Assembly (NCBI GenBank): GCA_031373745.1 | Contig: JANMNH010000116.1 | Location: 5,728 to 69,727 of the forward strand | Direction of reading: 5' to 3' | Length of the DNA stretch: 64,000 nt | Origin: Hyphomicrobium sp. | Lineage (GTDB): Bacteria > Pseudomonadota > Alphaproteobacteria > Rhizobiales > Hyphomicrobiaceae | Made by a program: the position numbers and the translations under genes | Part shown: positions 1 through 64,000 of the stretch, one piece after another | How positions within the stretch are numbered: the stretch's first letter is position 1 | Layout: each line of letters begins with the position of its first letter | Notes under the pieces: model-generated | The model's input: only the letters and a program-made list of their open reading frames with translations | The model's database searches: none | Told to the model about the DNA's origin: nothing

Positions 1-438
1 GCGGGGTTTGCGGCCGGCGGCTTTGTCTATGCGGCGCTCGTTGGTAAGATGTTGCCGCGCATCGGTGTCTATCATTTGATGCGCACAGGCTCGCTGCTGA
101 CGGCGCTAGGATTTTTCTTGCTCTCGCCGGAGTGGTCTTGGCCGGTCGAAATGGCGCTTTTCGTTCTGATCGGCGCAGGCTTTTACATGCTGCACAATTC
201 ACTGCAGACCGAAGCGACCGAGCTGGCACCCGACAACCGCGCCTCCGCCGTTGCCGCGCACGCATTTTTCTTTTTTCTGGGGCAAGCGGCCGGGCCGCTT
301 ATTTATGCGTTCGCGCTTGAACGTTTCGGCGCGCAGGTTTCGCTTATTTGTGCGGGCATCGTGTTCGCCCTGGCCGGGCTTGTCACCGCCGCGGGGCTTA
401 AAGCGCGGACAGGCGTGCCTAGCGGATCGGAGCCCTGA
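1..438 (+). CDS. MFS transporter, C-terminal part (5'-truncated by window edge)
   Basis: Frame is open from base 1 (AGFAAGGFVYAALVGKMLPR...). Multiple hydrophobic helices and MFS-like C-terminal motif 'TELAPDNRASAVAAHAFFFFLGQAAGP'. Confidence 0.8.
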   Translation, partial: AGFAAGGFVYAALVGKMLPRIGVYHLMRTGSLLTALGFFLLSPEWSWPVEMALFVLIGAGFYMLHNSLQTEATELAPDNRASAVAAHAFFFFLGQAAGPLIYAFALERFGAQVSLICAGIVFALAGLVTAAGLKARTGVPSGSEP

Positions 439-769
439 ACACGAAAAAAGCGCCTGCACATATGAGCGCGAAGCCGATGCCGTGATTGATGGTGATTTTC
501 TCGCCAAGGTACAAAACCGAAAACCCGGCGAAGACCAGTAGCGTGATGACTTCCTGCATGGTCTTCAATTCGGCGGTCGAGTAGACCGCCGAGCCCCAGC
601 GGTTCGCCGGCACCGCAAGGCAATATTCAAGGCCGGCTATCATCCAGCTTGCGAAGATCGCGAGCCATAAGGGGCTCGATTGGTACTTTAAGTGGCCGTA
701 CCAGGCGAACGTCATGAACACGTTCGAGGCGAGCAGCATCAAGACGGGAAGCAAATGTGATGTGGTCAT
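419..769 (-). CDS. DMT-superfamily small membrane protein (DUF486)
   Basis: 116 aa, four hydrophobic segments; motifs 'SNVFMTFAWYGHLK', 'EYCLAVPANRWG', 'LKTMQEVITL' are typical of DUF486. Confidence 0.85.
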   Translation of the reverse strand: MTTSHLLPVLMLLASNVFMTFAWYGHLKYQSSPLWLAIFASWMIAGLEYCLAVPANRWGSAVYSTAELKTMQEVITLLVFAGFSVLYLGEKITINHGIGFALICAGAFFVFRAPIR

Positions 770-862
770 TCAAGCCTCGGTAGTCGGCGTGCCCGGCGCG
801 GCCCTAACGGCTTAGCGCGATTCGAGAAAACAGTGCATCGTGCCTGCCGGGGAATTAGGCAT

Positions 863-883
863 TCTGCCAAACGATGATGCAGA
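863..883 (+). promoter_or_regulatory. Candidate NtrC-type enhancer-binding-protein site
   Basis: TCTGC-N11-GCAGA inverted repeat (TGC-N11-GCA core; TGCCAAACGATGATGCA resembles NtrC consensus TGCACCANNNTGGTGCA), about 55-70 bp upstream of a -24/-12 element. GATGCAGA recurs 21 bp later (897-904). Confidence 0.45.
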
Positions 884-934
884 GATAGTCGTTGGCGATG
901 CAGAATCCGTCGGATTTGCTGACGGCCCGCAGGT

Positions 935-950
935 TGGCCCGCGCCTTGCT
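935..950 (+). promoter_or_regulatory. Sigma54 (-24/-12) promoter of the Anbu operon
   Basis: TGGCCC-GCGCC-TTGCT with invariant GG (936-937) and GC (948-949) separated by exactly 10 nt, just upstream of the ATP-grasp gene. Confidence 0.7.
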
Positions 951-976
951 CTAGTGAACGATGGTCCAACGGAAGG

Positions 977-2401
977 ATGATTTGCTTGACGGCGGCGTTT
1001 GACGAAATGAGCGCTTTCGGCGGCGGAGTCCGGGAGCCGTACCGCGCGCTCGCCGAGTGGCTTGGCGGTCAGCGCATCGAGACCTTGCAGCAGAAGACTT
1101 CCGAAGCCGAAGCACTATTCCGCCGGTCTGGCATCACGTTTGCCGTTTACGGTGCCGACGATACGAGCGAAAGGCTCATCCCCTTCGATATTCTGCCGCG
1201 CATAATTTCGAGCGAAGAGTGGCGCCGCTTGGAAGCGGGCATCGAACAGCGCGTACGTGCGCTCAACGCATTCATGTTCGACATCTACCATCGTCAGGAA
1301 ATTTTAAAGGCTGGCTGTATTCCCGAGGCATTGATCGTTCAGAATAAGGCCTTCGTGCCAGAAATGATCGGTGTCGACCCGCCGCGCGGTATCTATAGCC
1401 ACATCATCGGAATCGATCTCGTGCGCACGAGTGAAAACGACTTCATGGTGCTCGAAGACAATACGCGCACGCCCTCCGGCGTTTCGTATATGCTGGAGAA
1501 CCGGGAAACGATGCTGCATCTCTTTCCTGATCTCTTTTCGCGCAATCGCGTCCGCCCGGTTGAGAATTATCCCGAGAAACTGCGCCAGACGCTGGAAAGC
1601 GTCGCGCCGTCCAATCTCGATGCCGAGCCGACGATAGCCCTTTTGACGCCGGGTCCCTACAATAGCGCGTATTTCGAGCATTCGTTTCTTGCCGATCAAA
1701 TGGGCATCGAACTGGTCGAAGGGCCGGACTTGATCGTCATCGACGGCGAACTGCTTATGAAGACAACGCAAGGACTGAAGCGCGTCGATGTGCTGTACCG
1801 GCGCATCGATGACGAATTCCTTGACCCGCTCGTATTTCATCCGGTCTCGATGCTTGGCGTGCCAGGCATTTTCGACGTCTATCGCGCCGGCCGCGTTACC
1901 ATCGCCAATGCGCCCGGGGCGGGCATCGCCGACGACAAAGCGATCTACAGCTATATTCCGGCAATCATCGAGTTTTATACCGGCCGCGCGCCGATATTGG
2001 CAAACGTTGAAACTCACAATTGCCGGGAACCGGAGGCGCTTAAGTATGCGCTCGCCAATCTAGAGAAGCTCGTCGTTAAGGAAGTGCACGGTTCGGGCGG
2101 TTACGGCATGCTCGTCGGACCCGCTGCGACGGCCGCTGAGATTGAAGCATTCCGCGCCAAACTCAAGGCGAACCCATCGAACTATATCGCACAGCCAACG
2201 CTCGCGCTGTCTACCTGCCCGACGCTCGTTAATTCGGGTGTCGCGCCGCGCCATCTCGATCTCCGGCCTTTTGTTCTGGTTGGCGACGAAGTGCGCGTGG
2301 TGCCGGGCGGCTTAACGCGCGTAGCGCTGAAACAAGGTTCGCTCGTCGTCAATTCAAGCCAAGGCGGGGGCACTAAGGACACTTGGGTGCTGCAGGATTA
2401 A
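977..2401 (+). CDS. Circularly permuted type 2 ATP-grasp protein (DUF404/407 family)
   Basis: Motifs 'GITFAVYG...ERLIPFDILPRII', 'VLEDNTRTPSGVSYMLENR', 'DVLYRRIDDEFLDP', 'VVNSSQGGGTKDTWV'. The true start may be TTG at 986 (MTAAFDEM), given SD GGAAGG at 971-976. Confidence 0.92.
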   Translation: MICLTAAFDEMSAFGGGVREPYRALAEWLGGQRIETLQQKTSEAEALFRRSGITFAVYGADDTSERLIPFDILPRIISSEEWRRLEAGIEQRVRALNAFMFDIYHRQEILKAGCIPEALIVQNKAFVPEMIGVDPPRGIYSHIIGIDLVRTSENDFMVLEDNTRTPSGVSYMLENRETMLHLFPDLFSRNRVRPVENYPEKLRQTLESVAPSNLDAEPTIALLTPGPYNSAYFEHSFLADQMGIELVEGPDLIVIDGELLMKTTQGLKRVDVLYRRIDDEFLDPLVFHPVSMLGVPGIFDVYRAGRVTIANAPGAGIADDKAIYSYIPAIIEFYTGRAPILANVETHNCREPEALKYALANLEKLVVKEVHGSGGYGMLVGPAATAAEIEAFRAKLKANPSNYIAQPTLALSTCPTLVNSGVAPRHLDLRPFVLVGDEVRVVPGGLTRVALKQGSLVVNSSQGGGTKDTWVLQD

Positions 2402-2407
2402 CGAAAC

Positions 2408-3355
2408 ATGCTCGGACGCGCCGCAAACGATCTCTATTGGCTATCCCGCTCGATCGAGCGGGCAGAAAACATGGCCAGACTCGTTGAGGTCGGCTACCGC
2501 ATCGTGTTGCTTCCGAGGGAAGGCGAAGGATTTCACGCGGAATGGCAATCGACGCTGGAAAGCGCGGGATGTCTCGATGGATACTTGCAGCGCTACGGGG
2601 AGTATGAGACGTCGAACGTCATAAATTACATGCTTTTCGATGCCGAAAACCCTTCGAGCATCGCTTCGTGCTTGAGTGGCGCCCGGCGCAACGGGCGAGC
2701 GCAGCGAACCGCCTTGACCCGCGAGATGTGGGAAAGCCTGAATAGCGCGTGGCTTGAGTTCTCGGCAATTAAACCGGAATCGGTGACGTCGAATTCTCTA
2801 CCCGGCCTCCTCGATTGGGTGCGCTCGCGGTCCGCGCTTTACCGGGGCGCGCTGATGAATACTATTCTCCGCAACGATACCTTCTACTTCAGCCAACTCG
2901 GGACCTTCATCGAGCGGGCCGACAGCACGTCGCGGATTCTCGATGTCAAATATTACCATCTGCTGCCGTCGAGCGAGATGGTCGGAAGCGGAAAAGACAA
3001 TTTCCAGTGGACGGCTATTCTCAGGTCCGTCTCGGCGCATCGCAGTTACCGGTGGGTCTTCAAGGATGCTTACAGACCTTGGAAAATCGCAGACTATCTC
3101 ATTCTCAACCGGCAGATGCCGCGTTCGTTTCGCTCCTGTTACGACGAACTGACACAAGCTCTCAACGACCTCGGCACGCTTTACGGCGAGCGGCATGAGT
3201 GCCATGCGACAGTCAATGCGACGCGCGACGTGCTTCTGGACGGCGACATCCAGAAGATATTCCAAACAGGTCTGCATGAGTTCGTTCAGGATTTCATCAG
3301 CCGCAACAACAAACTCGGCAGCGACATCTCGCGCGCTTACCACTTCACAGGGTGA
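2408..3355 (+). CDS. Alpha-E domain protein (DUF403)
   Basis: Two ER motifs ('LSRSIERAENMARL', 'LGTFIERADSTSRILDVKY'); sits between ATP-grasp and transglutaminase genes. Confidence 0.92.
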   Translation: MLGRAANDLYWLSRSIERAENMARLVEVGYRIVLLPREGEGFHAEWQSTLESAGCLDGYLQRYGEYETSNVINYMLFDAENPSSIASCLSGARRNGRAQRTALTREMWESLNSAWLEFSAIKPESVTSNSLPGLLDWVRSRSALYRGALMNTILRNDTFYFSQLGTFIERADSTSRILDVKYYHLLPSSEMVGSGKDNFQWTAILRSVSAHRSYRWVFKDAYRPWKIADYLILNRQMPRSFRSCYDELTQALNDLGTLYGERHECHATVNATRDVLLDGDIQKIFQTGLHEFVQDFISRNNKLGSDISRAYHFTG

Positions 3356-3367
3356 GGAGAGTACGGC

Positions 3368-4177
3368 ATGCGCATTTCGATTGGTCACGTCTCGCGCTAT
3401 ACCTACGGCGAGGCTGCGGCATACTCCATTCAGACGCTGCGCTTGACGCCTCCTAATTTTGCAGGTCAGCGCGTCGTCGATTGGACGATCAGTGCGCCGG
3501 GCATTGAGAGGGCCACGCATTTTCGCGATGGTTATGGCAACGCGGCGCATCTCGTTACGTACTCGGGCAGCCATAGCGAAAGCCTAGTCATCGCAAAAGG
3601 TGTTGTCGAAACGGAAGATCGCGCGGGCGTGGTGCAAGGACTGCAAGAGACCGCGCCCTTGCGCATCTATCTGCGGCAGACGGCGGCGACTGCTCCCGGC
3701 CTGCGCGTTCATGATCTTGCGCAGGCGGCCGGAACGGACCCGGGAGTCGCGCGATTTCATAAATTGATGCAACTCGTGCGCGAAGCTGTCGCCTACCAGA
3801 TCGGCGTCACGAACGAGCACACAAGTGCCGAACAAGCTCTCGAACAGGGCCGCGGCGTGTGCCAGGACCATGCGCACGTGTTCATTGCAGCAGCGCGCTT
3901 GCTCGGTGTTCCAGCCCGCTACGTCAACGGCTACTTCTTTGCAGAAACCGATGAACCCTCTGAAGCCCACCACGCCTGGGCGGAAGTTTGGGTTGACGCG
4001 ATCGGATGGGTCGGCTTCGACCCCGCGAACGGCATTTGCCCGACCGAACGCTATGTGCGCCTTGCTGTTGGACTTGATTCGGCATCCGCCGCCCCCATTC
4101 GCGGCACGCGGCGGGGAGGCACCAACGAAGCACTTGACGTTGTCGTCGAAGTTCAGCAGGCAAGCACCCAGCAATAG
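3368..4177 (+). CDS. Transglutaminase-like protein (Bact_transglu_N + Transglut_core)
   Basis: Cys-His-Asp triad motifs 'GVCQDHAH', 'HHAWAEVW', 'GFDPAN'; N-terminal 'ISIGHVSRYTY...LRLTP'. Confidence 0.92.
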   Translation: MRISIGHVSRYTYGEAAAYSIQTLRLTPPNFAGQRVVDWTISAPGIERATHFRDGYGNAAHLVTYSGSHSESLVIAKGVVETEDRAGVVQGLQETAPLRIYLRQTAATAPGLRVHDLAQAAGTDPGVARFHKLMQLVREAVAYQIGVTNEHTSAEQALEQGRGVCQDHAHVFIAAARLLGVPARYVNGYFFAETDEPSEAHHAWAEVWVDAIGWVGFDPANGICPTERYVRLAVGLDSASAAPIRGTRRGGTNEALDVVVEVQQASTQQ

Positions 4178-4206
4178 CCGCTGAACATAGGGACGAGGAG
4201 ACGGCA

Positions 4207-4938
4207 ATGACTTACGGTGTGGCGCTGCGCCTGGAGCGCGGCTTGGTGTTTGCGGCCGATACGCGTACCAATGCAGGCGTCGATAACATTGCGCAGTACC
4301 GCAAACTGCAGTTCTGGCGCAAGCCGGGCGACCGGGTTGTTGTGCTGCTGTCAGCCGGCAACTTGGGCGTCACGCAATCTGTCCTCAGTCTGTTGAACGA
4401 ACAGCTGACGCTGGAAACGCCCGATGAAACGCACCTGTTCAACGCGCCCAACATGTTTCGTGCCGCGCGCGTCGTCGGCGACGCGGTGCGCGAATGCCGG
4501 CGCGTTGACGGCCAGGCGCTGGAATCCAGCAAGGCGGGGTTTGCCGCCTCGTTCATATTCGGCGGCCAGATTGGCACCGAGCGCCCGCGCCTGTTTCAGA
4601 TCTACTCCGAAGGTAATTTCATCGAGGCGACCGACGACACGCCGTTCCTTCAGATCGGCGAGCACAAATACGGCAAGCCGATCCTCGACCGCGTTGCGCG
4701 TGCGGACATGCGGCTCGGCGAAGCAGCGAAATTGATGCTTTTGTCGTTCGATTCTACGCTGCGCTCGAACCTGTCGGTGGGAATGCCGATCGATATCTTG
4801 GTCTATGAGCGCGATTCTCTCGACGTGCGGCGCGAAAAGCGCATCGAAGCCGATGACGAGTATTTCAAAAGTCTTTCGTCGGCGTGGTCGGATGCGCTGC
4901 GGCACGCCTTCGCAAAAATAGACGAGTTCAAGGTCTAG
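4207..4938 (+). CDS. anbu: Anbu proteasome-related Ntn-hydrolase
   Basis: N-terminal Thr1 with Asp17 and Lys32 ('TYGVALRLERGLVFAADTRTNAGVDNIAQYRKL'), 'QIGEHKYGKPILDR', 'SFDSTLRSNLSVGMPID'. Confidence 0.92.
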   Translation: MTYGVALRLERGLVFAADTRTNAGVDNIAQYRKLQFWRKPGDRVVVLLSAGNLGVTQSVLSLLNEQLTLETPDETHLFNAPNMFRAARVVGDAVRECRRVDGQALESSKAGFAASFIFGGQIGTERPRLFQIYSEGNFIEATDDTPFLQIGEHKYGKPILDRVARADMRLGEAAKLMLLSFDSTLRSNLSVGMPIDILVYERDSLDVRREKRIEADDEYFKSLSSAWSDALRHAFAKIDEFKV

Positions 4939-5078
4939 GGTCAGCCTCGCAGCGGCGCGCGATGATGTGCAGCGGCAAGTCGAAAACGCGGGTGCGATCC
5001 GATTGAGAACCCATTGCCGCCGTCGCGCGCATCAGATAGCGCTTTGCACCAGGACAGCATCGCCCTGGGGATCGACCC

Positions 5079-6380
5079 ATGAAAATCTGCATGATCGGCG
5101 CGGGATATGTGGGGCTCGTCTCTGCGGCCTGCTTTTCGGAATTCGGCTGGCACGTCGTCTGCGTCGATAAGGACAAAGAGCGCTTGGCCGAGCTCAATGC
5201 CGGGCGCTCGCCGATCTATGAGCCGGGTCTCGACGACCTCATGCAGCGCAATATGCGCGCCGGCCGCCTGATCTTCACGGGCGATTTAACGGATGCCGTT
5301 AAAGGGGCCGACGTCGTCTTCCTTGCGGTCGGAACGCCCATGCGGCGCGGCGACGGATATGCGGACTTGTCGTATGTCTACGCAGCTGTAGACGAAATCA
5401 CGCCGCATCTCGAGGGGTTCACGGTAGTAACGACGAAATCGACGGTGCCCGTCGGCACCAGCCGCGAAATCGAAGCGCGCATCCGCAATTTGCGGCCGGA
5501 TGCCAACATTGCGGTTTGTTCAAACCCGGAATTCCTGCGCGAGGGCTCGGCCATTCAGGACTTCACGCATCCTGACCGCGTGCTTGTCGGCACCGATAGC
5601 AAAGCAGCTCAAGAAGTCATGGACCAGCTTTACAAACCGCTTTCGCTGCGCGGCTCTCCGGTCATGTTCGTATCGCGCGAATCCGCCGAACTTGCGAAGT
5701 ACGCGGCCAACGCGTTTCTCGCGCTCAAGATCAGCTTCATCAACGAAGTGGCGGATCTTTGCGAGCAAGTCGGCGCCGACGTGCAGCAGGTGGCAAGCGC
5801 CATCGGCAAAGACAAACGTATTGGCGACAAGTTCTTGCATCCCGGTCCCGGCTATGGCGGCTCATGCTTTCCGAAGGACGTAGAGGCCTTGATCCGCACG
5901 GGGCGCGAAAATAAAGCGCCGCTTTCGCTCATCGAACAGGTCGAGCGCGTCAACCGCGAGCGCAAGATCGCCATGACGGGCCGCATTGAAGACGCGCTGG
6001 GCGGGGCCTTGCGCGGCAAGACGATTGGCATTCTTGGCGTGACGTTCAAGCCCAACACCGACGACATGCGGGACGCGCCGAGCCTTGTCATTTTACCGAT
6101 GCTGATGGATCGCGGCGCAATCGTCAAAGCGTTCGACCCGCAGGGCCGGAAGCACGCGGCACTCTTGCTGCCAGGCGTCAAATGGTGCGATAGCGCGCTT
6201 GAGACGGCTGATGGCGCCGATGTTTTGGTCGTTCTGACGGAATGGAACGAGTTCCGCGCCCTCGATCTCAAGGACGTGCGCAAGCGTATGAAGGGCACAA
6301 AGCTCGTGGACTTGCGCAACATATTCGTGCCGCGCACCGCCCTTGAAGCGGGATTGCATTACAAGGGCATTGGCCGCTGA
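5079..6380 (+). CDS. ugd: UDP-glucose 6-dehydrogenase
   Basis: 'MIGAGYVGL' Rossmann motif, 'NPEFLREG', 'GPGYGGSCFPKD', 'FKPNTDDMR'. Confidence 0.93.
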   Translation: MKICMIGAGYVGLVSAACFSEFGWHVVCVDKDKERLAELNAGRSPIYEPGLDDLMQRNMRAGRLIFTGDLTDAVKGADVVFLAVGTPMRRGDGYADLSYVYAAVDEITPHLEGFTVVTTKSTVPVGTSREIEARIRNLRPDANIAVCSNPEFLREGSAIQDFTHPDRVLVGTDSKAAQEVMDQLYKPLSLRGSPVMFVSRESAELAKYAANAFLALKISFINEVADLCEQVGADVQQVASAIGKDKRIGDKFLHPGPGYGGSCFPKDVEALIRTGRENKAPLSLIEQVERVNRERKIAMTGRIEDALGGALRGKTIGILGVTFKPNTDDMRDAPSLVILPMLMDRGAIVKAFDPQGRKHAALLLPGVKWCDSALETADGADVLVVLTEWNEFRALDLKDVRKRMKGTKLVDLRNIFVPRTALEAGLHYKGIGR

Positions 6381-6395
6381 GACCAGTGATGGCTC

Positions 6396-7751
6396 TCAGC
6401 GCTCCTTGAACGCCTTGGCGAACTGGTCCTCGATCGGTCTCGTCAGGTAAGAAAGCGCTGTGCGCGCGGTCGTCACGATTTGCACGTCCGCCGGCATGCC
6501 GGGCACGAGTTTCAAACCGTCGAGCTTCTGCATTTCAGAATCTGGAATTTCAATTCGGGCGACATAGTACGAAATGTTGTTGTGCTGATCGTGCGTCAGA
6601 TCGGCCGCGACATTGATTACCTTGCCGGAAACGGTCGGTGTCGTGCGCTGGTTGAATGCCGTTAGACGAATCGTTGCTTCCTCGTGAGATCGCGCCTGAT
6701 CGATATCTTGCGGCGCGATCCGTGCTTCGACGAGCAGGCGGTCGCCTTCGGGAACGATCAGCATTAAAGGATCGGCAGGATTGATGACGCCGCCGACCGT
6801 AAAGACGGTCAGTTGATGCACGAGGCCGTCTACCGGGCTTTTCAAATCGATGCGGCGCAACTGGTCTTCGGCCGCTATGCGCCGTTCGCCAAGTTCCGAA
6901 AATTTGCCTTCCGCTTCGCGCAATTCCTTGACGACGTCGCTCTTGGCTTCCTGGTCGATGCCGATGCGTTGCATTTCAATTTCGGCGATCTTGCCCCGGC
7001 TGGTTCCGGCTGCGGCCTGTAAGTGCGCCTTTTCGCCATCGAGGCGCGCGCCCTCGCGCCGCAAGTTATTGATCTTCGTCGTCGGCACAAGCTGCTTGGC
7101 TTCGAGCGTCTCGAGGCCCGTGAGTTCCTTGGCGATTAAGTCGATCTCGCGGGTCTTTGCGGCCGCTTGAGAGACGAGACCCGATATCTCTTCCTCAAGT
7201 CCGGAAATTCTTTCGCCCAATTGGTTTTTTTGAGATGCTCGCGTGCCGACGCGCGATTCAAAGTGCGTTTTTTCGCCAGCCAGAATTTGCCCGATGGCCG
7301 GGTCATCGGCGCGCTTCAGAAGTTCTTCCGGAAAGGTAACGACCGCTGTTTCGTCGCGCTCGGCGCGCAAGCGCGCAATGCGGCCCATGAGTTGGTCCAT
7401 TTGCCGGGTTATGACCTGGAGGCTTGCTCGCGTCATGGTCTCGTCGAGGCGCACAAGCACGTCGCCGACTTTCACATGGTCGCCGTTTTTGACGAAAATC
7501 TGCCCGACAACTCCGCCGGTTGGGTGCTGAATTTTCTTGACGTTGCTGGCGACAACGACGGTGCCGGGCGCAAGAACGGCGCCGGCAAGATCGGTCGTGG
7601 CCGCCCAGCCTCCCATGCCGCCGACCAGGAGAACAAGCGTCGCAAATCCGAGCGCCACATAATTCTTGACCGAAGTCAGTTTGTGGTCGAGGCGAACAGG
7701 AGCTTGGCGCAGTTTTGCGCTCTCTGAGGCGGCTACAATCTCTTTGCTCAT
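6396..7751 (-). CDS. Type I secretion membrane-fusion protein, HlyD/PrtE/PrsE family
   Basis: N-terminal TM, 'IQHPTGGVVGQIFVKNGDHVKVGDVLVRLD', long coiled coil, 'LVPGMPADVQI', 'SYLTRPI'. Confidence 0.92.
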   Translation of the reverse strand: MSKEIVAASESAKLRQAPVRLDHKLTSVKNYVALGFATLVLLVGGMGGWAATTDLAGAVLAPGTVVVASNVKKIQHPTGGVVGQIFVKNGDHVKVGDVLVRLDETMTRASLQVITRQMDQLMGRIARLRAERDETAVVTFPEELLKRADDPAIGQILAGEKTHFESRVGTRASQKNQLGERISGLEEEISGLVSQAAAKTREIDLIAKELTGLETLEAKQLVPTTKINNLRREGARLDGEKAHLQAAAGTSRGKIAEIEMQRIGIDQEAKSDVVKELREAEGKFSELGERRIAAEDQLRRIDLKSPVDGLVHQLTVFTVGGVINPADPLMLIVPEGDRLLVEARIAPQDIDQARSHEEATIRLTAFNQRTTPTVSGKVINVAADLTHDQHNNISYYVARIEIPDSEMQKLDGLKLVPGMPADVQIVTTARTALSYLTRPIEDQFAKAFKER

Positions 7752-9541
7752 GCCGAATCCTTCGCGTGCATTGGGAGATGCTGTTCGTGGCCTTCGATGC
7801 GCGCCGGTGCGCTTTCGTTTCCTTGCGGCACAGTCTGCAGGATATTGCGCAAAACTTCGTCCTTGGGACCGAAGGCGCGGGTCTGGCCGTTGGCCAGGAC
7901 GAGGACCTTGCTGACGGCCGCGAGAGCGGACGGGCGGTGCGCGATCACGATGGCTATGCCGCCGCGGCGGCGCACGGAAAGTATGGCTTCGGTCAATGCG
8001 GCGTCACCTGCAGCGTCAAGGCTGGCGTTTGGTTCGTCCAGCACGACGAGGAAAGGATTGCCATAAAGAGCGCGCGCAAGGGCAACACGCTGGCGTTCGC
8101 CGCCGGAGAGCGATCGGCCGCTTTCGCCTATGCGGGTTTGGTAGCCTTGTTGCAGGCGGACGATGAGGTCGTGAGATCCGGCAGCTTTTGCGGCGGCGAT
8201 GACGGCTTCGCTGGTCGCGTCTGGATCGAAGCGCGCGATATTCTCCGCGATTGTCCCATCGAAGAGTTCGACGTCTTGCGGCATGTAACCAATATGCTTG
8301 CCGAGTTTTTCGGGCGTCCATTGATCGAGCGCTGCGCCATCGAGACGAATGGAACTCGCCGGATTGAGCGGCAGCCAGACTCCAACGAGCGCGCGCGCAA
8401 GGGAAGATTTGCCCGAGCCGCTTGGCCCGATGACGCCGAGCGCGTCGCCCTTCTCTAGGCCGAAGCCGACGTTCTTGATAATGGCTTCGTGCTGGCCCGG
8501 CGGGCCGACGAAGAGAGCTTCAACCGCAAGCTGACGCTTGGGAGCGGGGAGATCGACGACCTCGCGGTCGAGCGTGCCGGCGGCGGTCAAGAGTTCGCCC
8601 AAACGTTTTGCGCTCATGCGGGCGGAGATAAAACTTTTCCAATGGGCGATGGCGGATTCGATGGGGGCCAGCGCGCGCGACACGGTAATCGATGCCGCAA
8701 TAATTGCGCCGGCCGACAGTTCCTGGTGGATGACGAGATAAGCGCCAAAGCCGAGAACGGCGGACTGGAGCACCATGCGGATGACTTTGGTCAAGTTGCC
8801 GATGCCGCCGGCGGCGTCGGAAGCCTTAAGCTGATAGGCGAGATACTCGCTATTCAACGCGTCGAATCGTTTGCCGATGTGACCGCCGAGGCCCATGGCG
8901 AAAATGGCTTCTGCATTGCGCCGCGCCGATTCGGCGAGTGCTATTCTCTGGCCGCCTGCTTGGGACGCAGCCTTCATTGGCTTGGAGCTGCGTACTTCCG
9001 TGAGGACAGTAAGTGCGATCAGGGTCAGTGCACCTAGGACGGCGATCAGCGCGAGGGACGGGTGCAACATGTAAACGAAGAAAAGGTAGATCGGCATCCA
9101 AGGGAGATCGAAGAGGGCCGTCAAGCCAAGTCCGCCCATGAAGGAGCGAATCTGGTCGAGGTCGCGAATGGGCTGCATGCCGTCGCCGCCGCCGCGTGTT
9201 CTGAGCGGCAGGATCTGAACCGCTGCAAAAACTTTAGGGCTCAAGTTCTTGTCGATGCGCACGCCGACGCGGCTCATGATGCGCGCGCGAATGAACTCGA
9301 GTATGCCGTTTATGGCGTAGAGCCCAACCATCAAAACAGAAAGGCCGATGAGTGTCGGCACGGACTGAGACGGGAGCACCCGGTCGTAGACCTGGAGCAT
9401 GTAGAACGATCCGGCCAGCGCCAAAAAGTTGATCACGCCCGAGAACAGCGCAACGCTTGTGAGGATCGGGCTGTACTTCAGGAGCAGCGATGCAACCGGG
9501 TGCTTTTGCGCGTGCGTTGCGGCTTGTCGATTAATTGCCAT
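7748..9541 (-). CDS. Type I secretion ABC permease/ATPase, PrtD/AprD/PrsD family (no C39-like domain)
   Basis: 'YMLQVYDRVLPSQSVPTL', 'LFDLPWMP', Walker A 'GPSGSGKSS', signature 'LSGGERQR', Walker B 'VVLDEPNA'. 597 aa with no N-terminal peptidase-like domain. Confidence 0.93.
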   Translation of the reverse strand: MAINRQAATHAQKHPVASLLLKYSPILTSVALFSGVINFLALAGSFYMLQVYDRVLPSQSVPTLIGLSVLMVGLYAINGILEFIRARIMSRVGVRIDKNLSPKVFAAVQILPLRTRGGGDGMQPIRDLDQIRSFMGGLGLTALFDLPWMPIYLFFVYMLHPSLALIAVLGALTLIALTVLTEVRSSKPMKAASQAGGQRIALAESARRNAEAIFAMGLGGHIGKRFDALNSEYLAYQLKASDAAGGIGNLTKVIRMVLQSAVLGFGAYLVIHQELSAGAIIAASITVSRALAPIESAIAHWKSFISARMSAKRLGELLTAAGTLDREVVDLPAPKRQLAVEALFVGPPGQHEAIIKNVGFGLEKGDALGVIGPSGSGKSSLARALVGVWLPLNPASSIRLDGAALDQWTPEKLGKHIGYMPQDVELFDGTIAENIARFDPDATSEAVIAAAKAAGSHDLIVRLQQGYQTRIGESGRSLSGGERQRVALARALYGNPFLVVLDEPNASLDAAGDAALTEAILSVRRRGGIAIVIAHRPSALAAVSKVLVLANGQTRAFGPKDEVLRNILQTVPQGNESAPARIEGHEQHLPMHAKDSA

Positions 9542-9674
9542 TTTGCCTTCGGCATTCCGTCTCTGTTGAGCCTGTCGTCGCGAGAAGTCGTGTTGTGTTT
9601 TTGAGCGCGTCTTAATCTACGTCACATGCTGATCGAACTTGCCGATGGAACTCATGAAGGCTACGCAGGATTTT

Positions 9675-10244
9675 CTAGGCTTCTTTGGGCTTGATGAAGC
9701 CGACGGCCATGCGGCCATCCGGCATCGCAGCTCGAATTTTTGCCGGCATCGCCTTGAACGTTCTTTCGGCGAGTTTCTTGAGAAGCTCGCCGACGATTTT
9801 AGGATCGCCGACCGTGTCGATAACCCAGGGCTGGCTGCCGCTCTTCCAATCCTTGCCTTCGACATGGAGGAATTCGCTGGTGCTCTCCGAAAGCCGCTTA
9901 TCGACTTCGGGCGAGACCAACGCCCACCAGACCACGGCCGCGACGGCCATTGGCCCGCCCTGCTGTTGCTGCGCGCCGACAATGGCAAACTGGCCAAGGG
10001 CGATTGCGGGCGTCACGTAGGTGTTGAGTTCTCTAAGACTTAGTTTGCTATGGCGATTGGAGGCCGACATGATGGCCATGATCCGGCCAAACGCCGCTGC
10101 GCGCTGTTCGCTCGCTTCGCCGGCTTTTCGGGCCACTTCCGGCGACATAGGGGGCCCGGCCGCCGGTGTACCCGATTGCGGTTTCGGTGTTTCCGCAGAT
10201 TCTGGCGCGGCACCCGGAAGGACTTGCGATTTTGTGCTGAACAT
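9675..10244 (-). CDS. Toxin-activating lysine acyltransferase (HlyC/TAAT family)
   Basis: S-x-x-H motif 'MSASNRH', 'PAIALGQF', 'WALVSPEVDKRL', 'DWKSG..PWVID' all match HlyC/CyaC family features; Pro/Ala-rich N-terminal extension. Confidence 0.8.
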   Translation of the reverse strand: MFSTKSQVLPGAAPESAETPKPQSGTPAAGPPMSPEVARKAGEASEQRAAAFGRIMAIMSASNRHSKLSLRELNTYVTPAIALGQFAIVGAQQQQGGPMAVAAVVWWALVSPEVDKRLSESTSEFLHVEGKDWKSGSQPWVIDTVGDPKIVGELLKKLAERTFKAMPAKIRAAMPDGRMAVGFIKPKEA

Positions 10245-10502
10245 GGCGCAACATTCCTCTGAAAATCTAACGAATTAACTAACATGCGTCCCGATTTATA
10301 GCAGCCGCCGGGAGCGGCGACTATCCGCAGGCCAACATTTCGCGCTCCTTCAAAGGCTTGTCTATGCACCATACCCTTTGACGCAGCCCGAGAAGTTATC
10401 TCGCGTCTACGACAGAAGTTAGAATAAGCTTGGGCGATGTCCGGGCAGGCCGGACGCGGGCAGATGCCCGAGTGTAGGCACACCGAAACGGAGAAAGCCG
10501 AC

Positions 10503-11558
10503 GTGGATCAAGGCGCTGGGGCCGTTACGCTGAACCAGTTCCTGGCCGACTGGGGGCTAGAGCTTGCCACCCGCAAGGCAATATCGTCGACCGTCGCCGC
10601 CTTGGCCGGTGCCGGCGCCATGATGGCGCACAGGGTATCGAAGGGCGCTATTCCTGGGCGGCTTGGCCGTGTGACAGCCCGGGCCGGCGAATTCGACGAG
10701 CAAAAAGAAATCGACGTCCTTGCCAACAATGAAATCATAGAAGCGCTTCGGGCCGCACCTGTTGCCGCACTGGCCTCCGAAGAACTTGAAGAGCCGGTCG
10801 TTCTCGACGCCCAAGCGCCGCTGCTGGTGGCGGTCGATCCGCTTGACGGATCGTCGAACGTCGAAGCCAATGTTTCATTCGGAATGATTTTCTCGATTCT
10901 GCCGAGCCACCCCACATCGACCGGCGCCGCCGCATTTCTGCGCCCCGGCTCGCACCAGCTTGCGGCGGGCATGATCATCTATGGACCGGCGACCGTGTTT
11001 GCGCTGACGGTCGGGTCGGGCACACACGTCTTCACGCTCGATCACGCCACGGGAACGTTCTTGCTAACGCAAAAGAATGTTGCGATCCCGCCGACCGCAA
11101 ACGAGTACGCGATCAATTCGTCGAACGCGCGCTATTGGGAAGAGCCGATCCGAATCTATGTGCATGATTGCGAAAATGGAGCGGGCGGTCCGAGGGGGCG
11201 TGACTACAACATGCGCTGGACAGGATCGCCGGTGGCAGACGTTTACCGGATTCTGTCGCGTGGCGGCATTTATCTTTATCCGGCCGATAGCCGCAAAGGT
11301 TTTCAGCAAGGGCGCATCCGCTTGATTTATGAAGCCGGCCCCATCGCCTGGCTGGTTGAACAGGCGGGCGGGCGGGCGACGACGGGGCGCGAGCGCATCT
11401 TGGATGTCGTGCCCATAACGCTGCATCAGAAATCGCCGCTGATTTGCGGTTCGCGCGAAGAAGTCGATCACGTCGTGCGGCTCTATAGCGGCGAAAACCT
11501 GAAGGGGCAAAGCTCGCCGCTGTTCGGGCGGCGGGGCTTGTTTCGCGCTTGGAGTTGA
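10503..11558 (+). CDS. fbp: Fructose-1,6-bisphosphatase class 1 (CbbF type)
   Basis: 'VDPLDGSSN', 'YGPAT', 'EYAINSSN', 'RGGIYLYP', 'RLIYEAGP'. Start placed at GTG 10503 after a GGAG SD (the ORF is open from 10437). Confidence 0.9.
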   Translation: MDQGAGAVTLNQFLADWGLELATRKAISSTVAALAGAGAMMAHRVSKGAIPGRLGRVTARAGEFDEQKEIDVLANNEIIEALRAAPVAALASEELEEPVVLDAQAPLLVAVDPLDGSSNVEANVSFGMIFSILPSHPTSTGAAAFLRPGSHQLAAGMIIYGPATVFALTVGSGTHVFTLDHATGTFLLTQKNVAIPPTANEYAINSSNARYWEEPIRIYVHDCENGAGGPRGRDYNMRWTGSPVADVYRILSRGGIYLYPADSRKGFQQGRIRLIYEAGPIAWLVEQAGGRATTGRERILDVVPITLHQKSPLICGSREEVDHVVRLYSGENLKGQSSPLFGRRGLFRAWS

Positions 11559-11597
11559 GGAAGTTTTCTTTATAGCAAGAGGTCCGGGTACCGCACG

Positions 11598-12473
11598 ATG
11601 TCGATTAAGTTTCCCATCATTTCCGTGACAGGATCCTCAGGCGCGGGGACGACGTCGGTCCGTCACACGTTCGAGTACATTTTCCGGCGCGAGAATGTGA
11701 ATGCCGCCTTCGTGCAAGGCGATGCCTTCCACCGCTACAATCGTGCCGAAATGGACAAGGCCATGAGCGCCGCGGAAAAGAAGGGCAACCGCAACTTCAG
11801 CCACTTCGGCGAGGAAGCAAACCTTCTTGAAGATCTCGAAGGATTGTTCCGTACTTATGCCGAAACGGGCGGGGGGCGCACGCGCGCTTATGCTCACGAC
11901 GATGAAGAATCCAAACAATTTGGCGTGCCCGTCGGCGCCTTCGCGCCCTGGAGCGATATCGAGCCCGGCTCCGATCTGCTGCTCTACGAAGGCCTTCACG
12001 GCGCCGTCATCACCGAGAAGGTCAACATCGCCCAGCATGCGGACTTGAAGATTGGTGTCGTGCCGGTCATCAATCTCGAATGGATCCAGAAGATCGATCG
12101 CGACCGCACGTTGCGCGGCTACACGACGGAAGAAGTGACCAACGCCATTTTGCGGCGCATGCCGGACTACATCAAATATATTTGCTCGCAGTTCACCGAG
12201 ACCGACATCAACTTTCAGCGCATTCCGACCGTCGATACCTCGAACCCGTTTGTCGCACGATGGATCCCGACGCCGGACGAATCGATGGTCGTGATTCGCT
12301 TTCGCGATCCGCGCGGGATCGATTTCGCATATCTCCTGTCCATGCTGCACGATAGCTTCATGTCGCGCGCCAATTCCATCGTAATTCCAGGCAGCAAACT
12401 CGATCTTGCCATGCAGCTTATCCTGACGCCGCTTATCCTGCAGCTGGTCGAGCGCAAACGCCGGTCGTGGTAG
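11598..12473 (+). CDS. prk: Phosphoribulokinase (proteobacterial class)
   Basis: 'VTGSSGAGTT', 'GDAFHRYNR', 'LLLYEGLHG', 'SQFTETDINFQRIPTVDTSNPF'. Confidence 0.95.
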   Translation: MSIKFPIISVTGSSGAGTTSVRHTFEYIFRRENVNAAFVQGDAFHRYNRAEMDKAMSAAEKKGNRNFSHFGEEANLLEDLEGLFRTYAETGGGRTRAYAHDDEESKQFGVPVGAFAPWSDIEPGSDLLLYEGLHGAVITEKVNIAQHADLKIGVVPVINLEWIQKIDRDRTLRGYTTEEVTNAILRRMPDYIKYICSQFTETDINFQRIPTVDTSNPFVARWIPTPDESMVVIRFRDPRGIDFAYLLSMLHDSFMSRANSIVIPGSKLDLAMQLILTPLILQLVERKRRSW

Positions 12474-12563
12474 CGGTCGGGCAAAGCTGGCGCCGCACAC
12501 GCGAATCCGGCTAGGGTGCGAGCGAACGCCAGTCTATTTAACTTCGAAAACCTGAGGTTCATC

Positions 12564-13238
12564 GTGCCGCGCCCCATGCTGATTGCTCCTTCAATCCTCT
12601 CCGCCGATTTCGGCCGGCTTGGCGACGAAATCCGCGCCATCGACGAGGCGGGCGCCGATTGGATTCATTGCGACGTGATGGACGGGCACTTCGTGCCAAA
12701 CATCACGTTCGGGCCACCGGTCATCAAGGCCGTGCGCGGGGCATCAAAAAAAATCTTCGACGTGCATTTGATGATCGCGCCCGCCGACCCTTATTTCGCG
12801 GCCTTTGCGGACGCGGGCGCCGACATCATCACGGTGCACGCGGAAGCAGGGCCCCATCTCGACCGTTCGCTGCAGGCGATCCGTGCGCTTGGCAAGAAAG
12901 CCGGTGTTTCGATCAATCCTGCGACGCCGGAAAGCGTCATCGAGCATGTGCTCGACCGGCTCGATTTGATTTTGCTGATGACGGTCAATCCGGGTTTTGG
13001 CGGGCAAGCGTTTATTACTTCTGTGGTCGACAAGATCGCGCGCGTCAAAAGAATGATTGGAACGCGGCCGATCGATATCGAAGTCGATGGCGGCGTGACG
13101 TCCGAGACGGCGCCGCTCGTCGCGAAAGCAGGCGCGAACGTTCTGGTCGCAGGTTCGGCTGTGTTCAAAGGCGGCACGCGCGAGTCTTACGCGAAAAATA
13201 TCGCGGGCATCCGCAAGGCCGCCGAAAACGCGCGTTAA
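12564..13238 (+). CDS. rpe: Ribulose-phosphate 3-epimerase
   Basis: '[10 protein letters not shown]', '[16 protein letters not shown]', '[10 protein letters not shown]', 'EVDGGV'. Start at GTG 12564 or ATG 12576. Confidence 0.95.
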
Positions 13239-14242
13239 ACCCGGTAGAATTCGCGGTACCACTGCACGAAGCGGTGAATGCCGTCTTCAATCGTTGTGGA
13301 TGGTTTGAAGCCGACGGCAGCAGTTAATGCATCGACGTCGGCATAGGTCCTCGGCACGTCGCCGGGCTGGGCAGGCAGCAGTTTGCGCTTGGCCGGGCGG
13401 CCCGTTTCTTTTTCAATGAGCGAGATGAAGTATTCGAGTTCTACCGGCGCGTTGTTGCCGATGTTGTAAAGCCGATACGGCGCGCTTGAGGTTGCGGGCG
13501 AGGGGGCATCGCTCGACCAATTGGGATCCGGCGCGGCTACTTGGTCCAGCGTGCGCACGACACCCTCGACGATATCGTCGATGTAGGTGAAATCGCGCGC
13601 GTGGTGACCGGCGCTGAAAACGTCGATCGGTTCGCCGGCGAGAATTTTCTTCGTAAAAATGAAGAGCGCCATATCCGGCCGGCCCCAGGGGCCGTAGACG
13701 GTGAAAAAGCGCAAGCCCGTCATCGGCGTACCGTATAGGCTGGCATATGAGTGCGCCATCAGTTCGTTGGCTTTCTTGGTGGCGGCGTAAAGGCTCAAGG
13801 GGTGATCGACGGGATCTTCGGTGCGAAACGGCATCGTTGTGTTGGCACCGTAGACGGAACTCGACGACGCGAACACGCAATGCTCGACGGCGTTTTGGCG
13901 GCAGCCCTCTAGAATGTTCAAGAAGCCCTGGATATTGGCATCGATATAAGCGTGCGGGTTTTCGAGCGAGTAACGCACGCCGGCTTGCGCGGCGAGATTG
14001 ATCACGCGGCCGAAGCGCTCTTCGGCAAATAGAGTTTGCATCGCGTTGCGATCGGCAATGTCGGCTTTGACAAAGCGAAAACCGTTGCGGCCTTCGAGGC
14101 GGGCGAGGCGCGCTTCCTTTAGGCGCACGTCGTAGTAGGCATTCATGTTGTCGAGGCCGACCACCTCGTCGCCGCGGTCGAGCAAGACTTTGCTGATGTG
14201 AGAGCCAATGAAACCGGCCGCGCCGGTGACGAGAATTTTCAT
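13235..14242 (-). CDS. UDP-glucuronate 4-epimerase (NAD-dependent epimerase, LpsL/Cap1I-like)
   Basis: 'TGAAGFIG', '[15 protein letters not shown]', '[11 protein letters not shown]', '[15 protein letters not shown]'. Confidence 0.88.
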
Positions 14243-14407
14243 AAGTCTTCCTGGTGTTTCTCGGGGCCGTGGACGCCCTCAATGGCCGGACGCGGCGATC
14301 ATGGTGCCGCATAACAGACATTTTGCGGGCATGCCAGGGGCGATAGCGTCATCCGCCCTTGCGGTGCGCACGCCGCCTGGACTATCAGCGGCGTGAAGGA
14401 TCGCGCG

Positions 14408-16888
14408 ATGAAGTTTTCCACCCAACTGCCGATCGATACCGTGCTTGGCGCCGTGATGGCAGCACTGACGGACGCCGGCCGTGCCGTGCTTGTAGCGCCG
14501 CCCGGCGCGGGCAAGACCACGCGGGTGCCGCTGGCGCTGCTCGATGCGCCGTGGCTCGGCGCGGGCAAGATCGTCGTGCTGGAGCCGCGCCGTATAGCAG
14601 CGCGCGGAGCAGCCGAGTTCATGTCGGCCACGATGGGCGAGAAACTTGGCGGTATTGTCGGCTTGCGGGCCCGGTTGTCTTCCAAAGTTTCGGCAGCCAC
14701 GCGTGTCGAGGTTATCACCGAAGGCGTGTTCACGCGCATGATCCTCGACGATCCGGAATTGACGGGCATAGGCGCCGTACTGTTCGACGAGTTTCATGAG
14801 CGGTCGCTCGATGCCGACTTGGGGTTGGCGCTTGCACTTGAAGCACGCGCCGGATTGCGTCCGGATTTGAGATTGCTCGTCATGTCGGCAACGCTCGATG
14901 GGGCGCGTGTAGCAAGGCTGTTGAACGATGCCCCTGTGATCGAGAGCGAGGGCCGGGCGTTTCCGGTCGAAACGCGTTATTTAGGCCGCGCGTCGCAACG
15001 CATCGATGACGACATGGCGGCAGCTGTGCAAAAGGCGTTGCGCGACGAGACGGGATCGATCCTGGCGTTCTTGCCGGGGCAAGGCGAAATCCTGCGCGTG
15101 GCGGAACGCCTGCGCGAGCGCGTCAGCGACCCAGTAGTCGATATCGCGCCGCTCTATGGCGCGCTTGATATGGGCGCGCAGGATCTCGCCGTGTCGCCGG
15201 CAAGGCCAGGGCGGCGCAAAGTCGTGCTGGCGACATCGATTGCCGAAACTTCGATTACGATCGAGGGCGTACGCGTTGTGATCGATAGCGGGCTTGCGCG
15301 CGTTCCGAGATTCGAGTCTGACGTGGGCGTCACACGATTAGAGACCGTGCGCGTGTCGCGCGCCTCGGCCGATCAGCGCCGCGGGCGTGCGGGGCGAACG
15401 CAAGCCGGCATTTGTTACCGGTTGTGGGATGAGCCTGAAACGCAAGGCCTCGTGCCATTTGCGGAACCGGAAATCAAGTCGGCCGATTTGTCGAGCTTGC
15501 TGCTCGACTGCGCCGAATGGGGCGCACCCGATCCTAGAACCCTATCGTGGCTCGATCCGCCGTCCGAAGGCGTCATCGCGGCGACGCGCGAAGAGTTGCA
15601 GGACATCGGCGCGCTTGACGACACAGGGCGCATTACCGCCGAGGGGCGCCGGCTTAGAGCCTTGCCGTTGCCGCCGCGCTTGGCGCGCATGCTGGTTGCA
15701 TCGGTTGCACATGGGGCGGAACTGCGCGCGGCGATGATAGCGGCCGTCCTCGTCGAGCGCGGTATGGGCGGCAACGATATCGATTTGGGGCTTCGGCTCG
15801 AAAGTTTTGCGCGCGATAGATCGCGGCGCGCGGAAGATATGCGGAGACTCGCGTTTGGTTGGGCGAAAGCGGCTGGTTCCGGATCGGCGCGGGTACAGGA
15901 TGACGGGATATCGACAGCGGGACTGCTGGCGCTCGCCTATCCCGATCGAATTGCTAAATCGCGCGGCGCGCCCGGACAATTTCTACTGGCTAATGGACGT
16001 GCCGGAAACATCGACGTCAAAGAGCTGTTGGCGCGCGCGCCGTATCTTGTTGTTGCGGAAATGCAAGGCAAGGCGGCGGCGACGCGTATCGTTCTGGCCG
16101 TTGCGGCGGACGAAGCGGACGTGATGAACTTTGCATCCGCTCGGATCGAGGAGAACGACGAATTAAGTTTCGACGCGGCCTCCGGTTCCGTGCGTGCGAA
16201 ACGCACGCGAAGGCTAAGTGCGATTACGTTCTCAAGCGCGCCGCGGCCGCTGCAGAAGGACGACAATGTTTCCGTTGTTCTGGCGGCCGGCATTGCGCGG
16301 CTTGGAGCAGGGAAACTGCCTTGGACAAAAGCGCAAGCGCAGTTACGCGAGCGCGTGGCTTTCTTGACCAAGGCGGGCTTGACCAAGGCAGGCGGCGAAT
16401 GGCCCGATCTCTCGGACGAAGGCTTAAGCGCGAACAATTGCGCGTGGCTGCAACCCTACCTCGTTGGCAAATCGCGCGTTGGCGACATCGCGGCGGATGA
16501 TTTAGGTAGCGCGCTCGATGCCCTGTTGCCTTGGAACATGCGGCAGCGATTGGAGACGGAAGCGCCGACGCATTTCGAAGCCCCGACGGGCAATCGCCAC
16601 GCACTCGATTACGAAGGACCGGGCGCACCGGCGTTGCACATTCGCGTGCAGGAATTGTTCGGGCTCAAGCAGCATCCCGCAATTGCCGGCGGGCGCTTGC
16701 CGTTGACGCTGAATTTGTTGTCGCCCGCGCACAGGCCAATTCAGATCACGCGCGATCTGCCGGGCTTCTGGGCAGGGTCATGGGCGGCGGTGAAAGCCGA
16801 TATGCGCGGGCGCTATCCAAGGCACGTCTGGCCCGACGATCCGGCGAATGCCGTCCCGACAGCGCGTGCGAAGCCGAGGGGGACGTGA
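14408..16888 (+). CDS. hrpB: ATP-dependent RNA helicase HrpB
   Basis: 'APPGAGKTTRVP', 'DEFHERSL', 'MSATLD', 'ATSIAETSITI', 'QRRGRAGR', C-terminal 'DLPGFWAGSWAAVKADMRGRYPRHVWPDDP'. Confidence 0.95.
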   Translation: MKFSTQLPIDTVLGAVMAALTDAGRAVLVAPPGAGKTTRVPLALLDAPWLGAGKIVVLEPRRIAARGAAEFMSATMGEKLGGIVGLRARLSSKVSAATRVEVITEGVFTRMILDDPELTGIGAVLFDEFHERSLDADLGLALALEARAGLRPDLRLLVMSATLDGARVARLLNDAPVIESEGRAFPVETRYLGRASQRIDDDMAAAVQKALRDETGSILAFLPGQGEILRVAERLRERVSDPVVDIAPLYGALDMGAQDLAVSPARPGRRKVVLATSIAETSITIEGVRVVIDSGLARVPRFESDVGVTRLETVRVSRASADQRRGRAGRTQAGICYRLWDEPETQGLVPFAEPEIKSADLSSLLLDCAEWGAPDPRTLSWLDPPSEGVIAATREELQDIGALDDTGRITAEGRRLRALPLPPRLARMLVASVAHGAELRAAMIAAVLVERGMGGNDIDLGLRLESFARDRSRRAEDMRRLAFGWAKAAGSGSARVQDDGISTAGLLALAYPDRIAKSRGAPGQFLLANGRAGNIDVKELLARAPYLVVAEMQGKAAATRIVLAVAADEADVMNFASARIEENDELSFDAASGSVRAKRTRRLSAITFSSAPRPLQKDDNVSVVLAAGIARLGAGKLPWTKAQAQLRERVAFLTKAGLTKAGGEWPDLSDEGLSANNCAWLQPYLVGKSRVGDIAADDLGSALDALLPWNMRQRLETEAPTHFEAPTGNRHALDYEGPGAPALHIRVQELFGLKQHPAIAGGRLPLTLNLLSPAHRPIQITRDLPGFWAGSWAAVKADMRGRYPRHVWPDDPANAVPTARAKPRGT

Positions 16889-16889
16889 G

Positions 16890-18011
16890 TTACGGCTCGC
16901 TATAAACCGCAAGTGTTTCGGCTACGATGCGCGAGAGAGTGAACTCGGCTTCGACGCGCGCGCGCCCGGCGGCGGCGAGCCGCGCGCAAAGAACTGGATC
17001 AGCGATCATGCGGTGCAGGGCAGCGGCAAGCGCGTGCGCGTTGCGGGCGGGAACGAGAAGGCCGTTGACATCGTGCTGGACGATTTCCCGGCAGCCGGGA
17101 ACGTCGGTTGTGACGATGGGACGGGCGGCCGCTGCAGCTTCCAAAAGGGCTTTGGGTAACCCCTCGCGGTACGAGGGCAGACAGACGATGGTTGCGTCAG
17201 TAAGGACGGCCGCCATGTCGTCGCGCCAGCCGAGCGCGGTGACGAGCCCTTCGCGCACATAGGCATCGATCTCAGATTGGGTGAGCGATCCGGGATTGAA
17301 AGGGTCCGGCGCACCGGCGAGAATGAATTCGGCGCTGATGCCGTTGCGTTTCAAGAGACGGGCAGCTTCGATGAATTCGATCACGCCCTTGTCGCGCAGC
17401 AGACGTGCCGGCAAGACGATGCGCGGGCGTCCGGCGGGCGGCGGGGTGACGTTGAAATCCGAGAGGTCGACACCCGAGCCGCGAATGAGGCGAATGCTCG
17501 CTGTCTTTGCGAGTTGCGAAGAAATGAGTTGCGCGCGGTCGTCGCGGTTTTGAACGATGACGCGCGAATGTTTCGACGATAGTGCAGTTCTGAGGGCGGC
17601 ACGCACGGCCGGACGCAGTATTCTTGCTTTGGTGCTCTCAGACGTGAAAACATAGCCAAGCCCCATGATGGCATTGACGACGCGAGGCACGCGGGCAATG
17701 CGCGCGGCAACGGAGCCGTAGAGCACGGGCTTCATGGCGACGTGATGCACCACGTCGGGCTTTTCGCGGCGGTAAATCGCCGTCAGCTTCGCGATTGTTG
17801 CGCCGTCGCGGAGCGGGTTGAGGCCGGAGCGGTCGAAATCTATCGGGATCAGTTTCAGGCCTGCGTTGGAGATGACAGCGCCGTGCTTCCCGAGTTTAGT
17901 TACGACGCTGACGTCGTAGCCGGCGTCGCGCGCGGCTTGGGCAAGCGCGAGGCGGTGCGAGACGAAATACCAGTCTTCGGTGACGAGATAGAGAAGTTTC
18001 TTTTTGGTCAT
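16890..18011 (-). CDS. Glycosyltransferase family 4
   Basis: 'VTEDWYFVSHRLALA', 'SYREGLPKALLEAAA', 'DVPGCREIV'. Start at 18011 gives an ATGA overlap with the upstream amidotransferase gene. Confidence 0.9.
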   Translation of the reverse strand: MTKKKLLYLVTEDWYFVSHRLALAQAARDAGYDVSVVTKLGKHGAVISNAGLKLIPIDFDRSGLNPLRDGATIAKLTAIYRREKPDVVHHVAMKPVLYGSVAARIARVPRVVNAIMGLGYVFTSESTKARILRPAVRAALRTALSSKHSRVIVQNRDDRAQLISSQLAKTASIRLIRGSGVDLSDFNVTPPPAGRPRIVLPARLLRDKGVIEFIEAARLLKRNGISAEFILAGAPDPFNPGSLTQSEIDAYVREGLVTALGWRDDMAAVLTDATIVCLPSYREGLPKALLEAAAAARPIVTTDVPGCREIVQHDVNGLLVPARNAHALAAALHRMIADPVLCARLAAAGRARVEAEFTLSRIVAETLAVYSEP

Positions 18012-19960
18012 GCGGCTCCCTGCCGTTCCCGGTCGAGCCAAGACTGGAACATGAGAATGACCCAAAGCGGATAGTGCATGTTGCGCGTGCCGTCGAGATG
18101 ATCGCTCCAAGCCTTGCGGATGGGTGCGGCGTGGAAGAAGCCGTCATTGGTCAGGCGCTTTTCGGCGAGCAGGTCTTCGGCCCAATCGCGCAAGGGGCCG
18201 CGCAGCCAAGCGTCGAGCGGAATGCCAAAGCCCATCTTCGGGCGCTCAATGAGGTGGCGCGGCACGTGGCGGAAGAGGATTTCGCGTAGCGGCCATTTGC
18301 TCTGGCCCTCGTGGCGTAGAATATTCAGCGGGAGTGATGCTGAAAATGAAACGAGGCGATGATCGAGGAGGGGCACGCGCGTTTCAAGGCTGACCGACAT
18401 GGCGGCTCGATCGACTTTGGCGAGGATGTCGTCCGGCAGATAGCGTACGAGATCGTCGTGCATCATGCGGCGCACGGGATCGAAATCGTGCGGCAGCCCG
18501 TTCGTGCGGCCAAGTTCCGGTTCATGCCCGCCAATGACGATGTCGCTCGGGCTTTGCCAGTGCGAAACGAGCACGCGATAAACGTCGTCCAGCGAGTTCA
18601 AGGCGGCAACGCTCGCGCCTTTAACAAGCCGGTCTCCCGGTCGCTCGATGCGATAGCGCTGCGGCAAGAGGTTTGTTGCAGGGCGGAGCATCCGGTTGAG
18701 TGCTTCAGGACCGGCCGCTGTAACGGCATTTGCGATCGTGCGCCGGAGCGGCGCCGGGATGCGGCGCAGCCGGTTCCAGGTCTTTTGTGCCAATGCGTAG
18801 CGCGTGTACCCGCAAAAAAGTTCGTCGCCGCCGTCGCCGGAAAGCGCGACCGTGACGTGGCGGTGCGCGAGTTCGGATACGAGAAGTGTTGGAATTTGTG
18901 AACTGTCGGCGAAGGGTTCCGAATAGACAGAGGCGAGACGCGGAACGGTAGCAAGTGCATCGGCCTCGGTGACATAGAGTTCCGTGTGGTCCGTGCCGAG
19001 GTGCCGGGCGACGGCTTTGGCATGGGGAGCTTCGTCATAGCCCTGTTCTCGAAAGCCGATTGAGAATGTTTTGACCGGCCGCGTACTCATCGTTTGCATG
19101 AGCGCGACGACGGCCGATGAGTCGATGCCGCCCGAGAGAAACGCGCCAAGGGGAACGTCGGAGATCATTTGGCCGGAGAGAGATTGGCGCAGCAAGCGTT
19201 CGGTTTCATCCGCTGCTCCTTTCGCGCTGCCGGTGAACGGACTGGAGGCCGCGTTGGCGATCTCGCGCGTCGCATCCCAAAAGCGCGCGTGGAGCGGTTC
19301 GCCGCCGCTTTTGATTTCGAGAATGCAGCCGGGCTCGAGCTTTTTGATGCCGCGATAAATGGAATGCGGCGCGGGGATGCTGTTGTAGCGGAGAAGAAGT
19401 GTGAGCGCGCAGCGATCAATTTCGCCTTGCCAGGATGGGTGCTGCTTCAGCGCCGCAAGATCGGAGCCAAACAGAAAGACGCCGCCTTGATTTCCGTAAT
19501 AGAGCGGCTTTTCGCCGAGCCGGTCGCGGGCAAGCGTGAGCGTTCGTGACTGGCGGTCGAAGACGGCAAGTGCGAACATGCCGGCGCAACGCATGAGTGC
19601 GGCACTCGTGCCCCAGGCTTCGATGGCCGCAAGCAAGACTTCGGTGTCGGAGTGCCCGCGCCACGTGGGGGCGAGGCCCGAGGCTTCGAGATCAGCGCGC
19701 ACGACTGCGAAATTGTAGATCTCGCCGTTAAAGGCGATGACGAAGCGCCCGCTTTGAGAGATCATAGGCTGATGGCCGGCGGGCGTAAGATCGATGATGG
19801 ACAAGCGGCGATGACCGAGCGCCAGACCGGATGCTTGGTCGACGAATGTGCCGCTGTCGTCCGGTCCGCGATGGCGAATGGCGTCCGACATGCGCTTGAC
19901 AATGGCTTCGCTGGCGGAGGCGGGCCCGCTCGATCCTAGAAAGCCCGCGAAACCGCACAT
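18008..19960 (-). CDS. asnB: Asparagine synthase-family glutamine amidotransferase (polysaccharide-associated AsnB/WbpS type)
   Basis: N-terminal 'MCGFAG', 'HRRLSIID', 'FLSGGIDSS', 'ALSGDGGDELF', 'KVDRAAMSVSLETRVPLLD'. Confidence 0.9.
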   Translation of the reverse strand: MCGFAGFLGSSGPASASEAIVKRMSDAIRHRGPDDSGTFVDQASGLALGHRRLSIIDLTPAGHQPMISQSGRFVIAFNGEIYNFAVVRADLEASGLAPTWRGHSDTEVLLAAIEAWGTSAALMRCAGMFALAVFDRQSRTLTLARDRLGEKPLYYGNQGGVFLFGSDLAALKQHPSWQGEIDRCALTLLLRYNSIPAPHSIYRGIKKLEPGCILEIKSGGEPLHARFWDATREIANAASSPFTGSAKGAADETERLLRQSLSGQMISDVPLGAFLSGGIDSSAVVALMQTMSTRPVKTFSIGFREQGYDEAPHAKAVARHLGTDHTELYVTEADALATVPRLASVYSEPFADSSQIPTLLVSELAHRHVTVALSGDGGDELFCGYTRYALAQKTWNRLRRIPAPLRRTIANAVTAAGPEALNRMLRPATNLLPQRYRIERPGDRLVKGASVAALNSLDDVYRVLVSHWQSPSDIVIGGHEPELGRTNGLPHDFDPVRRMMHDDLVRYLPDDILAKVDRAAMSVSLETRVPLLDHRLVSFSASLPLNILRHEGQSKWPLREILFRHVPRHLIERPKMGFGIPLDAWLRGPLRDWAEDLLAEKRLTNDGFFHAAPIRKAWSDHLDGTRNMHYPLWVILMFQSWLDRERQGAA

Positions 19961-19995
19961 TGCAGCAATGTCCTAAGCGATGTCTTGAATGCAGG

Positions 19996-21282
19996 TCAGA
20001 GCCGCCAGAGCCTTGCGCCCGTGGCGGTGACGGCAGCGGGATCGTAGGCGCATTTGACGTCGGCGAAAATACCCTTGGGATTGAGTTTGGACATGAGCTT
20101 GGCGGGCCCCATGTCGATGTAGGCCTTATGCGATACGGCGGCGACGATGGCGTCTGCTTTGGGAAGCTTGTCCCAGGGTGTGAGCGCGATGCCGTATTCG
20201 TGCTCGCACTCGCCGCTGTCGGCAATCGGATCGTGGGCGTGAACCGTGCAGCCGTAACTTTGTAATTCGCGCACCACGTCGATGACCTTGCTGTTGCGGA
20301 TGTCGCGGCAATCTTCTTTGAAGGTCATGCCGAGCACGATGACGTTGGCGCCTTTGATGGCGAAGTCCTGGGCGATCATTTGCTTGACCGTTTGCTCGGC
20401 AACAAACTGCCCCATGCCGTCGTTGATGCGCCGGCCGGCGAGAATGACTTGCGGGTGATAGCCGAGTTGCTCAGCCTTGTGCGTCAGATAGTAGGGATCG
20501 ACGCCGATGCAGTGACCGCCGACGAGGCCGGGACGAAAGGGCAGGAAGTTCCACTTAGTGCCGGCGGCTTTAAGAACTTCGAGCGTATCGATGCCGACTT
20601 TTTTGAAGATGACGGCAAGCTCGTTCATGAGGGCGATGTTCAAATCGCGCTGCGTGTTCTCGATGACTTTCGCGGCTTCGGCAACTTTGATGCTGCTTGC
20701 CGGGTAGACGCCGGCCTTAATGATGGCGCCATAAACTTCTGAAACTTTCTTGAGCGTTTCGGGCGTGTCGCCGGACACGACTTTGACGATTTTTGTAAGC
20801 GTGCGTTCTTTGTCGCCCGGGTTGATGCGCTCGGGCGAATATCCGGCGAAGAAATCTTTCTTCCACTTGAGGCCGGAGATGCGCTCGATGATGGGAATGC
20901 AGATTTCTTCCGTGGCGCCGGGGTAGACGGTAGATTCGAATACGACGATCGAACCCGGCTTGATGTATTTGCCGACGGTTTCCGAACTTTTGACCAGCGG
21001 CGTAAAATCGGGGTTGTTCACGCTATCTACGGGCGTCGGCACGGCAACGACAATAAAGTTTGCATTCGAAATGATTGCGGGATCGGTGGAGCAGACGAGA
21101 TGCTTCGCGGCCTTGAGTTCCTCGCTCGTCATTTCGCCGGCGGGATCGATATGCTTTTTGTAGGCCGCGACTTTTTCTGCCGAGAGATCGAAGCCATAGG
21201 TTTCGTAAGCTTTGCCGAACTCGATCGCGAGCGGCAGGCCGACATACCCCAGACCGATGACGGCAATTTTGTCAGTCGACAT
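19996..21282 (-). CDS. UDP-N-acetyl-hexosamine 6-dehydrogenase (WbpO/TviB family)
   Basis: 'IGLGYVGLPLA', 'YSPERINPGDK', 'AEAAKVIENTQRDLNIAL', 'GLVGGHCIGVDPYYL'. Confidence 0.9.
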   Translation of the reverse strand: MSTDKIAVIGLGYVGLPLAIEFGKAYETYGFDLSAEKVAAYKKHIDPAGEMTSEELKAAKHLVCSTDPAIISNANFIVVAVPTPVDSVNNPDFTPLVKSSETVGKYIKPGSIVVFESTVYPGATEEICIPIIERISGLKWKKDFFAGYSPERINPGDKERTLTKIVKVVSGDTPETLKKVSEVYGAIIKAGVYPASSIKVAEAAKVIENTQRDLNIALMNELAVIFKKVGIDTLEVLKAAGTKWNFLPFRPGLVGGHCIGVDPYYLTHKAEQLGYHPQVILAGRRINDGMGQFVAEQTVKQMIAQDFAIKGANVIVLGMTFKEDCRDIRNSKVIDVVRELQSYGCTVHAHDPIADSGECEHEYGIALTPWDKLPKADAIVAAVSHKAYIDMGPAKLMSKLNPKGIFADVKCAYDPAAVTATGARLWRL

Positions 21283-21595
21283 TTTCTCAATGGCTCCAGT
21301 TTCGGCGCAGGGGGTCGGAACAAGGGACAGGGTTAAAAAGCGGCCTTCAAGGTTAAAGGCAAAGATGAACGCCTACAGGGGCGGGCCTGGACGGTCAACA
21401 CTCGGGCTGCCGTAAGGGAGAGCTTTTATGTCGAAAAATGCCGTGTGCATGGCGATTCTTGTGACGGGCCGGCTGCGGCAAAACATGCTTAAGGCAGAAC
21501 CCCAAAAATAGAATTTTGGGGATTTTATCCCCGGTCACCCCGGAGCGCATATCCTGCCCGGCACTAGGGAGGAGGTATGAGCAGAAAGGCCGGCG

Positions 21596-24178
21596 ATGGT
21601 TGATACGCCAAATCTTGGGTTGTCCTATATTCTGGCGGCCCAGTCACAAAAACACGTTCCCCACAACGAAGCGATACGGGCGCTCGATGCCGTTGTGCAG
21701 CTGTCGGTGCTCGACCGGAGCTTGACGGCGCCGCCTGCGACGCCGGCGGAAGGCAATCGCTATATCGTCGCCAGTTCGCCAACCGGCGCGTGGCTGGGGC
21801 AGGCTGAAAAAATTGCGGCCTACCAGGATGGCGCCTGGATCTTCTACATGCCGAGAGAGGGCTGGATCTCGTGGGTCGCAGATGAAGATATTGCCGTGGC
21901 ATTCGATGGCGCTGCATGGACGGCACTTTCGACCGGTGGCGGTGGGGGCGGCGTGACCGACCACGGGCTCTTGACGGGCCTTGGCGATGACGATCATGTG
22001 CAGTATCTCAACAACGCGCGCGGCGACGCGCGCTATACGCCGCTCAATCCCCCGACGCTCGGCATCAACGCGACCGCCGACACGACCAACCGTTTGGCGG
22101 TTGGGTCGGCTGCATCGCTGTTCTCGCATACCGGCACCGGCGGCCATCAGATCAAGGTCAACAAGGCCGCCGCGGCGGACACCGCGAGCTTCCTGTTTCA
22201 AGATAACTTCTCCGGGCGTGCCGAAATCGGGCTCACCGGAGACGACGATTTCCATTTCAAGGTCAGCGCCAACGGCACCACGTTCAACGAAGCCATCATC
22301 ATCAACCGCGCGACCGGCGCGTGCGCATTTCCGAACACGTCATTTGGCGTCGCCGACGGCGACAAAGGCGATGTCACGGTCACAGGCTCTGGCGCAACGT
22401 GGACGGTTGACGCCGATGCGGTGACGAATGCGAAACTCGCCGACGTGCCGACCGCGACGCTCAAAGGCCGCGTGACGGCGGCAACCGGGGACCCGGAAGA
22501 CCTGACGGTGGCGCAAGCGAAGGCGCTGCTCAATTTGACCGGCACGAACTCGGGCGATCAAACCTCGATTGTTGGCATTACCGGCACCATTGCTCAGTTC
22601 AACACAGCTTGCACGGACGCGGATTTCGCGACCGGCGGCGGCACGATAACCGGAACAAGCACCGGCACCAATACCGGCGATCAGACCATCACGCCGACCG
22701 GCGCAGTGACGGGGTCCGGTACGGGCTCGTTCGCAACAACGATTGCCGCGAATGCCGTCGATAATACCAAGCTCGCCGACGTTCCGACAGCGACGCTCAA
22801 AGGCCGCGTGACGGCGGCAACCGGGGACCCGGAAGACCTGACGGTGGCGCAAGCGAAGACGCTGCTCAATTTGACCGGCACGAACTCGGGCGATCAGACG
22901 TCCATCGTTGGTATTACCGGTACGCTCGCGCAATTCAACACGGCTTGCACCGACGCGGATTTCGCGACCGGCGGCGGAACGAGCACCGGCACGAACACTG
23001 GGGATAACGCGGTCAACACGCTCTACAGCGGACTTGTCACCAACGCGACGCACACGGGCGACGTAACCGGCGCCACTGCTCTTACGATTGCGAGCAACGC
23101 GGTGACGACGGCCAAGCTGGCCGACAACAACGTCACTCTGGCGAAGATCGAAGACGCCGCCGCTTTTACGCTTCTGCTGCGTAATTCTGCGACAACCGGC
23201 GACCCGGCCTACGTCAAAATCAGCGCCTTGACCGACCGCCTCGCGTTCGGCGCGGGCGACAAGATCATGATCGAGGAATCGACGGGAGAGCTGCGCAAGA
23301 TCGATTTTAGCGATCTTCCTGGCGCGAGCGGCGGCATCTCAAACGGCTATGCGACAATTACGGACGGGACCACGCCGGCCAGCGCCGTGGGTGCCGATAC
23401 CTTTAAGCTCCGGGCGGGTGCCGGTATCGCCGTTGCGACGCAAAACAACGACGCGACGCATGGCGATAACGCGTTAATTAGTTTGGACCCGCGCCGCAAT
23501 CCGTTCTTCTCTTGCGACTTCTGGAGCATTCAGCTGGCTCAGGGCGACTTCCAAATAGCTGCAATTTCGACAGGCGCGATCACAACGGCACCGGCGGCCG
23601 GTGTGATCGATGGTAGTCATCCGGGCGTGATCCTTGTCCGCTCGTCAACGACGGCCAACAGCGGCGTACAAGTGATGAGCGGGCAGACCGGCGCCGTGGC
23701 GGGCGCACTCCTCCGCATTGGCGGGGGCGAGCAATTCGATTGTGTCTTCCGCACGCCCGCGGCCTTAACAAACCTGACGTACCGGATGGGCTGGCTCGAT
23801 ACGGTGACGAGCGCCGACGCGGTGGACGGCATCTATTTCGAAATGCCTGCCTCCGGCGCTATTGTTGGCAAGACCTCAAGCAATTCGACGCGCACGACAT
23901 CGGGGACCATCGCCACCCTGGTCGCGAGCACCTGGTATCACGCCCGTGCCGTCGTGAACGCAGCTGCGACGGGCGTGGATTTCTTCATCTTTAGCGACGC
24001 CGGAACGCAGCTCGGCACGGTAAATATCGCGACCAACATCCCGACCGCTTCGGGCCGCGAGCTTGGTTGCGGCGGCGTGTTCACGAACAGCGGCACGTCG
24101 GCTGTCGATATTGTTAATCTCGATTACATGGCGTTTGGAACGCCGGGGCGGGTCTTGGTGAGAGGGGCGTTGAGTTAG
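21596..24178 (+). CDS. DUF2793-domain tail-fibre/adhesin-like protein with internal repeats
   Basis: N-terminus 'TPNLGLSYILAAQSQKHVPHNEAIRALDAVVQLSV...PAEGNRYIV...GAWIFYMPREGW' is DUF2793-like. Gly/Thr/Ala-rich repeated shaft follows, then a beta-rich C-terminal domain. Confidence 0.75.
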   Translation: MVDTPNLGLSYILAAQSQKHVPHNEAIRALDAVVQLSVLDRSLTAPPATPAEGNRYIVASSPTGAWLGQAEKIAAYQDGAWIFYMPREGWISWVADEDIAVAFDGAAWTALSTGGGGGGVTDHGLLTGLGDDDHVQYLNNARGDARYTPLNPPTLGINATADTTNRLAVGSAASLFSHTGTGGHQIKVNKAAAADTASFLFQDNFSGRAEIGLTGDDDFHFKVSANGTTFNEAIIINRATGACAFPNTSFGVADGDKGDVTVTGSGATWTVDADAVTNAKLADVPTATLKGRVTAATGDPEDLTVAQAKALLNLTGTNSGDQTSIVGITGTIAQFNTACTDADFATGGGTITGTSTGTNTGDQTITPTGAVTGSGTGSFATTIAANAVDNTKLADVPTATLKGRVTAATGDPEDLTVAQAKTLLNLTGTNSGDQTSIVGITGTLAQFNTACTDADFATGGGTSTGTNTGDNAVNTLYSGLVTNATHTGDVTGATALTIASNAVTTAKLADNNVTLAKIEDAAAFTLLLRNSATTGDPAYVKISALTDRLAFGAGDKIMIEESTGELRKIDFSDLPGASGGISNGYATITDGTTPASAVGADTFKLRAGAGIAVATQNNDATHGDNALISLDPRRNPFFSCDFWSIQLAQGDFQIAAISTGAITTAPAAGVIDGSHPGVILVRSSTTANSGVQVMSGQTGAVAGALLRIGGGEQFDCVFRTPAALTNLTYRMGWLDTVTSADAVDGIYFEMPASGAIVGKTSSNSTRTTSGTIATLVASTWYHARAVVNAAATGVDFFIFSDAGTQLGTVNIATNIPTASGRELGCGGVFTNSGTSAVDIVNLDYMAFGTPGRVLVRGALS
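22433..22981 (+). repeat. In-frame direct repeat: two ~213-nt copies (22433-22645, 22769-22981), 336-nt period
   Basis: Both copies encode KLADVPTATLKGRVTAATGDPEDLTVAQAKxLLNLTGTNSGDQTSIVGITGTxAQFNTACTDADFATGGGT. Confidence 0.95.
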
Positions 24179-24385
24179 GATCGGTCATTTGGCGCACGAC
24201 GATCAAATACTGGCAGTGCGGCTTTATCGTTCAGCCTGCTCGTAGGTCAAACACGGTTAATAGGATCTAAAGACATTCCTGGGAAAGTTTGGCCCGAGTG
24301 GTGTGCGGTTGCGGTCGTCGGGCGGCGTCCCGCGTACGGCCGCTACGTCAAGACTAGAAGTTCCCGCCCTGTTCAGTAGCGTCAA

Positions 24386-25462
24386 ATGAAGATTGTAGTC
24401 ACAGGTGGAGCCGGCTTTATCGGCTCGGCGGTTTGCCGGTTGCTGGTAAGGGATCTTGGCGTCGATGCCGTCAATATCGACTGTCTGACCTACGCCGCAA
24501 ACTTGACGTCTCTGGAGCCGATCGCGGACCGGCCCAACTATTCCTTCTACGAACTCAATATCTGCAATCAGAAATCCGTGACCGACATTCTGCGGCTCGA
24601 GCAGCCCGACGCCATCATGCACTTGGCGGCGGAAAGTCATGTCGATCGCTCTATTACGGGCTCGGCAGCGTTTATCGAGACGAATATCGTCGGCACTTAT
24701 TCCATGTTGGAGGCGGCTCGGAGTTACTGGGCGGAGTTGCCCAAACGGCGCAAAGAAGCTTTCCGGTTCCTTCACATCTCGACCGACGAAGTGTTCGGCA
24801 GTCTCGGTGACGAAGGCTACTTTAGCGAAACAACCGCCTACGATCCAAGCTCTCCGTACTCGGCAAGCAAGGCGGCGTCCGATCACTTGGCGCTCGCGTG
24901 GCACCGCACATACGGCTTGCCGGTCGTTCTAACGAACTGTTCGAATAATTACGGTCCCTACCACTTTCCGGAAAAGCTCATTCCTTTGATGATCACCAAC
25001 GCCATGATGGGACGCGAATTGCCGGTCTATGGCATGGGGACCAACGTGCGCGACTGGCTGCACGTCGAAGATCACGCGCGCGCTTTGTTTCTAGCTGTCA
25101 CTAAGGGCATTCCGGGCGAGCGCTATGCCGTCGGCGGCCGCAGCGAGAAAAGCAATTTGCAGGTCGTGCACAAAATCTGCGAAATGCTCGATGACTTGCG
25201 GCCGCGCGAGGACGGCACGTCGCACATGTCGGCGATCAATTTTGTCGAAGACCGCCCGGGACACGACTATCGCTATGCAATCGACTCGACGAAGATCGAG
25301 CGCGAACTCGGCTGGAGCGCAAAGGAAACTTTTGAGACGGGATTGCAGAAGACCGTCGAGTGGTACGCCGCGAACGAGATGTGGTGGATGCCGCTAAGGC
25401 TCAAAACATACAGCGGCGAGCGGCTGGGACTGATCAAGAAAAAGAAGACGGCAGCCGCCTAA
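24386..25462 (+). CDS. rfbB: dTDP-glucose 4,6-dehydratase
   Basis: 'TGGAGFIGS', '[12 protein letters not shown]', 'HISTDEVFG', 'YSASKA', '[12 protein letters not shown]'. Confidence 0.95.
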
Positions 25463-25486
25463 ACCGCGGCCCGATCGGGGACAAAC

Positions 25487-26359
25487 ATGAAAGCTATTAT
25501 TCTCGCCGGAGGCAGCGGCACGCGCCTCTACCCGATGACTCTTACGGTTTCCAAGCAAATTCTGCCCGTCTACGACAAGCCCCTCATCTATTATCCGTTA
25601 TCCATATTGATGCTGGGCGGCGTGCGCGACGTTTTGGTGATTTCAACCCCGCGCGATCTGCCGGGTTTTGCCGCGCTCCTCGGCGACGGCCGCCAATGGG
25701 GGCTAAATATCTCGTATGCCGAACAGCCGCGTCCCGATGGGCTGGCGCAAGCCTTCATCATCGGCGAGCGCTTCATCGGCAAGGATCCGTGCGCGCTCGT
25801 GCTCGGCGACAACATCTTCTTTGGGCATGGGCTGTCGGATGTCGTGCGCCAGGCCTTCGAGCCGAGGCGGGGGGCAACGATCTTTGCGCACCACGTATCG
25901 GATCCCGAGCGCTACGGCGTTGTTGCGTTCGATGCGCGGGGAGGGCCGTCGTCGATCGAAGAGAAGCCGGCGCAGCCGAAATCGAATTGGGCCGTTATCG
26001 GGCTCTATGCCTACGACAACGACGTGGTGCAAATTGCCAAGTCGCTGCGCCCGTCGCCACGCGGGGAACTTGAAATTACGAGCGTTAACGACGCCTATTT
26101 GAAACGCGGAGATCTGGCGGTCCAGAAAATGGGCCGGGGCTTCGCCTGGTTCGATACCGGCACGCCGGATAGCCTGCTGGAAGCCGCCAACTATGTTGCG
26201 ACAATTGAGAAACGCCAGGGGCTAAAGATTGCGAGCCCCGAAGAAATTGCCGTCCGGCAGGGCTTTATTACACCGGGTGATTTGGAGCGTTTGATTGCGC
26301 AACGCTACGCCAAAAACGATTATGGCAATTATCTCCGGGGCGTTCTGGCCGAATTTTGA
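25487..26359 (+). CDS. rfbA: Glucose-1-phosphate thymidylyltransferase
   Basis: '[12 protein letters not shown]', '[11 protein letters not shown]', 'GLAQAFIIG', 'RGELEIT', 'WFDTGT'. Confidence 0.95.
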
Positions 26360-26499
26360 GCCAGCCCATGAGTGACCCCTAGCGCGGACGATTTTGTGAG
26401 CCTATAGGGTGCTCCAGCAAATTGTGACAGGGCTTGGCGAATCCCAACTGTTTTAGTTGGGGAGCCCGATCACTTGTCCGATCATTTGGAGCTGCAAAC

Positions 26500-27186
26500 T
26501 TGCAAGGACCGGCGAATTTTCTGATCGTCGACGATCACCCGCTCTTTCTTGAGGCGCTCCAGCGCGCCATTGCCTCTGCGCTTCCGGATGCGTCGACCGT
26601 CGAAGCGGCGTCGATAGCTGAAGCCAAGACCGTGCTGCAGGGCCGGGCGCGCTTCGATGCCGTGCTACTCGATCTGTCGATGCCGGGCACGCGCGGCTTC
26701 GATGGGCTCTTAGAGTTGCGTGGTCTCCATCCCAAGACACCGATCGTAGTTGTGTCGGCGCTTGAGGACCCGAGGATCGTCCAAGAAGTGATGGGGTATG
26801 GAGCGGCTGGATTTATTGCGAAGTCTGCAAGCCGCGACGAAATTGCCTCGGCACTCAAAGCGGTTCTGGAAGGTTCCATTACGCTTCCGAAAGGCTATCA
26901 GCCGCCGGGAGCGGCGGTGAGCGCGCCGGGAAAATCTGATTTGGCGCAGCGCCTGACCGCATTGACGCCGAAGCAGTTGAGCGTGCTGCACATGCTGCGC
27001 CAGGGTTTGTTGAACAAGCAGATCGCGCATGAACTCAAGATCGAAGAGACGACCGTCAAGGCGCATGTCTCCGAGATCTTGCGCAAGCTCAACGTGGCAT
27101 CGCGCACGCAAGCCGTGATTGAAGTGCAGAAGATCGATTTCGATACAATTCTTGGAGCTTCTGCGGCCGACGGCGAAGCCGATTAG
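26500..27186 (+). CDS. LuxR/NarL-family response regulator (FlhR/ErbR(AgmR)-like)
   Basis: Receiver 'IVDDHPLF...LLDLSMPG', HTH 'LTPKQLSVL...GLLNKQIAHEL...TVKAHVSEILRKL..SRTQAVI'. Start placed at TTG 26500 after a GGAG SD (ORF open from 26434). Confidence 0.85.
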   Translation: MQGPANFLIVDDHPLFLEALQRAIASALPDASTVEAASIAEAKTVLQGRARFDAVLLDLSMPGTRGFDGLLELRGLHPKTPIVVVSALEDPRIVQEVMGYGAAGFIAKSASRDEIASALKAVLEGSITLPKGYQPPGAAVSAPGKSDLAQRLTALTPKQLSVLHMLRQGLLNKQIAHELKIEETTVKAHVSEILRKLNVASRTQAVIEVQKIDFDTILGASAADGEAD

Positions 27187-27197
27187 GCCCGCTTTTT

Positions 27198-28565
27198 CTA
27201 CGACAGCATGTGTTGCATCAAAGCGCGCAATTCTGCCGGTTTCACCGGCTTGTGAAGAACTTCGCAATTGTGCCGGCGGGCGGCGTTCGCCGTTTCAGGC
27301 GAATGATCGGCCGTTATCAAGATGGCCGGGATCGCTGCGCCGCGAGCCGCTCTGATCTGGGCGACGGCGTCGAGCCCCGATTGCCCGCCATCGAGATGGT
27401 AGTCGGCTAGAATGATCGCCGGGTTGAGTTTGCTGTCCGAGATCAATTCTGAAATGTCGTCGAGATCGCGGGCAAGGCGCACGTCCGCACCCCAGCGTAT
27501 GAGCAAGGATTGCATGGCTTCGAGCACAATGAGATCGTTGTCGATGACGATGACGGGAATGTCGAGACGGCCATAGGCCGGAACCGGCGGCGTGTCGGCG
27601 GCTGCGCGGTTTGTAAGGGTTGAAGGCGCAGCAGACGGCACCGTGATCGCGAAACGCGTGCCGTGCCCAACGCGGGAACAGAGTTCAAGCGGATGGCCGA
27701 GGGATTCCGCCATGCGTTTGACGATTGACAGACCAAGTCCGAAACCGATGCCGCCCGTCGTCTCGGATGCGGCGCCGCGCTGGAACTCTTCAAAAATTCT
27801 ATCCCGCTCGGCGGACGGAATGCCGGGACCCGTGTCCCACACCTCAATGCGCACCGATGGGCCGCGCTGACGCGAGGCAAGAAGCAAACGGCCTTTGCCG
27901 GTGTAATTGGTCGCGTTGGCGATCAGGTTTTGCAAGATCCGGCGCAGCATCAACGGATCCGACTTGACGATAGCGCCGGTCGCGCGCCACGTCAGGGCAA
28001 GGCCCTTTTTGCGAGCGAAGGGCTGGAATCCGGCAATCAATTGCTCGAACACGTCGCCGAGGGCGATGGGTTGAATGGCGGGTACGAAGACGCCGGCTTC
28101 GAGCTTTGAAATATCGAGAATGGAGCTGAGAAGATCCTCGATCGTGGACAAAGCGCGCGCGACGTTGCCGGCGAGGCGCTGATTGGCAAGCTGCTGCTGT
28201 GCGTCCGAGAGTTCGCCAAGCGACAACCGGGCCGCATGGAGCGGTTGAAGGAGATCGTGGCCGACAGCTGTGATGAAGCGCGTTTTGAAGCGATTGGCGC
28301 GATCGGCTGCGTCGCGTGCGCTCTTCAATTCCTGGTTGGCGCGCTCAAGATTGGAAAGAGCGTTCTTAAGTTCTTCGGTACGGGCATTGATCTGGTTTTC
28401 CAGGCCAATGGCCGTCTGGAACAAAGAATAGGCGTTGGCTTGGCGGTCGGTCGAGCGCTCGACGCGCTGCATGAGGGCATTGTTAATTTTCGTCAGCTTC
28501 TCGATGCGCCGCTCGGCATCGTCGCTGGAGGGAGACCGCGTTTGATGGGGAGGCAGTTCGGACAT
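27198..28565 (-). CDS. Cytoplasmic hybrid histidine kinase (NahK/ErcS/FlhS-like)
   Basis: N-terminal coiled coil 'KINNALMQRVERS...YSLFQTAIGLE', H-box 'GHDLLQPL', 'DTGPGI', 'GFGLGLSIV', C-terminal receiver domain; no TM or PAS domain seen. Confidence 0.88.
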   Translation of the reverse strand: MSELPPHQTRSPSSDDAERRIEKLTKINNALMQRVERSTDRQANAYSLFQTAIGLENQINARTEELKNALSNLERANQELKSARDAADRANRFKTRFITAVGHDLLQPLHAARLSLGELSDAQQQLANQRLAGNVARALSTIEDLLSSILDISKLEAGVFVPAIQPIALGDVFEQLIAGFQPFARKKGLALTWRATGAIVKSDPLMLRRILQNLIANATNYTGKGRLLLASRQRGPSVRIEVWDTGPGIPSAERDRIFEEFQRGAASETTGGIGFGLGLSIVKRMAESLGHPLELCSRVGHGTRFAITVPSAAPSTLTNRAAADTPPVPAYGRLDIPVIVIDNDLIVLEAMQSLLIRWGADVRLARDLDDISELISDSKLNPAIILADYHLDGGQSGLDAVAQIRAARGAAIPAILITADHSPETANAARRHNCEVLHKPVKPAELRALMQHMLS

Positions 28566-28569
28566 GAGG

Positions 28570-29742
28570 CTAAGTGCCCTCGCTGGTTTTGCCGAAGGCT
28601 ATGCCGGTTAGTGTTTGGTTCAAGTGCATGGCATTGAATTGTTCGCCGTAAGTGTGGAAGCCGACTACGCCGAAACGGCGGTATATTTCATCGACGCTGT
28701 GGCGGACCTGGCGGCTTTCGGCATCCAGCCGCCGCAGGATGCAATCGAAGCCGATGATGAGATCGGTGCCGCCGAGTTCCGTTTCGATGCCTTCGATCGT
28801 ATCAAGTGTCGAACGCACCATGTCGCGGGGGCGGGCGACTGTGAACACGAGGCCTTCGTCGATGGCGCAGAAAAAGGACAAGCTACCGTCCGGGTTCATA
28901 TTGCGGATCGAACGGCAGTAGTAATCGCCACCGACTTTGACGACGAGCGGATAGGACGCAAAGCTGAAGGGGCCAAGTTCATTGGGAAGAAGCCCGATTG
29001 CGGCGGCGTACTCGCGCGCGGCGGGTTCTGCGTTCAACTCGTAAACGATGCGGTTTTCGGTATCGGCGGCGGTGACGACAAGCTTGATCGGAGTCGGTTC
29101 GAAGTTCTGCGTTTTGAAGATGCGGAACGGGAACGCGCTTTCAATAACAAAGAGCAGCGCGCTGGCTTGCGCAATACTGCCGTTATGGACCAGTGCCGTG
29201 CGGCGGAAGGCGAGTCCGTCACCAGATGAGCCGCCGATCAGTTCTATGTCTCCCAAGCCCCAGTGCACCGCTGCGGTTAGGGCTTCTTCCTTGTTGGAAA
29301 GCCCGTCCACCAGCATCAAAGCGAATGTGTTGCCCATGGCGGACCCGTTGTGGCCATCGCCGATCTGGACCTTGAGGCGGCGAGCGATGTCGGTGGCGCG
29401 CTTCACACCCGGTTCGTCGGCGACGGAGATAACCTCGCTCAAGACGCGAAAACCGGTAACTGGGAAAGCAATGAGGACTAGGCCGCCTTGCATCATGCCG
29501 AGAGGGCCGACTTCGCCGGCCGTGGAACAGCCCGAAATAGGGACCTCGGGGAAAGCCGATTGGAGGGCGCCGACAAGAAGTTCGGGATCATGCTCGATCG
29601 AGAAGAAGGCGATGATGTGCTGGAAGCGTCCGCCGCCGAGTTCGGCCTTTGCAGCGGCGACGCTATCGCGGGTAGACGAGAGGGAACTTGCAAACACGCG
29701 GATTCCGCACGCGGCTAACGTCGACTTGCTGGTTGTAGACAC
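28570..29742 (-). CDS. FIST-domain sensory protein (NosP-like)
   Basis: 'GCSTAGEVG', 'LVDGLSNKEE', 'GGSSGDG', 'NAEPAAREYA', 'FCAIDEGLV', 'GFDCILRRL', 'GFHTYGEQ..HLNQTLTG'. Confidence 0.9.
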   Translation of the reverse strand: MSTTSKSTLAACGIRVFASSLSSTRDSVAAAKAELGGGRFQHIIAFFSIEHDPELLVGALQSAFPEVPISGCSTAGEVGPLGMMQGGLVLIAFPVTGFRVLSEVISVADEPGVKRATDIARRLKVQIGDGHNGSAMGNTFALMLVDGLSNKEEALTAAVHWGLGDIELIGGSSGDGLAFRRTALVHNGSIAQASALLFVIESAFPFRIFKTQNFEPTPIKLVVTAADTENRIVYELNAEPAAREYAAAIGLLPNELGPFSFASYPLVVKVGGDYYCRSIRNMNPDGSLSFFCAIDEGLVFTVARPRDMVRSTLDTIEGIETELGGTDLIIGFDCILRRLDAESRQVRHSVDEIYRRFGVVGFHTYGEQFNAMHLNQTLTGIAFGKTSEGT

Positions 29743-29847
29743 GGGAAACCTTGCTCCTTGGCACCCTGCATACCAGATAAAACCGGTAAGTGGGGTTGCA
29801 ACCCGAAGAGGCTGGCATAGGAGAGGTAGCCTGGCAATGTCGCGAGG

Positions 29848-30696
29848 TTAACCCCAAAGGAGGGGATCGTTCGGGGTCAAAGTGCGGTTCAGGCGGATAC
29901 CGGCGCGGCCCGCCTTGTACCAGGCGACGGTACCCGTAAAACGGCGGCCGGACGCGAGTTCGACCGATAAGACTTGGCCGGGATCGAATGACGGTACCTG
30001 CTCGAGACCGAAACCACCGGCCGAGACGTCGCGCACGTAGGCCTGAGTGATGCGCCCTGCGGCGGTTATGCGGGCGCTTTGACCGAGCATGCGGCGGGCG
30101 GCATTGCGCCGTTGGGGTAAAGGCGGGAGGAAAGGCTGGCCTTTAGCGTCGATGCAGGGCGTATCGCCAGAGGCAGCGGCGCCCAGAATGCGCCCTAGGA
30201 CGCCTGCGTTCAGCATATAGAGTTCGGGCAGCTCATGCTCTGTCTCGGAATTCAGGTGCCTGACGGCCGCCGCAGCGCTGCGGCACGTGCCGCGCCAGGC
30301 ACTCGTCAGGGTCATGTGGTGCAGTGCACCAGCGCGATCCATGCCAATTGCGTTGGCATCAGTGAAATAGCGCTGCATTTGGCGGCGGGCAGGCCCGAGA
30401 TCGGCAAAGAAGGCGGCCACCGACTCGGCCGCATTGACCGATATCCCGGCTTCAGCCGCCCAACGCCGGAATCCCGAAAGTACGGCGGGATCGCGGGGCA
30501 AATACATCTGAATTTCGGCCTGGGTGCGCACCGTGCCCGGCACATGCAGGGCGTTGGCGAAACTGGCGATGGTGGCCGTCAAGAGCGCAGCCGTGTGCGT
30601 GTCGGTGACGATCGTTATGAGCAGCGGATTTGGCTCGTCGTGCTGCTGGGAAATCCAGAAATGCGTGTCGCTTCGGAGTCTGGATCTGAGTTTCAT
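29848..30696 (-). CDS. PilZ-domain protein with an uncharacterised N-terminal region
   Basis: C-terminal RxxxR ('RRNAARR') and DxSxxG ('DVSAGG') motifs followed by a beta-barrel-like sequence. Start placed at ATG 30696 after AAAGGTGAG. Confidence 0.75.
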   Translation of the reverse strand: MKLRSRLRSDTHFWISQQHDEPNPLLITIVTDTHTAALLTATIASFANALHVPGTVRTQAEIQMYLPRDPAVLSGFRRWAAEAGISVNAAESVAAFFADLGPARRQMQRYFTDANAIGMDRAGALHHMTLTSAWRGTCRSAAAAVRHLNSETEHELPELYMLNAGVLGRILGAAASGDTPCIDAKGQPFLPPLPQRRNAARRMLGQSARITAAGRITQAYVRDVSAGGFGLEQVPSFDPGQVLSVELASGRRFTGTVAWYKAGRAGIRLNRTLTPNDPLLWG

Positions 30697-30832
30697 GGGT
30701 ACGCTCACCTTTGAAGAACACAATCAAAGGTAGTACAAAAACCCTAATTTGGGGTAACGATCCCCGAAACGATGATTGAAATAAGCTCATTTAATTGTTC
30801 AACAAAATCAACAGTGAGGATTTTTACTAAAG

Positions 30833-32563
30833 TTAGCGGGCATCTACAAGCCCGGAATCCATCAACCTGCGATGGAAACCGAGAATCTCGTCCTTTTGCG
30901 CGCATGTGAAGTAGCGGCCGGCGCAAAGACCGAGCAGTCTGAGGCGCTCTTTGTAGGCGTCCGACATGGGTAGCCGGGCGGCTTCAAGCAGGACTGCGCC
31001 GAGGTAGGGAACGTCGAGAGTTGGCACTTCGGGGAGCGGCGGCGGCGTGTAGTTGATTCCGTCGATGGCGTAATAGGTGATGAAGCCAGGAGAGTCGGGC
31101 GCGAGCTTCATGTCCTCGGAGGAAATGGATTTATCGAATCCGAGCATCGTGCGCGTGGCGACCGGCTGGTGGTCGCCGTATTGGACGATGAGGAATTTCT
31201 CGTTCGGAAAGCGGCGCACGAGCCCGGCGCGGAATTCGTCGTAGTCCATGCGGGCCATGCCGAGGCGGCGCAGGTATTCGTGCATCTCTGGGTCGGAGCC
31301 AGGGCCACCGCCTGGTACTTGAACATCCGCGTCGTAGGCGAATTGATAGGGGAGATGCGTTGCCGATGTCAGGATGAAGTTGAAGACAGGCTGGCGTGAC
31401 GAGGCGATGTGGTTCTCAATGTGGGTCAGCACGTTGTTATAATAGAATTTGTCGCGCTCGTTGTAGCGCTTGGCGTTCTGGGCTTTAAAGTCGAAGATCT
31501 CCGGCATGCCGACCGCCGTGTAGAAGCGGCCGTTACCGACGAAGTCCTTCGGCACGGGATAGAAGACGCTGTTACGATAACCGCAGCGGGCCAGGGATTC
31601 CGGCAGCGTGTCGTGGATTTTGCCCTGCATCAGCGATTGCACGAACGTGCGCATTCCGCCGAAAGAATAGGTCGAAACACCCGCCAGCACGGAGAATTCG
31701 GTCAACCAAGACGCGCCGCCGTAGGTTTCGGTGCGCAAGGGATAGAGCTTGCCGTCGAACGATTTGAAGAACGGGTCGAGTGACTTGTCGTAGCTGACCG
31801 TTGGGAAATACGACGGCGGCACAACGCTTTCCTGGTGGATCAGGATGATGTGCGGCGGCTTTTCCGCCGGATCGCACGTGGCCGGGATTTTAAAGAGCGG
31901 TTTCTTCTGTGCTGCGAGGGCTTCCAGAAGTTGACCGCGCATGAGCGTTTCAAGCGTCTCCGACCACGACGCATAAAACGACGCGATGTATTGGTTATCC
32001 CAATAAAAGAGCGTGTTGCGCCGTTCGCCTTTGGCGTAGGAAGCCCAGAGAGCGGTTGCAGCGAACACGAGCGTTAAAATGGCGCTGATATGCCGGGGGC
32101 AACGGGTGCAATCGGCGCGATAGAGGGTGCGGCCCAAAGCGATAGTGGCGGCAATGGCGGCGAGCAACGCCAAGAGGTAGGCGCTGTGATCGACCCAAAG
32201 AAAGCGGATGGTCGAGAAGGATGTGAGATAGAAGACGATATCATATGCGTGCAGTACCATTTCGATGTAGCGGCGCTTGATGTCGGAGGCGACGACGATC
32301 ATGGCAACCATCGCCGCAACGAGGGCGATCGAGAACAGGAGGCGGCGGGTGACGAAAGTCAACGCCGTTACCAGGGCGGCGGTAATAGCACTCGCGAAGA
32401 TGATGGTCTCGCGCCAGCCCTCGTATCGCCAGTGGTAGTAGGCGAGTGCTATGGCGATTGCGAACGCTGCGCCATAAGCAGCGGCGCGCGTCAATTCGCC
32501 CGTACCGGTGACAAAACGGGGGGCTGCGCGAAGTGAAATTTCAGAAGCTGGTTCGAGCGTCAT
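30833..32563 (-). CDS. LTA synthase/sulfatase-like membrane protein (alkaline-phosphatase superfamily)
   Basis: Several N-terminal TM helices; 'PHIILIHQES', 'YGGASWLTEF', 'YGDHQP' metal/nucleophile motifs. Confidence 0.75.
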   Translation of the reverse strand: MTLEPASEISLRAAPRFVTGTGELTRAAAYGAAFAIAIALAYYHWRYEGWRETIIFASAITAALVTALTFVTRRLLFSIALVAAMVAMIVVASDIKRRYIEMVLHAYDIVFYLTSFSTIRFLWVDHSAYLLALLAAIAATIALGRTLYRADCTRCPRHISAILTLVFAATALWASYAKGERRNTLFYWDNQYIASFYASWSETLETLMRGQLLEALAAQKKPLFKIPATCDPAEKPPHIILIHQESVVPPSYFPTVSYDKSLDPFFKSFDGKLYPLRTETYGGASWLTEFSVLAGVSTYSFGGMRTFVQSLMQGKIHDTLPESLARCGYRNSVFYPVPKDFVGNGRFYTAVGMPEIFDFKAQNAKRYNERDKFYYNNVLTHIENHIASSRQPVFNFILTSATHLPYQFAYDADVQVPGGGPGSDPEMHEYLRRLGMARMDYDEFRAGLVRRFPNEKFLIVQYGDHQPVATRTMLGFDKSISSEDMKLAPDSPGFITYYAIDGINYTPPPLPEVPTLDVPYLGAVLLEAARLPMSDAYKERLRLLGLCAGRYFTCAQKDEILGFHRRLMDSGLVDAR

Positions 32564-32653
32564 TCGTCCTGCGAGCGTTGTTCTAATCGCCAAGACAAAC
32601 GCCGAGGCGGCCGAGTGTTGTGCACGAGCCGTGCGGCAGGTCAATGGCGGGAT

Positions 32654-32757
32654 GGTGTGTGACCCTCCGGGTCTGACACCGCTGAAAGTCAGTGCTCTTG
32701 TGCCCGGGTGTCAGACCCTCGATACTTGCCTGCCTCCGGCGGGACGGGTCAGACACC
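32654..32757. repeat. Cluster of four REP-like 12-bp palindromic units
   Basis: GGTGTGTGACCC (32654-65), GGGTCTGACACC (32669-80), GGTGTCAGACCC (32707-18), GGGTCAGACACC (32746-57) in alternating orientation; units 2 and 3 are exact reverse complements. Confidence 0.75.
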
Positions 32758-32774
32758 GGGACGCCGGAGCACGA

Positions 32775-34082
32775 TCAGCAATCCAAAGTATTATCCCGTT
32801 CCCACTCCGTGAAGTGGGAGGTGTATGAGTTCCACTCCATGGTTTTGAGTTTGATGTAGGCGGAAGCGAATTCTTCGCCGAGCGCGGATTTGAGGGAGGT
32901 ATCCCGGTCGAACGCGCGCAATGCGTCGAGCAGGTTCAACGGCAGCTTGATGGCGTCTTTGACCGTGTGCCCGAGCTGGTACATGTCGATGTCGAGGCGC
33001 TTGCCGGGATCGGATTTCGAACGGATGCCGTCGAGGCCCGCAGCGATAATGACGGCTTGCAGGAGATAAGGATTTGCCGCGCCATCGGGAAGGCGGAGCT
33101 CAAAACGGCCCTTGCCCGGTACGCGCACCATGTGCGTGCGGTTGTTGCCGGTCCAGGTCACGGTGTTTGGCGACCACGTCGCGCCCGAGACAGTGCGCGG
33201 CGCGTTGATGCGCTTATACGAGTTGACGGTCGGATTGGTGATCGCGGCCAAGGCCTCGGCGTGTTTCATGATGCCGCCGAGGAAGTGATAGCCCTGTTGC
33301 GAGAGACCCATCTCTTCGGTCGGGTCATAGAACATGTTGACCTTGCCGGCCTTGTCCCAAACCGAGATGTGTGCGTGGCAGCCGGTGCCGGTAAGGCCTG
33401 CGAAGGGCTTGGGCATGAAAGTGGCTCGGAGCCCGTGTTTTTCGGCGACCGATCGCGCCATGAACTTGAAGAATGAATGACGGTCCGCGGTGACGAGGCT
33501 GTCGTCGAAGTTCCAATTCATTTCGAACTGGCCGTTGGCGTCCTCGTGGTCGTTTTGATAGGGCCCCCAGCCGAGTTCCAGCATGTAATCGCAGATCTCC
33601 GCGATGACGTCGTAGCGGCGCATCAAGGCCTGCTGATCGTAGCAGGGCTTGGAGGCCTTATCCTTGTCGTCGGAAATGGCCGTGCCGTCGGGGCTGATCA
33701 GGAAAAATTCGCATTCGACGCCGGTTTTGACGTGCAGCCCCATGCTGGCGGCTTCGGCGACGAGCTTTTTCAAGACGACGCGCGGCGATTGCGCGACGTG
33801 CTTGTCGTCCATGACGCAATCGCCCGCAACCCAGGCAACGTCCTTTTTCCACGGCAACTGGATGACGGCCGAGGCATCCGGCACGGCGAACATGTCGGGG
33901 TGGGCCGGCGTCATGTCGAGCCAAGTCGCAAAGCCCGCGAATCCGGCGCCGTCTTTTTGCATATCGGCGATGGCGGCTGCCGGAACCAGCTTGGCGCGCT
34001 GGGCTCCGAACAGATCCGTGAAAGAGATCATGAAGTAGCGGATGCCGCGTTCTTTTGCGAGTTGAGCTAGATCTTGAGCCAT
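32775..34082 (-). CDS. gmaS: Gamma-glutamylmethylamide synthetase (GlnT/type III GS-like)
   Basis: 'YFMISFTDLFGAQRAKLVP', 'GAGFAGFATWLD', 'QNDHEDANGQFEMNW', 'GNNRTHMVR'; immediately downstream of mgsABC. Confidence 0.9.
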   Translation of the reverse strand: MAQDLAQLAKERGIRYFMISFTDLFGAQRAKLVPAAAIADMQKDGAGFAGFATWLDMTPAHPDMFAVPDASAVIQLPWKKDVAWVAGDCVMDDKHVAQSPRVVLKKLVAEAASMGLHVKTGVECEFFLISPDGTAISDDKDKASKPCYDQQALMRRYDVIAEICDYMLELGWGPYQNDHEDANGQFEMNWNFDDSLVTADRHSFFKFMARSVAEKHGLRATFMPKPFAGLTGTGCHAHISVWDKAGKVNMFYDPTEEMGLSQQGYHFLGGIMKHAEALAAITNPTVNSYKRINAPRTVSGATWSPNTVTWTGNNRTHMVRVPGKGRFELRLPDGAANPYLLQAVIIAAGLDGIRSKSDPGKRLDIDMYQLGHTVKDAIKLPLNLLDALRAFDRDTSLKSALGEEFASAYIKLKTMEWNSYTSHFTEWERDNTLDC

Positions 34083-34153
34083 CGTCCGTTTCCTCGTTGT
34101 GCGGTTCTTGTTTTGCCGGCGCGCAATACGTTTTCAATATGAAATGAGCAGTC

Positions 34154-35491
34154 TCAAAGGCCGCCCGATCCCGTCACTCCTGGTATCCAATTTGTTCCTG
34201 CAAGAGGCACACGCGCCATGGCGGCCGCCTCTATTGTGAGCGCGCAGAGATCTTCGGGTTCGAGATTGTGAATGTGATTGTGGCCGGCGGCACGCGCGAC
34301 GGTCTGGATTTCGAGTGTCATGACTTTGAGATAGTTGGCGAGGCGGCGACCGGCACGCACGGGATCGAGGCGTTTGGAAAGTTCGGGATCTTGCGTTGTG
34401 ATGCCGGCCGGGTCGCGGCCTTCGTGCCAGTCGTCATAACAGCCGGCGGTCGTGCCAAGCTTTCTATATTCTTCTTCGTGTGCGGGATCGTTGTCGCCAA
34501 GCGCGGCAAGAGCCGCGATGCCGATTGAGACAGCGTCTGCACCAAGGGCGAGCGCCTTGGCGGCATCGGCGCCGGTACGAATGCCGCCCGAGACGATGAG
34601 CTGCACTTTGCGGTGCATGCCGAGATCTTGCAACGCCTGAACCGCAGGACGGATGCACGCGAGCGTCGGCAAGCCGACGTTTTCGATGAAGACCTCTTGC
34701 GTGGCCGCCGTGCCACCTTGCATTCCGTCAAGCACGATGACGTCTGCGCCGGCTTTGACGGCAAGCGCGACGTCGTAATAGGGACGAGTGCCGCCGATTT
34801 TCACATAGATTGGTTTTTCCCAATCGGTGATTTCGCGCAGTTCGAGAAGTTTGATCTCGAGATCGTCGGGGCCGGTCCAGTCCGGATGACGGCAAGCGGA
34901 GCGCTGGTCGATACCTTTCGGCAGGTTACGCATCTCGGCGACGCGATCAGAGATTTTTTGGCCCAAAAGCATACCGCCGCCGCCGGGCTTGGCGCCTTGG
35001 CCGACCACGACTTCGATGGCATCTGCCTTGCGAAGATCGTCGGGGTTCATGCCGTAGCGCGAAGGCAGGTATTGATAGACGAGGGTTTTAGATTGTCCGC
35101 GTTCTTCGGGCGTCATGCCGCCGTCGCCGGTTGTGGTCGAGGTACCGGCAATCGAAGCGCCGCGGCCCAAGGCTTCCTTGGCATTCGCTGAGAGTGCGCC
35201 GAAGCTCATGCCGGCGATGGTGATGGGGATTTTGAGTTCGATGGGCTTTTTCGCAAAGCGCGTGCCGAGCGTGACGGCGGTCGAGCATTTTTCGCGATAA
35301 CCTTCGAGCGGATAGCGAGAGATGGAGGCACCGAGGAATAAGAGATCGTCAAAGTGCGGAACCTTGCGCTTGGCGCCGCCGCCGCGAATGTCGTAGATGC
35401 CGGTTGCCGCCGCGCGCCGGATCTCCGAGAGCGTGTAATCGTCGAAAGTCCAAGATTTACGCGGTGTGGTCGGCGGGTTTTGATAGCTCAT
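34154..35491 (-). CDS. mgsC: N-methylglutamate synthase subunit C (FMN-binding glutamate synthase family, GlxD)
   Basis: 'IAGMSFGALS', 'TGDGG', 'VVGQGAKPGGGG', 'SACRHPDWTGPDDL', 'DGMQGGTAA'. Confidence 0.9.
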   Translation of the reverse strand: MSYQNPPTTPRKSWTFDDYTLSEIRRAAATGIYDIRGGGAKRKVPHFDDLLFLGASISRYPLEGYREKCSTAVTLGTRFAKKPIELKIPITIAGMSFGALSANAKEALGRGASIAGTSTTTGDGGMTPEERGQSKTLVYQYLPSRYGMNPDDLRKADAIEVVVGQGAKPGGGGMLLGQKISDRVAEMRNLPKGIDQRSACRHPDWTGPDDLEIKLLELREITDWEKPIYVKIGGTRPYYDVALAVKAGADVIVLDGMQGGTAATQEVFIENVGLPTLACIRPAVQALQDLGMHRKVQLIVSGGIRTGADAAKALALGADAVSIGIAALAALGDNDPAHEEEYRKLGTTAGCYDDWHEGRDPAGITTQDPELSKRLDPVRAGRRLANYLKVMTLEIQTVARAAGHNHIHNLEPEDLCALTIEAAAMARVPLAGTNWIPGVTGSGGL

Positions 35492-36177
35492 CAGTACGCA
35501 TCCGCGTTGTCGATGTTGAAGTTGTAGAGTTTGCGGGCAGAACCGTAGCGCTTGAATTCGCTTGTCTTGACGCCTTTCATGCCGGCTATTTCCAGAAGCT
35601 TGGTCAGCGCATCATGATGTTCGGGCCGCATTTCTTTCTCAACGCAGTCGGCGCCAAGGCTTTTGACGTTGCCGCGCACGAAGAGTTTGGCCTCATAAAT
35701 GCTGTCGCCGAGCGCGTCGCCGGCGTCCCCCAAAACGACGAGATGGCCCGATTGTGCCATGAAGGCCGACATGTGGCCGATGTTGCCTTTAACGACGATG
35801 TCGATGCCCTTCATCGAGATGCCGCAGCGCGAGGAGGCATTGCCTTCGATGACGAGGAGGCCGCCGCGCCCCGTTGCACCGGCGTATTGGCTGGCGTCGC
35901 CTTTGATAACGACGCGGCCGGACATCATGTTCTCGGCCACGCCGGGTCCGGCTGAGCCGTGGACCGTGACGGACGCCTTCTTGTTCATGCCGGCGCAGTA
36001 ATATCCGACGCTGCCACGCACATCGACATTGATGGGTGCATCCAGTCCGACGGCGACGGCGTGCGCGCCGCGCGGGTTAATGATTTCCCATTTGCCCTCG
36101 TTGGAACGGTCTGTTTGCTTGTGTAAATCGCTGTTCAGTTCGCGAAGAGGTGTGACCGATAAATCGAATGTCCGCAT
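35491..36177 (-). CDS. mgsB: N-methylglutamate synthase subunit B (GXGXG-repeat, GlxC)
   Basis: 'GSVGYYCAGMN', 'GVAENMMSG', 'RCGISMKG', 'GHMSAFMAQSG', 'RKLYNF'. Confidence 0.9.
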   Translation of the reverse strand: MRTFDLSVTPLRELNSDLHKQTDRSNEGKWEIINPRGAHAVAVGLDAPINVDVRGSVGYYCAGMNKKASVTVHGSAGPGVAENMMSGRVVIKGDASQYAGATGRGGLLVIEGNASSRCGISMKGIDIVVKGNIGHMSAFMAQSGHLVVLGDAGDALGDSIYEAKLFVRGNVKSLGADCVEKEMRPEHHDALTKLLEIAGMKGVKTSEFKRYGSARKLYNFNIDNADAY

Positions 36178-36200
36178 GTGAAGTGCCCTGTTGACCCGTC

Positions 36201-37100
36201 TTAGTTCTGCCGTTCCCAGAAGTACACCGTTGAAGGTTCCGGTTCCCAGACCTTGGCTTTATCGATGTTTGGCAGACTTGCGAGCGCCCGGTACTCCGAA
36301 CCGAAGGCCACGTAGTCGTCCGTTTCGGCCATGACGGCCGGTTTGCAGGCGATCGGATCGCGAATGACGCCGAAGCCATTTTTTGTGCCGACGACAAACG
36401 TGAAAAATCCGTCCAGATCGTCGAGGCTTTTTTCCAGCGCTTGTCCGAGATTGAGACCTTGCTTCATGCGCCACGTGAGATAAGCAGCGGCAACTTCGCT
36501 ATCGTTTTCGGTTTCGAACGTCATGCCGTCGCGTTTGAGATCGCGGCGCAGATTGTTGTGGTTGGAAAGCGAGCCGTTGTGCACGAGGCATTGGTCCTTC
36601 CCGGTCGAGAAGGGATGCGCGCCAGCCGTCGTGACCGCGCTTTCGGTCGCCAAGCGGGTGTGGCCGATGCCGTGCGTGCCGGACATTGTTTCGAGCGCGA
36701 AGCGTTTTGCGACGTCGGTCGGCATGCCAACTTCTTTGTAGAGTTCCATGTGTGTGCCGATGCCGACGATGGCAATTTCCGGCGCCACGCGACGTAGCTC
36801 GTCGCGCACATCGCTCTCGGCTGCAGCCGGAATGGAGAGTACGGCGTGTGTGGTGCGCGGCGTGATTGAGACGGGGCCCTTGGCGACACGCTCGAGTCTT
36901 TTGGCAAGTGCTTTGAAGTCGGTTTCTTCAGGCCCGCGCAGCGTGAGCTTGATCGCGTTCTTTGCGCCTTGGCCGTAGATTGCAAAGCCTGCGGAGTCGG
37001 GGCCGCGCTCGCACATGGTGCCAAGCATTTGCGACAACATGCTGCCGAGTTTCGGTTCAAGGGCTTTGTTTTTCAGAAAAAGTCCGACGATACCGCACAT
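36201..37100 (-). CDS. mgsA: N-methylglutamate synthase subunit A (class II glutamine amidotransferase, GlxB)
   Basis: Start 'MCGIVG' (catalytic Cys after Met), 'RGPDSAG', 'GHTRLATES', 'HNGSLSNHN', 'ENDSEV'. Confidence 0.9.
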   Translation of the reverse strand: MCGIVGLFLKNKALEPKLGSMLSQMLGTMCERGPDSAGFAIYGQGAKNAIKLTLRGPEETDFKALAKRLERVAKGPVSITPRTTHAVLSIPAAAESDVRDELRRVAPEIAIVGIGTHMELYKEVGMPTDVAKRFALETMSGTHGIGHTRLATESAVTTAGAHPFSTGKDQCLVHNGSLSNHNNLRRDLKRDGMTFETENDSEVAAAYLTWRMKQGLNLGQALEKSLDDLDGFFTFVVGTKNGFGVIRDPIACKPAVMAETDDYVAFGSEYRALASLPNIDKAKVWEPEPSTVYFWERQN

Positions 37101-37225
37101 AGTGACCTCGCCTAGGGCCGCCAAATTGTGTCAGCAAATTAGGCAACAAGCCTGGCAGTGTCAATTCAAGAGAATATAATATTCCTGGCAAGAAATATGG
37201 TCAGCGTCGCAATTCTGAATGATGT

Positions 37226-37879
37226 TCAGGTGCGCGGATAGATGATGATCGAGAGGTAAGTCATCGGTGTTTTGATCAACTTCTCGGGGCCGTGCGGCGC
37301 GGTGCTGTCGAACAGGATGGCGTCGCCGGGCTTCAGCCGGTAGCTGCGATCGGCATGGCCGTACTCAACTTCGCCAGTCAGCATGTAAATGAATTCGACG
37401 CCATTGTGCTGAAAGGCGGCGTAGGGAACCGCATCCTCGCTGAGCGTAATGAGATATGGCTCAACCACGACATCACCACCCAGTGCGTGTCCAAGCAACT
37501 GATATTGGTGGCCGACTTTTGTGCCGCGGCGGCGGATGACAACACCCTCGCCAGCCTTGACGTAGGAGCAATCGCGCCTCTGCTCGAAAGACGAAAACAG
37601 CATGGCTATCGGCAAATTGAGGGCCGAAGCAAGCGTTTGAAGTGTATTGAGAGAAGGCGAGATCTGACCGTTCTCGATCTTTGACAACATGCCGGGAGAA
37701 ATCTCGGCGGCAACTGCAAGCTCGGCGACAGTCAGGCCGGCATCCTTGCGGCTCTGGCGGACCTGCAAGCCAATAGCCTGTTCCAGCGTACGTTCTGACG
37801 CTCGGGGCGCGCCCGAACCGGTCGTGAGTGTACCGAGGTCGGCCGGTGCTCGAACAGGTTTGATGCGGGTTTCCGCCAT
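37226..37879 (-). CDS. XRE-family HTH + cupin transcriptional regulator
   Basis: 'IGLQVRQSRKDAGLTVAELA...ISPGMLSKIENGQISPSL' plus cupin 'HNGVEFIYMLTGEVEY'; embedded between mgd and mgs genes. Confidence 0.9.
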   Translation of the reverse strand: MAETRIKPVRAPADLGTLTTGSGAPRASERTLEQAIGLQVRQSRKDAGLTVAELAVAAEISPGMLSKIENGQISPSLNTLQTLASALNLPIAMLFSSFEQRRDCSYVKAGEGVVIRRRGTKVGHQYQLLGHALGGDVVVEPYLITLSEDAVPYAAFQHNGVEFIYMLTGEVEYGHADRSYRLKPGDAILFDSTAPHGPEKLIKTPMTYLSIIIYPRT

Positions 37880-38030
37880 ACGGGTGCCTTTGGTGGCCAT
37901 TGTCCGCCATCATAGCCAAGGCCATTGGATCTTTTCAAATTATCTCGTGCGGAATAGATGGCACTTTAGAGCATGATGGTACCGGCTGGTTGAGTTCCAA
38001 TCGGCCGCAATATCGGCATATCCGGCCTTG

Positions 38031-38618
38031 TCAGGAGACGGCTAAACCATGTTCAGCGGCCGCTTCCGTCAGCCAATGCCAGAAGCTGTCTGAATAAGAG
38101 CGCGAACATGCAAGCATGAAGCTATCGGAACCGATAGGCCGCCAGAGAATAACGCCAATGTGGGCCGCGTGGGTGACTGCAACTGCGCCTTCCGGCAAGG
38201 CACGTGGGTGCAAATCGATTGCGAGTCCCTTGGAGAGCGTGTCGCGCGCTTTGGCTCCAGAGACGCGGATGAGGGTTCGCGCGTCTGTCTGGTCGGCAAT
38301 CGAAGCAAGACCCTGAAGTTGCCCAGCGAGTTTGGACGCAGGGTCGTGGCTGTCTTTTGCCGGCGCGATGGCGAGCCACTGATCGGGGGCTATGCCTAAG
38401 AACTCGATGCCGCCGGTGGACGATGCCAATCTAGGGTTTAACGTCAGCGAGACGCCATAGAGCTCATTGACGCGCGCGACGAGTGCAGCCGTTTGCCCTT
38501 TTCGCGCCGCGATCCAGACGACGCTGATTCCATCGAGAACTTTAATTTCTACGTGAGACCGGCTTGCGGACTTTGCCGAGTCGAGAGCGGACCGGGGTTC
38601 GAGTTTTGTATTAGACAC
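38031..38618 (-). CDS. mgdD: N-methylglutamate dehydrogenase gamma subunit (SoxG-like)
   Basis: 'APDQWL', 'DQTDARTLIRVSG..ARDTLSKGLAIDLHP', 'RSYSDSFWHWL'. GTG start at 38618 overlaps the mgdC stop. Confidence 0.82.
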   Translation of the reverse strand: MSNTKLEPRSALDSAKSASRSHVEIKVLDGISVVWIAARKGQTAALVARVNELYGVSLTLNPRLASSTGGIEFLGIAPDQWLAIAPAKDSHDPASKLAGQLQGLASIADQTDARTLIRVSGAKARDTLSKGLAIDLHPRALPEGAVAVTHAAHIGVILWRPIGSDSFMLACSRSYSDSFWHWLTEAAAEHGLAVS

Positions 38619-41595
38619 GGAGACGCACTCCTTCTGTGTCGATGAAACAGGGCGCGACGACTTCGACAAGCGTGTCGCCGCCGCGAACCGGGTCGTAAGC
38701 ACGTATGATTTCGCCGTGACGTTGAGGCCCGTCCTGTAACAGGCCAAGTCCGATCCAATGCCCGGCCATTGGCGAAAAGGCGACCGATGTCAGATAACCG
38801 TGATCGTTCGCTGCCGTGGCGGCGGCATCCTTCTCTAGAAAATGTGCGCCAGCTCTGAGCCGGGCCGCGCGATTGACGGGACGGATACCGACGAGCGATG
38901 GGCGCTTAGAGTCCGCTAGTCCTTCGCGGCCTGCGAGTACGCGGCCGATGTAGTCTTTTTTGGCCGACATCATTTTGCCGAGACCGAGATCGGCTGCCGT
39001 CGTGGTGCCATTAATTTCGTTGCCGCCGACGTGGCCTTTTTCGATGCGCATCACTCCAAGTGCTTCCGTACCGTAAGGAATGGCGCCGTATTCGGCGCCC
39101 GCTTCCATGAGCCGGCGCATGAGCGCGTCGCCGAAGCGTGCCGGAACGCCAATTTCATAGGCAAGTTCGCCGGAGAATGAGAGCCGGTAGAGGCGCGACT
39201 TGATCCCGCTGCAAACCGTGAGTTCGGCAATCGCCATGTAGGGGAATGCTGCATTCGATATGTCGAAAGGCGGGTCCACGATTTTTGCGAGCAAGTCGCG
39301 CGCACGGGGACCGGCCACGGAATATTGCGCCCACTGGTCGGTGGCCGACATCATTTGCGCGTCGAGAGCCGGCCAAAGCCATTGATGGCAGAATTCGAGA
39401 TGTTGCATAACTTTGACGGCGTTAGCCGTTGTCGTGGTCATGAAAAAGCGGTCTGGGGCAAAGCGGGCGCATGTGCCGTCATCCATGACGAGACCATCAT
39501 CGCGCAACATGACTCCATAACGCGCGCGGCCAACGGGGAGCGATGAGAAAGCGTTGATGTAGACGCGGTCGAGTAACGTCGCCGCATCGTTGCCGTGAAC
39601 TTCAATTTTGCCGAGCGTCGAGACGTCGCAAACGCCAACTTTTTCTCGCGTTGTTTTCACCTCGCGATTGACGGTTTCGAGCCAATCGCTCTCGCCGGGA
39701 ACTGGGAAATACTGCGGCCGCAGCCAGAGGCCCGTTTCGACGAAGACCGCGCCTTTTTCTTTGGCCCAGTCATAGGAGGGCGGGAGGCGCGTTGGCTTGA
39801 AATACTTGCCACGGTGGTGCCCTGCGAGCGCGCCCATGGCCACGGGCGTGTAAGGCGGGCGGGCTGAGGTGCTACCTGTTTCAGAGATTGTTTTACCCGT
39901 AATTTCGGCAAGAATGGCAAGGCCAATGACGTTGCCGATTCGTCCTTGGTCGGTCGCCATGCCAAGCGTGGTGTAGCGCTTGACGTGTTCAACCGAGCGA
40001 TAGCCTTCGCGTTCGGCGAGCGCGATGTCGTCAGACGTGACATCATTCTGGAAGTCGATGAAGGCCTTGTGTTTTGCCTCTTTCACGCGCCATAGCGGAA
40101 CAATGTCGTAGCCTGTATCGGCGACCGTTGGGACGTAAGGAACGTCTGCCGGGTAGCCTGTGCTCGTGGCTGCACTTGCGCCCCAGCGGGCGCCCTCTGT
40201 CAGACATCGCGAGAGTGCGAAGCTGCCAGCTGCGGCACCGATGACGGTCATTCCTTTTGGAACGTCGCCGGGCACGAAGGCTGCAAGTGCGTTGTCCCAC
40301 TTTGCTTTGCCGTTGAGGTGCGTCGCGATCTGAACGTTGGGATTGAACCCGCCAGAGACCGCAATGAGATCGCATGGAAGTTCGATGGCCGAGCCGTTGT
40401 AAGGACGAATGCGCGCGCCTGAAACGGCGAGGCGGCCTTGTGCATCCGTTACGACGCCTGATATGAGCCGCGCGCCTGTTGCTTCTGCGATCTTGCGAAC
40501 CGCTGCACTGGGATCAGGCCGTGCATCGACGATAGCGGCAACCCGGGCACCGGCGGCGTGAAGATCAATCGCTGTTCGTGCGCCGTCGTCGTTAGTGGTG
40601 AAGACGACTGCATTTCGTCCAGGGGTGACGCCGAAGCGGTTGATATAGATTCTGACTGCACTCGCGAGCATGACACCCGGCAAATCGTTGTTGCCGAATA
40701 CGATGGGCCGTTCGGTGGCGCCGGTCGCGACGATGGTGCGTTGGGCGACAATGCGCCAAAGACGTTGGCGCGGCGTGTGAGGCGCTGGTTTTGGGACATG
40801 ATCGGCGACGCGTTCGATAGCGCTGAACGTGCCGCTGTCATAGGCGCCGGTGAGCGTTGTGCGCAGAAGAACGCGAACCTCGGGTAGAGTGCGCAATTCG
40901 GCTGCGGTTTGACGGACCCAGTCAAGCCCAGAGAGGCCATCCAGCTTTACCTCGTCGCCGAGGAGCCGCCCGCCTAATGCGAAGTTCTCGTCTACCAGGA
41001 TTACGCGCGCGCCGGAGCGGCCTGCGGCAAGGGCTGCGCTTAATCCTGCGGGGCCGGCGCCGATAATGAGAACGTCGCAAAAGGCAGAACATTTTTCATA
41101 GGTGTCGGGATCGGCGGCTTCAGCGGCGCGCCCCAAGCCAGCGGCGCGGCGGATGAGGGGCTCGTACAGCTTTTCCCAGAAGGAAGCCGGCCACATGAAG
41201 GTCTTGTAGTAAAATCCTGCGACAAATACGGGCGATAAGAGCCCGTTGATCGACAAGAGGTCGTATTTGAGTGACGGCCAGCGGTTTTGGCTTTGCGCTT
41301 CGAGGCCTTGATAGAGTTCGATCATCGTCGCCCGAGTGTTGGGTTCCCGGTGTGCGCCTGAGCGGAGTTCAACGAGCGCATTCGGTTCTTCCGAGCCCGC
41401 AGAAAGGATGCCGCGCGGGCGGTGATATTTAAAGGAGCGCCCCGTGAGCGTTACGCCGTTGGCAAGAAGTGCGGAGGCGAGTGTGTCGCCTTCGAAGCCG
41501 TGATAGGTTTCGCCGTCAAAGGTGAAACGAAGCGGCGCGCGGCGATCAATAAGGCCTTTGTTTGCGATGCGGTTTGGTTGGTTTGGAGTCGCCAT
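38611..41595 (-). CDS. mgdC: N-methylglutamate dehydrogenase alpha subunit (SoxA-like)
   Basis: 'GDTLASALLANG..GRSFKYHRPRG', 'KAFIDFQNDVT', 'HVKRYTTLGMATDQG', 'DVSTLGKI', 'LRIEKG'-like motif; 994 aa. Confidence 0.9.
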   Translation of the reverse strand: MATPNQPNRIANKGLIDRRAPLRFTFDGETYHGFEGDTLASALLANGVTLTGRSFKYHRPRGILSAGSEEPNALVELRSGAHREPNTRATMIELYQGLEAQSQNRWPSLKYDLLSINGLLSPVFVAGFYYKTFMWPASFWEKLYEPLIRRAAGLGRAAEAADPDTYEKCSAFCDVLIIGAGPAGLSAALAAGRSGARVILVDENFALGGRLLGDEVKLDGLSGLDWVRQTAAELRTLPEVRVLLRTTLTGAYDSGTFSAIERVADHVPKPAPHTPRQRLWRIVAQRTIVATGATERPIVFGNNDLPGVMLASAVRIYINRFGVTPGRNAVVFTTNDDGARTAIDLHAAGARVAAIVDARPDPSAAVRKIAEATGARLISGVVTDAQGRLAVSGARIRPYNGSAIELPCDLIAVSGGFNPNVQIATHLNGKAKWDNALAAFVPGDVPKGMTVIGAAAGSFALSRCLTEGARWGASAATSTGYPADVPYVPTVADTGYDIVPLWRVKEAKHKAFIDFQNDVTSDDIALAEREGYRSVEHVKRYTTLGMATDQGRIGNVIGLAILAEITGKTISETGSTSARPPYTPVAMGALAGHHRGKYFKPTRLPPSYDWAKEKGAVFVETGLWLRPQYFPVPGESDWLETVNREVKTTREKVGVCDVSTLGKIEVHGNDAATLLDRVYINAFSSLPVGRARYGVMLRDDGLVMDDGTCARFAPDRFFMTTTTANAVKVMQHLEFCHQWLWPALDAQMMSATDQWAQYSVAGPRARDLLAKIVDPPFDISNAAFPYMAIAELTVCSGIKSRLYRLSFSGELAYEIGVPARFGDALMRRLMEAGAEYGAIPYGTEALGVMRIEKGHVGGNEINGTTTAADLGLGKMMSAKKDYIGRVLAGREGLADSKRPSLVGIRPVNRAARLRAGAHFLEKDAAATAANDHGYLTSVAFSPMAGHWIGLGLLQDGPQRHGEIIRAYDPVRGGDTLVEVVAPCFIDTEGVRLRV

Positions 41596-41891
41596 TATAC
41601 TCCTCCCGTGGAGGCCTTAGCGCGAGCGAGGGCGACGTTTTTGGCGAGCGTTACTGAGGCAATCTCGTGACTGCGCGTGTCACGTGAAACGACGAGCCAA
41701 GCGTGGCATCCAGCGCTGTGATACCAGAGTTCTTTATGCGCTCCCGCGACGTTGGCGCGTTCGTAGCCGTAGGTGTAGAAAGCGGCAGCAGCATCCGGTG
41801 CGGCGGGATCTGGGCGTGTCAGGCTCGCGTCGCCTTGAATGACGAATTCGTCGAGGCTTCGTTCGCCGCAGAATGGACAGTTGATGCGCAT
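41595..41891 (-). CDS. mgdB: N-methylglutamate dehydrogenase delta subunit (SoxD-like)
   Basis: 'INCPFCGERSLDEF', 'ELWYHSAGCHAWLVVSRDTRSHEI' Zn-ligand motifs. Confidence 0.9.
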   Translation of the reverse strand: MRINCPFCGERSLDEFVIQGDASLTRPDPAAPDAAAAFYTYGYERANVAGAHKELWYHSAGCHAWLVVSRDTRSHEIASVTLAKNVALARAKASTGGV

Positions 41892-41904
41892 GGAAATGAG
41901 CCTC

Positions 41905-43164
41905 TCAGTGCAAGTTCGGCTGGTTGCCCATGCCTTTTTCGTCAATCATGTGTCCGGTGCGGAAGCGGTCGAGACGGTAGGCGCGTCCAACCTCGTGCGG
42001 TTCGTCGCGGGCGATCAGATGCGCGAAGCAGAGGCCTGATGCGGGCGTTGCCTTGAACCCGCCGTAACACCAGCCGGCATTGAGATAGAGGCCATCGATC
42101 TGGGTCTTGTCGATGATAGGCGAGCCATCCATGCTCATGTCCATGATGCCGCCCCAGGAGCGGAGAAGCCTCACACGCCCGATGCGCGGCATCAGGGCCA
42201 TTCCGCCTTCAAGCACATCTTCCACAACGGGGAGATTGCCGCGCTGGGCATAGGAATTGTAGCCGTCAATGTCGCCGCCGAAGACGAGCCCGCCTTTGTC
42301 GGATTGACTGACGTAGAAGTGTCCGGCGCCGAACGTGACGACTCCGTCGATGAAGGGTTTGATGCCTTCCGAGACAAAAGCTTGAAGCACGTGGCTCTCG
42401 ATCGGAAGTTTAAGGCCTGCCATGGAGGCGACGCGCGATGAGTTGCCGGCACAGGCGAGGCCGATTTTCTTGGCCAATATAGACCCGCGCGTCGTTTCGA
42501 CGCCAGTTGCGCGGCCATTCTCGATTTTGAAGCCGGTAACTTCCGCATTCTCGATGATATCGACGCCAAGCCGGTCGGCGGCGCGTGCATAGCCCCAGGC
42601 GACCGCATCATGGCGGACGGTGCCACCGCGCTTTTGCAACAAGCCGCCTTGGATCGGGAAGCGCGCGTCATCGTAGTTGAACCAGGGATACATGTCGCGC
42701 ACGGCGTCGCGGTCGAGGAGTTCGGAATTGACGCCGTGCAGGCGCATGGCGTTGCCGCGCCGCGCATACGCATCGCGCTGGGTGTCGGAATGATAAAGAT
42801 TGAGTACGCCGCGCTGGGAGACCATGGCATTGTAGTTGAGGTCTTGTTCCAAGCCTTCCCACAACTTCATGCTCGCTTCGTAGAAAGGGATGTTGCCGGG
42901 CAGCAGATAATTGGAGCGCACGATCGTGGTGTTGCGACCGACGTTGCCGGAGCCGATCCAGCCCTTTTCGACAACGGCGACGTTAGTGACGCCATAGCGC
43001 TTGGCGAGGTAGTAGGCAGTTGCCAAACCATGTCCGCCGCCGCCGACGATAATGGCGTCATAAGAGGGCTTTGGGGCAGCCGCACGCCATGCGGGCTTCC
43101 AGGTTTTGTGGCCTGTGAGGCTTTCGCGCAGAACGCTCCAAAGCGAGTAGTGGTCAGTTGCCAT
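41905..43164 (-). CDS. mgdA: N-methylglutamate dehydrogenase beta subunit (SoxB-like flavoprotein)
   Basis: 'IVGGGGHGLATAYYLA', 'GNVGRNTTIVRSNY', 'WCYGGFKATP', 'IDEKG'. Confidence 0.9.
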   Translation of the reverse strand: MATDHYSLWSVLRESLTGHKTWKPAWRAAAPKPSYDAIIVGGGGHGLATAYYLAKRYGVTNVAVVEKGWIGSGNVGRNTTIVRSNYLLPGNIPFYEASMKLWEGLEQDLNYNAMVSQRGVLNLYHSDTQRDAYARRGNAMRLHGVNSELLDRDAVRDMYPWFNYDDARFPIQGGLLQKRGGTVRHDAVAWGYARAADRLGVDIIENAEVTGFKIENGRATGVETTRGSILAKKIGLACAGNSSRVASMAGLKLPIESHVLQAFVSEGIKPFIDGVVTFGAGHFYVSQSDKGGLVFGGDIDGYNSYAQRGNLPVVEDVLEGGMALMPRIGRVRLLRSWGGIMDMSMDGSPIIDKTQIDGLYLNAGWCYGGFKATPASGLCFAHLIARDEPHEVGRAYRLDRFRTGHMIDEKGMGNQPNLH

Positions 43165-43250
43165 GCGTGGTGATCCTGGTCACAGATCGCGGAAAAACAG
43201 GGGCATTGCGACAGTTTCAACTAATACATGTGGCCTTTATTGCCGTTAAT

Positions 43251-43265
43251 ATAAGTTTCAGTTAT
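43251..43265. promoter_or_regulatory. LysR-type binding site (T-N11-A)
   Basis: ATAA-GTTTCAG-TTAT dyad in the divergent intergenic region between mgdA and the LysR gene. Confidence 0.55.
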
Positions 43266-43273
43266 AGTATGGC

Positions 43274-44248
43274 ATGGCGACAAAGCCCGACACATTGCCG
43301 TTCGATTTGCGTGGGCTCGAAATTTTCTTGGCCGTCTGCGAGGCGGGAGCAATGGCTCAAGCCGCGCGGGCATTGGGCTTGACGCAGCCCGCGATATCGC
43401 AGGCCATTGCCGAACTCGAAAAACGGACCGGGACGAGGCTGTTTGATCGCAGCGTCCGCCCGCTTGCACTGACGCCGGCGGGTGGGGTGATGCGGCAGCG
43501 TGCGTCTGCACTTCTTTCAGAGGCACGGCAAATCGGGCCGTTACTTAAAGAAACAGACCGCGGCAAACTATCTCTGGTTCGCATCGGTCTGGTCGATAGT
43601 CTCGTGCGGGCGTTAAGCGTGCCGGTCGCAACTTTTTTGGCAAAGCGCGCTGAGTCGGTGCAGGTGCAATCAGGTTTGACGGCCGCGCATGCCGGCGCGC
43701 TTCTCACACGCAATCTCGACCTTTTCATTGGTGTTGACGATATGGTGGAGATTGCAGGTCTCGAACGTTTTGAGTTGTTTAGCGAACCCTATGTTTTGTT
43801 GCTGTCGCGCGGAACGGAACGGCCTGAGACGCCGCAGGCTTTGGCGAAACTGGCTTCAAAACTCCCGCTCATCCGCTACAGCGCACGCTCGAAAACCGGC
43901 ATCGACATCGAGCGGCATTTGCGGCGGTTGGGTTTGGAACTTCCGTCAGGTCAGGAATTCGACACGCCCTTTGGGGTGACCGACATGGTGGTGCGCGGCC
44001 AGGGGTTTGCGATTTCGACGCCGCTTTGCCTCGCGGAAGCCGCTGTCACGCCCGGACTTGTCGAGGCGGTGCCGTTGCCAGGACCCAAGCTATCGCGAAC
44101 GCTCACATTGGTGGCCCGCCGGCAAGAGTTCGGCAGTTTGCCACGCGATTTGACGGCTGCCTGCAAAGTTGTGCTGGCGGGCGAGACGATGACGTTGCTG
44201 CATCGAACTATGCCGTGGCTCGGCACCCAGTTGAGCTGTTGTCCTTAA
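43274..44248 (+). CDS. LysR-family transcriptional regulator
   Basis: 'FDLRGLEIFLAVCEAGAMAQAARALGLTQPAISQAIAELEKRTGTRLFDRS' HTH. Confidence 0.92.
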   Translation: MATKPDTLPFDLRGLEIFLAVCEAGAMAQAARALGLTQPAISQAIAELEKRTGTRLFDRSVRPLALTPAGGVMRQRASALLSEARQIGPLLKETDRGKLSLVRIGLVDSLVRALSVPVATFLAKRAESVQVQSGLTAAHAGALLTRNLDLFIGVDDMVEIAGLERFELFSEPYVLLLSRGTERPETPQALAKLASKLPLIRYSARSKTGIDIERHLRRLGLELPSGQEFDTPFGVTDMVVRGQGFAISTPLCLAEAAVTPGLVEAVPLPGPKLSRTLTLVARRQEFGSLPRDLTAACKVVLAGETMTLLHRTMPWLGTQLSCCP

Positions 44249-44368
44249 GCGTGACGCGTATTCAAGCAGTCTGCGGTTTAACTATTTGAGCGGCCGATCA
44301 CGCATCAGTGTTGTGCGGCGTTCACGTCATTAGTTATAATGTAACAGTGATAGCTGAGTTCGTGACGA

Positions 44369-45733
44369 ATGACCCTGAGACACCGCCTTATCGCGCTTAT
44401 TGCACTGGTTCTGCCGTTGAGCCTGCTGGTTGGCGGGCTGCTGACGTATTGGCACGCGGTACGAAAGGTCGAAACCGAAATGGCCGGCGCGCTTGCGTTC
44501 GGAGAGAGTTCCGTTCGCGACGCTATTGCCTCGATGACGCCGTCGTCTGACCCCGGACAGCATCTAGCGCGCGTCGTTGCGTCATTCAACGGCGAGCGGC
44601 ACTTGAGAGTTAGCCACACCGGCAGTGACGGCACTATTGTCGTCTCGTCGCAAGTGAGCCGCCCGAATGTTCCGCCGCCCGCATGGCTTGTGCGCATGTT
44701 GGCCGGTCCGCAACATTCGGTCTCCGTAGCGCTTCCTGGCGACATGAAGAATTCCGGTAAACTTTTGATCATTGCTGATCCTTTGAACGAGGTCACGGAA
44801 GTCTGGGATGACGTCACGCTTAAGCTAACCATTGTCGCCCTATTCTTCGGTTTAGTTTTAGGGCTGGTGTATTGGGCGCTGGGCCGGGCGTTGAGACCGC
44901 TCGAAAATCTTTCGAAAGCGCTCGCTGAAGTCGGACACGGAAATTTTGCGGCGCACGTGCCCGAAAGCGGCCCGCAAGAACTGTCGGCGATCTACAAAGA
45001 ATTCAATCGCATGGCCGATCAACTGCAAGTAGCGGAGACACAAAACCGCAGGCTAAACGCCCAACTTTCAACCGTGCAGGAAGAAGAGCGCGCCGATATT
45101 GCCCGCGATCTGCACGATGAAATTGGCCCATTTCTTTTCGCCGTGGACGTCGATGCGCAGACGATACCGAACTACTTGGAGCGGGGCGCCGTGCAAGACG
45201 CAACGTCACGGGCTTCAGCGATCCGCCAGTCGGTCGCGCATATGCAGAGCCATATCCGGTCGATACTGAGCCGGCTGCGGCCTTCGATGCTGCTTGACCT
45301 CGGTCTTTCTCATGCCCTTGAGCAACTCGTTGCGTTCTGGCGCCAGCGGCATCCGGAAATTTCGTTCGATGTGAAGACGGAGCAGACGGGATTTAGCGCC
45401 AAGATCGACGAAGTAGCCTATCGCATTGTGCAAGAAGCAGTGAGTAACGCCGTCCGGCATGGGGACCCTTCGCGGATAGGCATTGTCATCGAGCCCGGCG
45501 ACTTAGGAATTTTGCAGATTTCGGTTTCAAACAACGGCCGGCAACTGACTGATAACGGCTCGCACGGCTTCGGCCTAGCCGGCATGCGCGAACGGATTGC
45601 GGCGCATGGCGGAACTTTGACCATCTCCAACCTCGAAGACGGTCGAGGCGTGGAATTGATCGCGGCCTTGCCATTATCGGTGGCCAAGTCACCTGGTAAC
45701 GAAAAAGCGGAAAGTGTAGCGCACGCAACATGA
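44369..45733 (+). CDS. Sensor histidine kinase (HAMP + HisKA_3), MxcQ-like
   Basis: Two TMs, HAMP, 'ERADIARDLHDEIGPFLFAV', 'EAVSNAVRHG', 'GFGLAGMRER'. N-terminus 'LTYWHAVRKVETEM' recalls methylotroph MxcQ. Confidence 0.82.
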   Translation: MTLRHRLIALIALVLPLSLLVGGLLTYWHAVRKVETEMAGALAFGESSVRDAIASMTPSSDPGQHLARVVASFNGERHLRVSHTGSDGTIVVSSQVSRPNVPPPAWLVRMLAGPQHSVSVALPGDMKNSGKLLIIADPLNEVTEVWDDVTLKLTIVALFFGLVLGLVYWALGRALRPLENLSKALAEVGHGNFAAHVPESGPQELSAIYKEFNRMADQLQVAETQNRRLNAQLSTVQEEERADIARDLHDEIGPFLFAVDVDAQTIPNYLERGAVQDATSRASAIRQSVAHMQSHIRSILSRLRPSMLLDLGLSHALEQLVAFWRQRHPEISFDVKTEQTGFSAKIDEVAYRIVQEAVSNAVRHGDPSRIGIVIEPGDLGILQISVSNNGRQLTDNGSHGFGLAGMRERIAAHGGTLTISNLEDGRGVELIAALPLSVAKSPGNEKAESVAHAT

Positions 45734-46347
45734 AGATATTGCTTGTCGAAGATCATGAAGTTGTCCGAGAGGGGGTCAGACGATTGCTCTCTATGCATTT
45801 CGACGCGACGGTATTCGAGGCTGAAACCGTTGTGCGGGCACTTGAGAGCTATCTTGTCAACAAACCCGGTCTTGTTGTTCTCGATCTGAACCTTGAAGGC
45901 GCGGGCGGGCTGGAATTCTTGCGGCGTGTGGTGTCTATCGACAGCGGTGCGCGGGTTATCATATTTTCGATGCATGCCGAGCCAGCGTTTGCCATACGTG
46001 CATTGAAGGCAGGTGCGCGCGGCTATGTGAGCAAGAGCGCGCCTGTTGACGAACTTGTTGCAGCGGTGCGCAAAGTCTCGGACGGCGGCGTCTATGTCGA
46101 TCGTGATATTGCGGCACTTATTGCTGCAAATCCTAGTGCAACCAACGATCCATTGCAGGCGCTCAATGCGCGCGAAGTAGAAATTCTGCGGTTGCTGGGC
46201 CAGGGAAAAAGCCTGACGGCGATCGCTGACTCGCTGGGAGTTGCCTACAAGACAGTGGCCAATAACTGCAGTCAGATGAAGGTAAAACTAGGCGTAGAGC
46301 GCACGGCGGACCTCATCCGACTCGGCTTTCAAAGCCTGCAGGCGTAA
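45730..46347 (+). CDS. NarL/LuxR response regulator, MxcE/MxaB-like
   Basis: 'LLVEDHEVVREG', 'FSMHAEP', 'REVEILRLL..GKS..IA..LGVAYKTVANNCSQMKVKLG'. Confidence 0.85.
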   Translation: MKILLVEDHEVVREGVRRLLSMHFDATVFEAETVVRALESYLVNKPGLVVLDLNLEGAGGLEFLRRVVSIDSGARVIIFSMHAEPAFAIRALKAGARGYVSKSAPVDELVAAVRKVSDGGVYVDRDIAALIAANPSATNDPLQALNAREVEILRLLGQGKSLTAIADSLGVAYKTVANNCSQMKVKLGVERTADLIRLGFQSLQA

Positions 46348-46356
46348 ACGTATCGG

Positions 46357-47757
46357 TCATACGCTCAGAAGCAAATGTTCGCGTTCCCACGGACTGATAA
46401 CCCGCATGAACTCCTCGAACTCGGAGCGCTTCAATTGCAGATAAAGATGCGCGAAGCGGGGTCCCAGAATGTTATGCAGCGCCTTGCTTTCTTCAAAGTC
46501 GGTCAGCGCTTCGAGAAGTCCGCGCGGCAGTTGATGCGAATTGCGATAGGCGTTTCCGACAACGGCTGGACGCGGCTCCAACTTGTTTTTCATGCCGAGA
46601 TACCCGCACGCAAGACTGGCCGCGATGGCCAGGTATGGATTTGAATCCGAGCCCGGCAACCGGTTTTCAACGCGGCGCGCAGTCTCCGGCGAGATCGGCA
46701 CCCGCAATCCGCAAGAACGATTGTCGTTGCCCCACTCGACGTTAATCGGTGCCGCCCCGTTGGGGACCAAGCGGCGGTAAGAGTTTACATACGGGGCAAG
46801 CAGACACATGGCGGCGGGCAGAAACTGCTGTTGACCGGCAAGAAACTGGTAGAACAGCGCCGTTGGCTGGCCGTCTGCATCCGAAAAAACATTCTTTCCC
46901 GTTTTGGCATCGACGATACTTTGGTGAATATGCATCGCACTGCCCGGCTCGTTTTCCAGGGGCTTGGCCATAAACGTGGCGTAGCAGCCGTGCGTGAATG
47001 CGGCTTCGCGGATGGTGCGCTTGAAAAAGAACACCTGATCGGCAAGGTCAATCGGATCGCCGTGCAGTAGATTGATTTCGAGCTGCGCCGCGCCGCCCTC
47101 CTGAATAATGGTATCGATTTTTAGATACTGGCGCTCGGCGAAATCATAAATGTCATCAACTATCTTATCGTATTCATCGACAGCGCCGAGGCTGTATGAC
47201 TGCCGGCCGGCGCCTTTGCGGCCCGAGCGGCCTGTTGGTGGTTCCAAGGGGTAATCGGGATCGGGGTTGGTCTTGGTTAGATAGAATTCGAGTTCTGGCG
47301 CAACGACCGGTACCCAGCCTTCCTTATGGTACAAAGCGACAATTCTTTTCAGCACGTTGCGCGGTGCGATTTCGACGGGCTCGCCATTCTGCCAAGTGGC
47401 ATCATGAATGACCTGGGCCGTTGGGCTTGAGGCCCACGGCGCCGGGCGGATCGTACCAAGATCTGGGACCATCATCAGGTCGCTCTCGGCATAGAGTGCC
47501 TGGCCATCGTCTTCAAAACCGACGTAATCTCCGGTAATTGTCTGGTGGAAGATGGAAATCGGCAGGTGCACTGCATCAAGTTTCACGAACTTTTCGGCCG
47601 GCATAGTCTTGCCGCGGGCCACACCAGCAATGTCAGGTACGGCGCAATCGATCTCTTCGATGCGGTGCTGCCGGAGCCAATCGCGTAATCCTTCGGGGGT
47701 TGAGCCCGCGCCATAGGCTTCGGCATCCACAGGCGGGGCTCCGGTATCGGCTGTCAT
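46357..47757 (-). CDS. Gamma-glutamyl-polyamine synthetase (PuuA/PauA-type GS-family ligase)
   Basis: 'PDIAGVARGKTMP', 'VVAPELEFYL', 'HEGG'-like 'IQEGGAAQLEINL', 'GSAMHIHQS', 'RVENRLPGSDSNPY'; divergent from a pot operon. Start placed at ATG 47757. Confidence 0.85.
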   Translation of the reverse strand: MTADTGAPPVDAEAYGAGSTPEGLRDWLRQHRIEEIDCAVPDIAGVARGKTMPAEKFVKLDAVHLPISIFHQTITGDYVGFEDDGQALYAESDLMMVPDLGTIRPAPWASSPTAQVIHDATWQNGEPVEIAPRNVLKRIVALYHKEGWVPVVAPELEFYLTKTNPDPDYPLEPPTGRSGRKGAGRQSYSLGAVDEYDKIVDDIYDFAERQYLKIDTIIQEGGAAQLEINLLHGDPIDLADQVFFFKRTIREAAFTHGCYATFMAKPLENEPGSAMHIHQSIVDAKTGKNVFSDADGQPTALFYQFLAGQQQFLPAAMCLLAPYVNSYRRLVPNGAAPINVEWGNDNRSCGLRVPISPETARRVENRLPGSDSNPYLAIAASLACGYLGMKNKLEPRPAVVGNAYRNSHQLPRGLLEALTDFEESKALHNILGPRFAHLYLQLKRSEFEEFMRVISPWEREHLLLSV

Positions 47758-48012
47758 GGTTTGCACCTGGTAATTTGCTTGAAACGGCCTACTCAGCATC
47801 CACATCGGGGAGCGGGTGCTGGATATTCGGCCAATCAATAATAACGATAGTATCTTGTACCCCGGAGAATTTGTGATCACAATGGAACGGTTAGGCAACA
47901 GTGCATGGCCCTTTCCGTTAAGGTCACTGAAGGCTCGCGATACGGCCCACGAACATGCGGGTGAAGCGCATTGGAGCGGGATAGTTAAGCATCTCCAAGG
48001 AGGTTAGAACCA

Positions 48013-49140
48013 ATGATCGGACAGATAAGCCGCCGCCGCATTGTTGCGACGAGCATCGCACTTGCAACCATGGCCTTAGGGCATGCGGTGCTTGCTGCAG
48101 ACAAAGAAGTGCGTGTCTACAACTGGTCCGACTATATCGACGAGGAAAACCTCAAGGCATTCACGGCCGAAACGGGGATAAAGGTCGTCTATGACGTATT
48201 CGATAGCAACGATATCCTCGAGACGAAGCTGTTAGCCGGCAAGACGGGGTACGACGTCGTCGTGCCAACCGGCAACTTCCTCTCCCGGCAAATTCAAGCC
48301 GGCGTCTTCCAGAAGCTCGATAAAACCAAGCTGACGAACTGGGAGCACCTCTGGCCGGAAGTCATGAACCGGCTCGCTAAATACGACCCCGGCAACGAAC
48401 ATGCCGTCAATTACATGTGGGGCACGACGGGCATCGGTTACAACGTCAAGAAGATCAAGGAACGGATGCCGGACGCCCCGCTGGACTCCTGGAAAATGGT
48501 CCTCGACCCCGATGTGATTTCGAAGTTCAAGGACTGCGGGGTTATGATGCTTGACGCGCCTGACGAGGTCACGGCCGCGACCATGAACTATCTCGGCCTC
48601 GATCCGAACTCCAAGAACCCGGACGACTTCAAGAAGGCGGCCGAGCACTTCAAGAAAATCCGGCCTTCTGTGCGCAAGTTCCATTCCTCGGAATACATCA
48701 ATGCTCTCGCTAACGGCGATGTCTGCATTGTGGTCGGCTGGTCGGGTGATATCGTCCAGGCGAAGACGCGCGCAGAGGAAAAGAACAAAAAAATTAAGGA
48801 CGAGAACAAGCACGTCGAAATTGCTTACACCGTTCCGAAAGAAGGGGCGCAGATGTGGTTCGACAACATGGCCATTCCGAAGGATGCAAAAAACGTCGAG
48901 GAAGCCCATGCCTTCATCAACTACATGATGAAGCCGGAAGTAGCAGCTAAGAACACCGAATTCATTGGTTACCCTAACCCCAATCTTTCTTCGCAGAAAC
49001 TAATCAAGAAAGAAATTTTCGAAGACCCGCAAATCTATCCATCTGCGGACACTATGGGCAAACTGTACATGGTGACGCCCAACGAAAAGGACGTGCAACG
49101 TATTCTCGTCAACAATTGGCGAGACATGAAGCGAAAGTAG
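48013..49140 (+). CDS. potF: Polyamine ABC transporter substrate-binding protein (PotF/SpuD)
   Basis: Signal peptide; 'VYNWSDYI', 'GYDVVVPT', 'YMWGTTGIGYN', 'YFHSS'-like 'KFHSSEYINALANGD', 'PKEGAQMWFD'. Confidence 0.9.
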   Translation: MIGQISRRRIVATSIALATMALGHAVLAADKEVRVYNWSDYIDEENLKAFTAETGIKVVYDVFDSNDILETKLLAGKTGYDVVVPTGNFLSRQIQAGVFQKLDKTKLTNWEHLWPEVMNRLAKYDPGNEHAVNYMWGTTGIGYNVKKIKERMPDAPLDSWKMVLDPDVISKFKDCGVMMLDAPDEVTAATMNYLGLDPNSKNPDDFKKAAEHFKKIRPSVRKFHSSEYINALANGDVCIVVGWSGDIVQAKTRAEEKNKKIKDENKHVEIAYTVPKEGAQMWFDNMAIPKDAKNVEEAHAFINYMMKPEVAAKNTEFIGYPNPNLSSQKLIKKEIFEDPQIYPSADTMGKLYMVTPNEKDVQRILVNNWRDMKRK

Positions 49141-49148
49141 GTTGAATA

Positions 49149-49181
49149 GGGGCCTCAGGCAGCCATACCTGCTGGGGCCCC
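49149..49181 (+). other. Intergenic stem-loop after the SBP gene (likely mRNA stabiliser/attenuator)
   Basis: GGGGCCTCAGGCAG-CCATAC-CTGCTGGGGCCCC folds into a 13-bp stem with one bulge and one G-U pair; no U-tract. Confidence 0.5.
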
Positions 49182-49265
49182 GGCTCGTTCAGCGTGATAG
49201 CGCTGCCGGCAAAGCCGATGTCCAATCCCCAAAATTCCTCTTCCCGGAAAATGCAGGAGTACCCG

Positions 49266-50420
49266 ATGGCGACTAAGACACTTGGCCCCGTGCGCCGGAA
49301 ATTTGCGCCCTGGGACGAGCCCGGCAAGGCGCCATTCATCGAGTTCAAGAATATCGTCAAGAAGTTCGGCGATTTCGTCGCCGTCGATGGAGTGAATCTA
49401 AGTATCTACGAACGCGAATTCTTCGCGCTGCTCGGTCCGTCCGGTTGCGGCAAAACCACATTGCTGCGCATGCTGGCCGGCTTTGAATTGCCAACATCGG
49501 GCGAAGTTATACTTGCTGGCGAAGATTTGTTGGATACTCCGCCGTACCAGCGTCCAATCAACATGATGTTCCAGTCTTACGCGCTTTTTCCTCATATGAC
49601 TGTTGAACAGAACATTGCCTTTGGCCCTACGCAGGATAGCACTCCAAAAGGGGAGATCGAGGCGCGAGTCCAGGAGATGCTGAAACTCGTCCAGCTCGAG
49701 CCTTTCGCAAAGCGCAAGCCGCACCAATTATCCGGCGGTCAGCGTCAGCGCGTGGCCTTGGCCCGTGCGCTTGCAAAGCGCCCCAAGCTGCTGTTGCTCG
49801 ACGAGCCGCTAGGAGCCTTAGACAAGAAGTTGCGCGAGGAGACGCAATACGAGCTGATGGACTTGCAGCAAACGCTCGGACTCACGTTCATCGTCGTCAC
49901 GCACGACCAAGAGGAGGCCATGACCGTCGCAGACCGTATTGCGGTTATGGACAAGGGTAAGCTTGTTCAGGTCTCGTCGCCGACCGAACTCTACGAGCAG
50001 CCGAACTGTAAATACGTTGCCGACTTTATCGGCGACATCAATCTCATTGAGGGCAATGTATCGGCGGTCGATGGCGCGGGAAATGTAAAACTTGAGGGTG
50101 CGGCGTTGACTTCGCCTATCGACATCCAAAGCGATGTCAAGGTCGCCAAAGGCGAGAAAGTTTGGCTGGCGCTTCGTCCCGAGAAGATCCGCGTTTCTCT
50201 GGATCCTCCCGCCAATGGCGCCGCCAACAGCATCGAGGGCTCGGTCTACGATATTGGCTATTTGGGTGATACGTCGGTTTATCACGTGAAGCTGCCGTCC
50301 GGCGCGACAATACGAACCCTCTCCGCCAACACCACCCGCCTCGTCGAAAGGCCGATAGGCTGGGATGACAAGGTTTGGCTGTCCTGGGGCCGCGATTCTG
50401 GCGTACTACTGACTAAGTAA
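49266..50420 (+). CDS. potG: Polyamine ABC transporter ATPase (PotG/PotA)
   Basis: 'GPSGCGKTT', 'LSGGQRQRVALARAL', 'LLDEPLGALDKKLRE'. Start at ATG 49266 after CAGGAG. Confidence 0.9.
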   Translation: MATKTLGPVRRKFAPWDEPGKAPFIEFKNIVKKFGDFVAVDGVNLSIYEREFFALLGPSGCGKTTLLRMLAGFELPTSGEVILAGEDLLDTPPYQRPINMMFQSYALFPHMTVEQNIAFGPTQDSTPKGEIEARVQEMLKLVQLEPFAKRKPHQLSGGQRQRVALARALAKRPKLLLLDEPLGALDKKLREETQYELMDLQQTLGLTFIVVTHDQEEAMTVADRIAVMDKGKLVQVSSPTELYEQPNCKYVADFIGDINLIEGNVSAVDGAGNVKLEGAALTSPIDIQSDVKVAKGEKVWLALRPEKIRVSLDPPANGAANSIEGSVYDIGYLGDTSVYHVKLPSGATIRTLSANTTRLVERPIGWDDKVWLSWGRDSGVLLTK

Positions 50421-50435
50421 GAAGGACGCGCAAGC

Positions 50436-51353
50436 ATGGCCGCCTCCCCGAATAATTCCTGGACCAAATGGTTGCCGGTTTTAATTCCTTACGGCTGGCT
50501 GCTGTTCTTTTTTCTTGTCCCCTTCTTGATCGTTGCGAAAATTTCAGTCTCAAGCACCGACACTGCTATCCCGCCCTATATACCGGTCTTCGATCCTATT
50601 GCCGATGGCTTGAGCGGCATTTGGGAGAAGGCGAAAGAATTCACATTCGACAATTACAAGCGGCTTATCGAGAGCGATCTCTACTACCGCGCTTATCTGT
50701 CGAGCCTCTGGATCGCGTTGGTGTCAACTTTCTTGACACTACTGATCGGTTATCCGATGGCCTATGCCATGGCGCGTGCGCCGGCGCACTGGCGGCCGCT
50801 CTTGCTTATGCTCGTGATCCTGCCGTTCTGGACGAGCTTCTTGATCCGGGTCTATGCCTGGATCGCAATTCTTTCGACTGAGGGGTTTCTCAACAATTTC
50901 CTGATGTACATAGGTGCCATCGACGCGCCGCTGTCGATCCTCGCCACAAACACCGCCGTCTATATCGGCATCGTCTATTCGTACCTGCCTTTCATGGTGC
51001 TGCCGCTCTACTCGGCATTGGAAAAAATGGACGACACGCTTCTGGAAGCGGCTTCCGACCTTGGCTGTCCGCCCCTGCAGGCGTTCTGGAAAATCACATT
51101 TCCGTTGTCGTTGCCGGGCGTCATTGCCGGCTGCTTCCTCGTCTTCATTCCCGTCGTTGGCGAATTCGTCATCCCCGATCTGCTCGGCGGCTCGGAAACG
51201 GAGATGATCGGCAAGGTGATGTGGGATGAATTTTTCAGTACGCGCGATTGGCCGGCTGCATCGGCCGCAGCCATTGTACTGTTGCTGATCCTCGTGGTTC
51301 CTATCGCCATTTATCAGAATCAGCAGGCCAAGGCTGCGGGAGCAACGAAATGA
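50436..51353 (+). CDS. potH: Polyamine ABC transporter permease (PotH/PotB)
   Basis: 'PFWTSFLIRVYAW', 'YSYLPFMVLPLY', EAA motif 'LLEAASDLG', 'IPDLLGG'. Confidence 0.9.
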   Translation: MAASPNNSWTKWLPVLIPYGWLLFFFLVPFLIVAKISVSSTDTAIPPYIPVFDPIADGLSGIWEKAKEFTFDNYKRLIESDLYYRAYLSSLWIALVSTFLTLLIGYPMAYAMARAPAHWRPLLLMLVILPFWTSFLIRVYAWIAILSTEGFLNNFLMYIGAIDAPLSILATNTAVYIGIVYSYLPFMVLPLYSALEKMDDTLLEAASDLGCPPLQAFWKITFPLSLPGVIAGCFLVFIPVVGEFVIPDLLGGSETEMIGKVMWDEFFSTRDWPAASAAAIVLLLILVVPIAIYQNQQAKAAGATK

Positions 51354-52165
51354 GAAAGCTATCGTGGTTCAACGCTATGTCTCTAACGTTGGCGTTCGCG
51401 TTTCTCTATATTCCGATCCTGTTGCTCGTCATTTTTTCGTTCAATCTTGGTCCCAACGTTGCGATTTGGACCGGATGGTCGACGAAGTGGTACAGCTCCG
51501 TGTTTCAGAACCAGCAGCTTATGGACGCTGCTTGGGTCACGTTTCAGATTGCACTTATTTCGGCGACTCTGGCTACAATACTCGGTACGCTCGCCGCCAT
51601 AACCTTGACCCGTTTCGGCCGCTATCGCGGATCGCTGCTGTTTAATGGCATGGTGTACGCACCGCTTGTGATGCCCGAGATTATTCTTGGTTTGGCTCTG
51701 TTGCTGCTTTATGTTGCGATCGGTTTTGAGCGAGGGTTCTGGACGATCGCTCTCGCCCATACCACGTTTACACTGTGTTTCGTCGCGGTGGTTGTTCAGT
51801 CCCGGCTCGTCACATTCGATAGAAGCCTCGAGGAGGCCGCGCTAGATCTAGGCTCGCCGCCGCTGAAGACCTTCTTTATTATCACCTTGCCGCTGATACT
51901 GCCGGCCGTTGTCTCCGGGTGGTTGCTGGCTTTCACGTTGTCGCTCGATGATTTGGTAATCGCTAGCTTCGCTACCGGTCCCGGGGCCACAACTCTTCCC
52001 ATGCGCATCTACTCGTCCGTTCGTCTCGGCGTGAAACCGGAAATCAATGCCATCTCGACCTTGCTGATTGCCGTCGTGAGCGTCGGCGTGATTTTGGCAT
52101 CGCTGATCTCCAAGCAGCAAGCCGTGCGCGATGAACAGGAGCGGCGTGCCGCCGGCAAGTCTTGA
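51350..52165 (+). CDS. potI: Polyamine ABC transporter permease (PotI/PotC)
   Basis: 'FLYIPILLLVIFSFN', 'PLVMPEIILG', 'LEEAALDLG', 'SLDDLVI', 'PEINAIST'; ATGA overlap with potH. Confidence 0.9.
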   Translation: MRKLSWFNAMSLTLAFAFLYIPILLLVIFSFNLGPNVAIWTGWSTKWYSSVFQNQQLMDAAWVTFQIALISATLATILGTLAAITLTRFGRYRGSLLFNGMVYAPLVMPEIILGLALLLLYVAIGFERGFWTIALAHTTFTLCFVAVVVQSRLVTFDRSLEEAALDLGSPPLKTFFIITLPLILPAVVSGWLLAFTLSLDDLVIASFATGPGATTLPMRIYSSVRLGVKPEINAISTLLIAVVSVGVILASLISKQQAVRDEQERRAAGKS

Positions 52166-52254
52166 GACATATTCGCGCTCGTATTGGCAATGCCGCACAA
52201 GCTATCGTGCCGGCGTGTCGCGGCTACAAACGCGTCCGCAGCTGAGCGATCGAC

Positions 52255-53529
52255 ATGGCAGAGCAGCACGTCAACTCCTATTACGCGGCGACAGTCAACG
52301 ACCGGACGCGCTATCCGCAGCTTCAGGGCCGCGTCAAAGCTGACTTTTGCGTCATTGGCGGCGGGTTCTCGGGCGTGGCCACCGCGCTCACGCTTGCCGA
52401 GCGCGGCTACTCGGTTGCGTTGCTTGAGGCAAACCGGATTGGCTGGGGCGCTTCTGGGCGCAACGGCGGTCAGATGATTGCCGGTATTAGCGGCGAACAC
52501 AACGTCAAGCGTCAGTTGGGCGAGGCTGGCATCAAGTTGCTGCGCGACATTCGCTATCGCGGACACGATATCATCGAAGACCGCGTGCGCCGCTATGGCA
52601 TCGAATGCGATCTAAAGCATGGATGGATGGAAGCGGCCGCACATCTCAGTCACATGAAAGGGTTGCGCGAATATGTCGAAGAACGCCTGGCCGAAGGCGA
52701 TGGCGATCAGCTGAAAATTGTCGAGCCGACCGAGATGCGGCAAGTTCTTGGAACATCTGTCTATCATGGCGGATTTATCGACCGGCGCAGCGGGCATCTG
52801 CATCCACTCAATCTTTGTATGGGCGAAGCGCGCGCAGCGGCGCAGCTCGGTGTGCAGTTGTTTGAAGAGTCTGCGGCGATTGAACTGAAGGGTGGAACAA
52901 AACCCTATGCACTCACGGCGTCCGGACGCGTCGATGCGACGGCGATCGTCCTTGCCGGGAGCACGGATCACGCCTTTCAGCGCGGGCCGCTTCGGGGGCT
53001 GACACTTCCAACGGGCAGCTACATCATCGCGACGGAACCTTTGACGGCGTCCCAAGCGAGCGAAATCAACCCGCAGGATCTCGCGGTGGCCGATAGCAAT
53101 ATCGTGCTCGATTACTTCCGGCTCTCGGCCGACCGGCGGATGTTGTTTGGGGGCAGGTGCAATTATTCAAACCGCGATCCCAAGGATTTGGCGACAGCTT
53201 TGAGGCCAAGGCTCGTTGAGATTTTCCCGCAGCTTGGTGGCAAGGCGATCGATTTCAGTTGGGGCGGGCGGATTGACATCGTTCTTACGCGGGTTCCAGC
53301 CATTGGCCGTATGGAACCCAATCTCTATTACTTGCAGGGATATTGCGGACATGGCGTGAACACAACGCATCTGGCGGCCGAAATCATTGCGGATGCGATT
53401 TGCGGGACGACAGAGAAATTCGATCTCTTCGAGCGAATTCGCCACATCCGTTTGCCCGTAGGCCGGTGGGCCGGAAATCAGATACTTGCTTTGGGGATGC
53501 TCTATTACCGGCTCAAGGATTTGCTATGA
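52255..53529 (+). CDS. puuB: FAD-dependent gamma-glutamylputrescine oxidase (PuuB/PauB family)
   Basis: 'VIGGGFSG', 'GWGASGRNGGQ', 'HLHPLNL', 'DYFRLSADRRMLFGG', 'GYCGHGV'. Confidence 0.85.
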   Translation: MAEQHVNSYYAATVNDRTRYPQLQGRVKADFCVIGGGFSGVATALTLAERGYSVALLEANRIGWGASGRNGGQMIAGISGEHNVKRQLGEAGIKLLRDIRYRGHDIIEDRVRRYGIECDLKHGWMEAAAHLSHMKGLREYVEERLAEGDGDQLKIVEPTEMRQVLGTSVYHGGFIDRRSGHLHPLNLCMGEARAAAQLGVQLFEESAAIELKGGTKPYALTASGRVDATAIVLAGSTDHAFQRGPLRGLTLPTGSYIIATEPLTASQASEINPQDLAVADSNIVLDYFRLSADRRMLFGGRCNYSNRDPKDLATALRPRLVEIFPQLGGKAIDFSWGGRIDIVLTRVPAIGRMEPNLYYLQGYCGHGVNTTHLAAEIIADAICGTTEKFDLFERIRHIRLPVGRWAGNQILALGMLYYRLKDLL

Positions 53530-53547
53530 GCGGCGGCGTCTGGGAAC

Positions 53548-53577
53548 AAAAAAACCGGAGCACGAGGCTCCGGTTTT
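53548..53577 (-). terminator. Rho-independent terminator (probably bidirectional)
   Basis: 11-bp stem AAAACCGGAGC/GCTCCGGTTTT with 5-nt loop; 7-U tail on the minus strand downstream of the TorF gene, between convergent genes. Confidence 0.8.
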
Positions 53578-53602
53578 GAAGTTTGACGGATAATTGTTCG
53601 CT

Positions 53603-54388
53603 TTATGGGAGCGCAACCTTTGCGCCGAATACGAAGCGATCGTCGGTGGATGTGATACCTGCCTGGTTAACATCTCTGTTGGAACCATAGTACCGCATGT
53701 CGAAGGTAATCTTTTCGACCGCGAGCGCAATGCCTGCATTCCAGTAGACGATGTCGTCAAAGTTTATGCCGTTGTTTTCCGTCGAGAATACATCTTCCAC
53801 GGTCTGGTAGCCAACCAATGCGCTGATAGTTGGAGTGAAGGGACCGATTTGGGGCAAACTATAAGCCAGAGAACCCTCGATGGAGTGTGAAGTGCCCGTT
53901 TCGAATGCATAGTCTGGCGAGTAGAAGTAGGTCACGGTACCGGTCAAGCTCTTGACGACTTCCGTGCTCGCGGAGGCCTTAAGTTCGATATAGTTGGCCG
54001 TCACATCGACGCCGCCGGTCAGATTGACGTTGTTCGAAAACTGGCTCGGATAATAATAATAGAGAACGCCGAAATCGAAATTCACGTTGCCCCACACCGG
54101 CTTGACGCCCGTATAGAAGTCTATCTCCTTGTTCGCGCCGCCCTGGAATTCTCTATCGACGTTCGATGCCCAGATACCGGCGTACCACATGCCGTACCCG
54201 ATATCGGCACCGCCTTGGATGACCGGCTTGTCGTCTCTCTGGGAGAATCCACGGAACATATAGTCTGAGAAACCGCCGATGTTGAAGCTGTAAGTGAACT
54301 CTGGAGCCTCATCTGCGGCACGGGCCGCACCGGTCAGTGTCATGCCCGCCATAGCCGCTGCGCCTGCGAGTTTCAGAAACTTCGTCAT
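53603..54388 (-). CDS. TorF-family putative outer-membrane porin (TIGR02001-like)
   Basis: Signal peptide; 'SDYMFRGFSQ..KPVIQGGAD', 'GIWASNVD', 'EIDFYTG', 'DFGVLYYYYP', 'DMRYYGS'. Confidence 0.85.
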   Translation of the reverse strand: MTKFLKLAGAAAMAGMTLTGAARAADEAPEFTYSFNIGGFSDYMFRGFSQRDDKPVIQGGADIGYGMWYAGIWASNVDREFQGGANKEIDFYTGVKPVWGNVNFDFGVLYYYYPSQFSNNVNLTGGVDVTANYIELKASASTEVVKSLTGTVTYFYSPDYAFETGTSHSIEGSLAYSLPQIGPFTPTISALVGYQTVEDVFSTENNGINFDDIVYWNAGIALAVEKITFDMRYYGSNRDVNQAGITSTDDRFVFGAKVALP

Positions 54389-54593
54389 GTCGTAGAACCC
54401 CCGTCCCAATCATCCAAGTGCAAACTAGAGAATTCGACTCTCGTTTTGCTGTTGACATCAGGAAACAGAAATGGCGCCAAACACTCAAGCAGTTCTTGGG
54501 TGTAGAGGCCATGTTGCTAGGGGTTGTTGCGAAAACGACACTTTGCTCAAGTTTTCTCCACAACAAGTGCGGCAGGTGATTAGAAAAAAGGCC

Positions 54594-55064
54594 TTAGAAC
54601 GCCAAGGCGCTCTCGGGAAGGGGTCGGCTCGTCACCTCGCGCAGCGAAAAGCTCGATTTGAGCCGCACGACGCCCGGGAGGCGGGAAAGCTGTTCTTTGT
54701 GAATACGTTCGAAATCTGCAAGATCGCGCGCCATTACGGTGATGAGGTAGTCGTTCTCACCAGACATGAGATGACAAGAGACGATGGATGGCGCTGCGAT
54801 AGCTGCTTTTTCGAATGACGCAAGTAGTTCTTCGTTTTGGCTTTTAAGCGCGATCTCGACGAAAATTGTCATCTGAATGCCAAGGGCTTGCCGGTTCACG
54901 CGGGCCTGATAGCCCTCAATCACTCCGGCCTCTTCTAGGGCTTTGATGCGGCGCGCGACGGCTGTGGGCGACAAGGGCACCCGCTCGGCAAGCTCCACTT
55001 GACTGAGGCGACCGTCTCGAACGAGAGCGCTCAATATGGCCTTATCTAGCGCATCAAGGTTCAT
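54594..55064 (-). CDS. Lrp/AsnC-family regulator (AldR-like)
   Basis: 'LDALDKAILSALVRDGRLSQVELAERVPLS...RRIKALEEAGVI', 'SCHLMSGENDY'; divergent from ald. Confidence 0.9.
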   Translation of the reverse strand: MNLDALDKAILSALVRDGRLSQVELAERVPLSPTAVARRIKALEEAGVIEGYQARVNRQALGIQMTIFVEIALKSQNEELLASFEKAAIAAPSIVSCHLMSGENDYLITVMARDLADFERIHKEQLSRLPGVVRLKSSFSLREVTSRPLPESALAF

Positions 55065-55211
55065 AAAAGATGGAATCCAGCTATTTTTAGAAAATTTGGA
55101 CGATATTATGCGTAATTGCGTTATTTTTCAACGATAAAATCCGAGTTATTCAAGAAATTTCGGAGCATGATGCACTCCAGATAACCGGAAAAGGCTTTTG
55201 GAGACAAAACC

Positions 55212-56336
55212 ATGCGGATCGGCGTTCCAACGGAGATTAAAAGCAACGAGTTCCGCGTCGGGCTCGTTCCAGGTTCGGTGCGCGAACTGGCGGCGCGCGG
55301 CCACGAAGTCCTCGTCCAGTCGGGCGCCGGTGCCGGCATTTCGGCAGACGATGCAACTTATGAGAAGGCCGGCGCGCGGATTGTTCCCGACGCAGCCGCC
55401 GTGTTTCGCGACGCCGAGATGATCGTCAAGGTCAAGGAACCGCAAAAGAGCGAATACACGCGGCTCGGCTCGGATCAGATCCTGTTTACCTACCTGCATT
55501 TGGCCCCCGATCCCGAACAGGCGCGCGGCCTCATGGCGTCCGGTTGCGCGGCGATTGCTTACGAGACGGTGACCGATGCGAGCGGCGGACTGCCCTTGTT
55601 GGCCCCAATGAGCGAAGTGGCCGGGCGCTTGTCGATTGAAGCGGCTGCAATGGGCCTTCGCCGGCCCACGGGCGGACGTGGCGTATTGATGGGCGGCGTT
55701 CCAGGCGTCCGGCCTGCGAAAGTTGTCATTCTTGGTGGCGGCGTGGTTGGCACGCATGCGGCGCGCATGGCAGTTGGACTTGGCGCCGACGTTACAATTC
55801 TTGATCGCTCGCTGCCGCGTCTGCGTCAGTTGGACGAATTGTTCGAAGGCCGGGTCAAAACACTGGCCTCGACGATGGATAGCGTCGAAACGGAAGTGCT
55901 TGGTGCTGACGCGGTGATTGGTGCCGTGCTGGTCGCCGGAGCAAGCGCACCGAAGCTCGTCACGCGGGCCATGTTGAAAGAAATGAAACGCGGCGCAGTG
56001 CTGGTTGACGTGTCGATCGATCAGGGCGGGTGTTTTGAGACATCGCGGCCAACGACCCATGCCGAGCCGACGTTTGAAGTTGACGGTATCATTCACTATT
56101 GCGTCGCTAACATGCCGGGCGCCGTTCCGGTGACAAGTGCGCAAGCGTTGAACAACGCAACGCTGCCGTTTGTGATCAAGCTCGCGGAGCGCGGACTAGC
56201 GGCGTTTGATCGCGACCCGCATCTTGCTGCGGGACTAAACGTCAAAAGTGGACGCATCATGCATGCGTCGGTTGCGTCGTCGCTTGGTTTCGACAGTCTG
56301 GATGGTTCGCGCTCCTTTCGCGTCGCGGCAGAGTAA
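55212..56336 (+). CDS. ald: Alanine dehydrogenase
   Basis: 'GVPTEIKSNEFRVGL', 'FTYLHLA', 'LLAPMSEVAGR', 'DVSIDQGGCFETS', 'HYCVANMPGAVP'. Confidence 0.95.
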   Translation: MRIGVPTEIKSNEFRVGLVPGSVRELAARGHEVLVQSGAGAGISADDATYEKAGARIVPDAAAVFRDAEMIVKVKEPQKSEYTRLGSDQILFTYLHLAPDPEQARGLMASGCAAIAYETVTDASGGLPLLAPMSEVAGRLSIEAAAMGLRRPTGGRGVLMGGVPGVRPAKVVILGGGVVGTHAARMAVGLGADVTILDRSLPRLRQLDELFEGRVKTLASTMDSVETEVLGADAVIGAVLVAGASAPKLVTRAMLKEMKRGAVLVDVSIDQGGCFETSRPTTHAEPTFEVDGIIHYCVANMPGAVPVTSAQALNNATLPFVIKLAERGLAAFDRDPHLAAGLNVKSGRIMHASVASSLGFDSLDGSRSFRVAAE

Positions 56337-56576
56337 GGTCAAATAGAACCCCCGTGCCGCCGGCCAACACGCGCCCGGCACTCGCAGAAGCGCCGGGTTG
56401 CAGGAAATTGCGGTCCGGCGTTTCGCTTTTCGAGTGCTTTGGAAACTTGTCCAGCGGTGTGAGTTGTATCTATGTGCGCCACAAGTCAATTGGCGCGCGA
56501 AGCCGGAGCCGGGCGCCGATCGGCGCTCCGCCTCTGACATTTCTGATGTTTTTGGAATTGAAATCCGTACGCTGGA

Positions 56577-56840
56577 TTAGCTACGGCTTGTCTTCCCGCC
56601 CTTGGCGACGCAAGCGGACTTCGACATCATCTTGACGCCCTGGCCTTTGCACGCGTTCTGGCCCTTGCAGCCATTTCCAGTAGACTTGCAGCTGCCTGTA
56701 CCCTTGCAAGCGTTCAGGCCGAAACATTTCACCTTATAGTCGGCTGCGTGGCCCGTTGTGGGTGCCGTGATCGAACCGGCGAGCATCATCGTGGCAGCGG
56801 CGGCGGCGAGTGTAGCGCCTGATGTTTTGGTTAGTTTCAT
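56577..56840 (-). CDS. Secreted Cys-rich peptide, BufA2 (bufferin type II precursor)-like
   Basis: 87 aa with strong SD (AGGAGG), signal peptide, six Cys in 'KCFGLNACKGTGSCKSTGNGCKGQNACKGQG...SAC..KGG'. Confidence 0.8.
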   Translation of the reverse strand: MKLTKTSGATLAAAAATMMLAGSITAPTTGHAADYKVKCFGLNACKGTGSCKSTGNGCKGQNACKGQGVKMMSKSACVAKGGKTSRS

Positions 56841-56928
56841 TGTCTTCCTCCTGATGTCGGCAATGGCATGCCGTGATTTAGGCGAACCCTGCTGATCGGC
56901 TCACTCAATGAGAGTTCAGCATCAGGGG

Positions 56929-56958
56929 AGGTACGCTAGCTGTTGGTGTAAAGTTTCA
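56929..56958 (-). promoter_or_regulatory. ECF-sigma-type promoter of the BufA2-like gene
   Basis: Minus strand TGAAAC-tttacaccaacagctag-CGTACCT (AAC...CGT with 17-nt spacer); near-copy at 58837-58866. Confidence 0.7.
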
Positions 56959-57007
56959 TATTTTCTTTATCGTGCCGGGGAATCTTGATGCTTGATCGAA
57001 ATATCAC

Positions 57008-58807
57008 TCAACGCCCGGAATTTGCGCTACGGCGCACAACCCTGTTAACGGTACCGGCCAGCTCCGCGGGATCAAACACTGGCAGCGAGCAAATGCGGTC
57101 GGTGCAGGCGAAGGCTGCGGGTTCATCCAATTCAGGATACTGCACATCGGGATTTGAGAGGGCGCCTTCGCGCTTGTCCCACCAGTCAATGCGCCGGTAA
57201 TGAGCGGGGTAGGCGAGTGCTGCAGCATGGAGAGCCGCCGATTTCGGGTCGTCTTTGTGCCCGACAATAGTTATGTGCGTCGGCTCTCGAGCAAGTTCTG
57301 CATCGATCAACAGTGCGCCCGAATGCACGCTTGGCCTCTCAAGGTGATTTTCAGAAAGGGCAAAGCGGGCGGCGTGTCCGGCAAGTTCAAAGTCGTTTTT
57401 GTCGCCGGTATAGCGATGCAGGAGATTAGAAAAGCGCGCGGTTTGGATTTGTTCTTCGAGTATTTTGGCGGGACTTGCAAACACGCCGATGTTTGCCTCC
57501 GATTGAACGGACGTCAAAAGCCCTCCGGAGGGATCTTGGAGTTTGCTTGTAATGAAATCACCTGCTTCACTAGCGACGCGCATCCATTTTCTATCGCCGG
57601 TCGCAGCATAGAGTTCGAGCGCTGCTTGCCCCATTGAAAGCGTATCGCCGAGAAACGGTCCGCCGCGATCGGCATCTCCATGAGTGTAGCCGCCTCCTTC
57701 GAGCCACCGGTTCTTCACGATCCATTCTGCGGCATTTTTCGCCGCGTCGAGAGCTGCCGTGTCGCCCGTTACTGCAAAATGTGCAGCAAGGCTGCGGATC
57801 GCCCAGCCGTTCTCACGGGTATAAATGTGTTGATCGATCTTAGGTTTTTTCGGGAGGGCGTTTCGCGCGGCTTGAGATAATGCGTAGTAGGCTTTGCCTG
57901 GCATTGTCTCATCAACATCGGCATCTTGGCTAGTGAAGAACGCTCCATTTGGAGCTCGAAGAACGTCCATAAGATACTTCTTGATTGTTGCCGCCGCCTC
58001 AAGAAATCGCGGATCGCGCCATTGGGCGTAGGCTTCCGAAAACTGCCGCAAACCATTTGCCTGGTACCACATAATCTTTTCGTAGTGCGGCGACTTCCAG
58101 TCCGCCGCGTCGGAATACTGGTAGAGCCCGCCCTCAACCGTATCGATGAGGTTGAGTGCGGCGGCGAATGTTTTTTGGGCCCTTGCTGCGGCTTCTTTAT
58201 CACCATTTGCCGCGAGCGAGAATTCCCAGTCCATGCGGTCGGCATCGATAAATTTATGTACCGTGCCCCAGCCGCCAAACTCAGTGTCGAAGGCATCGAT
58301 CGTGTTTGCGGCGAGTTCGGTTCGGCTCGCGGTCAAAAGCAAATGGGACTTTGCCGGTTCGGCAGGAGGCTCGACGACGACCGAGGGGCCCGGCGTCGGG
58401 TCGGCAATGACGGCCTCAAGGAGTGCTGTCATCGCTTTGGGCTCGATGTATCCGGCGCGCTTGACGATTTCGGTGCCGTCAGGCGCAAAAATGATTGTCG
58501 CAGGCCAGCCCCAATCGCCGTACCGGTTCGACAGATCGGGGTTAGCGTCCTGATCGACGCGAACGGTTATAAATTTGGATTTGAGGAGATAAGCGACGTC
58601 CGGATCTCGATAGGTCGTTTTTTCCATGACGTGGCACCAATGGCACCAGACGGCCTCGAGATCCAGAATGACGAGCCGGTTCTCGGCCTTCGCTTTCGCG
58701 AAAAGGTCTACAGACCAAGGTTGCCAATTTAGTTCTGCCCTGGCGCGCGGTATGGGCATCAAGACGAGACAGAATAGACTAAACGCCAGAATGCGCTTCA
58801 ACCACAT
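57008..58807 (-). CDS. Secreted thioredoxin-domain protein (DUF255/YyaL/SPATA20-like: thioredoxin + alpha/alpha toroid)
   Basis: Signal peptide ending 'ARA-E'; 'WCHWCHVM' CxxC, 'VDQDANPDLSNRY..GWPATI', 'GGLYQYS', 'HYEKIMWYQA', 'FFTSQDAD'. Start placed at ATG 58807 because the ORF-track start overlaps the -10 element. Confidence 0.8.
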   Translation of the reverse strand: MWLKRILAFSLFCLVLMPIPRARAELNWQPWSVDLFAKAKAENRLVILDLEAVWCHWCHVMEKTTYRDPDVAYLLKSKFITVRVDQDANPDLSNRYGDWGWPATIIFAPDGTEIVKRAGYIEPKAMTALLEAVIADPTPGPSVVVEPPAEPAKSHLLLTASRTELAANTIDAFDTEFGGWGTVHKFIDADRMDWEFSLAANGDKEAAARAQKTFAAALNLIDTVEGGLYQYSDAADWKSPHYEKIMWYQANGLRQFSEAYAQWRDPRFLEAAATIKKYLMDVLRAPNGAFFTSQDADVDETMPGKAYYALSQAARNALPKKPKIDQHIYTRENGWAIRSLAAHFAVTGDTAALDAAKNAAEWIVKNRWLEGGGYTHGDADRGGPFLGDTLSMGQAALELYAATGDRKWMRVASEAGDFITSKLQDPSGGLLTSVQSEANIGVFASPAKILEEQIQTARFSNLLHRYTGDKNDFELAGHAARFALSENHLERPSVHSGALLIDAELAREPTHITIVGHKDDPKSAALHAAALAYPAHYRRIDWWDKREGALSNPDVQYPELDEPAAFACTDRICSLPVFDPAELAGTVNRVVRRSANSGR

Positions 58808-58836
58808 GGCATGCTGCTCCCGGTTGTTCATCGGGA

Positions 58837-58866
58837 AGGTACGCACACGTCCGGCGTAGAGTTTCA
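58837..58866 (-). promoter_or_regulatory. ECF-sigma-type promoter of the thioredoxin/YyaL-like gene
   Basis: Minus strand TGAAAC-tctacgccggacgtgtg-CGTACCT; same -35, spacer length and -10 as 56929-56958. Confidence 0.7.
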
Positions 58867-58935
58867 GGGCCCGCGAAATTATTCTTGTCTCAAGATGTTG
58901 TCACGGCAATTTGGGTTAGCGGCTCTCTAGGAAGC

Positions 58936-60441
58936 CTATTTCAGGGTTGGAAAGTTGAATTCCGCGCCCTTGCGAATTCCGGTTGGCCAGCGTGCTGTGA
59001 TGGTTTTGATACGCGTGTAAAAGCGCACGCCTTCTGGGCCATAAATCGCGTGATCTCCAAACAACGAGCGCTTCCAGCCGCCGAAGGAGTGGTACGCCAC
59101 AGGCACGGGAAGCGGCACGTTGATGCCGACCATGCCAACTTGGATCTTGTCCGCAAAAGCGCGGGCCGCGTCTCCGTCGCGCGTGAAAATTGCGGTGCCG
59201 TTGCCATATTCGTGGCTATTGATGAGATGAGCGGCTTCGTCATAGCTCCCGGTGCGCACTATTGAAAGAACAGGCCCGAAAATTTCTTCCTTGTAGATTG
59301 TCATGTCTTTTGTGACGCGATCGAACAGCGAACCGCCGAGGAAGTAACCATTCTCATACCCCTGCAATTTAAAGCCGCGGCCATCGACGACAAGATCTGC
59401 ACCTTCGTCGACGCCGAGATCGATTAAACCCGAAATGCGCCGCTTGGCTTCTGCTGTCACCACGGGCCCCATCTCGGAATCGGGGTCGGTCGCTGGGCCA
59501 ACGCGAAGCGCGCGTACTTTCGGCGCCAAGGCTTCGACCAGCCGGTTGGCAGTTTTTTCGCCAACGGGTACGGCGACGGAAATCGCCATGCAGCGTTCGC
59601 CTGCAGAACCGTATCCAGCGCCCATGAGGGCATCGACTGCCTGATCCATATCGGCATCTGGCATAACGATCATGTGGTTCTTGGCGCCGCCTAAAGCTTG
59701 CACGCGTTTTCCGGCGGTTGAGCCGCGCCGGTAGACGTATTCGGCAATTGGCGTCGAGCCGACGAAGCTGACAGCTGCGATATCGGGGTGATCTAGGATG
59801 GCATCGACGGCAATTTTGTCTCCATGCACCACGTTGAGAACGCCGTCCGGGAACCCCGCTTCCTGAAATAATTCCCAGGCCAGCATGACTGCGGACGGAT
59901 CGCGCTCCGAAGGCTTCAAGATGAACGTGTTTCCGCAAGCAACGGCGACCGGATACATCCACATTGGCACCATGGCTGGGAAATTGAATGGCGTGATGCC
60001 GGCCACGACGCCCAATGGCTGGCGATCAGACCAGCTATCGATATCGGGGCCGACGTTGCGGCTAAATTCACCCTTCAAAAGATGTGGGATGCCGCACGCA
60101 AAATCGACAACGTCGATGCCGCGCTGGAGTTCACCAAGAGCGTCCGCGTGGGTTTTGCCATGTTCCTTTGAAATGGCCCGCGCGATGTCATTAGCATGGC
60201 GCTCAAGGAGTTCTTTGAATTTGAACATCGGCTTGACGCGTTTCATGGGCGTCGTCGTGCCCCATTCAACGGACGCTTGTTTGGCAGCAGCGACGGCAGC
60301 GTTGACTTCAGCGACCTCCGAGAGCGGGAGAACGGCCGACTTTTCGCCTGTTGCGGGATTGAAAACGGACGCCGTGCGCGTTGAGGCCGACGTGACCTTG
60401 CGGCCGCCGATTCCGTTTTGGATGGTCTCGAGTGACTGCAT
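58936..60441 (-). CDS. mmsA: CoA-acylating (methyl)malonate-semialdehyde dehydrogenase
   Basis: 'GITPFNFPAMVPMW', 'KPSERDPS', 'GGAKNHMIVMPDAD', 'GSAGERCMA', 'GINVPLPVPVAYHSFGGWK'. Confidence 0.92.
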   Translation of the reverse strand: MQSLETIQNGIGGRKVTSASTRTASVFNPATGEKSAVLPLSEVAEVNAAVAAAKQASVEWGTTTPMKRVKPMFKFKELLERHANDIARAISKEHGKTHADALGELQRGIDVVDFACGIPHLLKGEFSRNVGPDIDSWSDRQPLGVVAGITPFNFPAMVPMWMYPVAVACGNTFILKPSERDPSAVMLAWELFQEAGFPDGVLNVVHGDKIAVDAILDHPDIAAVSFVGSTPIAEYVYRRGSTAGKRVQALGGAKNHMIVMPDADMDQAVDALMGAGYGSAGERCMAISVAVPVGEKTANRLVEALAPKVRALRVGPATDPDSEMGPVVTAEAKRRISGLIDLGVDEGADLVVDGRGFKLQGYENGYFLGGSLFDRVTKDMTIYKEEIFGPVLSIVRTGSYDEAAHLINSHEYGNGTAIFTRDGDAARAFADKIQVGMVGINVPLPVPVAYHSFGGWKRSLFGDHAIYGPEGVRFYTRIKTITARWPTGIRKGAEFNFPTLK

Positions 60442-60485
60442 TGGGTTCCGTTCTTGGTAGTTGATCTGTCTCGTGCGTCGCGCTG

Positions 60486-61808
60486 TTAGTTTGTTGTTTT
60501 GAAAACCATGGTCAAAGTGTCGAACAATTGATCGATCTCAGCTTTCGAAATGATCAATGGCGGCGATAGCGCAATAATGTCGCCGGTTTGACGAATGAGA
60601 AGATTGTTCTCAAAGGCCTTAACGAAGCGATCATAAGCGCGCTTTCCCGGTTCGCCGGGAGAAGGGTCAAATTCGATGGCGCCGATGAGCCCGATATTGC
60701 GGATATCGATGATGTGCGGCATCCCCTTCAAGGTGTGCAGCCGTTCTTCCCAATAGGACGAAAGCTCTGTGGCCCGCGTGAGCAAGCCCTCATCGTAATA
60801 GGTGTCGAGCGTGCCGATGGATGCCGCGCAGGCCATCGGATGGCCCGAGTACGTGTAACCGTGGAAGAAGTCGATGACGTTGTCAGGGCCGTTCATAAAG
60901 GCATCGTGGATTTTAGATGTGACGAACACGGCGCCCATAGGGATGGTTCCGTTCGTTACGCCTTTGGCCGTTGTGATGATATCGGGAGCAACACCGAAAT
61001 AGTCGGTGCCGAAAGGCGTTCCGAGCCGTCCGAAGGCTGTGATAACTTCATCGAAAATGAGCAGGATGTCGTGTTTGGCGCAGATGGCCGCGAGCCGCTT
61101 TAAGTAACCTTTGGGCGGGATGATAACGCCGGTGGAGCAAGCCACGGGTTCTACTATACAGGCTGCGATTGTGGAGGCATCATGCAATGCGACTAGGCGC
61201 TCAAGGTCATCGGCAAGGTCTGCGCCGTGCTCGGGCTCGCCGCGCGTGAAGGCGTTCTTACCGATATCGTGCGTGTGACGAATGTGATCGACGCCTGAGA
61301 GAAGCGATCCGAACATTTTGCGGTTGTTGGAAATGCCGCCGACCGCCGTGCCACCGAAATTGACGCCATGATATCCGCGTTCGCGCCCGATGAGGCGCAC
61401 TTTGCCGGCGTTACCCTTTGCGCGGTGATAGGCGAGCGCCATCTTGAGGGCGGTTTCGACCGACTCGGAACCCGAATTGGTGAAGAATACGTGGTCGAAG
61501 CCTTTGGGTGCGATGTTGACCAGGCGCGACGCACACTCGAAAGCTTTTGCATGCCCCATCTGGAATGTGCCCGCGAAGTCGAGGGTCGCTGCCTGCTTTT
61601 GGATGGCTTCGACGATTTTTGGGCGGCAGTGGCCTGCATTGACGCACCACAGTCCCGAGGTGCCGTCGAGGACGCGACGGCCGTCGTCGGTGATGTAGTG
61701 CATTCGCTCCGCGCCGACAAAGATGCGCGGGTTCTTCTTGAATTGGCGATTGGCGGTAAACGGCATCCAGAACGCCGAAAGATCATTGGTCTTATGCTGG
61801 ATATTCAT
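60486..61808 (-). CDS. bauA: Omega-amino acid:pyruvate aminotransferase (beta-alanine-pyruvate transaminase, class III PLP)
   Basis: 'FWMPFTANRQFK', 'DGTSGLWCVNAGH', 'YHGVNFGG', 'IFDEVITAFGRLG', 'AKGVTNG', 'HGYTYSGHP'. Confidence 0.88.
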   Translation of the reverse strand: MNIQHKTNDLSAFWMPFTANRQFKKNPRIFVGAERMHYITDDGRRVLDGTSGLWCVNAGHCRPKIVEAIQKQAATLDFAGTFQMGHAKAFECASRLVNIAPKGFDHVFFTNSGSESVETALKMALAYHRAKGNAGKVRLIGRERGYHGVNFGGTAVGGISNNRKMFGSLLSGVDHIRHTHDIGKNAFTRGEPEHGADLADDLERLVALHDASTIAACIVEPVACSTGVIIPPKGYLKRLAAICAKHDILLIFDEVITAFGRLGTPFGTDYFGVAPDIITTAKGVTNGTIPMGAVFVTSKIHDAFMNGPDNVIDFFHGYTYSGHPMACAASIGTLDTYYDEGLLTRATELSSYWEERLHTLKGMPHIIDIRNIGLIGAIEFDPSPGEPGKRAYDRFVKAFENNLLIRQTGDIIALSPPLIISKAEIDQLFDTLTMVFKTTN

Positions 61809-61849
61809 GATCGTTCTCCGGAATCGGATTTAAAAGTTAGCTTGAAAAT

Positions 61850-63145
61850 CTAAGAAGCGTGGCTGACGGCTTCGACAAGGCTTTCTGAGAAAATGTCCAT
61901 GCCTTCCTCGACCAAGGCGTCACTCGCGGTCAAAGGCACGAGGAAGCGAATAACATTAGAATTCGTGCCGCATGACAATAGAATAAGCCCTTTTTCGTTG
62001 GCCGTCTTCAAGAGAGCAGAGGTCAGGGTGGCATCCGGCTCACCGCTGGCGGCATTTTTCACGAGTTCAAGGGCGCACATGGCGCCGAGGCCGCGGATGT
62101 CGCCTATACAGTTGAGATTTGTGCGATCTTTTAACCGGCCAAGGCGGTCTAGGATGATGTTGCCAATTTTGTTGGAGCGATCGCAGAGTTTTTCATCCTC
62201 GATAATGTCGAGGACGGCATGTGCGGCGGCGCAAGCAAGAGGGTTTCCGGCATATGTGCCGCCAAGGCCGCCGGGATTGGCGGCATCCATCACGTCTGCA
62301 CGGCCAACGATTGCCGCGAGCGGCAGCCCGCCTGCTAGCCCTTTTGCGAGGGTGACAATGTCGGCTTTGATTTCTGCGTGCTCGAGCGCGAACATTTTCC
62401 CTGTTCGAGCAAAGCCTGTTTGAATTTCGTCGGCAATGAGCAGAATGCCGTGCTCGTTGCACAGGGTTCGCAATGCGCGCAGGAACTCGACGGGCGCGAT
62501 ATTGAAGCCGCCTTCGCCCTGCACTGGTTCGATGATAATAGCCGAAACATTTGAGGGATCGATTGAGTGTTTGAAGAGGTGCTTCAGGCTTGCCATGCTC
62601 TCTTCATTGGAGACGCCGTGATAGGCGTTTGGGAATACGGCGTTGTAAATGTCCGGCGGAAACGGACCGAAGCCTTTTTTGTATGGAACGACCTTTCCGG
62701 TGAGCGCCATGCCCATGTGCGTGCGTCCATGAAAACCGCCGCCGAACGAGATGACGCCGGAACGGCCGGTAAAGGCGCGCGCGACCTTGACTGCGTTCTC
62801 GACGGCTTCCGCGCCCGTTGAAATCAGCATTGTTTTTGCCGGTCCCTGGACCGGGGCAATGGCGTTTAGCCGCTCGGCGAGCCGGACGTAGCTCTCGTAG
62901 GGCGTCACCTGGAAGCAGACGTGGCTGAAGGATTTGAGTTGTTCCTCGACTGCGGCGACAATCTTGGGGTGCTGGTGACCGGTGTTTACGACGGCGATAC
63001 CCGCCGCAAAATCGATGTAGCGCTTGCCCTCTTCGCTCCAAATTTCGGCGTTCTTGGCGCGCTTGGCATAGATTGCGGTTGCATGACCGACGCCCCTTGG
63101 GATTGCCGCCGCTCGCCTTGCGTGAAGTTCTGCTGAGGTTGGCAT
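61850..63145 (-). CDS. gabT: 4-aminobutyrate/5-aminovalerate:2-oxoglutarate aminotransferase
   Basis: 'IDFAAGIAVVNTGH', 'STGAEAVENAVKVAR', 'EPVQGEGG', 'DEIQTGFARTG', 'AKGLAGG'. Confidence 0.9.
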   Translation of the reverse strand: MPTSAELHARRAAAIPRGVGHATAIYAKRAKNAEIWSEEGKRYIDFAAGIAVVNTGHQHPKIVAAVEEQLKSFSHVCFQVTPYESYVRLAERLNAIAPVQGPAKTMLISTGAEAVENAVKVARAFTGRSGVISFGGGFHGRTHMGMALTGKVVPYKKGFGPFPPDIYNAVFPNAYHGVSNEESMASLKHLFKHSIDPSNVSAIIIEPVQGEGGFNIAPVEFLRALRTLCNEHGILLIADEIQTGFARTGKMFALEHAEIKADIVTLAKGLAGGLPLAAIVGRADVMDAANPGGLGGTYAGNPLACAAAHAVLDIIEDEKLCDRSNKIGNIILDRLGRLKDRTNLNCIGDIRGLGAMCALELVKNAASGEPDATLTSALLKTANEKGLILLSCGTNSNVIRFLVPLTASDALVEEGMDIFSESLVEAVSHAS

Positions 63146-63159
63146 GTCGAGACGTCTCC

Positions 63160-64000
63160 TCAAGAAAAGGCTTGGATGCCGGTCTGCGCGCGGCCTAAAA
63201 TCAAGGCGTGGATGTCGTGCGTGCCTTCATACGTGTTGACAGCTTCGAGATTCATCATGTGTCTGATTACGTGATACTCGTCGGAGATTCCGTTGCCGCC
63301 GTGAATGTCGCGAGCGGCGCGCGCAATATCGAGCGCCTTGCCGCAGCTATTGCGCTTAAGAAGCGATACTGCTTCGGGTGCAAGCTGGTTGCGGTCTTTG
63401 AGGCGCGCAGCATGCAGACAAGCATGAAGTGCAAGCGTGATCTCGGTCTGCATGTCGGCCAGCTTCTTCTGGATGAGCTGGTTGGCAGCCAACGGTTGTC
63501 CGAATTGCGTACGGTCGAGCGCGTATTGCCGCGCCGCGTGCCAGCAAAATTCCGCCGCTCCAAGCGCACCCCACGCGATACCGAAACGCGCGTTGTTGAG
63601 GCAGCCGAACGGGCCTTTCAATCCTTGCACGTTTGGAAGCATGTTTTGCGCCGGCACTACAACGTTTTCCATGACGATTTGTCCGGTGACGGACGCCCGC
63701 AACGCAAACTTCCCCTCTATCTTCGGAGTGTCGAGACCTTTCATGCCGCGTTCGAGGATAAAACCGCGAATGATGCCATCGTCCGTCTTGGCCCAGACGA
63801 CAAAGACATCGGCGATGGGCGCATTCGTGATCCAGGTTTTGGATCCCGTCAGCTCGTAAGCGCCATTGACGCTCTTGGCGCGCGTCGTGAGGGCGCCTGC
63901 ATCCGATCCGTGGTCAGGTTCGGTCAGTCCAAAACATCCGATCAATTCTCCGGTTGCTAGCCGTGGAAGATACTTTTGGCGTTGCGCATCGCTGCCATAG
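63160..64000 (-). CDS. gcdH: Glutaryl-CoA dehydrogenase (5'-truncated by window edge)
   Basis: '[33 protein letters not shown]', '[11 protein letters not shown]', '[29 protein letters not shown]'; frame stays open to base 64000. Confidence 0.9.

Follow-up and report, generated by a model that had tools for sequence, protein, structure and literature searches.

An HlyC-type acyltransferase homologue fixed beside a PrtD-type type I secretion pair in Hyphomicrobium: candidate lipidation of non-toxin cargo encoded in trans

Introduction

To our knowledge, toxin-activating acyltransferases (TAATs) are known almost only as activators of the pore-forming RTX toxins of pathogens, with CdiC as one exception. 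A 64,000-nucleotide stretch of DNA (the window) from a soil/water Hyphomicrobium, a member of a free-living methylotroph lineage, carries an HlyC-like gene next to the ABC and adaptor genes of a type I secretion system (T1SS), with no toxin gene in sight. What would such a protein acylate, and is it an active enzyme? The initial annotation proposed acylation of a non-toxin exported protein encoded in trans, and this proposal was followed up in the genome assembly (a 150-contig draft, 98.2% complete) and in 151 Hyphomicrobiaceae genomes.

Results

The three genes are co-oriented minus-strand ORFs at the coordinates initially annotated, with ugd and fbp as flanks as had been described. The features of the locus are as follows.

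9675..10244, minus strand: HlyC/TAAT-family lysine acyltransferase homologue (189 aa; Pfam HlyC match)
9542..9674, minus strand: hlyC-prtD spacer (133 bp; terminator scan and alignment of 10 relatives)
7748..9541, minus strand: PrtD-type T1SS ABC permease/ATPase (597 aa; TIGR01842)
6396..7751, minus strand: HlyD/AprE-type T1SS periplasmic adaptor, MFP (451 aa; TIGR01843)
10245..10436, no strand assigned: divergent intergenic region between the hlyC-like gene and fbp (192 bp; sequence and promoter scan)
5079-6380, plus strand: ugd flank
10437-11558, plus strand: fbp flank

The HlyC-like product matches the Pfam HlyC family PF02794 at 56.8 bits (E 2.8e-15, profile positions 1-107 of 127; curated cut-off 25 bits), and NCBIfam provides no model for it. 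Residues 1-34 are disordered and Pro/Ala-rich, followed by a TAAT core at approximately residues 35-185. The AF2 model (pLDDT 89.6, pTM 0.77) has a TAAT (GNAT-like) fold, the best three Foldseek matches being ApxC 4WHN chains (E 2.6e-9 to 1.1e-8, TM 0.59-0.67) with generic GNATs below them at E>0.03. Sequence similarity to ApxC is weak (E 0.05, 16.6 bits, ~19% identity). TAAT catalysis is mediated by a His/Asp dyad (PMC8510554), represented by His24/Asp93 in ApxC and His37/Asp107 in CdiC, and His65 and Asp143 of the window protein align with the ApxC dyad; the S-x-x-H motif noticed earlier corresponds to Ser62..His65, so that both motifs of the initial annotation are borne out. Ser62, Arg64 and His65 do not vary among 24 clade members (46-90% identity), position 143 holds Asp or Glu throughout, and the catalytic residues are under purifying selection. 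This strict conservation of Ser62, His65 and Asp/Glu143 argues for retained catalysis, and from its sequence and model the protein is predicted to be catalytically competent. A GAGGA ribosome-binding site lies 9 nt upstream of its ATG.

The downstream genes are indeed T1SS ABC and MFP genes. The prtD product gave a full-length match to the type_I_sec_PrtD model TIGR01842 (701 bits, cut-off 510) but scored only 293 bits against the HlyB model TIGR01846, far under its cut-off of 725. Its Pfam domains are ABC_membrane and ABC_tran and nothing else; no Peptidase_C39 or C39-like N-terminal domain was found by Pfam in the 597 residues, a domain that was detected in the ABC protein of control locus L063. 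The prtE product matches type_I_hlyD (TIGR01843, 383 bits, cut-off 209) as well as HlyD_3, HlyD_D23 and Biotin_lipoyl_2, and its orthologues match HH_AprE and Beta-barrel_AprE. The pair is consequently of the PrtD/AprD type. A PADLOC scan of the three proteins returned generic ATPase similarity only, and a defence system was rejected.

The start codon of prtE overlaps the stop codon of prtD in the sequence ATGA, indicating translational coupling. The HlyC-like gene had been placed 134 bp upstream of the ABC gene; its position and the shortness of the gap stand, and the gap itself measures 133 bp (9542-9674). No terminator-like site was found on the minus strand of this spacer, and in an alignment of 10 relatives just the ~40 nt preceding the prtD start are conserved. 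A 12-codon ORF in the spacer, MSSIGKFDQHVT, considered as a substrate ORF or RNA element, was rejected as the spacer outside this prtD-proximal part is unconserved among the 10 relatives, and the same alignment revealed no conserved small ORF in or beside the module. A sigma-70 scan recognized no promoter in the 192-bp intergenic region between the hlyC-like gene and fbp, where the module promoter presumably lies. The hlyC-prtD-prtE order, strand and an 88-145 bp gap were kept in 11 of the 11 clade loci examined, and each lineage relative examined has the module at the same chromosomal site, between rpe-prk-fbp and ugd. Rather than an oddity of one genome, the module is fixed and syntenic in the lineage. 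Conservation of gene order and short gap from 36% to 90% enzyme identity suggests selection for co-expression, and hlyC, prtD and prtE are probably co-transcribed. In two syntenic orthologues the dyad is replaced, by Phe/Ala in L038 and Asp/Met in L042, with prtD and prtE intact and linked.

Candidate substrates were sought across the genome. As had been reported for the 64 kb, there is no RTX-repeat or TolC gene in the window, and this holds for the whole 83.7-kb contig (C53) on which it sits. The whole-genome scan for the RTX repeat PF00353 gave no match on C53 and 118 matches in ~18 proteins on other contigs, which have T1SS-like C-termini, several ending in the D-F-L-L type. The domain-scanned RTX proteins are haem peroxidases, cadherin/Ig-like adhesins and beta-helix proteins, and some RTX genes are clipped by contig ends (e.g. 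C124:1-1491 and C98:7346-8692). None of the ~18 is an HlyA-type cytolysin. The pore-forming RTX domain PF02382 had no match in the genome even at E<=0.1, and zero matches across the 151 Hyphomicrobiaceae genomes in a search run without a positive control. The earlier statement that there is no toxin gene is therefore true of the window and, as regards PF02382, genome-wide, though RTX-repeat proteins do occur elsewhere; by this domain, a canonical HlyA-like toxin was encountered neither in the 98%-complete genome nor in the 151 genomes of the family. Two TolC genes (TIGR01844, over cut-off) lie unlinked to the module at C60:22197-23429 and C60:23937-25169. The genome encodes three PrtD-type pumps and one RTX-linked T1SS pump on contig C91; T1SS loci on C39 and C91 have their own cargo adjacent, whereas the window module has none.

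Large ORFs within the window proved implausible as T1SS cargo, namely an HrpB helicase, a DUF2793 fibre-like protein, sarcosine oxidase alpha, and epimerase, sulfatase-like and thioredoxin-like proteins. When neighbours of distant HlyC-like genes were compared by BLAST with all ORFs of the genome, no match specific to the window clade was obtained. The haem-peroxidase-RTX neighbour of the L049 homologue matches proteins on C105 and C135, and these were set aside as substrates by homology because the L049 enzyme is sister to a dyad-less paralogue on contig C67 and not to the window gene. For the neighbour at L052 the match was on C37. Lysine and Gly-Lys counts across the RTX proteins were non-discriminating.

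The survey of homologue neighbourhoods called for in the initial annotation found HlyC-like genes in 82 of the 151 genomes (54%), and placed distant homologues beside giant non-toxin RTX proteins and C39-less exporters. The neighbour is of haem-peroxidase-RTX type in L049 and of cadherin-like RTX type in L052, and L055 has DUF4214-RTX proteins. L059, from an uncultured alphaproteobacterium and among the nearest outgroups, has the order cargo-hlyC-prtD-prtE, the cargo being a giant beta-helix RTX protein. Orphans are numerous too: around homologues such as L034-L037, L040 and L041, neither T1SS nor RTX genes occur within 10 kb. A His plus an acidic residue is kept in 55 of 148 cluster representatives (37%), and a further 27 have Tyr at the His position with Asp/Glu retained. 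The genome's second HlyC-like paralogue (C67) has Tyr/Thr in place of the dyad, and L038, L042, L049, L055 and L059 lack the dyad yet adjoin T1SS genes or RTX cargo. The ABCs that accompany the divergent subfamily are C39-less; that of L063, where the HlyC is of canonical type, has a C39 domain. The divergent subfamily is further marked by a conserved M-F-F-x-S-K-K motif at the N-terminus and by a disordered linker lacking in classical TAATs, which might tether the protein to the pump or membrane.

Discussion

On balance these data incline us to the view that the module comprises a cargo-lipidating TAAT serving a general T1SS, with its substrate or substrates encoded in trans. The three genes would act as one secretion-and-modification module. 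By analogy with HlyC, ApxC and CdiC, the HlyC-like TAAT would use cytoplasmic acyl-ACP as donor and join its fatty acyl chain through an amide bond to the epsilon-amino group of a specific lysine in the unfolded secretion substrate, which the PrtD-type ABC, the adaptor and an unlinked TolC (two copies on C60) would export via its C-terminal signal. The absence of a matching toxin from the genome suggests that the enzyme most likely lipidates ordinary secreted calcium-binding proteins encoded elsewhere, the best candidates being one or more of the ~18 scattered RTX-repeat exoproteins, and the module would act as a housekeeping unit that lipidates and exports the products of orphan cargo genes. 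From these comparisons we infer enzymatic activity, the acyl-ACP donor and the kind of cargo, and the lipid may function in surface or membrane association, conceivably by anchoring an adhesin or S-layer as the initial annotation suggested. Adjacency is no proof that the module's own pump exports the acylated protein, given three PrtD-type pumps in the genome. The original proposal of acylation in trans is partly supported, by the dyad, the TAAT fold, the lack of PF02382 and the presence of non-toxin RTX proteins of the kinds that adjoin distant homologues, and is tempered by loss of the dyad in L038, L042 and many other family members. Precedent for TAAT lipidation of cargo other than an RTX cytolysin comes from CdiC (PMC8510554, PMC9086364).

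Comparison with the HlyC, ApxC, CyaC and RtxC enzymes of hlyCABD-type operons places the window protein in the same PF02794 family, with the same fold and the same Ser-x-x-His and Asp catalytic positions, and its gene likewise directly precedes T1SS ABC and MFP genes in the same orientation; TolC is unlinked in E. coli also (PMC3034196). The window differs in having no adjacent protoxin gene, no pore-forming RTX domain in the genome, a PrtD-type ABC without a C39-like domain instead of an HlyB-type one, a ~35-aa disordered Pro/Ala-rich N-terminal extension on the enzyme, and a free-living Hyphomicrobium host. In the MARTX loci of Vibrio the HlyC homologue RtxC goes with a giant RTX protein of multiple functions, distinct from the classical pore-formers, and rtxC shares an operon with rtxA and has an RtxBDE exporter, whereas no giant cargo gene adjoins the window module; the contribution of Vibrio RtxC is partial and not essential (PMC3034196). 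The PrtDEF/AprDEF/PrsDE-type systems (Dickeya proteases, Rhizobium PrsDE) are similar to the window module in their ABC without C39 or CLD domain and their AprE-type adaptor, and the window pump would likewise take RTX cargo with acidic-then-hydrophobic C-termini. Some systems of this type export several unlinked substrates. Reviews describe no acyltransferase component for them (PMC3034196, PMC8277102), and in this the window module, with a TAAT gene as its fixed first gene, differs. The L059 locus and other Hyphomicrobiaceae loci share the divergent HlyC-like subfamily; L059 has a C39-less ABC and MFP downstream as in the window and a 3194-aa beta-helix protein as non-toxin RTX cargo, but there the cargo gene is adjacent and the dyad replaced (Phe/Leu), whereas the window has an intact dyad and no cargo gene. 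Literature searches on orphan TAATs, TAATs with PrtD, and Hyphomicrobium T1SS or RTX proteins found no description of this arrangement.

An active enzyme might instead modify something other than the neighbouring pump's cargo, such as a non-RTX protein, a small peptide or the cargo of another exporter, with the prtD/prtE adjacency a relic of an ancestral A-C-B-D-type locus whose cargo gene has since been lost. CdiC of the class IV cdiBCAI loci of E. coli STEC_O31, a TAAT that lipidates a lysine of CdiA (Halvorsen et al. 2021, PMC8510554), shows that TAATs can serve non-T1SS cargo (PMC8510554). It has the same His/Asp dyad as the window enzyme but serves a type V (two-partner) secreted protein encoded alongside, whereas the window gene is linked to a T1SS and not to cargo. 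The cargo-first order of L059, the additional PrtD-type and C91 pumps and the many orphan homologues would also fit. However, the three-gene order and short gap have persisted from 36% to 90% enzyme identity, no TpsB-, CdiA- or cdiB-type ORF or other obvious target lies nearby (the gene lies between prtD and fbp), and no small ORF is conserved in or beside the module, and we regard this explanation as unlikely.

Slightly less likely still is that the HlyC-like protein is mainly a non-catalytic T1SS accessory that holds unfolded cargo, standing in for the C39-like cargo-binding domain of HlyB that the PrtD-type ABC lacks, with acyl transfer optional or vestigial. Dyad loss in L038 and L042, together with the many family members without a dyad, leaves room for such a role, and with a His and an acidic residue in only 37% of the representatives the conserved function of the family may not require acyl transfer. 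Persistence of dyad-less proteins beside T1SS genes or RTX cargo (L038, L042, L049, L055, L059), the pairing of the divergent subfamily with ABCs that lack C39, and the possible tether formed by the M-F-F-x-S-K-K motif and linker point the same way. Against this, Ser62, His65 and Asp/Glu143 are strictly conserved in the window clade, the literature search found no experimental precedent for a chaperone-type TAAT, and the Tyr-bearing members with Asp/Glu (27/148) could still use a direct-attack mechanism, as His-to-Ala TAAT variants retain partial activity (PMC8510554). A doubtful extension, to which we give no greater credence, combines lipidation with such a role: the divergent subfamily would be a dedicated cargo-handling partner of C39-less PrtD-type T1SS, doing as a stand-alone protein what the C39-like domain does in HlyB, and would bind non-toxin RTX cargo at the pump in its unfolded state, with lipidation kept in some lineages, including that of the window, and lost in others.

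That the system is an ordinary hlyCABD-type one in split form, with a classical acylation-dependent RTX cytolysin from another part of the genome as its substrate, is very improbable: the gene could be missing from a 98.2% complete 150-contig draft or be among those cut by contig ends (C124:1-1491, C98:7346-8692), but PF02382 is absent from the genome (E<=0.1) and, by the search without positive control, from the family, the domain-scanned RTX proteins are of peroxidase or cadherin/Ig types, and the exporter is PrtD-type with no C39-like domain.

Returning to the favoured reading of a lipidating enzyme with cargo in trans, a TAAT predicted to be catalytically intact is fixed in a protease-type, C39-less T1SS module of a free-living methylotroph lineage; in its genome and the sampled family pore-forming RTX toxins are lacking, but RTX peroxidases, adhesin-like proteins and beta-helix proteins abound. 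The loss of the dyad in many homologues that keep T1SS/RTX linkage raises the question of a second, non-enzymatic role in secretion, and were the cargo-partner reading true, lipidation or TAAT-mediated capture would be a widespread step in the maturation of non-toxin type I cargo among free-living Alphaproteobacteria. Substrate recognition by TAATs is still poorly understood (PMC8510554), and if the window enzyme lipidates such an RTX protein the module would offer a tractable non-pathogenic model for it. Lysine fatty acylation would then belong to the general maturation of environmental type I cargo and might, for instance, keep exoenzymes or adhesins attached to the cell surface.

A three-gene module of an HlyC-like enzyme and a PrtD/PrtE-type pump

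Positions 6396-10244 of the window are occupied by three co-oriented minus-strand ORFs, flanked by ugd and fbp:

5079-6380, plus strand: UDP-glucose dehydrogenase (ugd), flank
6396-7751, minus strand: HlyD-type T1SS adaptor gene (prtE), 451 aa; TIGR01843, 383 bits
7748-9541, minus strand: PrtD-type ABC gene, 597 aa; full-length match to NCBIfam TIGR01842 (type_I_sec_PrtD), 701 bits against a cut-off of 510
9675-10244, minus strand: HlyC-like gene, 189 aa; Pfam HlyC PF02794, 56.8 bits against a gathering score of 25
10437-11558, plus strand: fructose-1,6-bisphosphatase (fbp), flank

The hlyC-like ATG is preceded, nine bases away, by a GAGGA ribosome-binding site, a 133 bp spacer separates this gene from prtD, and prtD stops and prtE starts within an overlapping ATGA. 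The prtD product scored 293 bits against the HlyB model TIGR01846 (cut-off 725) and lacks a C39 domain, the Pfam scan giving ABC_membrane and ABC_tran only. The ORF coordinates, profile matches and flanking genes therefore bear out in all material respects the observation of the initial annotation, which had described an HlyC-like enzyme beside a PrtD/PrtE pair lacking a toxin gene.

Relatives were scanned using one genome per species, yielding 41 loci. All eight of the closest (50-90% identity) have the order rpe-prk-fbp <> hlyC-prtD-prtE <> ugd, the same neighbourhood is found at two more distant loci (L038 and L042, 36-37% identity), and three metagenomic contigs with enzymes 56-61% identical show this neighbourhood again together with a common Anbu operon beyond ugd. 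This shared neighbourhood indicates that the three genes are an ancient unit, passed on vertically and lacking cargo, rather than a remnant confined to this genome. Among relatives the hlyC-prtD spacer is variable in sequence and conserved only near the prtD start; comparison of these spacers revealed no small ORF that is conserved, and the coding strand has no terminator-like hairpin. Elsewhere in the window, positions 21596-24178 (plus strand) encode an 860-aa phage or GTA fibre-like protein with DUF2793 and an SO2946-like C-terminal region. A DUF2793 gene is also present a few kb beyond rpe on a related contig (L071), and this gene therefore belongs to the conserved neighbourhood.

Fold and catalytic residues of the enzyme

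The catalytic centre of toxin-activating acyltransferases (TAATs) is a His/Asp dyad in which the lysine of the substrate loses a proton to Asp and the ACP thiolate gains one from His (PMC8510554), and residues Ser20 and His23 of HlyC are named in a review of RTX proteins (PMC3034196). In a direct phmmer search the sole PDB-sequence match to the window enzyme was ApxC (4WHN), a weak match (E 0.05) whose alignment places His65 and Asp143 opposite the ApxC catalytic residues. An AlphaFold2 model built from a 35-sequence alignment had a mean pLDDT of 89.6 and was uncertain only at residues 1-34, and the only significant Foldseek matches to it were three ApxC chains (E 2.6e-9 to 1.1e-8, TM 0.59-0.67). 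Ser62, Arg64 and His65 are invariant in 24 relatives of 46-90% identity, with Asp or Glu at position 143 in 24/24. Taken together, the alignment, model and conserved residues lead to the prediction that the window enzyme very probably has TAAT activity.

The wider HlyC-like family and its neighbours

HlyC-like genes were detected in 82/151 sampled Hyphomicrobiaceae genomes, representing 38/51 genera, and 1017 clusters were matched at E<=1e-3 among the 1.84 billion cluster representatives searched. In a maximum-likelihood tree the window clade forms a long, fully supported branch (100/99) within a poorly resolved Hyphomicrobiaceae radiation, and a canonical-looking pair, L063 (Filomicrobium) and L066, falls outside this radiation. 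The informative neighbours of the divergent genes encode either an RTX protein that is not a toxin or a T1SS that lacks C39:

L059: beta-helix RTX protein (3194 aa), then hlyC, prtD and prtE
L049: haem-peroxidase-RTX protein
L052: cadherin-like RTX protein, 1032 aa
L055: DUF4214-RTX proteins and T1SS
L054 and L057: giant RTX proteins
L044 and L046-L048: prtD-prtE

The HlyC-like gene at L052:9905-10502 is broken over two frames, representing either a frameshift or a pseudogene. At L063:4774-10381, a canonical-type HlyC (Pfam HlyC 127 bits; motifs S-P-L-H and A-P-F-G) accompanies a Peptidase_C39-domain ABC protein, an MFP and a 2159-aa RTX protein, supporting the earlier statement that HlyC-family enzymes normally occur with a C39-containing exporter. 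Against this canonical pairing, the divergent subfamily shows a partnership that is different and consistent.

Dyad loss in the divergent subfamily

The dyad is not retained in most members of the divergent subfamily. At most of the 41 loci the His is replaced by Tyr or Phe, and the residue aligned with the Asp varies. Among 148 cluster representatives His with Asp/Glu was found in 55/148 and Tyr with Asp/Glu in 27/148; the rest have other combinations, about 24/148 having Tyr or Phe with a non-acidic residue. The family members tested nevertheless all scored above the Pfam threshold. Two syntenic orthologues lack both dyad residues (Phe/Ala at L038:10001-10540 and Asp/Met at L042:2972-3421) and retain the fbp/prk and prtD-prtE-ugd neighbourhood with apparently intact prtD and prtE. 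The dyad-less homologues may use other residues, or the fold may have a non-catalytic role with the cargo. This second possibility is the main rival to acyltransferase activity because dyad-less members still adjoin T1SS or RTX genes, and for the window enzyme it loses weight through the strictly conserved dyad of the enzyme's own clade. As to the use of other residues, partial activity is documented for His-to-Ala variants of TAATs (PMC8510554), and in dyad variants a Tyr at the His position could act as the general acid.

Homologues of the divergent subfamily (L034-L059) carry an N-terminal motif, M-[FA]-[FW]-x-[SK]-K-K, followed by a disordered Pro/Ala-rich linker of 30-100 aa, both of which are lacking in the classical TAATs ApxC and HlyC. 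A regular expression recovered the motif in 63/148 cluster representatives, and the window enzyme, whose residues 1-35 correspond to window 10139-10244, has it in a degenerate version, MFSTKSQ. The motif and linker might serve to anchor the protein at the membrane or at the pump.

RTX proteins, pumps and the search for a toxin

The Hyphomicrobium sp. draft assembly comprises 3.58 Mb in 150 contigs and is 98% complete. A whole-genome PF00353 scan gave 118 RTX-repeat matches, none of them on C53, the contig on which the window spans 5728-69727. An ORF scan gave 19 proteins with at least three repeat motifs, most having T1SS-like C-termini; since the 2852-aa protein on C108 had just three of these motifs and was not matched by PF00353, it is probably not RTX, and the count is therefore given as about 18.

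The initial annotation had named a canonical HlyA-like toxin elsewhere in the genome as evidence against a non-toxin substrate. The pore-forming domain at the N-terminus of RTX cytolysins, PF02382, was not found in the draft assembly even at E<=0.1, and the large RTX proteins that were domain-scanned comprised two haem-peroxidase-RTX fusions (C105 and C135) and two cadherin/Big_9-RTX proteins (C48 and C37), so the search for such a toxin was negative. PF02382 was likewise found in 0/151 Hyphomicrobiaceae genomes, a survey in which the control genomes also gave no positive.

Two TolC-type genes are present, both on C60. Three ABC genes score above the PrtD cut-off (on contigs C53, C39 and C125), and a fourth T1SS, on C91, adjoins two RTX genes. 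Directly upstream of the pump genes on contig C39 an acidic protein of 1094 aa is encoded, probably the cargo of that pump, and the window pump is the one without adjacent cargo. The 1094-aa protein (contig C39:9886-13170, plus strand) is highly acidic and Gly/Ser/Asp-rich, ends in D-F-E-T-L and has no Pfam match; the PrtD and PrtE encoded downstream of it are 53% and 47% identical to the window pair.

The genome also encodes a second HlyC-family paralogue:

C67:792-1448, plus strand: second HlyC-family paralogue, 218 aa; Pfam HlyC 55 bits

Its gene has a DUF502 gene on one side and a divergent HlyD-family gene on the other, and it has Tyr/Thr in place of the catalytic His/Asp. The peroxidase-RTX proteins are more likely to be partners of this paralogue than of the window gene, because the tree groups it with the L049 enzyme as its sister (97/85) and the RTX protein encoded beside the L049 enzyme resembles that on C105 (40% identity over 1342 residues). 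Both peroxidase proteins (C105:50167-57078, minus strand, 2303 aa; C135:1604-8056, plus strand, 2150 aa) have RTX repeats fused to a haem peroxidase domain of animal type, end in a T1SS-like C-terminus, and are 35-40% identical to the L049 neighbour.

Proposed mechanism and relation to known systems

We narrowly favour a mechanism in which the window enzyme would use acyl-ACP to acylate a lysine of one or more trans-encoded RTX-repeat exoproteins, which the co-encoded PrtD/PrtE pair and a TolC from C60 would then export. Such a mechanism would add to the demonstrated gene identities, fold, residues, linkage and cytolysin absence a predicted enzyme activity, acyl donor, cargo identity, co-transcription and role of the lipid. 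Candidate cargo include orphan RTX proteins with acidic-then-hydrophobic C-termini, among them C71, C100 and a pair on C124, as well as the large peroxidase or adhesin-like proteins; neither homology to the neighbours of distant homologues nor lysine counts discriminated among these RTX candidates.

Combination of a TAAT with a T1SS follows the classical hlyCABD logic (PMC3034196). Action on cargo other than an RTX cytolysin has precedent in CdiC (PMC8510554) and, less clearly, in MARTX RtxC (PMC3034196). In contrast to known TAAT systems, the window module has a C39-less PrtD-type pump as partner and lacks a cargo gene as far back as can be traced, neither the genome nor the family yielded an acylation-dependent cytolysin, and the protein belongs to a large, divergent and uncharacterised HlyC-like subfamily. 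Full-text literature searches found no description of a TAAT arranged with a C39-less PrtD-type module. The module is firmly established as real and is conserved; it raises a well-defined question for experiment, and its mechanism is predictable from known parts.

Follow-up and report, generated by a model that had tools for sequence, protein, structure and literature searches.

Organization of the locus

The window analysed here, a stretch of 64,000 nucleotides from Hyphomicrobium sp., contains a tail-fibre gene of the type known from gene transfer agents (GTAs), which are domesticated, phage-like particles; the gene lies among metabolic, glycan, and two-component genes (Table 1). Pfam supports, at the level of domains, the neighbours that a sequence-only reading of this DNA had named as wbpO-asnB-GT4 on one side and rfbB-rfbA on the other. 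RfbB and RfbA stand at the beginning of the dTDP-sugar pathway. None of the 30 window ORFs that were scanned is a phage gene, in keeping with the earlier statement that capsid, terminase, and integrase genes are missing from the window.

Of the 56 genus genomes examined, most carry the fibre at the same place in the chromosome. Either the divergent epimerase/fibre pair or the HrpB–fibre neighbourhood is kept in most of the genus, and RfbB–RfbA follow the fibre throughout one sub-clade. The site, fixed within the genus, doubles as a hot spot for glycan genes that can be exchanged, and the physical linkage of fibre and glycan genes that had been noticed here holds in relatives as well.

Table 1. 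Features of the fibre locus, in window coordinates
Feature	Position	Strand	Remarks
GalE/WbpP-like epimerase	13235-14242	-	left anchor; Pfam
HrpB helicase	14393-16888	+	left anchor; Pfam
Variable glycan cassette (GT4, AsnB, UDP-sugar dehydrogenase)	16890-21282	-	divergent from fibre
GT4 glycosyltransferase	16890-18110	-	Pfam
AsnB-type amidotransferase	18008-19960	-	Pfam
UDP-sugar 6-dehydrogenase	19996-21282	-	Pfam
GTA-type promoter box	21518-21561	+	starts ~70 nt upstream of fibre ATG
Tail-fibre gene (P0001)	21596-24178	+	ATG start; 860 aa; without internal stop
N-terminal anchor module, residues 1-250	21596-22345	+	conserved; Pfam, R4C match, genus alignment
DUF2793 (PF10983), residues 23-108	21662-21919	+	Pfam
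Shaft repeats, two tandem 336-nt modules (22403-22665, 22739-23001)	22403-23001	+	
SO2946-like, legume-lectin-like beta-sandwich tip, residues 674-843	23615-24124	+	Pfam PF22237
RfbB	24386-25462	+	directly downstream of fibre; Pfam
RfbA	25487-26359	+	Pfam
LuxR-type response regulator	26434-27186	+	right anchor; conserved
Hybrid histidine kinase	27198-28565	-	right anchor; conserved
FIST protein	28570-29742	-	right anchor; conserved

Domain structure of the fibre protein

The protein begins with a DUF2793 domain (E = 2.7e-33, 86 of 87 profile positions) and ends with an SO2946-like_C domain (E = 1.9e-30). Its PHROG matches are tail-fibre families, and an NCBIfam profile search with the protein gave no match. 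Regular-expression searches recovered every motif quoted in the sequence-only reading, at the count given there. The motif DHGLLTGLGDDDHVQYLNNARGDARY starts at residue 122 and GDKGDVTVTGSGATWTVD at residue 255; TGTN(S/T)GD(Q/N) occurs exactly four times (residues 315, 356, 427, and 464), as does (A/N)V(T/D)xxK(L/I)(A/E)D (residues 275, 387, 502, and 512); and the C-terminal part has TWYHARAVVNAAATGVDFFIF at residue 779 and TNIPT at 813. The repetition of motifs arises from a real tandem duplication of a 336-nt module, whose two copies show identities of 87% (263 nt) and 93% (73 amino acids); a degenerate third copy begins at position 23084.

The anchor module consists of a rod and knob (DUF2793), a Gly6 hinge, a DHGxLTGLxDDDHxQY motif, and a conserved domain of ~100 amino acids. 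Across the genus its identity is 55–92%, with 42 invariant columns and pairwise dN/dS of 0.03–0.18. The N terminus matches the fibre of roseophage R4C (PDB 8gtc_S) with E = 7.6e-9 as a single sequence and 1.5e-18 as a profile (residues 3–121). Because the AlphaFold2 model of the N-terminal 250 amino acids is poor (pLDDT 55), docking geometry is taken from sequence homology to R4C only. One substitution in the rod, P10S, is private to the present genome and falls at a residue that is otherwise invariant.

The C-terminal tip gave a better model (mean pLDDT 88). Foldseek returned as its top match 2a5z (E = 6.7e-13, TM 0.68–0.72), followed by legume lectins, so that the beta-rich C terminus noticed earlier can now be described as a beta-sandwich. 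SO2946-type domains are also found C-terminally on T4_gp9_10, Mtd_N, collagen, DUF5907, or beta-helix proteins. The tip is presumed to be receptor-binding, and its legume-lectin-like fold, together with its position at the end of a fibre, suggests that the ligand would be a carbohydrate.

A promoter box shared with the GTA cluster

The box upstream of the gene has a degenerate −35 element (TTATCCCCG, 21525–21533), a GC-rich dyad spacer, and a −10-like TATCCT (21550–21555). Of the 56 genus genomes, 54 have it ahead of the fibre, and its consensus, defined by conservation alone, is CTTATCCCCG-N15-TATCTT. When a position weight matrix built from the fibre sites was run on 16 relatives, 15 of them (G008, G021, and 13 of 14 others) gave a single same-strand match, which heads the GTA cluster; the reversed-genome control gave 0 matches at ≥18 bits. 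The sharing of the box is strongly supported at the level of sequence. The fibre may accordingly be co-regulated with the GTA head–tail cluster, and a GafA/GafYZ-like activator may be the regulator of both. The box appears to be a marker of GTA-controlled genes in the genus, and further members of the regulon could be sought with it.

Identity as a GTA tail fibre

In Rhodobacter capsulatus, Rcc00171 is a DUF2793 protein that is essential for RcGTA transfer and adjoins EPS genes (Hynes 2016, PMC5026251), and across Alphaproteobacteria it co-evolves with GTA genes (Kogay 2024, PMC10883770). The association of DUF2793 with GTA fibres, which the sequence-only reading had stated, is thus correct, and a DUF2793 GTA-type fibre encoded apart from the main cluster is a known kind of gene. 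The link from the present fibre to Rcc00171 runs through Pfam DUF2793 and through the R4C fibre, which shares 30% identity with the RcGTA fibre (PMC10276861). Further, at least six genomes from other families of the order (G038, G037, G040, G030, G033, and G027) have the fibre start 14–64 nt past g15, which encodes the baseplate protein. We are therefore fairly confident that the gene is a counterpart, and likely an orthologue, of Rcc00171 that has become an orphan in the present genome.

A stray fibre gene, left in a glycan island by an unrelated prophage or tailocin and without any tie to a GTA, could also be imagined, as the best phage matches of the protein are Rhodobacter phage fibre proteins and the SO2946-type tip is borne by many phage fibre scaffolds. 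But such a remnant would not be expected to recur at one chromosomal position across most of the genus, to stand under the promoter box of the GTA cluster, or to lie directly past g15 in other families. Moreover, no integrase, other phage gene, or tRNA was found near the fibre, its GC content resembles that of its surroundings, and an R-type tailocin in particular is countered by the lack of any Phage_sheath_1 match in a whole-genome search. This origin seems to us scarcely credible.

As a GTA fibre, in relatives in which the particle is still produced, the protein would trimerise, and the rod and knob at its N terminus would dock on the fibre-binding domain at the C terminus of g15 (the “megatron”). 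The repeat shaft would bear the lectin-like beta-sandwich, which would bind the surface polysaccharide of recipient cells, and the shared promoter box would turn on the fibre together with the head–tail cluster. GTA tail fibres decide DNA recipients, yet they are barely annotated outside Rhodobacter; this locus offers what appears to be a clear Hyphomicrobium counterpart of Rcc00171. The understanding of what a GTA fibre is remains unchanged by these findings.

Loss of the GTA cluster in this genome

The genome has a single DUF2793 gene. Whole-genome searches found no Phage-tail_3, no HK97 capsid, and no second Rcc01698_C (fibre-docking) partner. The sole portal match lies on another contig (C16), in agreement with the earlier view that fibre and main cluster lie apart. 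This match is a 585-residue ORF in which Phage_portal positions 3–250 are joined to Rcc01698_C. In the close relative G008, blastn places the two halves of this fusion 13.6 kb apart, and the corresponding deletion spans mid-portal to the last ~275 residues of g15. In addition, an IS1595-associated replacement took out the promoter region of the cluster. A complete GTA head–tail cluster is missing from the genome.

The deletion is known from one draft assembly, of 150 contigs with 2.7% contamination, and the overlap at the junction (C16:56640-56646) is only ~4 nt. It could be argued from this that the portal::g15 junction is a minority haplotype or a misjoin, that the organism, or the majority of cells in the population sampled, still carries the complete cluster, and that the fibre is ordinary and working. 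We consider this very improbable. C16 is collinear with G008 for ~8 kb to the left and ~10 kb to the right of the junction, and tblastn finds none of the 15 G008 ORFs that lie wholly within the deleted interval on any contig, although the assembly is 98% complete. The promoter replacement is a separate change at the same locus, and GTA deletions have often arisen independently in the genus (e.g. G045, G049, G065, and G075).

Judged by its gene content, then, the present genome appears unable to make a GTA particle, and the fibre would be without an attachment partner. With the deletion and the promoter replacement in the cluster, the fibre is left as an intact orphan that is probably still transcribable. 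Kin-specific targeting by a GTA is not something that the fibre can be carrying out in this genome now, and that proposal is not supported here: searches of the assembly turned up neither a working GTA nor a contractile sheath nor a second docking partner. The loss was probably recent, and the orphan fibre is expected either to degenerate or to be restored to use by recombination.

Persistence of orphan fibres in the genus

Particle loss is not confined to this genome, as at least 15 of 44 good genus genomes are without a capsid gene. The fibre mostly survives: an intact ORF with its promoter is retained in 11 of 15 high-quality capsid-less genomes (for the ORF, 12 of 16 genomes when G011 is counted), and the sister genomes G012 and G068 have no GTA trace but keep constrained fibres. 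We estimated constraint on the N-terminal module from terminal branch lengths, codon positions 1+2 versus 3, on a fixed tree; it is no weaker in GTA-less lineages (0.109) than in GTA-bearing ones (0.115). So many capsid-less genomes with an intact fibre could mean that the fibre has a role apart from the particle. In such an exaptation, selected after cluster loss, it might be released when cells lyse and act as a free lectin or adhesin, or might in soluble form block the GTA receptor; in R. capsulatus, purified Rcc00171 blocks RcGTA transfer (PMC5026251).

Several observations make this role improbable. First, G000, G011, and G049 retain terminase (TerL) remnants that are intact and under as much constraint as the fibre. 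A TerL remnant is useless without a capsid, yet it is constrained; therefore the unrelaxed constraint on the fibre is explained by recent loss, and this control removes the inference of a new function from constraint in GTA-less genomes. Second, three capsid-less genomes (G015, G042, and G052) have lost or broken the fibre. Third, the best-conserved part of the protein is the N-terminal module with the megatron-docking rod, which would be odd for a free lectin, and the private P10S in the present genome falls in this same rod. The suggestion of a domesticated adhesin in the sequence-only reading accordingly found no positive support, since the purifying selection that might have been cited for it is matched by the useless terminase remnant. 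Apparent frameshift pseudogenes in G024 and G051 were set aside as unreliable, as rpoC is also fragmented or frameshifted there.

The repeated loss of particles, with fibres mostly surviving, is relevant to the “GTA cheater” idea.

Tip type and the adjacent glycan cassette

In 8 of the 9 genomes whose flanks could be read, the SO2946-type tip is accompanied by the UDP-sugar dehydrogenase–AsnB–GT4 cassette, and the cassette is confined to genomes with this tip, except for G056, the sole mismatch, whose fibre is frameshifted. A different tip in G056 was ruled out, as tblastn finds an SO2946-type tip behind the frameshift. Tip and cassette are jointly missing from close relatives of carriers (e.g. 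G066 versus G045).

The proposed co-variation of fibre and glycan genes therefore stands insofar as tip type is tied to the cassette, but physical linkage by itself could account for the association. That a fibre is linked to glycan genes is itself not new, the link between Rcc00171 and EPS genes having been recorded in 2016. A more specific idea, which we put forward tentatively and regard as rather doubtful, is that tip and cassette form an exchangeable self-recognition block, in which one recombination would bring both a displayed sugar and the matching lectin and so keep GTA delivery to kin. If so, orphan fibres would mark lineages that are without particles but perhaps still display the receptor. 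The association between tip type and adjacent glycan genes is testable.

Comparison with known systems

The nearest functional counterpart is Rcc00171, which the present fibre resembles in having a DUF2793 N terminus, in lying apart from the head–tail cluster next to polysaccharide genes, and in having a fast-evolving distal part. The host, however, belongs to a different order. The present fibre far exceeds Rcc00171 in length, carries tandem repeat modules, and ends in a lectin-like tip of the SO2946 type; its genome has no particle to receive it.

Structurally, the closest comparison is gp17 of roseophage vB_DshS-R4C (8GTC chain S; Huang et al. 2023, PMC10276861). Residues 3–119 of the present fibre align with R4C residues 2–118, a region of rod and knob in which, in R4C, the N-terminal rod docks on the C-terminal fibre-binding domain of the megatron, and both proteins end in a lectin-like beta-domain. 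R4C gp17, at 230 amino acids, has its foot straight after the knob, whereas the present fibre adds the conserved ~100-residue domain, a repeat shaft of ~350 residues, and a different, SO2946-type tip. Unlike the present gene, the R4C gene sits inside a phage structural gene module. The C-terminal 170 residues belong to the same family as SO2946 of Shewanella oneidensis (PDB 2A5Z), a protein of no known function; here the domain forms a fibre tip.

For regulation, the PgtaT/GafYZ promoters of Caulobacter crescentus (Tran et al. 2024, PMC11150451) likewise have a degenerate −35, a spacer with a GC-rich palindrome, and a −10 TATCTT(T), and there too one promoter type serves the main cluster and accessory loci; in contrast to PgtaT, the box here is known by conservation alone. 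Finally, TspA (Rcc02623; Bardy et al. 2026, bioRxiv 10.64898/2026.07.19.739414), a detachable RcGTA tailspike with activator binding 50–100 bp upstream of its start codon, is likewise a GTA accessory protein that is encoded at a distant locus and acts on polysaccharide. It belongs to a different family from the DUF2793 fibre, being a beta-helix depolymerase with enzymatic activity.

The fibre gene and its protein

The fibre gene is the Hyphomicrobium counterpart of the tail fibre of the gene transfer agent (RcGTA) of Rhodobacter capsulatus, with a lectin-like tip. Pfam recognizes DUF2793 at residues 23–108 (E 2.7e-33) and an SO2946-like_C domain at residues 674–843 (E 1.9e-30), and in PHROGs the N-terminus matches tail-fibre families and phage families of unknown function. 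All of the motifs listed in the sequence-only reading were found by regular expression, in exactly the numbers it gave; their repetition stems from a 336-nt module that was duplicated in tandem (87% identity over 263 nt, 93% over 73 amino acids), and of which a third, degenerate copy is also present.

The N-terminal part aligns to the tail fibre of roseophage R4C (see table), which shares 30% identity with the RcGTA fibre. The R4C fibre has a rod at residues 1–35 and a knob at residues 36–117; through an N-terminal extension the rod attaches to the megatron (the homologue of baseplate protein g15), at the latter's C-terminal fibre-binding domain (PMC10276861). The hinge, motif and domain that follow are found in Rhodobacter phage fibre proteins as well. 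At the other end, the modeled tip is structurally most similar to SO2946 (2a5z, E 6.7e-13); next come dozens of legume lectins and the carbohydrate-binding module of a phage Dit. Its fold and position suggest that the tip binds glycans. Because SO2946-type domains also cap proteins with T4 gp9/10, Mtd_N, collagen, DUF5907, fn3 or beta-helix domains, this domain seems to act as a mobile module at fibre tips.

Coordinates of features in the window, the fibre protein and related loci
Feature	Position	Content
HrpB helicase	window 14393–16888	Fixed neighbor of the fibre locus throughout the genus
Cassette	window 16890–21282 (-)	UDP-sugar dehydrogenase, AsnB, GT4
Fibre leader	window 21562–21603	Strong GGGAGGAGG Shine-Dalgarno sequence ahead of 8-codon upstream ORF overlapping the fibre ATG
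Fibre gene	window 21596–24178 (+)	ATG start, 860 open codons
Rod and knob	fibre residues 3–119	Aligns to R4C fibre, PDB 8GTC chain S (E 7.6e-9; with genus profile 1.5e-18)
Hinge region	fibre residues ~113–250	Gly6 hinge, DHGxLTGLxDDDHxQY motif, ~100-aa domain; all conserved genus-wide
Repeat shaft	fibre residues ~255–600	
Tip	last ~190 fibre residues	Beta-sandwich; confident structure model, mean pLDDT 88
Conserved block	window 26434–30723	LuxR-type response regulator, hybrid histidine kinase, FIST sensor protein, PilZ protein
N-methylglutamate-route genes (methylamine use)	window 32775–43164	Glutamine-synthetase-like gene, three glutamate-synthase-like subunits, sarcosine-oxidase-like dehydrogenase
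Portal–g15 fusion	C16:55705–57462 (L003:10706–12463)	585-aa ORF outside the window
IS1595 transposase	C16:51766–52671	
Junction in relative G045	G045:C24:12303–12924	Portal to ~residue 245, g15 from equivalent of residue 471
Locus in close relative G056	L065 (G056:C15) 9956–12746	GTA cluster apparently intact, yet fibre frameshifted between shaft and lectin tip
Other box matches of at least 18 bits, same genome	C96:8268 (-), C12:50110 (+), C3:45362 (+), C96:82769 (+), C55:2111 (+), C112:91126 (+), C119:12004 (+)	

A conserved genomic site

Pfam bore out the neighbors named in the sequence-only reading: GT4, AsnB-type amidotransferase and UDP-sugar 6-dehydrogenase genes lie upstream and divergent, and RfbB and RfbA lie downstream. 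No other phage genes were found among the 30 window ORFs scanned, in line with that reading, which had seen no capsid, terminase or integrase genes. The window has no tRNA; farther out lie Calvin-cycle genes and genes for a GalE-like epimerase, HrpB, a LuxR-type response regulator, a hybrid kinase, FIST and PilZ proteins and methylamine utilization, the last fitting a methylotroph.

Across the genus, probably Hyphomicrobium, a label that one homologue bears, the site keeps one order: cbb genes, HrpB and epimerase (-), then fibre (+), followed farther on by the LuxR-type regulator, hybrid kinase, FIST and sulfatase. The divergent epimerase/fibre pair is retained even where the wider context differs, and glycan genes are variable insertions on either side of the fibre, so that the proposed linkage between fibre and glycan genes is kept in relatives. 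The hrpB gene is one of the host genes that co-evolve with gene transfer agent (GTA) genes (Kogay et al. 2024, PMC10883770); here it is also physically adjacent to a GTA fibre gene. The conserved block of regulator, kinase, FIST and PilZ genes lies directly right of the fibre/glycan locus in most of the genus, and a regulatory tie between the two is possible.

Probable loss of the particle

The genome has one DUF2793 gene. A search of it for Phage-tail_3, HK97 capsid and sheath found none, and its only portal match is a 585-aa fusion, which speaks against a working GTA or R-type tailocin cluster. The fusion joins the N-terminal ~320 residues of the GTA portal (Phage_portal at fusion residues 62–317, profile positions 3–250 of 321) to the last ~275 residues of g15 (Rcc01698_C at fusion residues 331–430), and thus exactly the fibre-binding domain of g15 is retained. 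When aligned to G008, a close relative, the halves of the fusion map 13.6 kb apart, with a junction overlap of ~4 nt, and none of the 15 G008 ORFs wholly within the deleted interval matches anything in the 98%-complete assembly. The remnants include an intact TerL and, downstream, a CHAP/GH108 peptidoglycan hydrolase. The stretch that carries a promoter box in G008 is replaced on contig C16 by ~2.4 kb with an IS1595 transposase, and no box is left on C16. Taken together, this genome appears to have lost its GTA particle.

A separate portal-fragment/g15-C-terminus junction, with other breakpoints, occurs in G045. Deletions that spare the g15 3' end recur, as four other relatives (G001, G065, G075 and G076) also retain only C-terminal pieces of g15.

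A promoter box shared with the GTA cluster

A box, AAAAACTTATCCCCGC-N15-CGTATCTT, lies ~70 nt before the fibre ATG in 54 of 56 genus genomes. A weight matrix trained on fibre sites only gives a single same-strand match at the GTA cluster's head, 2.3–2.8 kb upstream of portal; this is so for G008 and G021, for 13 out of 14 other relatives and likewise for another family. The reversed genome (3.6 Mb) gave no match of at least 18 bits and three of at least 14. With its degenerate -35, GC-rich dyad spacer and -10 of TATCTT, the box resembles the GafYZ-dependent Caulobacter PgtaT and accessory promoters (PMC11150451). From the shared box, the control and this layout we infer, with good support from sequence, that fibre and GTA cluster are co-regulated. 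In other families of the order (G038, G037, G040, G030, G033 and G027), moreover, the fibre starts 14–64 nt after g15. Both the box and this position back the earlier proposal of a GTA-type fibre, which in this genus is encoded away from the main cluster.

Seven other matches occur in the same genome, two of them upstream of genes for an AsmA-family protein (1328 aa) and for an RNase R-like protein; several of the ORFs chosen downstream look spurious. These sites may represent a regulon of GTA type that has persisted after the particle was lost. The 8-codon upstream ORF is not conserved in relatives, which have a conserved GGGAGG ~30 nt before the fibre ATG, near the expected transcript 5' end; in many cases it is looped out by a short hairpin (ACGAG-GGAGG-CTCGT).

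Persistence of fibres without a particle

Among 61 genus genomes surveyed, 44 are of high quality; 29 of these have a capsid and 43 have DUF2793. Of the 15 without capsid, 11 have a complete fibre ORF (G000, this genome, and G001, G010, G012, G045, G049, G065, G068, G070, G075 and G076), one fibre runs off its contig (G060), two are pseudogenes (G015 and G042) and one is absent (G052). The losses are independent, because the remnants differ from genome to genome.

One explanation is exaptation, in which the fibre acquired a new function that does not need the particle. Constraint was gauged on a fixed tree by dividing the terminal branch lengths from codon positions 1+2 by those from position 3. 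It is no weaker in the N-terminal module of 11 GTA-less genomes (0.109) than in 28 GTA-bearing ones (0.115), and private substitutions at invariant fibre sites are not enriched in the former; the fibre described here has one private change in the rod, P10S. At face value, fibres would be selected without a particle. Yet terminase, which has no use without capsid, has left remnants in G000, G011 and G049 that are equally intact and constrained (0.195, 0.164 and 0.071 versus 0.07–0.38 in GTA-bearing genomes). The simplest reading is thus that these deletions are recent compared with the branch lengths, so that fibre survival reflects a time lag, and exaptation seems quite improbable.

Fibre tip and glycan cassette

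The distal parts of the fibres cluster into several tip classes. SO2946-type tips are intact in eight genomes (G000, G008, G010, G016, G043, G047, G066 and G070) and lie behind frameshifts in G024 and G056. Every one of these with readable flanks carries the cassette except G056, the sole mismatch seen, where a single different GT4 has taken its place. Where genomes of this sub-clade have another tip (G045, G007, G054 and G069), the cassette is missing. The rpoC tree pairs G066, which has the tip as well as the cassette, with G045, which has neither, as sisters (bootstrap 98), and it pairs G008 with G056 in the same way (bootstrap 100). Between G066 and G045 both flanks of the conserved N-terminal module differ, and the module itself is still alignable. 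Tip dN is 3–5 times faster than that of the anchor (residues 1–250), with tip dN/dS of 0.11–0.25.

The association of tip and cassette is real, and the suggestion that C-terminal alleles co-vary with flanking glycan genes holds to that extent. A functional matching of tip to glycan would account for it, but tip and cassette lie less than 4 kb apart, so that co-transfer by linkage accounts for it equally well.

Comparison with known gene transfer agents

Three points go further than routine annotation: a defined deletion that orphaned the fibre, a GTA promoter box found genus-wide, and the association of tip and cassette; a satellite fibre locus of this kind adjoining glycan genes is already known in principle. 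DUF2793 co-evolves with GTA genes (Kogay et al., PMC10883770). The RcGTA tail fibre, Rcc00171, is a DUF2793 protein essential for RcGTA transfer, which the purified protein blocks, and its gene lies apart from the RcGTA cluster, directly downstream of EPS genes (Hynes et al., PMC5026251).

Follow-up and report, generated by a model that had tools for sequence, protein, structure and literature searches.

Does a bufferin precursor that is paired with a secreted DUF255 protein, and has no maturase gene nearby, belong to a self-contained system, or is it an outlying part of a larger one? Bufferins, described in 2024, are a very widespread copper-defence family of RiPPs, and to our knowledge their clusters are currently said to comprise only precursor, MNIO, DUF2063 and DoxX. 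The DUF255/YyaL/SPATA20 proteins form a large family that extends from bacteria to humans and includes members of solved structure, none of which, as far as we know, has an assigned biochemical function. The two families meet in a locus of Hyphomicrobium sp. (Table 1), which we analysed within its window, that is, the whole 64-kb stretch of DNA under study, and alongside the corresponding loci of relatives, designated here by L numbers. A preliminary description had read the locus as a distinct module in which the DUF255 protein stands "instead of a DUF692 maturase" (MNIO) and serves an "MNIO-independent peptide". The sequencing runs that contain the locus are exclusively complex freshwater-sediment metagenomes, with no RNA run among them.

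Table 1. Genes and putative regulatory elements of the locus (positions in the window).
Feature	Position	Strand	Length	Remarks
ald	55212-56336	+		flank, convergent with the peptide gene
GC-rich palindrome GCGCCGATCGGCGC	56513-56526			between the convergent peptide and ald genes; read from the sequence
bufA2-family bufferin precursor gene	56577-56840	-	87 aa	ORF and RBS; NF050166
Putative ECF-type promoter motif GAAAC-N17-CGTA	56932-56957	-		92 nt upstream of the peptide ATG; pattern search
Secreted DUF255 (YyaL/SPATA20-like) gene	57008-58807	-	599 aa	PF03190; AlphaFold2; 7TKV match
Second putative ECF-type promoter motif GAAAC-N17-CGTA(CC)	58840-58865	-		33 nt upstream of the DUF255 ATG; pattern search
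Aldehyde dehydrogenase gene, mmsA type	58936-60441	-		flank of the DUF255 gene

The precursor peptide and its secreted neighbour

The peptide gene carries an AGGAGG ribosome-binding site (RBS) 6 nt 5′ of its ATG and encodes a precursor made up of a Sec signal peptide, some 32 residues long, and a 55-residue core with six Cys. By inspection, its N-terminus is of the Sec type (MKLTKTSGATLAAAAATMMLAGSITAPTTGHA/AD, the slash marking the cleavage site), with a predicted n-region MKLTK, hydrophobic core ATLAAAAATMMLAG and cleavage motif GHA/AD. The Cys lie at positions 39, 45, 51, 58, 64 and 77; of these, the middle four fall within xCK(G/S) repeats. The NCBIfam model NF050166 (Cu_RiPP_BufA2) matches the peptide over its full length with 83.7 bits against a cutoff of 60, residues 8-84 aligning with profile positions 1-78 of 79; this score, the six-Cys pattern and the predicted Sec signal peptide together make it a BufA2 precursor, as the preliminary label "BufA2-like" had proposed. 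Pfam returned no match to the peptide, and a DUF2282/BufA1 identity was accordingly rejected.

Homologues of the window peptide number 105. Among 28 homologues, C39, C45, C51, C64 and C77 are invariant, while C58 occurs in 90% or more, one sequence having a deletion at this site. Purifying selection on the peptide is strong, dN/dS being about 0.02 in comparison with L011 and L012 at a saturated dS (>1). Its BufA2-model score falls within the range of 82.9-91.6 bits obtained for peptides encoded immediately next to a BufB maturase, and judged by sequence the window peptide does not depart from MNIO-linked BufA2. An AlphaFold2 prediction from the 28 homologues reached a pLDDT of 51, too poor for comparing folds, and an NJ tree calculated from the short cores is indicative only, its deep nodes having been left out of use.

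The neighbouring protein consists of a predicted signal peptide (MWLKRILAFSLFCLVLMPIPRARA/E, by inspection), a thioredoxin domain with WCHWCH, an (alpha/alpha)6 toroid and a conserved C-terminal CxxxxC. The mechanical ORF list extended its reading frame to a GTG at 58846; the ATG at 58807 is favoured as the start because the putative promoter motif overlaps the GTG. PF03190 (Thioredox_DsbH/DUF255) matches the 599-aa protein at 6.4e-25 (88.4 bits, cutoff 27), the residues C55, H56, W57, C58, H59, V60 and M61 are invariant in DUF255 alignment A1, and the AlphaFold2 model (pLDDT 88.5) contains the toroid, so that PF03190 with its CHWCH motif and the C-terminal toroid, the marks of the DUF255/YyaL/SPATA20 family, are both present. 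The secreted thioredoxin-toroid partner of the preliminary description is thereby borne out. Its gene evolves at a dN/dS of about 0.05, again with saturated dS.

The best PDB match, by Foldseek over the full length (TM 0.72) and as the top match of hmmsearch, is 7TKV, the uncharacterised Thioredox_DsbH protein Bab1_2064 of Brucella abortus, followed in Foldseek by cellobiose/glucose 2-epimerases and GH76 as structural matches of the toroid; GH127/GH88 matches over the toroid are weak. With YyaL, SPATA20 (SSP411) and Bab1_2064 the window protein shares the N-terminal thioredoxin domain with CHWCHVM, the C-terminal (alpha/alpha)6 toroid and the C-terminal Cys pair, but unlike them it has a signal peptide and a genomic link to bufferin clusters, and it is only 22% identical to Bab1_2064 and about 70 residues shorter (599 versus 668 aa). 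It also resembles the reducing pathways fed by DsbD, CcdA or ScsB (DsbC, DsbG, ScsC and Chlamydia DsbH) as a secreted thioredoxin-fold protein with a CxxC, and the Scs system in particular through the copper-stress context of bufferin-linked DUF255. In contrast to these pathways, it possesses a large toroid and scores far below the DsbH (NF043050, 16.8 bits, cutoff 190) and DsbD (PRK00293, 37 against a cutoff of 330) models, the DsbH identity being rejected, and neither a CcdA nor a DsbD gene lies within the 64-kb window.

Putative promoters and the surrounding window

The peptide and DUF255 genes are separated by 167 nt, and each has its own copy of the motif GAAAC-N17-CGTA. Both copies also occur in L011, L012, L001 and L091; the one at the peptide gene is kept at equal distance in these four loci and in L004, an orphan peptide gene, and the six Cys, the RBS and the motif of the peptide gene are preserved together in several genomes and contexts. 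Upstream of DUF255, the motif was found in 12 of 78 species loci, compared with 10 of 1600 random 200-nt segments. We infer that the motif functions as a promoter of ECF-sigma type. Both window copies read differently from the GTAACC-N16-CGAA site of the SigF/NrsF (ECF16) regulon (PMC3511200), to which the buf operons of Caulobacter belong, and no TAAC-N16-18-CGAA was present upstream of the DUF255, bufA2 or MNIO genes of 20 MNIO-containing cluster loci. Scans of the region for Sigma-70 promoters and intrinsic terminators gave nothing above shuffled expectation. The palindrome between the convergent genes, which the terminator scan missed because it has no T-run, is partly conserved in L011 and L012 and is possibly a bidirectional terminator.

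The flanking genes are an ald and an mmsA-type aldehyde dehydrogenase gene, just as the preliminary description had them, and its statement that the window is devoid of MNIO, DUF2063 and DoxX genes likewise holds. HMMs trained on some 20 MNIO and DUF2063 sequences from bufferin loci were run in six frames against every stop-to-stop ORF of at least 35 aa and gave no match to either at E≤10 in the 64 kb; phmmer found none for DoxX, DsbD_TM or Trx within the same window, and a Pfam scan of 40 large ORFs revealed no MNIO, DUF2063 or DoxX. The window therefore does not contain a standard bufferin cluster, with an adjacent MNIO and with DUF2063, with or without DoxX.

The pairing in other genomes

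Is the pair a peculiarity of this locus? Within a few kb of the DUF255 gene, a BufA2-like gene is present in 23-27 of the 80 species that carry the secreted DUF255 family, spread over Alpha- and Gammaproteobacteria, Acidobacteriota, Verrucomicrobiota and Planctomycetota; gene order varies across five phyla. Of 50 DUF255 loci with complete flanks, each from a different species, 17 have a BufA2-like gene no more than 5 kb away, far more than chance would produce. In 16-20 of the 23-27 species, MNIO and DUF2063 belong to the same cluster (for metagenome loci, MNIO served as the cluster marker and DUF2063 was taken from Pfam or gene calls), often with DoxX and sometimes with a CcdA-like gene. DUF255 can also lie inside the cluster, as in bufA2-MNIO-DUF2063-DoxX-DUF255. 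Culturable bacteria with the complete cluster include Bradyrhizobium valentinum, B. altum and Methylobacterium sp. C25.

Several of these clusters are informative in their arrangement. In Bradyrhizobium L171, DsbD_TM, DoxX, DUF255, bufA2, bufA2, MNIO_BufB and HvfC_N follow one another on one strand; in Bradyrhizobium clusters the CcdA-like DsbD_TM gene lies two genes upstream of DUF255, and DoxX directly adjoins DUF255 there as well as in those of Beijerinckiaceae and Verrucomicrobiota. A Trx and DsbD_TM pair adjoins BufA2 in L010, L023 and L097. L174 reads ECF sigma, RskA-type anti-sigma, DUF255 (61% identical to that of the window), bufA2, bufA2, MNIO and DUF2063, with GAAAC-N16/17-CGTA upstream of the sigma gene, of DUF255 and of the first peptide gene of the buf operon; its second bufA2, whose core shares 71% identity with that of the window peptide, immediately precedes MNIO-DUF2063. 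In L032, from Hyphomicrobium, DUF2063-DoxX is found about 8 kb from an ECF sigma, anti-sigma, BufA2 and DUF255 series, and split clusters therefore exist in the Hyphomicrobium group.

The MNIO-less DUF255-bufA2 pair occurs in four independent genomic contexts (the window with L011 and L012, L001, L091, and L172), whose DUF255 proteins are 55-83% identical and form a coherent clade in the DUF255 tree. L011 and L012 come from the MAGs CAWFWU01 and JANOKW01, respectively. Neither MNIO nor DUF2063 was found within 10 kb on either side of the pair in L011 and L001, on the 16.5-kb contig of L172 or in 16.6 kb of the 19.9-kb contig of L091. In about two thirds of the DUF255 loci BufA2 is missing from the vicinity, and L004 and L009 contain peptides of the window's clade but lack DUF255; a strict one-to-one relation of enzyme and substrate is therefore not required. 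The promoter motif is retained in five DUF255 loci that lack BufA2 (L014, L019, L020, L066 and L173).

Possible roles of the DUF255 protein

The preliminary reading, a self-contained two-gene periplasmic metal- or thiol-stress module in which DUF255 sets the Cys redox state of an MNIO-independent peptide or modifies it otherwise, draws on the four unrelated contexts and coherent clade of the MNIO-less pair, on the purifying selection that the peptide experiences in this configuration, on the motif common to both genes, and on a conserved polar pocket of invariant residues in the toroid, which suggests a specific ligand or catalysis; persistence of the pair despite the divergence of its DUF255 proteins would also fit. 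Considering that MNIO and DUF2063 are included in most DUF255-BufA2 neighbourhoods, that a same-clade peptide is part of the MNIO-DUF2063 operon of L174, that the window peptide scores like those abutting BufB, and that all 864 complete genomes found to encode a Buf2 precursor have an MNIO gene as well (PMC12452194), DUF255 looks like an accessory of bufferin-2 systems and not a maturase substitute; members of the peptide clade without DUF255 also speak against the self-contained module, which we regard as quite improbable. What survives of the preliminary interpretation is thus the peptide, its partner, the local absence of MNIO and the conserved pairing, while the replacement of DUF692 and the independence from MNIO find no support.

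Alternatively, the two genes may share nothing beyond one ECF envelope-stress regulon, DUF255 being a general disulfide reductase or repair enzyme, or a glycan-acting enzyme, with substrates other than the bufferin. Copper stress does create a need for periplasmic disulfide repair, as met by E. coli DsbC and by Scs systems, and the separate putative promoters, the intergenic gap, the many DUF255 loci without BufA2, five of them with the motif, and a toroid resembling sugar epimerases and GH76 are all consistent with such a role. An adjacency that recurs in five phyla, in varied orders and at positions inside the cluster would however be hard to maintain without a functional tie to the bufferin system itself, which leaves this explanation unlikely, if worth serious attention; it overlaps the one we favour in that DUF255 takes part in the same stress response in both. 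To a third explanation, that the pair is a decaying remnant of a cluster that lost MNIO and DUF2063 and that the peptide is functionless, we give next to no credence: the two genes are indeed missing locally and present in the clusters of relatives, but the low dN/dS of both peptide and DUF255 at saturated dS, on which decay or a pseudogene was rejected, and the conservation of Cys, RBS and motif across genomes and contexts all oppose it.

We lean, with some caution, towards the locus being a two-gene satellite of a Buf2 copper/envelope-stress system. Maturation of the peptide would then most likely fall, in trans, to an MNIO whose gene lies at another site of the genome, and DUF255 would most likely serve as a redox accessory in the periplasm. 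In relatives, bufA2, DUF255, BufB and BufC make up one cluster, often with DoxX and sometimes with a CcdA-like carrier and an ECF sigma/anti-sigma pair; this cluster would have been split in the Hyphomicrobium-like lineage to which the window belongs. Because each gene has its own putative ECF-sigma-type promoter, the two could be switched on together without an obligate operon. In the cytoplasm, a BufB/BufC pair from another locus would convert the four central Cys into 5-thiooxazoles, whereupon Sec would export the precursor, with cleavage after GHA. In the periplasm, DUF255 may act as a thiol-disulfide oxidoreductase, most likely a reductase, sparing the thiooxazole thiols (or the Cys of the peptide) unwanted disulfides under copper or oxidative stress, with its toroid possibly binding the substrate. 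Recognition of bufferin precursors involves the core peptide, and a -20 Da form of Buf2 has been attributed to an extra labile S-S bond between modified residues (PMC11626156).

This satellite reading can be set against two described cases. Like the buf2 system of Caulobacter vibrioides (bufA2-bufB2-bufC2; Buf_6/12Cys, PMC11626156), the window locus encodes a Sec signal, six Cys and central CK(G) repeats that pass the BufA2 equivalog model, and it is predicted to share its periplasmic location, stress induction and ECF sigma control; unlike buf2, it has DUF255 as its neighbour, MNIO (BufB) and DUF2063 (BufC) both being absent from the 64 kb. Stand-alone Buf2 precursors are common, and those unlinked to an MNIO would, as the authors of the MNIO landscape study suggest, be either modified by an MNIO at another locus or unmodified; that study included genes only where the intergenic gap did not exceed 10 bp (PMC12452194). 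The window precursor resembles them in its lack of genetic linkage to MNIO and differs in its conserved DUF255 neighbour, co-regulated as judged by the motif, since no conserved partner is reported there; "DUF255", "PF03190" and "thioredoxin" are absent from the text and from parts of the supplements of that study.

The link between DUF255 and bufferins appears to be unreported. In a broader form, which we advance tentatively and hold to be slightly short of probable, secreted DUF255 would be an unrecognised fifth component of bufferin-2 systems, a dedicated periplasmic redox partner that is probably fed by CcdA or DoxX and keeps the sulfurs of the thiooxazoles or Cys in the exported metallophore active, and in the Hyphomicrobium-like clade DUF255 and an extra precursor copy would form a free-standing, ECF-controlled module. 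A stronger version would have the clade peptide work without any MNIO modification. If true, a further conserved component would extend bufferin biology by a step that follows export and takes place in the periplasm, and it would suggest a way for thiol-bearing thiooxazoles to remain functional where the surroundings are oxidising and loaded with copper. The conserved pairing also supplies the functional handle on secreted YyaL-like proteins that the preliminary description had anticipated, making the function of the DUF255/YyaL/SPATA20 family directly testable through a defined partner gene, a regulon and a possible substrate. Stand-alone bufferin precursors, finally, may not be random orphans, and can instead be parts of a dispersed regulon joined by a putative ECF promoter.

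The pair and its surroundings in the window

The peptide gene encodes a strongly constrained precursor of the BufA2 family, the Cys-rich, copper-binding precursors of bufferin 2 (Buf2). Its product, MKLTKTSGATLAAAAATMMLAGSITAPTTGHAADYKVKCFGLNACKGTGSCKSTGNGCKGQNACKGQGVKMMSKSACVAKGGKTSRS, belongs to an already known family, with a full-length match of 83.7 bits (cutoff 60) to NCBIfam model NF050166 ("BufA2 family periplasmic bufferin-type metallophore"). Nothing significant was found in Pfam, in agreement with the published remark that family databases lacked a BufA2 profile at the time of its first description (PMC11626156). The protein collection holds 105 homologues, and in an alignment of 28 peptide sequences five of the six cysteines are invariant, the remaining one being present in at least 90%.

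The adjacent gene encodes a secreted thioredoxin-toroid protein. Its signal peptide, assigned by eye like that of the precursor, reads MWLKRILAFSLFCLVLMPIPRARA followed by E; Pfam places in the product a PF03190 (DUF255, Thioredox_DsbH) thioredoxin domain with WCHWCH, as well as weak matches to (alpha/alpha)6 glycosidase-like families. AlphaFold2 gives a confident model (pLDDT 88.5), and both structure and sequence have their top PDB match in 7TKV (Bab1_2064 of Brucella abortus, an uncharacterised Thioredox_DsbH protein), followed by cellobiose/glucose 2-epimerases and GH76 enzymes, which match the toroid part only. The fold is already solved, and we know of no biochemical function assigned to the family. 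A second, C-terminal Cys pair, FAC-x4-CS-x-P (residues 568-576), is invariant in all 20 sequences of an alignment of secreted DUF255 homologues and is aligned to a C-x4-C in 7TKV; it could be a second redox-active pair or a structural disulfide.

Compared with two syntenic MAGs, L011 (uncultured alphaproteobacterium) and L012 (Hyphomicrobium sp.), dN/dS is ~0.02 for the peptide gene and ~0.05 for the DUF255 gene, with synonymous sites saturated in both cases; a decaying remnant is ruled out by these selection data. The DUF255 protein changes markedly faster than its neighbourhood in the same comparison, at 80-83% identity against 92-95% for both the peptide and the flanking metabolic enzymes. 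Six-frame HMM and phmmer searches, together with Pfam on 40 large ORFs, found no MNIO (DUF692, the BufB maturase), DUF2063 (BufC) or DoxX (BufD) gene in the 64-kb window, so that the arrangement given in the preliminary description, a BufA2-like precursor beside a secreted DUF255 protein between ald and mmsA with none of these partners, is confirmed in every particular.

Elsewhere in the window, a block resembling the N-methylglutamate pathway of methylamine use (32775-43164, minus strand) fits a Hyphomicrobium-like methylotroph. Genes for type I secretion and acylation stand together, and the annotated large ORFs include no obvious RTX substrate for them. An 860-aa DUF2793 protein lies within a sugar-nucleotide/glycosyltransferase region, at the sole 2-kb bin of negative GC skew in the first 48 kb (GC 0.625).

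Features of the window and of homologous loci, with coordinates along each sequence
Sequence	Position	Strand	Feature	Remarks
Window	56577-56840	-	bufA2-family gene	87 residues; AGGAGG ribosome-binding site in front
Window	57008-58807	-	DUF255 gene	599 residues; upstream of peptide gene, 167-nt gap
Window			ald; mmsA-type aldehyde dehydrogenase	flanking genes of the pair
Window	92 nt upstream of peptide ATG		GAAAC-N17-CGTA	putative promoter; equal spacing
Window	33 nt upstream of DUF255 ATG		GAAAC-N17-CGTA	putative promoter; equal spacing
Window	977-4938	+	circularly permuted ATP-grasp, Alpha-E, transglutaminase-like, proteasome-type subunit genes in series	correspond to a conserved four-gene set
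Window	6396-10244	-	HlyD-family membrane-fusion protein, ABC exporter, HlyC-type RTX-toxin acyltransferase	consecutive
Window	21596-24178	+	860-aa protein	DUF2793 N-terminal, SO2946-like domain C-terminal
Window	32775-34082	-	glutamine-synthetase-like gene	methylamine block
Window	34154-37124	-	Glu_synthase / GXGXG / GATase genes	methylamine block
Window	38031-43164	-	sarcosine-oxidase-like SoxG, alpha (994 aa), DAO subunits	methylamine block
Window	46357-47898		second glutamine-synthetase-like gene
L010	8349-9481		thioredoxin + DsbD_TM pair	beside BufA2
L023	15171-16431		thioredoxin + DsbD_TM pair	beside BufA2
L097	295-1506		thioredoxin + DsbD_TM pair	beside BufA2
L032	9493-9878	+	small secreted protein, ~128 aa	between BufA2 and DUF255; translation read from sequence
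L171	11549-12331		creatininase-family (PF02633) gene	directly downstream of DUF255/bufferin block
L173	9810-10538		creatininase-family (PF02633) gene	directly downstream of DUF255/bufferin block

Neighbourhoods of DUF255 and BufA2 in other genomes

The DUF255 and BufA2 families are conserved neighbours, mostly inside complete Buf2 clusters. When the 20-homologue DUF255 alignment was used to scan one genome per species, and each of the resulting 80 loci (40-83% identical) was searched in six frames with HMMs for BufA2, MNIO and DUF2063, a BufA2-like gene was found in 23-27 of them, depending on threshold, and farther than 5 kb from DUF255 in one only. Of the loci that extend 5 kb or more to either side, 17/50 (34%) have such a gene within 5 kb; since Buf2 precursors occur in ~2% of complete genomes, with at most four copies each (PMC12452194), chance adjacency would be far below 1%, and the pairing proposed from the window is indeed conserved elsewhere. 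The association extends, with varying gene orders, to Bradyrhizobium, Methylobacterium, Beijerinckiaceae, Nevskia, Rudaea, Acidobacteriota, Verrucomicrobiota and Tepidisphaerae, and is scattered across most clades of the DUF255 tree. From the bufferin side, DUF255 lies beside a BufA2-like gene in 1/80 metagenome loci (L091, the closest to the window at 67% identity); thus, a third of secreted DUF255 genes adjoin a bufferin, whereas few bufferin loci have a DUF255.

The preliminary description had DUF255 standing "instead of a DUF692 maturase", a reading that this comparison does not support: 16-20 of the 23-27 pairs share their cluster with MNIO and DUF2063, and there DUF255 accompanies the maturase. 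Three arrangements recur. A Bradyrhizobium locus, L171, carries on a single strand DsbD_TM(CcdA-like) - DoxX - DUF255 - bufA2 - bufA2 - MNIO - HvfC_N, its peptides reaching 83 and 90 bits with the BufA2 model and its MNIO 387 bits with NF050167 ("MNIO family bufferin maturase"). The orders bufA2-like - MNIO - DUF2063 - DoxX - DUF255 and DUF255 - bufA2-like - MNIO - DUF2063 - DoxX were found in Verrucomicrobiota and Acidobacteriota, respectively, with peptides that score under the BufA2 cutoff and are therefore termed BufA2-like Cys-Lys repeat peptides. The most telling relative is L174 (ECF sigma - RskA-type anti-sigma - DUF255 - bufA2 - bufA2 - MNIO - DUF2063), whose DUF255 is 61% identical to that of the window and whose second peptide is 71% identical in the core; a peptide of the type found in the window thus shares an operon with an MNIO maturase.

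The form lacking an adjacent MNIO is a feature of a lineage. In the DUF255 tree, the window, L011, L012, L001, L172, L091 and L032 make up a Hyphomicrobium-like clade, all members of which have BufA2, and not MNIO, adjacent. Such pairs occur in four unrelated genomic contexts: the window with L011 and L012, sharing ald/mmsA flanks; L001 and L002; L091; and L172, with two peptides in tandem. Peptides of the same clade, in a weakly resolved peptide tree, also occur without any partner (L004, L009) or beside a thioredoxin + DsbD_TM pair (L010). In the Hyphomicrobium locus L032, a DUF2063-DoxX pair lies ~8 kb upstream of the block ECF sigma - zf-HC2 anti-sigma - BufA2 - small secreted protein - DUF255, so split clusters do occur in this group; the MNIO presumably sits just past the locus edge. 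The small secreted protein has no family match.

Two further gene types were seen at these loci. A small secreted thioredoxin and a DsbD_TM (CcdA-like) membrane protein recur beside BufA2, with or without MNIO, and give Buf2 loci another thiol-redox accessory, distinct from DUF255. The creatininase-family gene in L171 and L173, which otherwise differ, may be a coincidence.

A putative promoter shared by both genes

Alignment of the intergenic regions showed a conserved stretch ahead of the peptide gene, a putative ECF-type promoter GAAAC-N17-CGTA. On conservation and context, both window genes appear to have this common promoter type; GAAAC-N15-18-CGTA has four matches in the window, two of them inside coding regions. 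The motif precedes both genes at the window's distances in L011, L012, L001 and L091, and likewise the orphan peptide of L004. It was found upstream of DUF255 in 12/78 species loci, all Hyphomicrobiales-like, versus 10/1600 random 200-nt segments. In L174 it stands in front of the sigma gene, of DUF255 and, in the bufA2-MNIO-DUF2063 operon, of the first peptide, which ties it to the L174 sigma factor and puts DUF255 in one regulon with the bufferin operon; ECF sigma genes also adjoin DUF255 or BufA2 in five other loci (L019, L022, L023, L032, L091). The motif is unlike GTAACC-N16-CGAA, the SigF site behind the Caulobacter buf operons (PMC3511200), and unlike the related S. meliloti RpoE7 sites, and is closer in look to RpoE2-type GGAAC/GAAAC-N16-17-CGTT sites (PMC6180224). 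Its retention in the window implies a sigma factor encoded elsewhere in the genome, and it is plausible that the remainder of the system is elsewhere too.

Proposed role of the DUF255 protein

We propose that a BufB/BufC pair from elsewhere in the genome would modify the precursor in the cytoplasm, and that after export through Sec it would be met in the periplasm by DUF255, which may act on the peptide or on the same chemistry. Modification by a distant pair is suggested by recognition of the precursor through its core and not its signal peptide (PMC11626156), by the window core, which is typical of the family, and by the commonness of stand-alone precursors, together with the count of complete genomes that have a Buf2 precursor and no MNIO (0/864; PMC12452194). 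This count, the cluster statistics and the L174 operon all speak against the MNIO-independent module of the preliminary description, which we consider improbable even though the pair without a local MNIO truly persists throughout its clade. The main alternative, that DUF255 and the bufferin are merely co-regulated without direct interaction, seems to us a serious contender, if still an unlikely one.

For a DUF255 that acts on the peptide, a reductase role agrees with three observations: CcdA-like and DoxX genes lie beside DUF255, and thioredoxin + DsbD_TM pairs beside other BufA2 genes; a -20 Da congener of Buf2 has been ascribed to an additional labile S-S bond joining modified residues (PMC11626156); and a related thiooxazole peptide is aggregation-prone, for which its authors hypothesize free thiols forming disulfides (PMC13097082). 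Full-text literature searches for bufferins together with thioredoxin, or for DUF255 in connection with copper and the periplasm, found nothing, nor is DUF255, PF03190 or thioredoxin mentioned in the bufferin and MNIO papers or in the accessible parts of the landscape study's supplements. That study let unrelated genes into a cluster only at distances of up to 10 bp from a core gene (PMC12452194), and DUF255, at 100-400 bp, would have been left out. Stand-alone Buf2 precursors have already been described, and the DUF255-BufA2 locus is a variation on a known system rather than a new system type; as far as the accessible sources extend, the link between DUF255 and Buf2 itself appears to be new.
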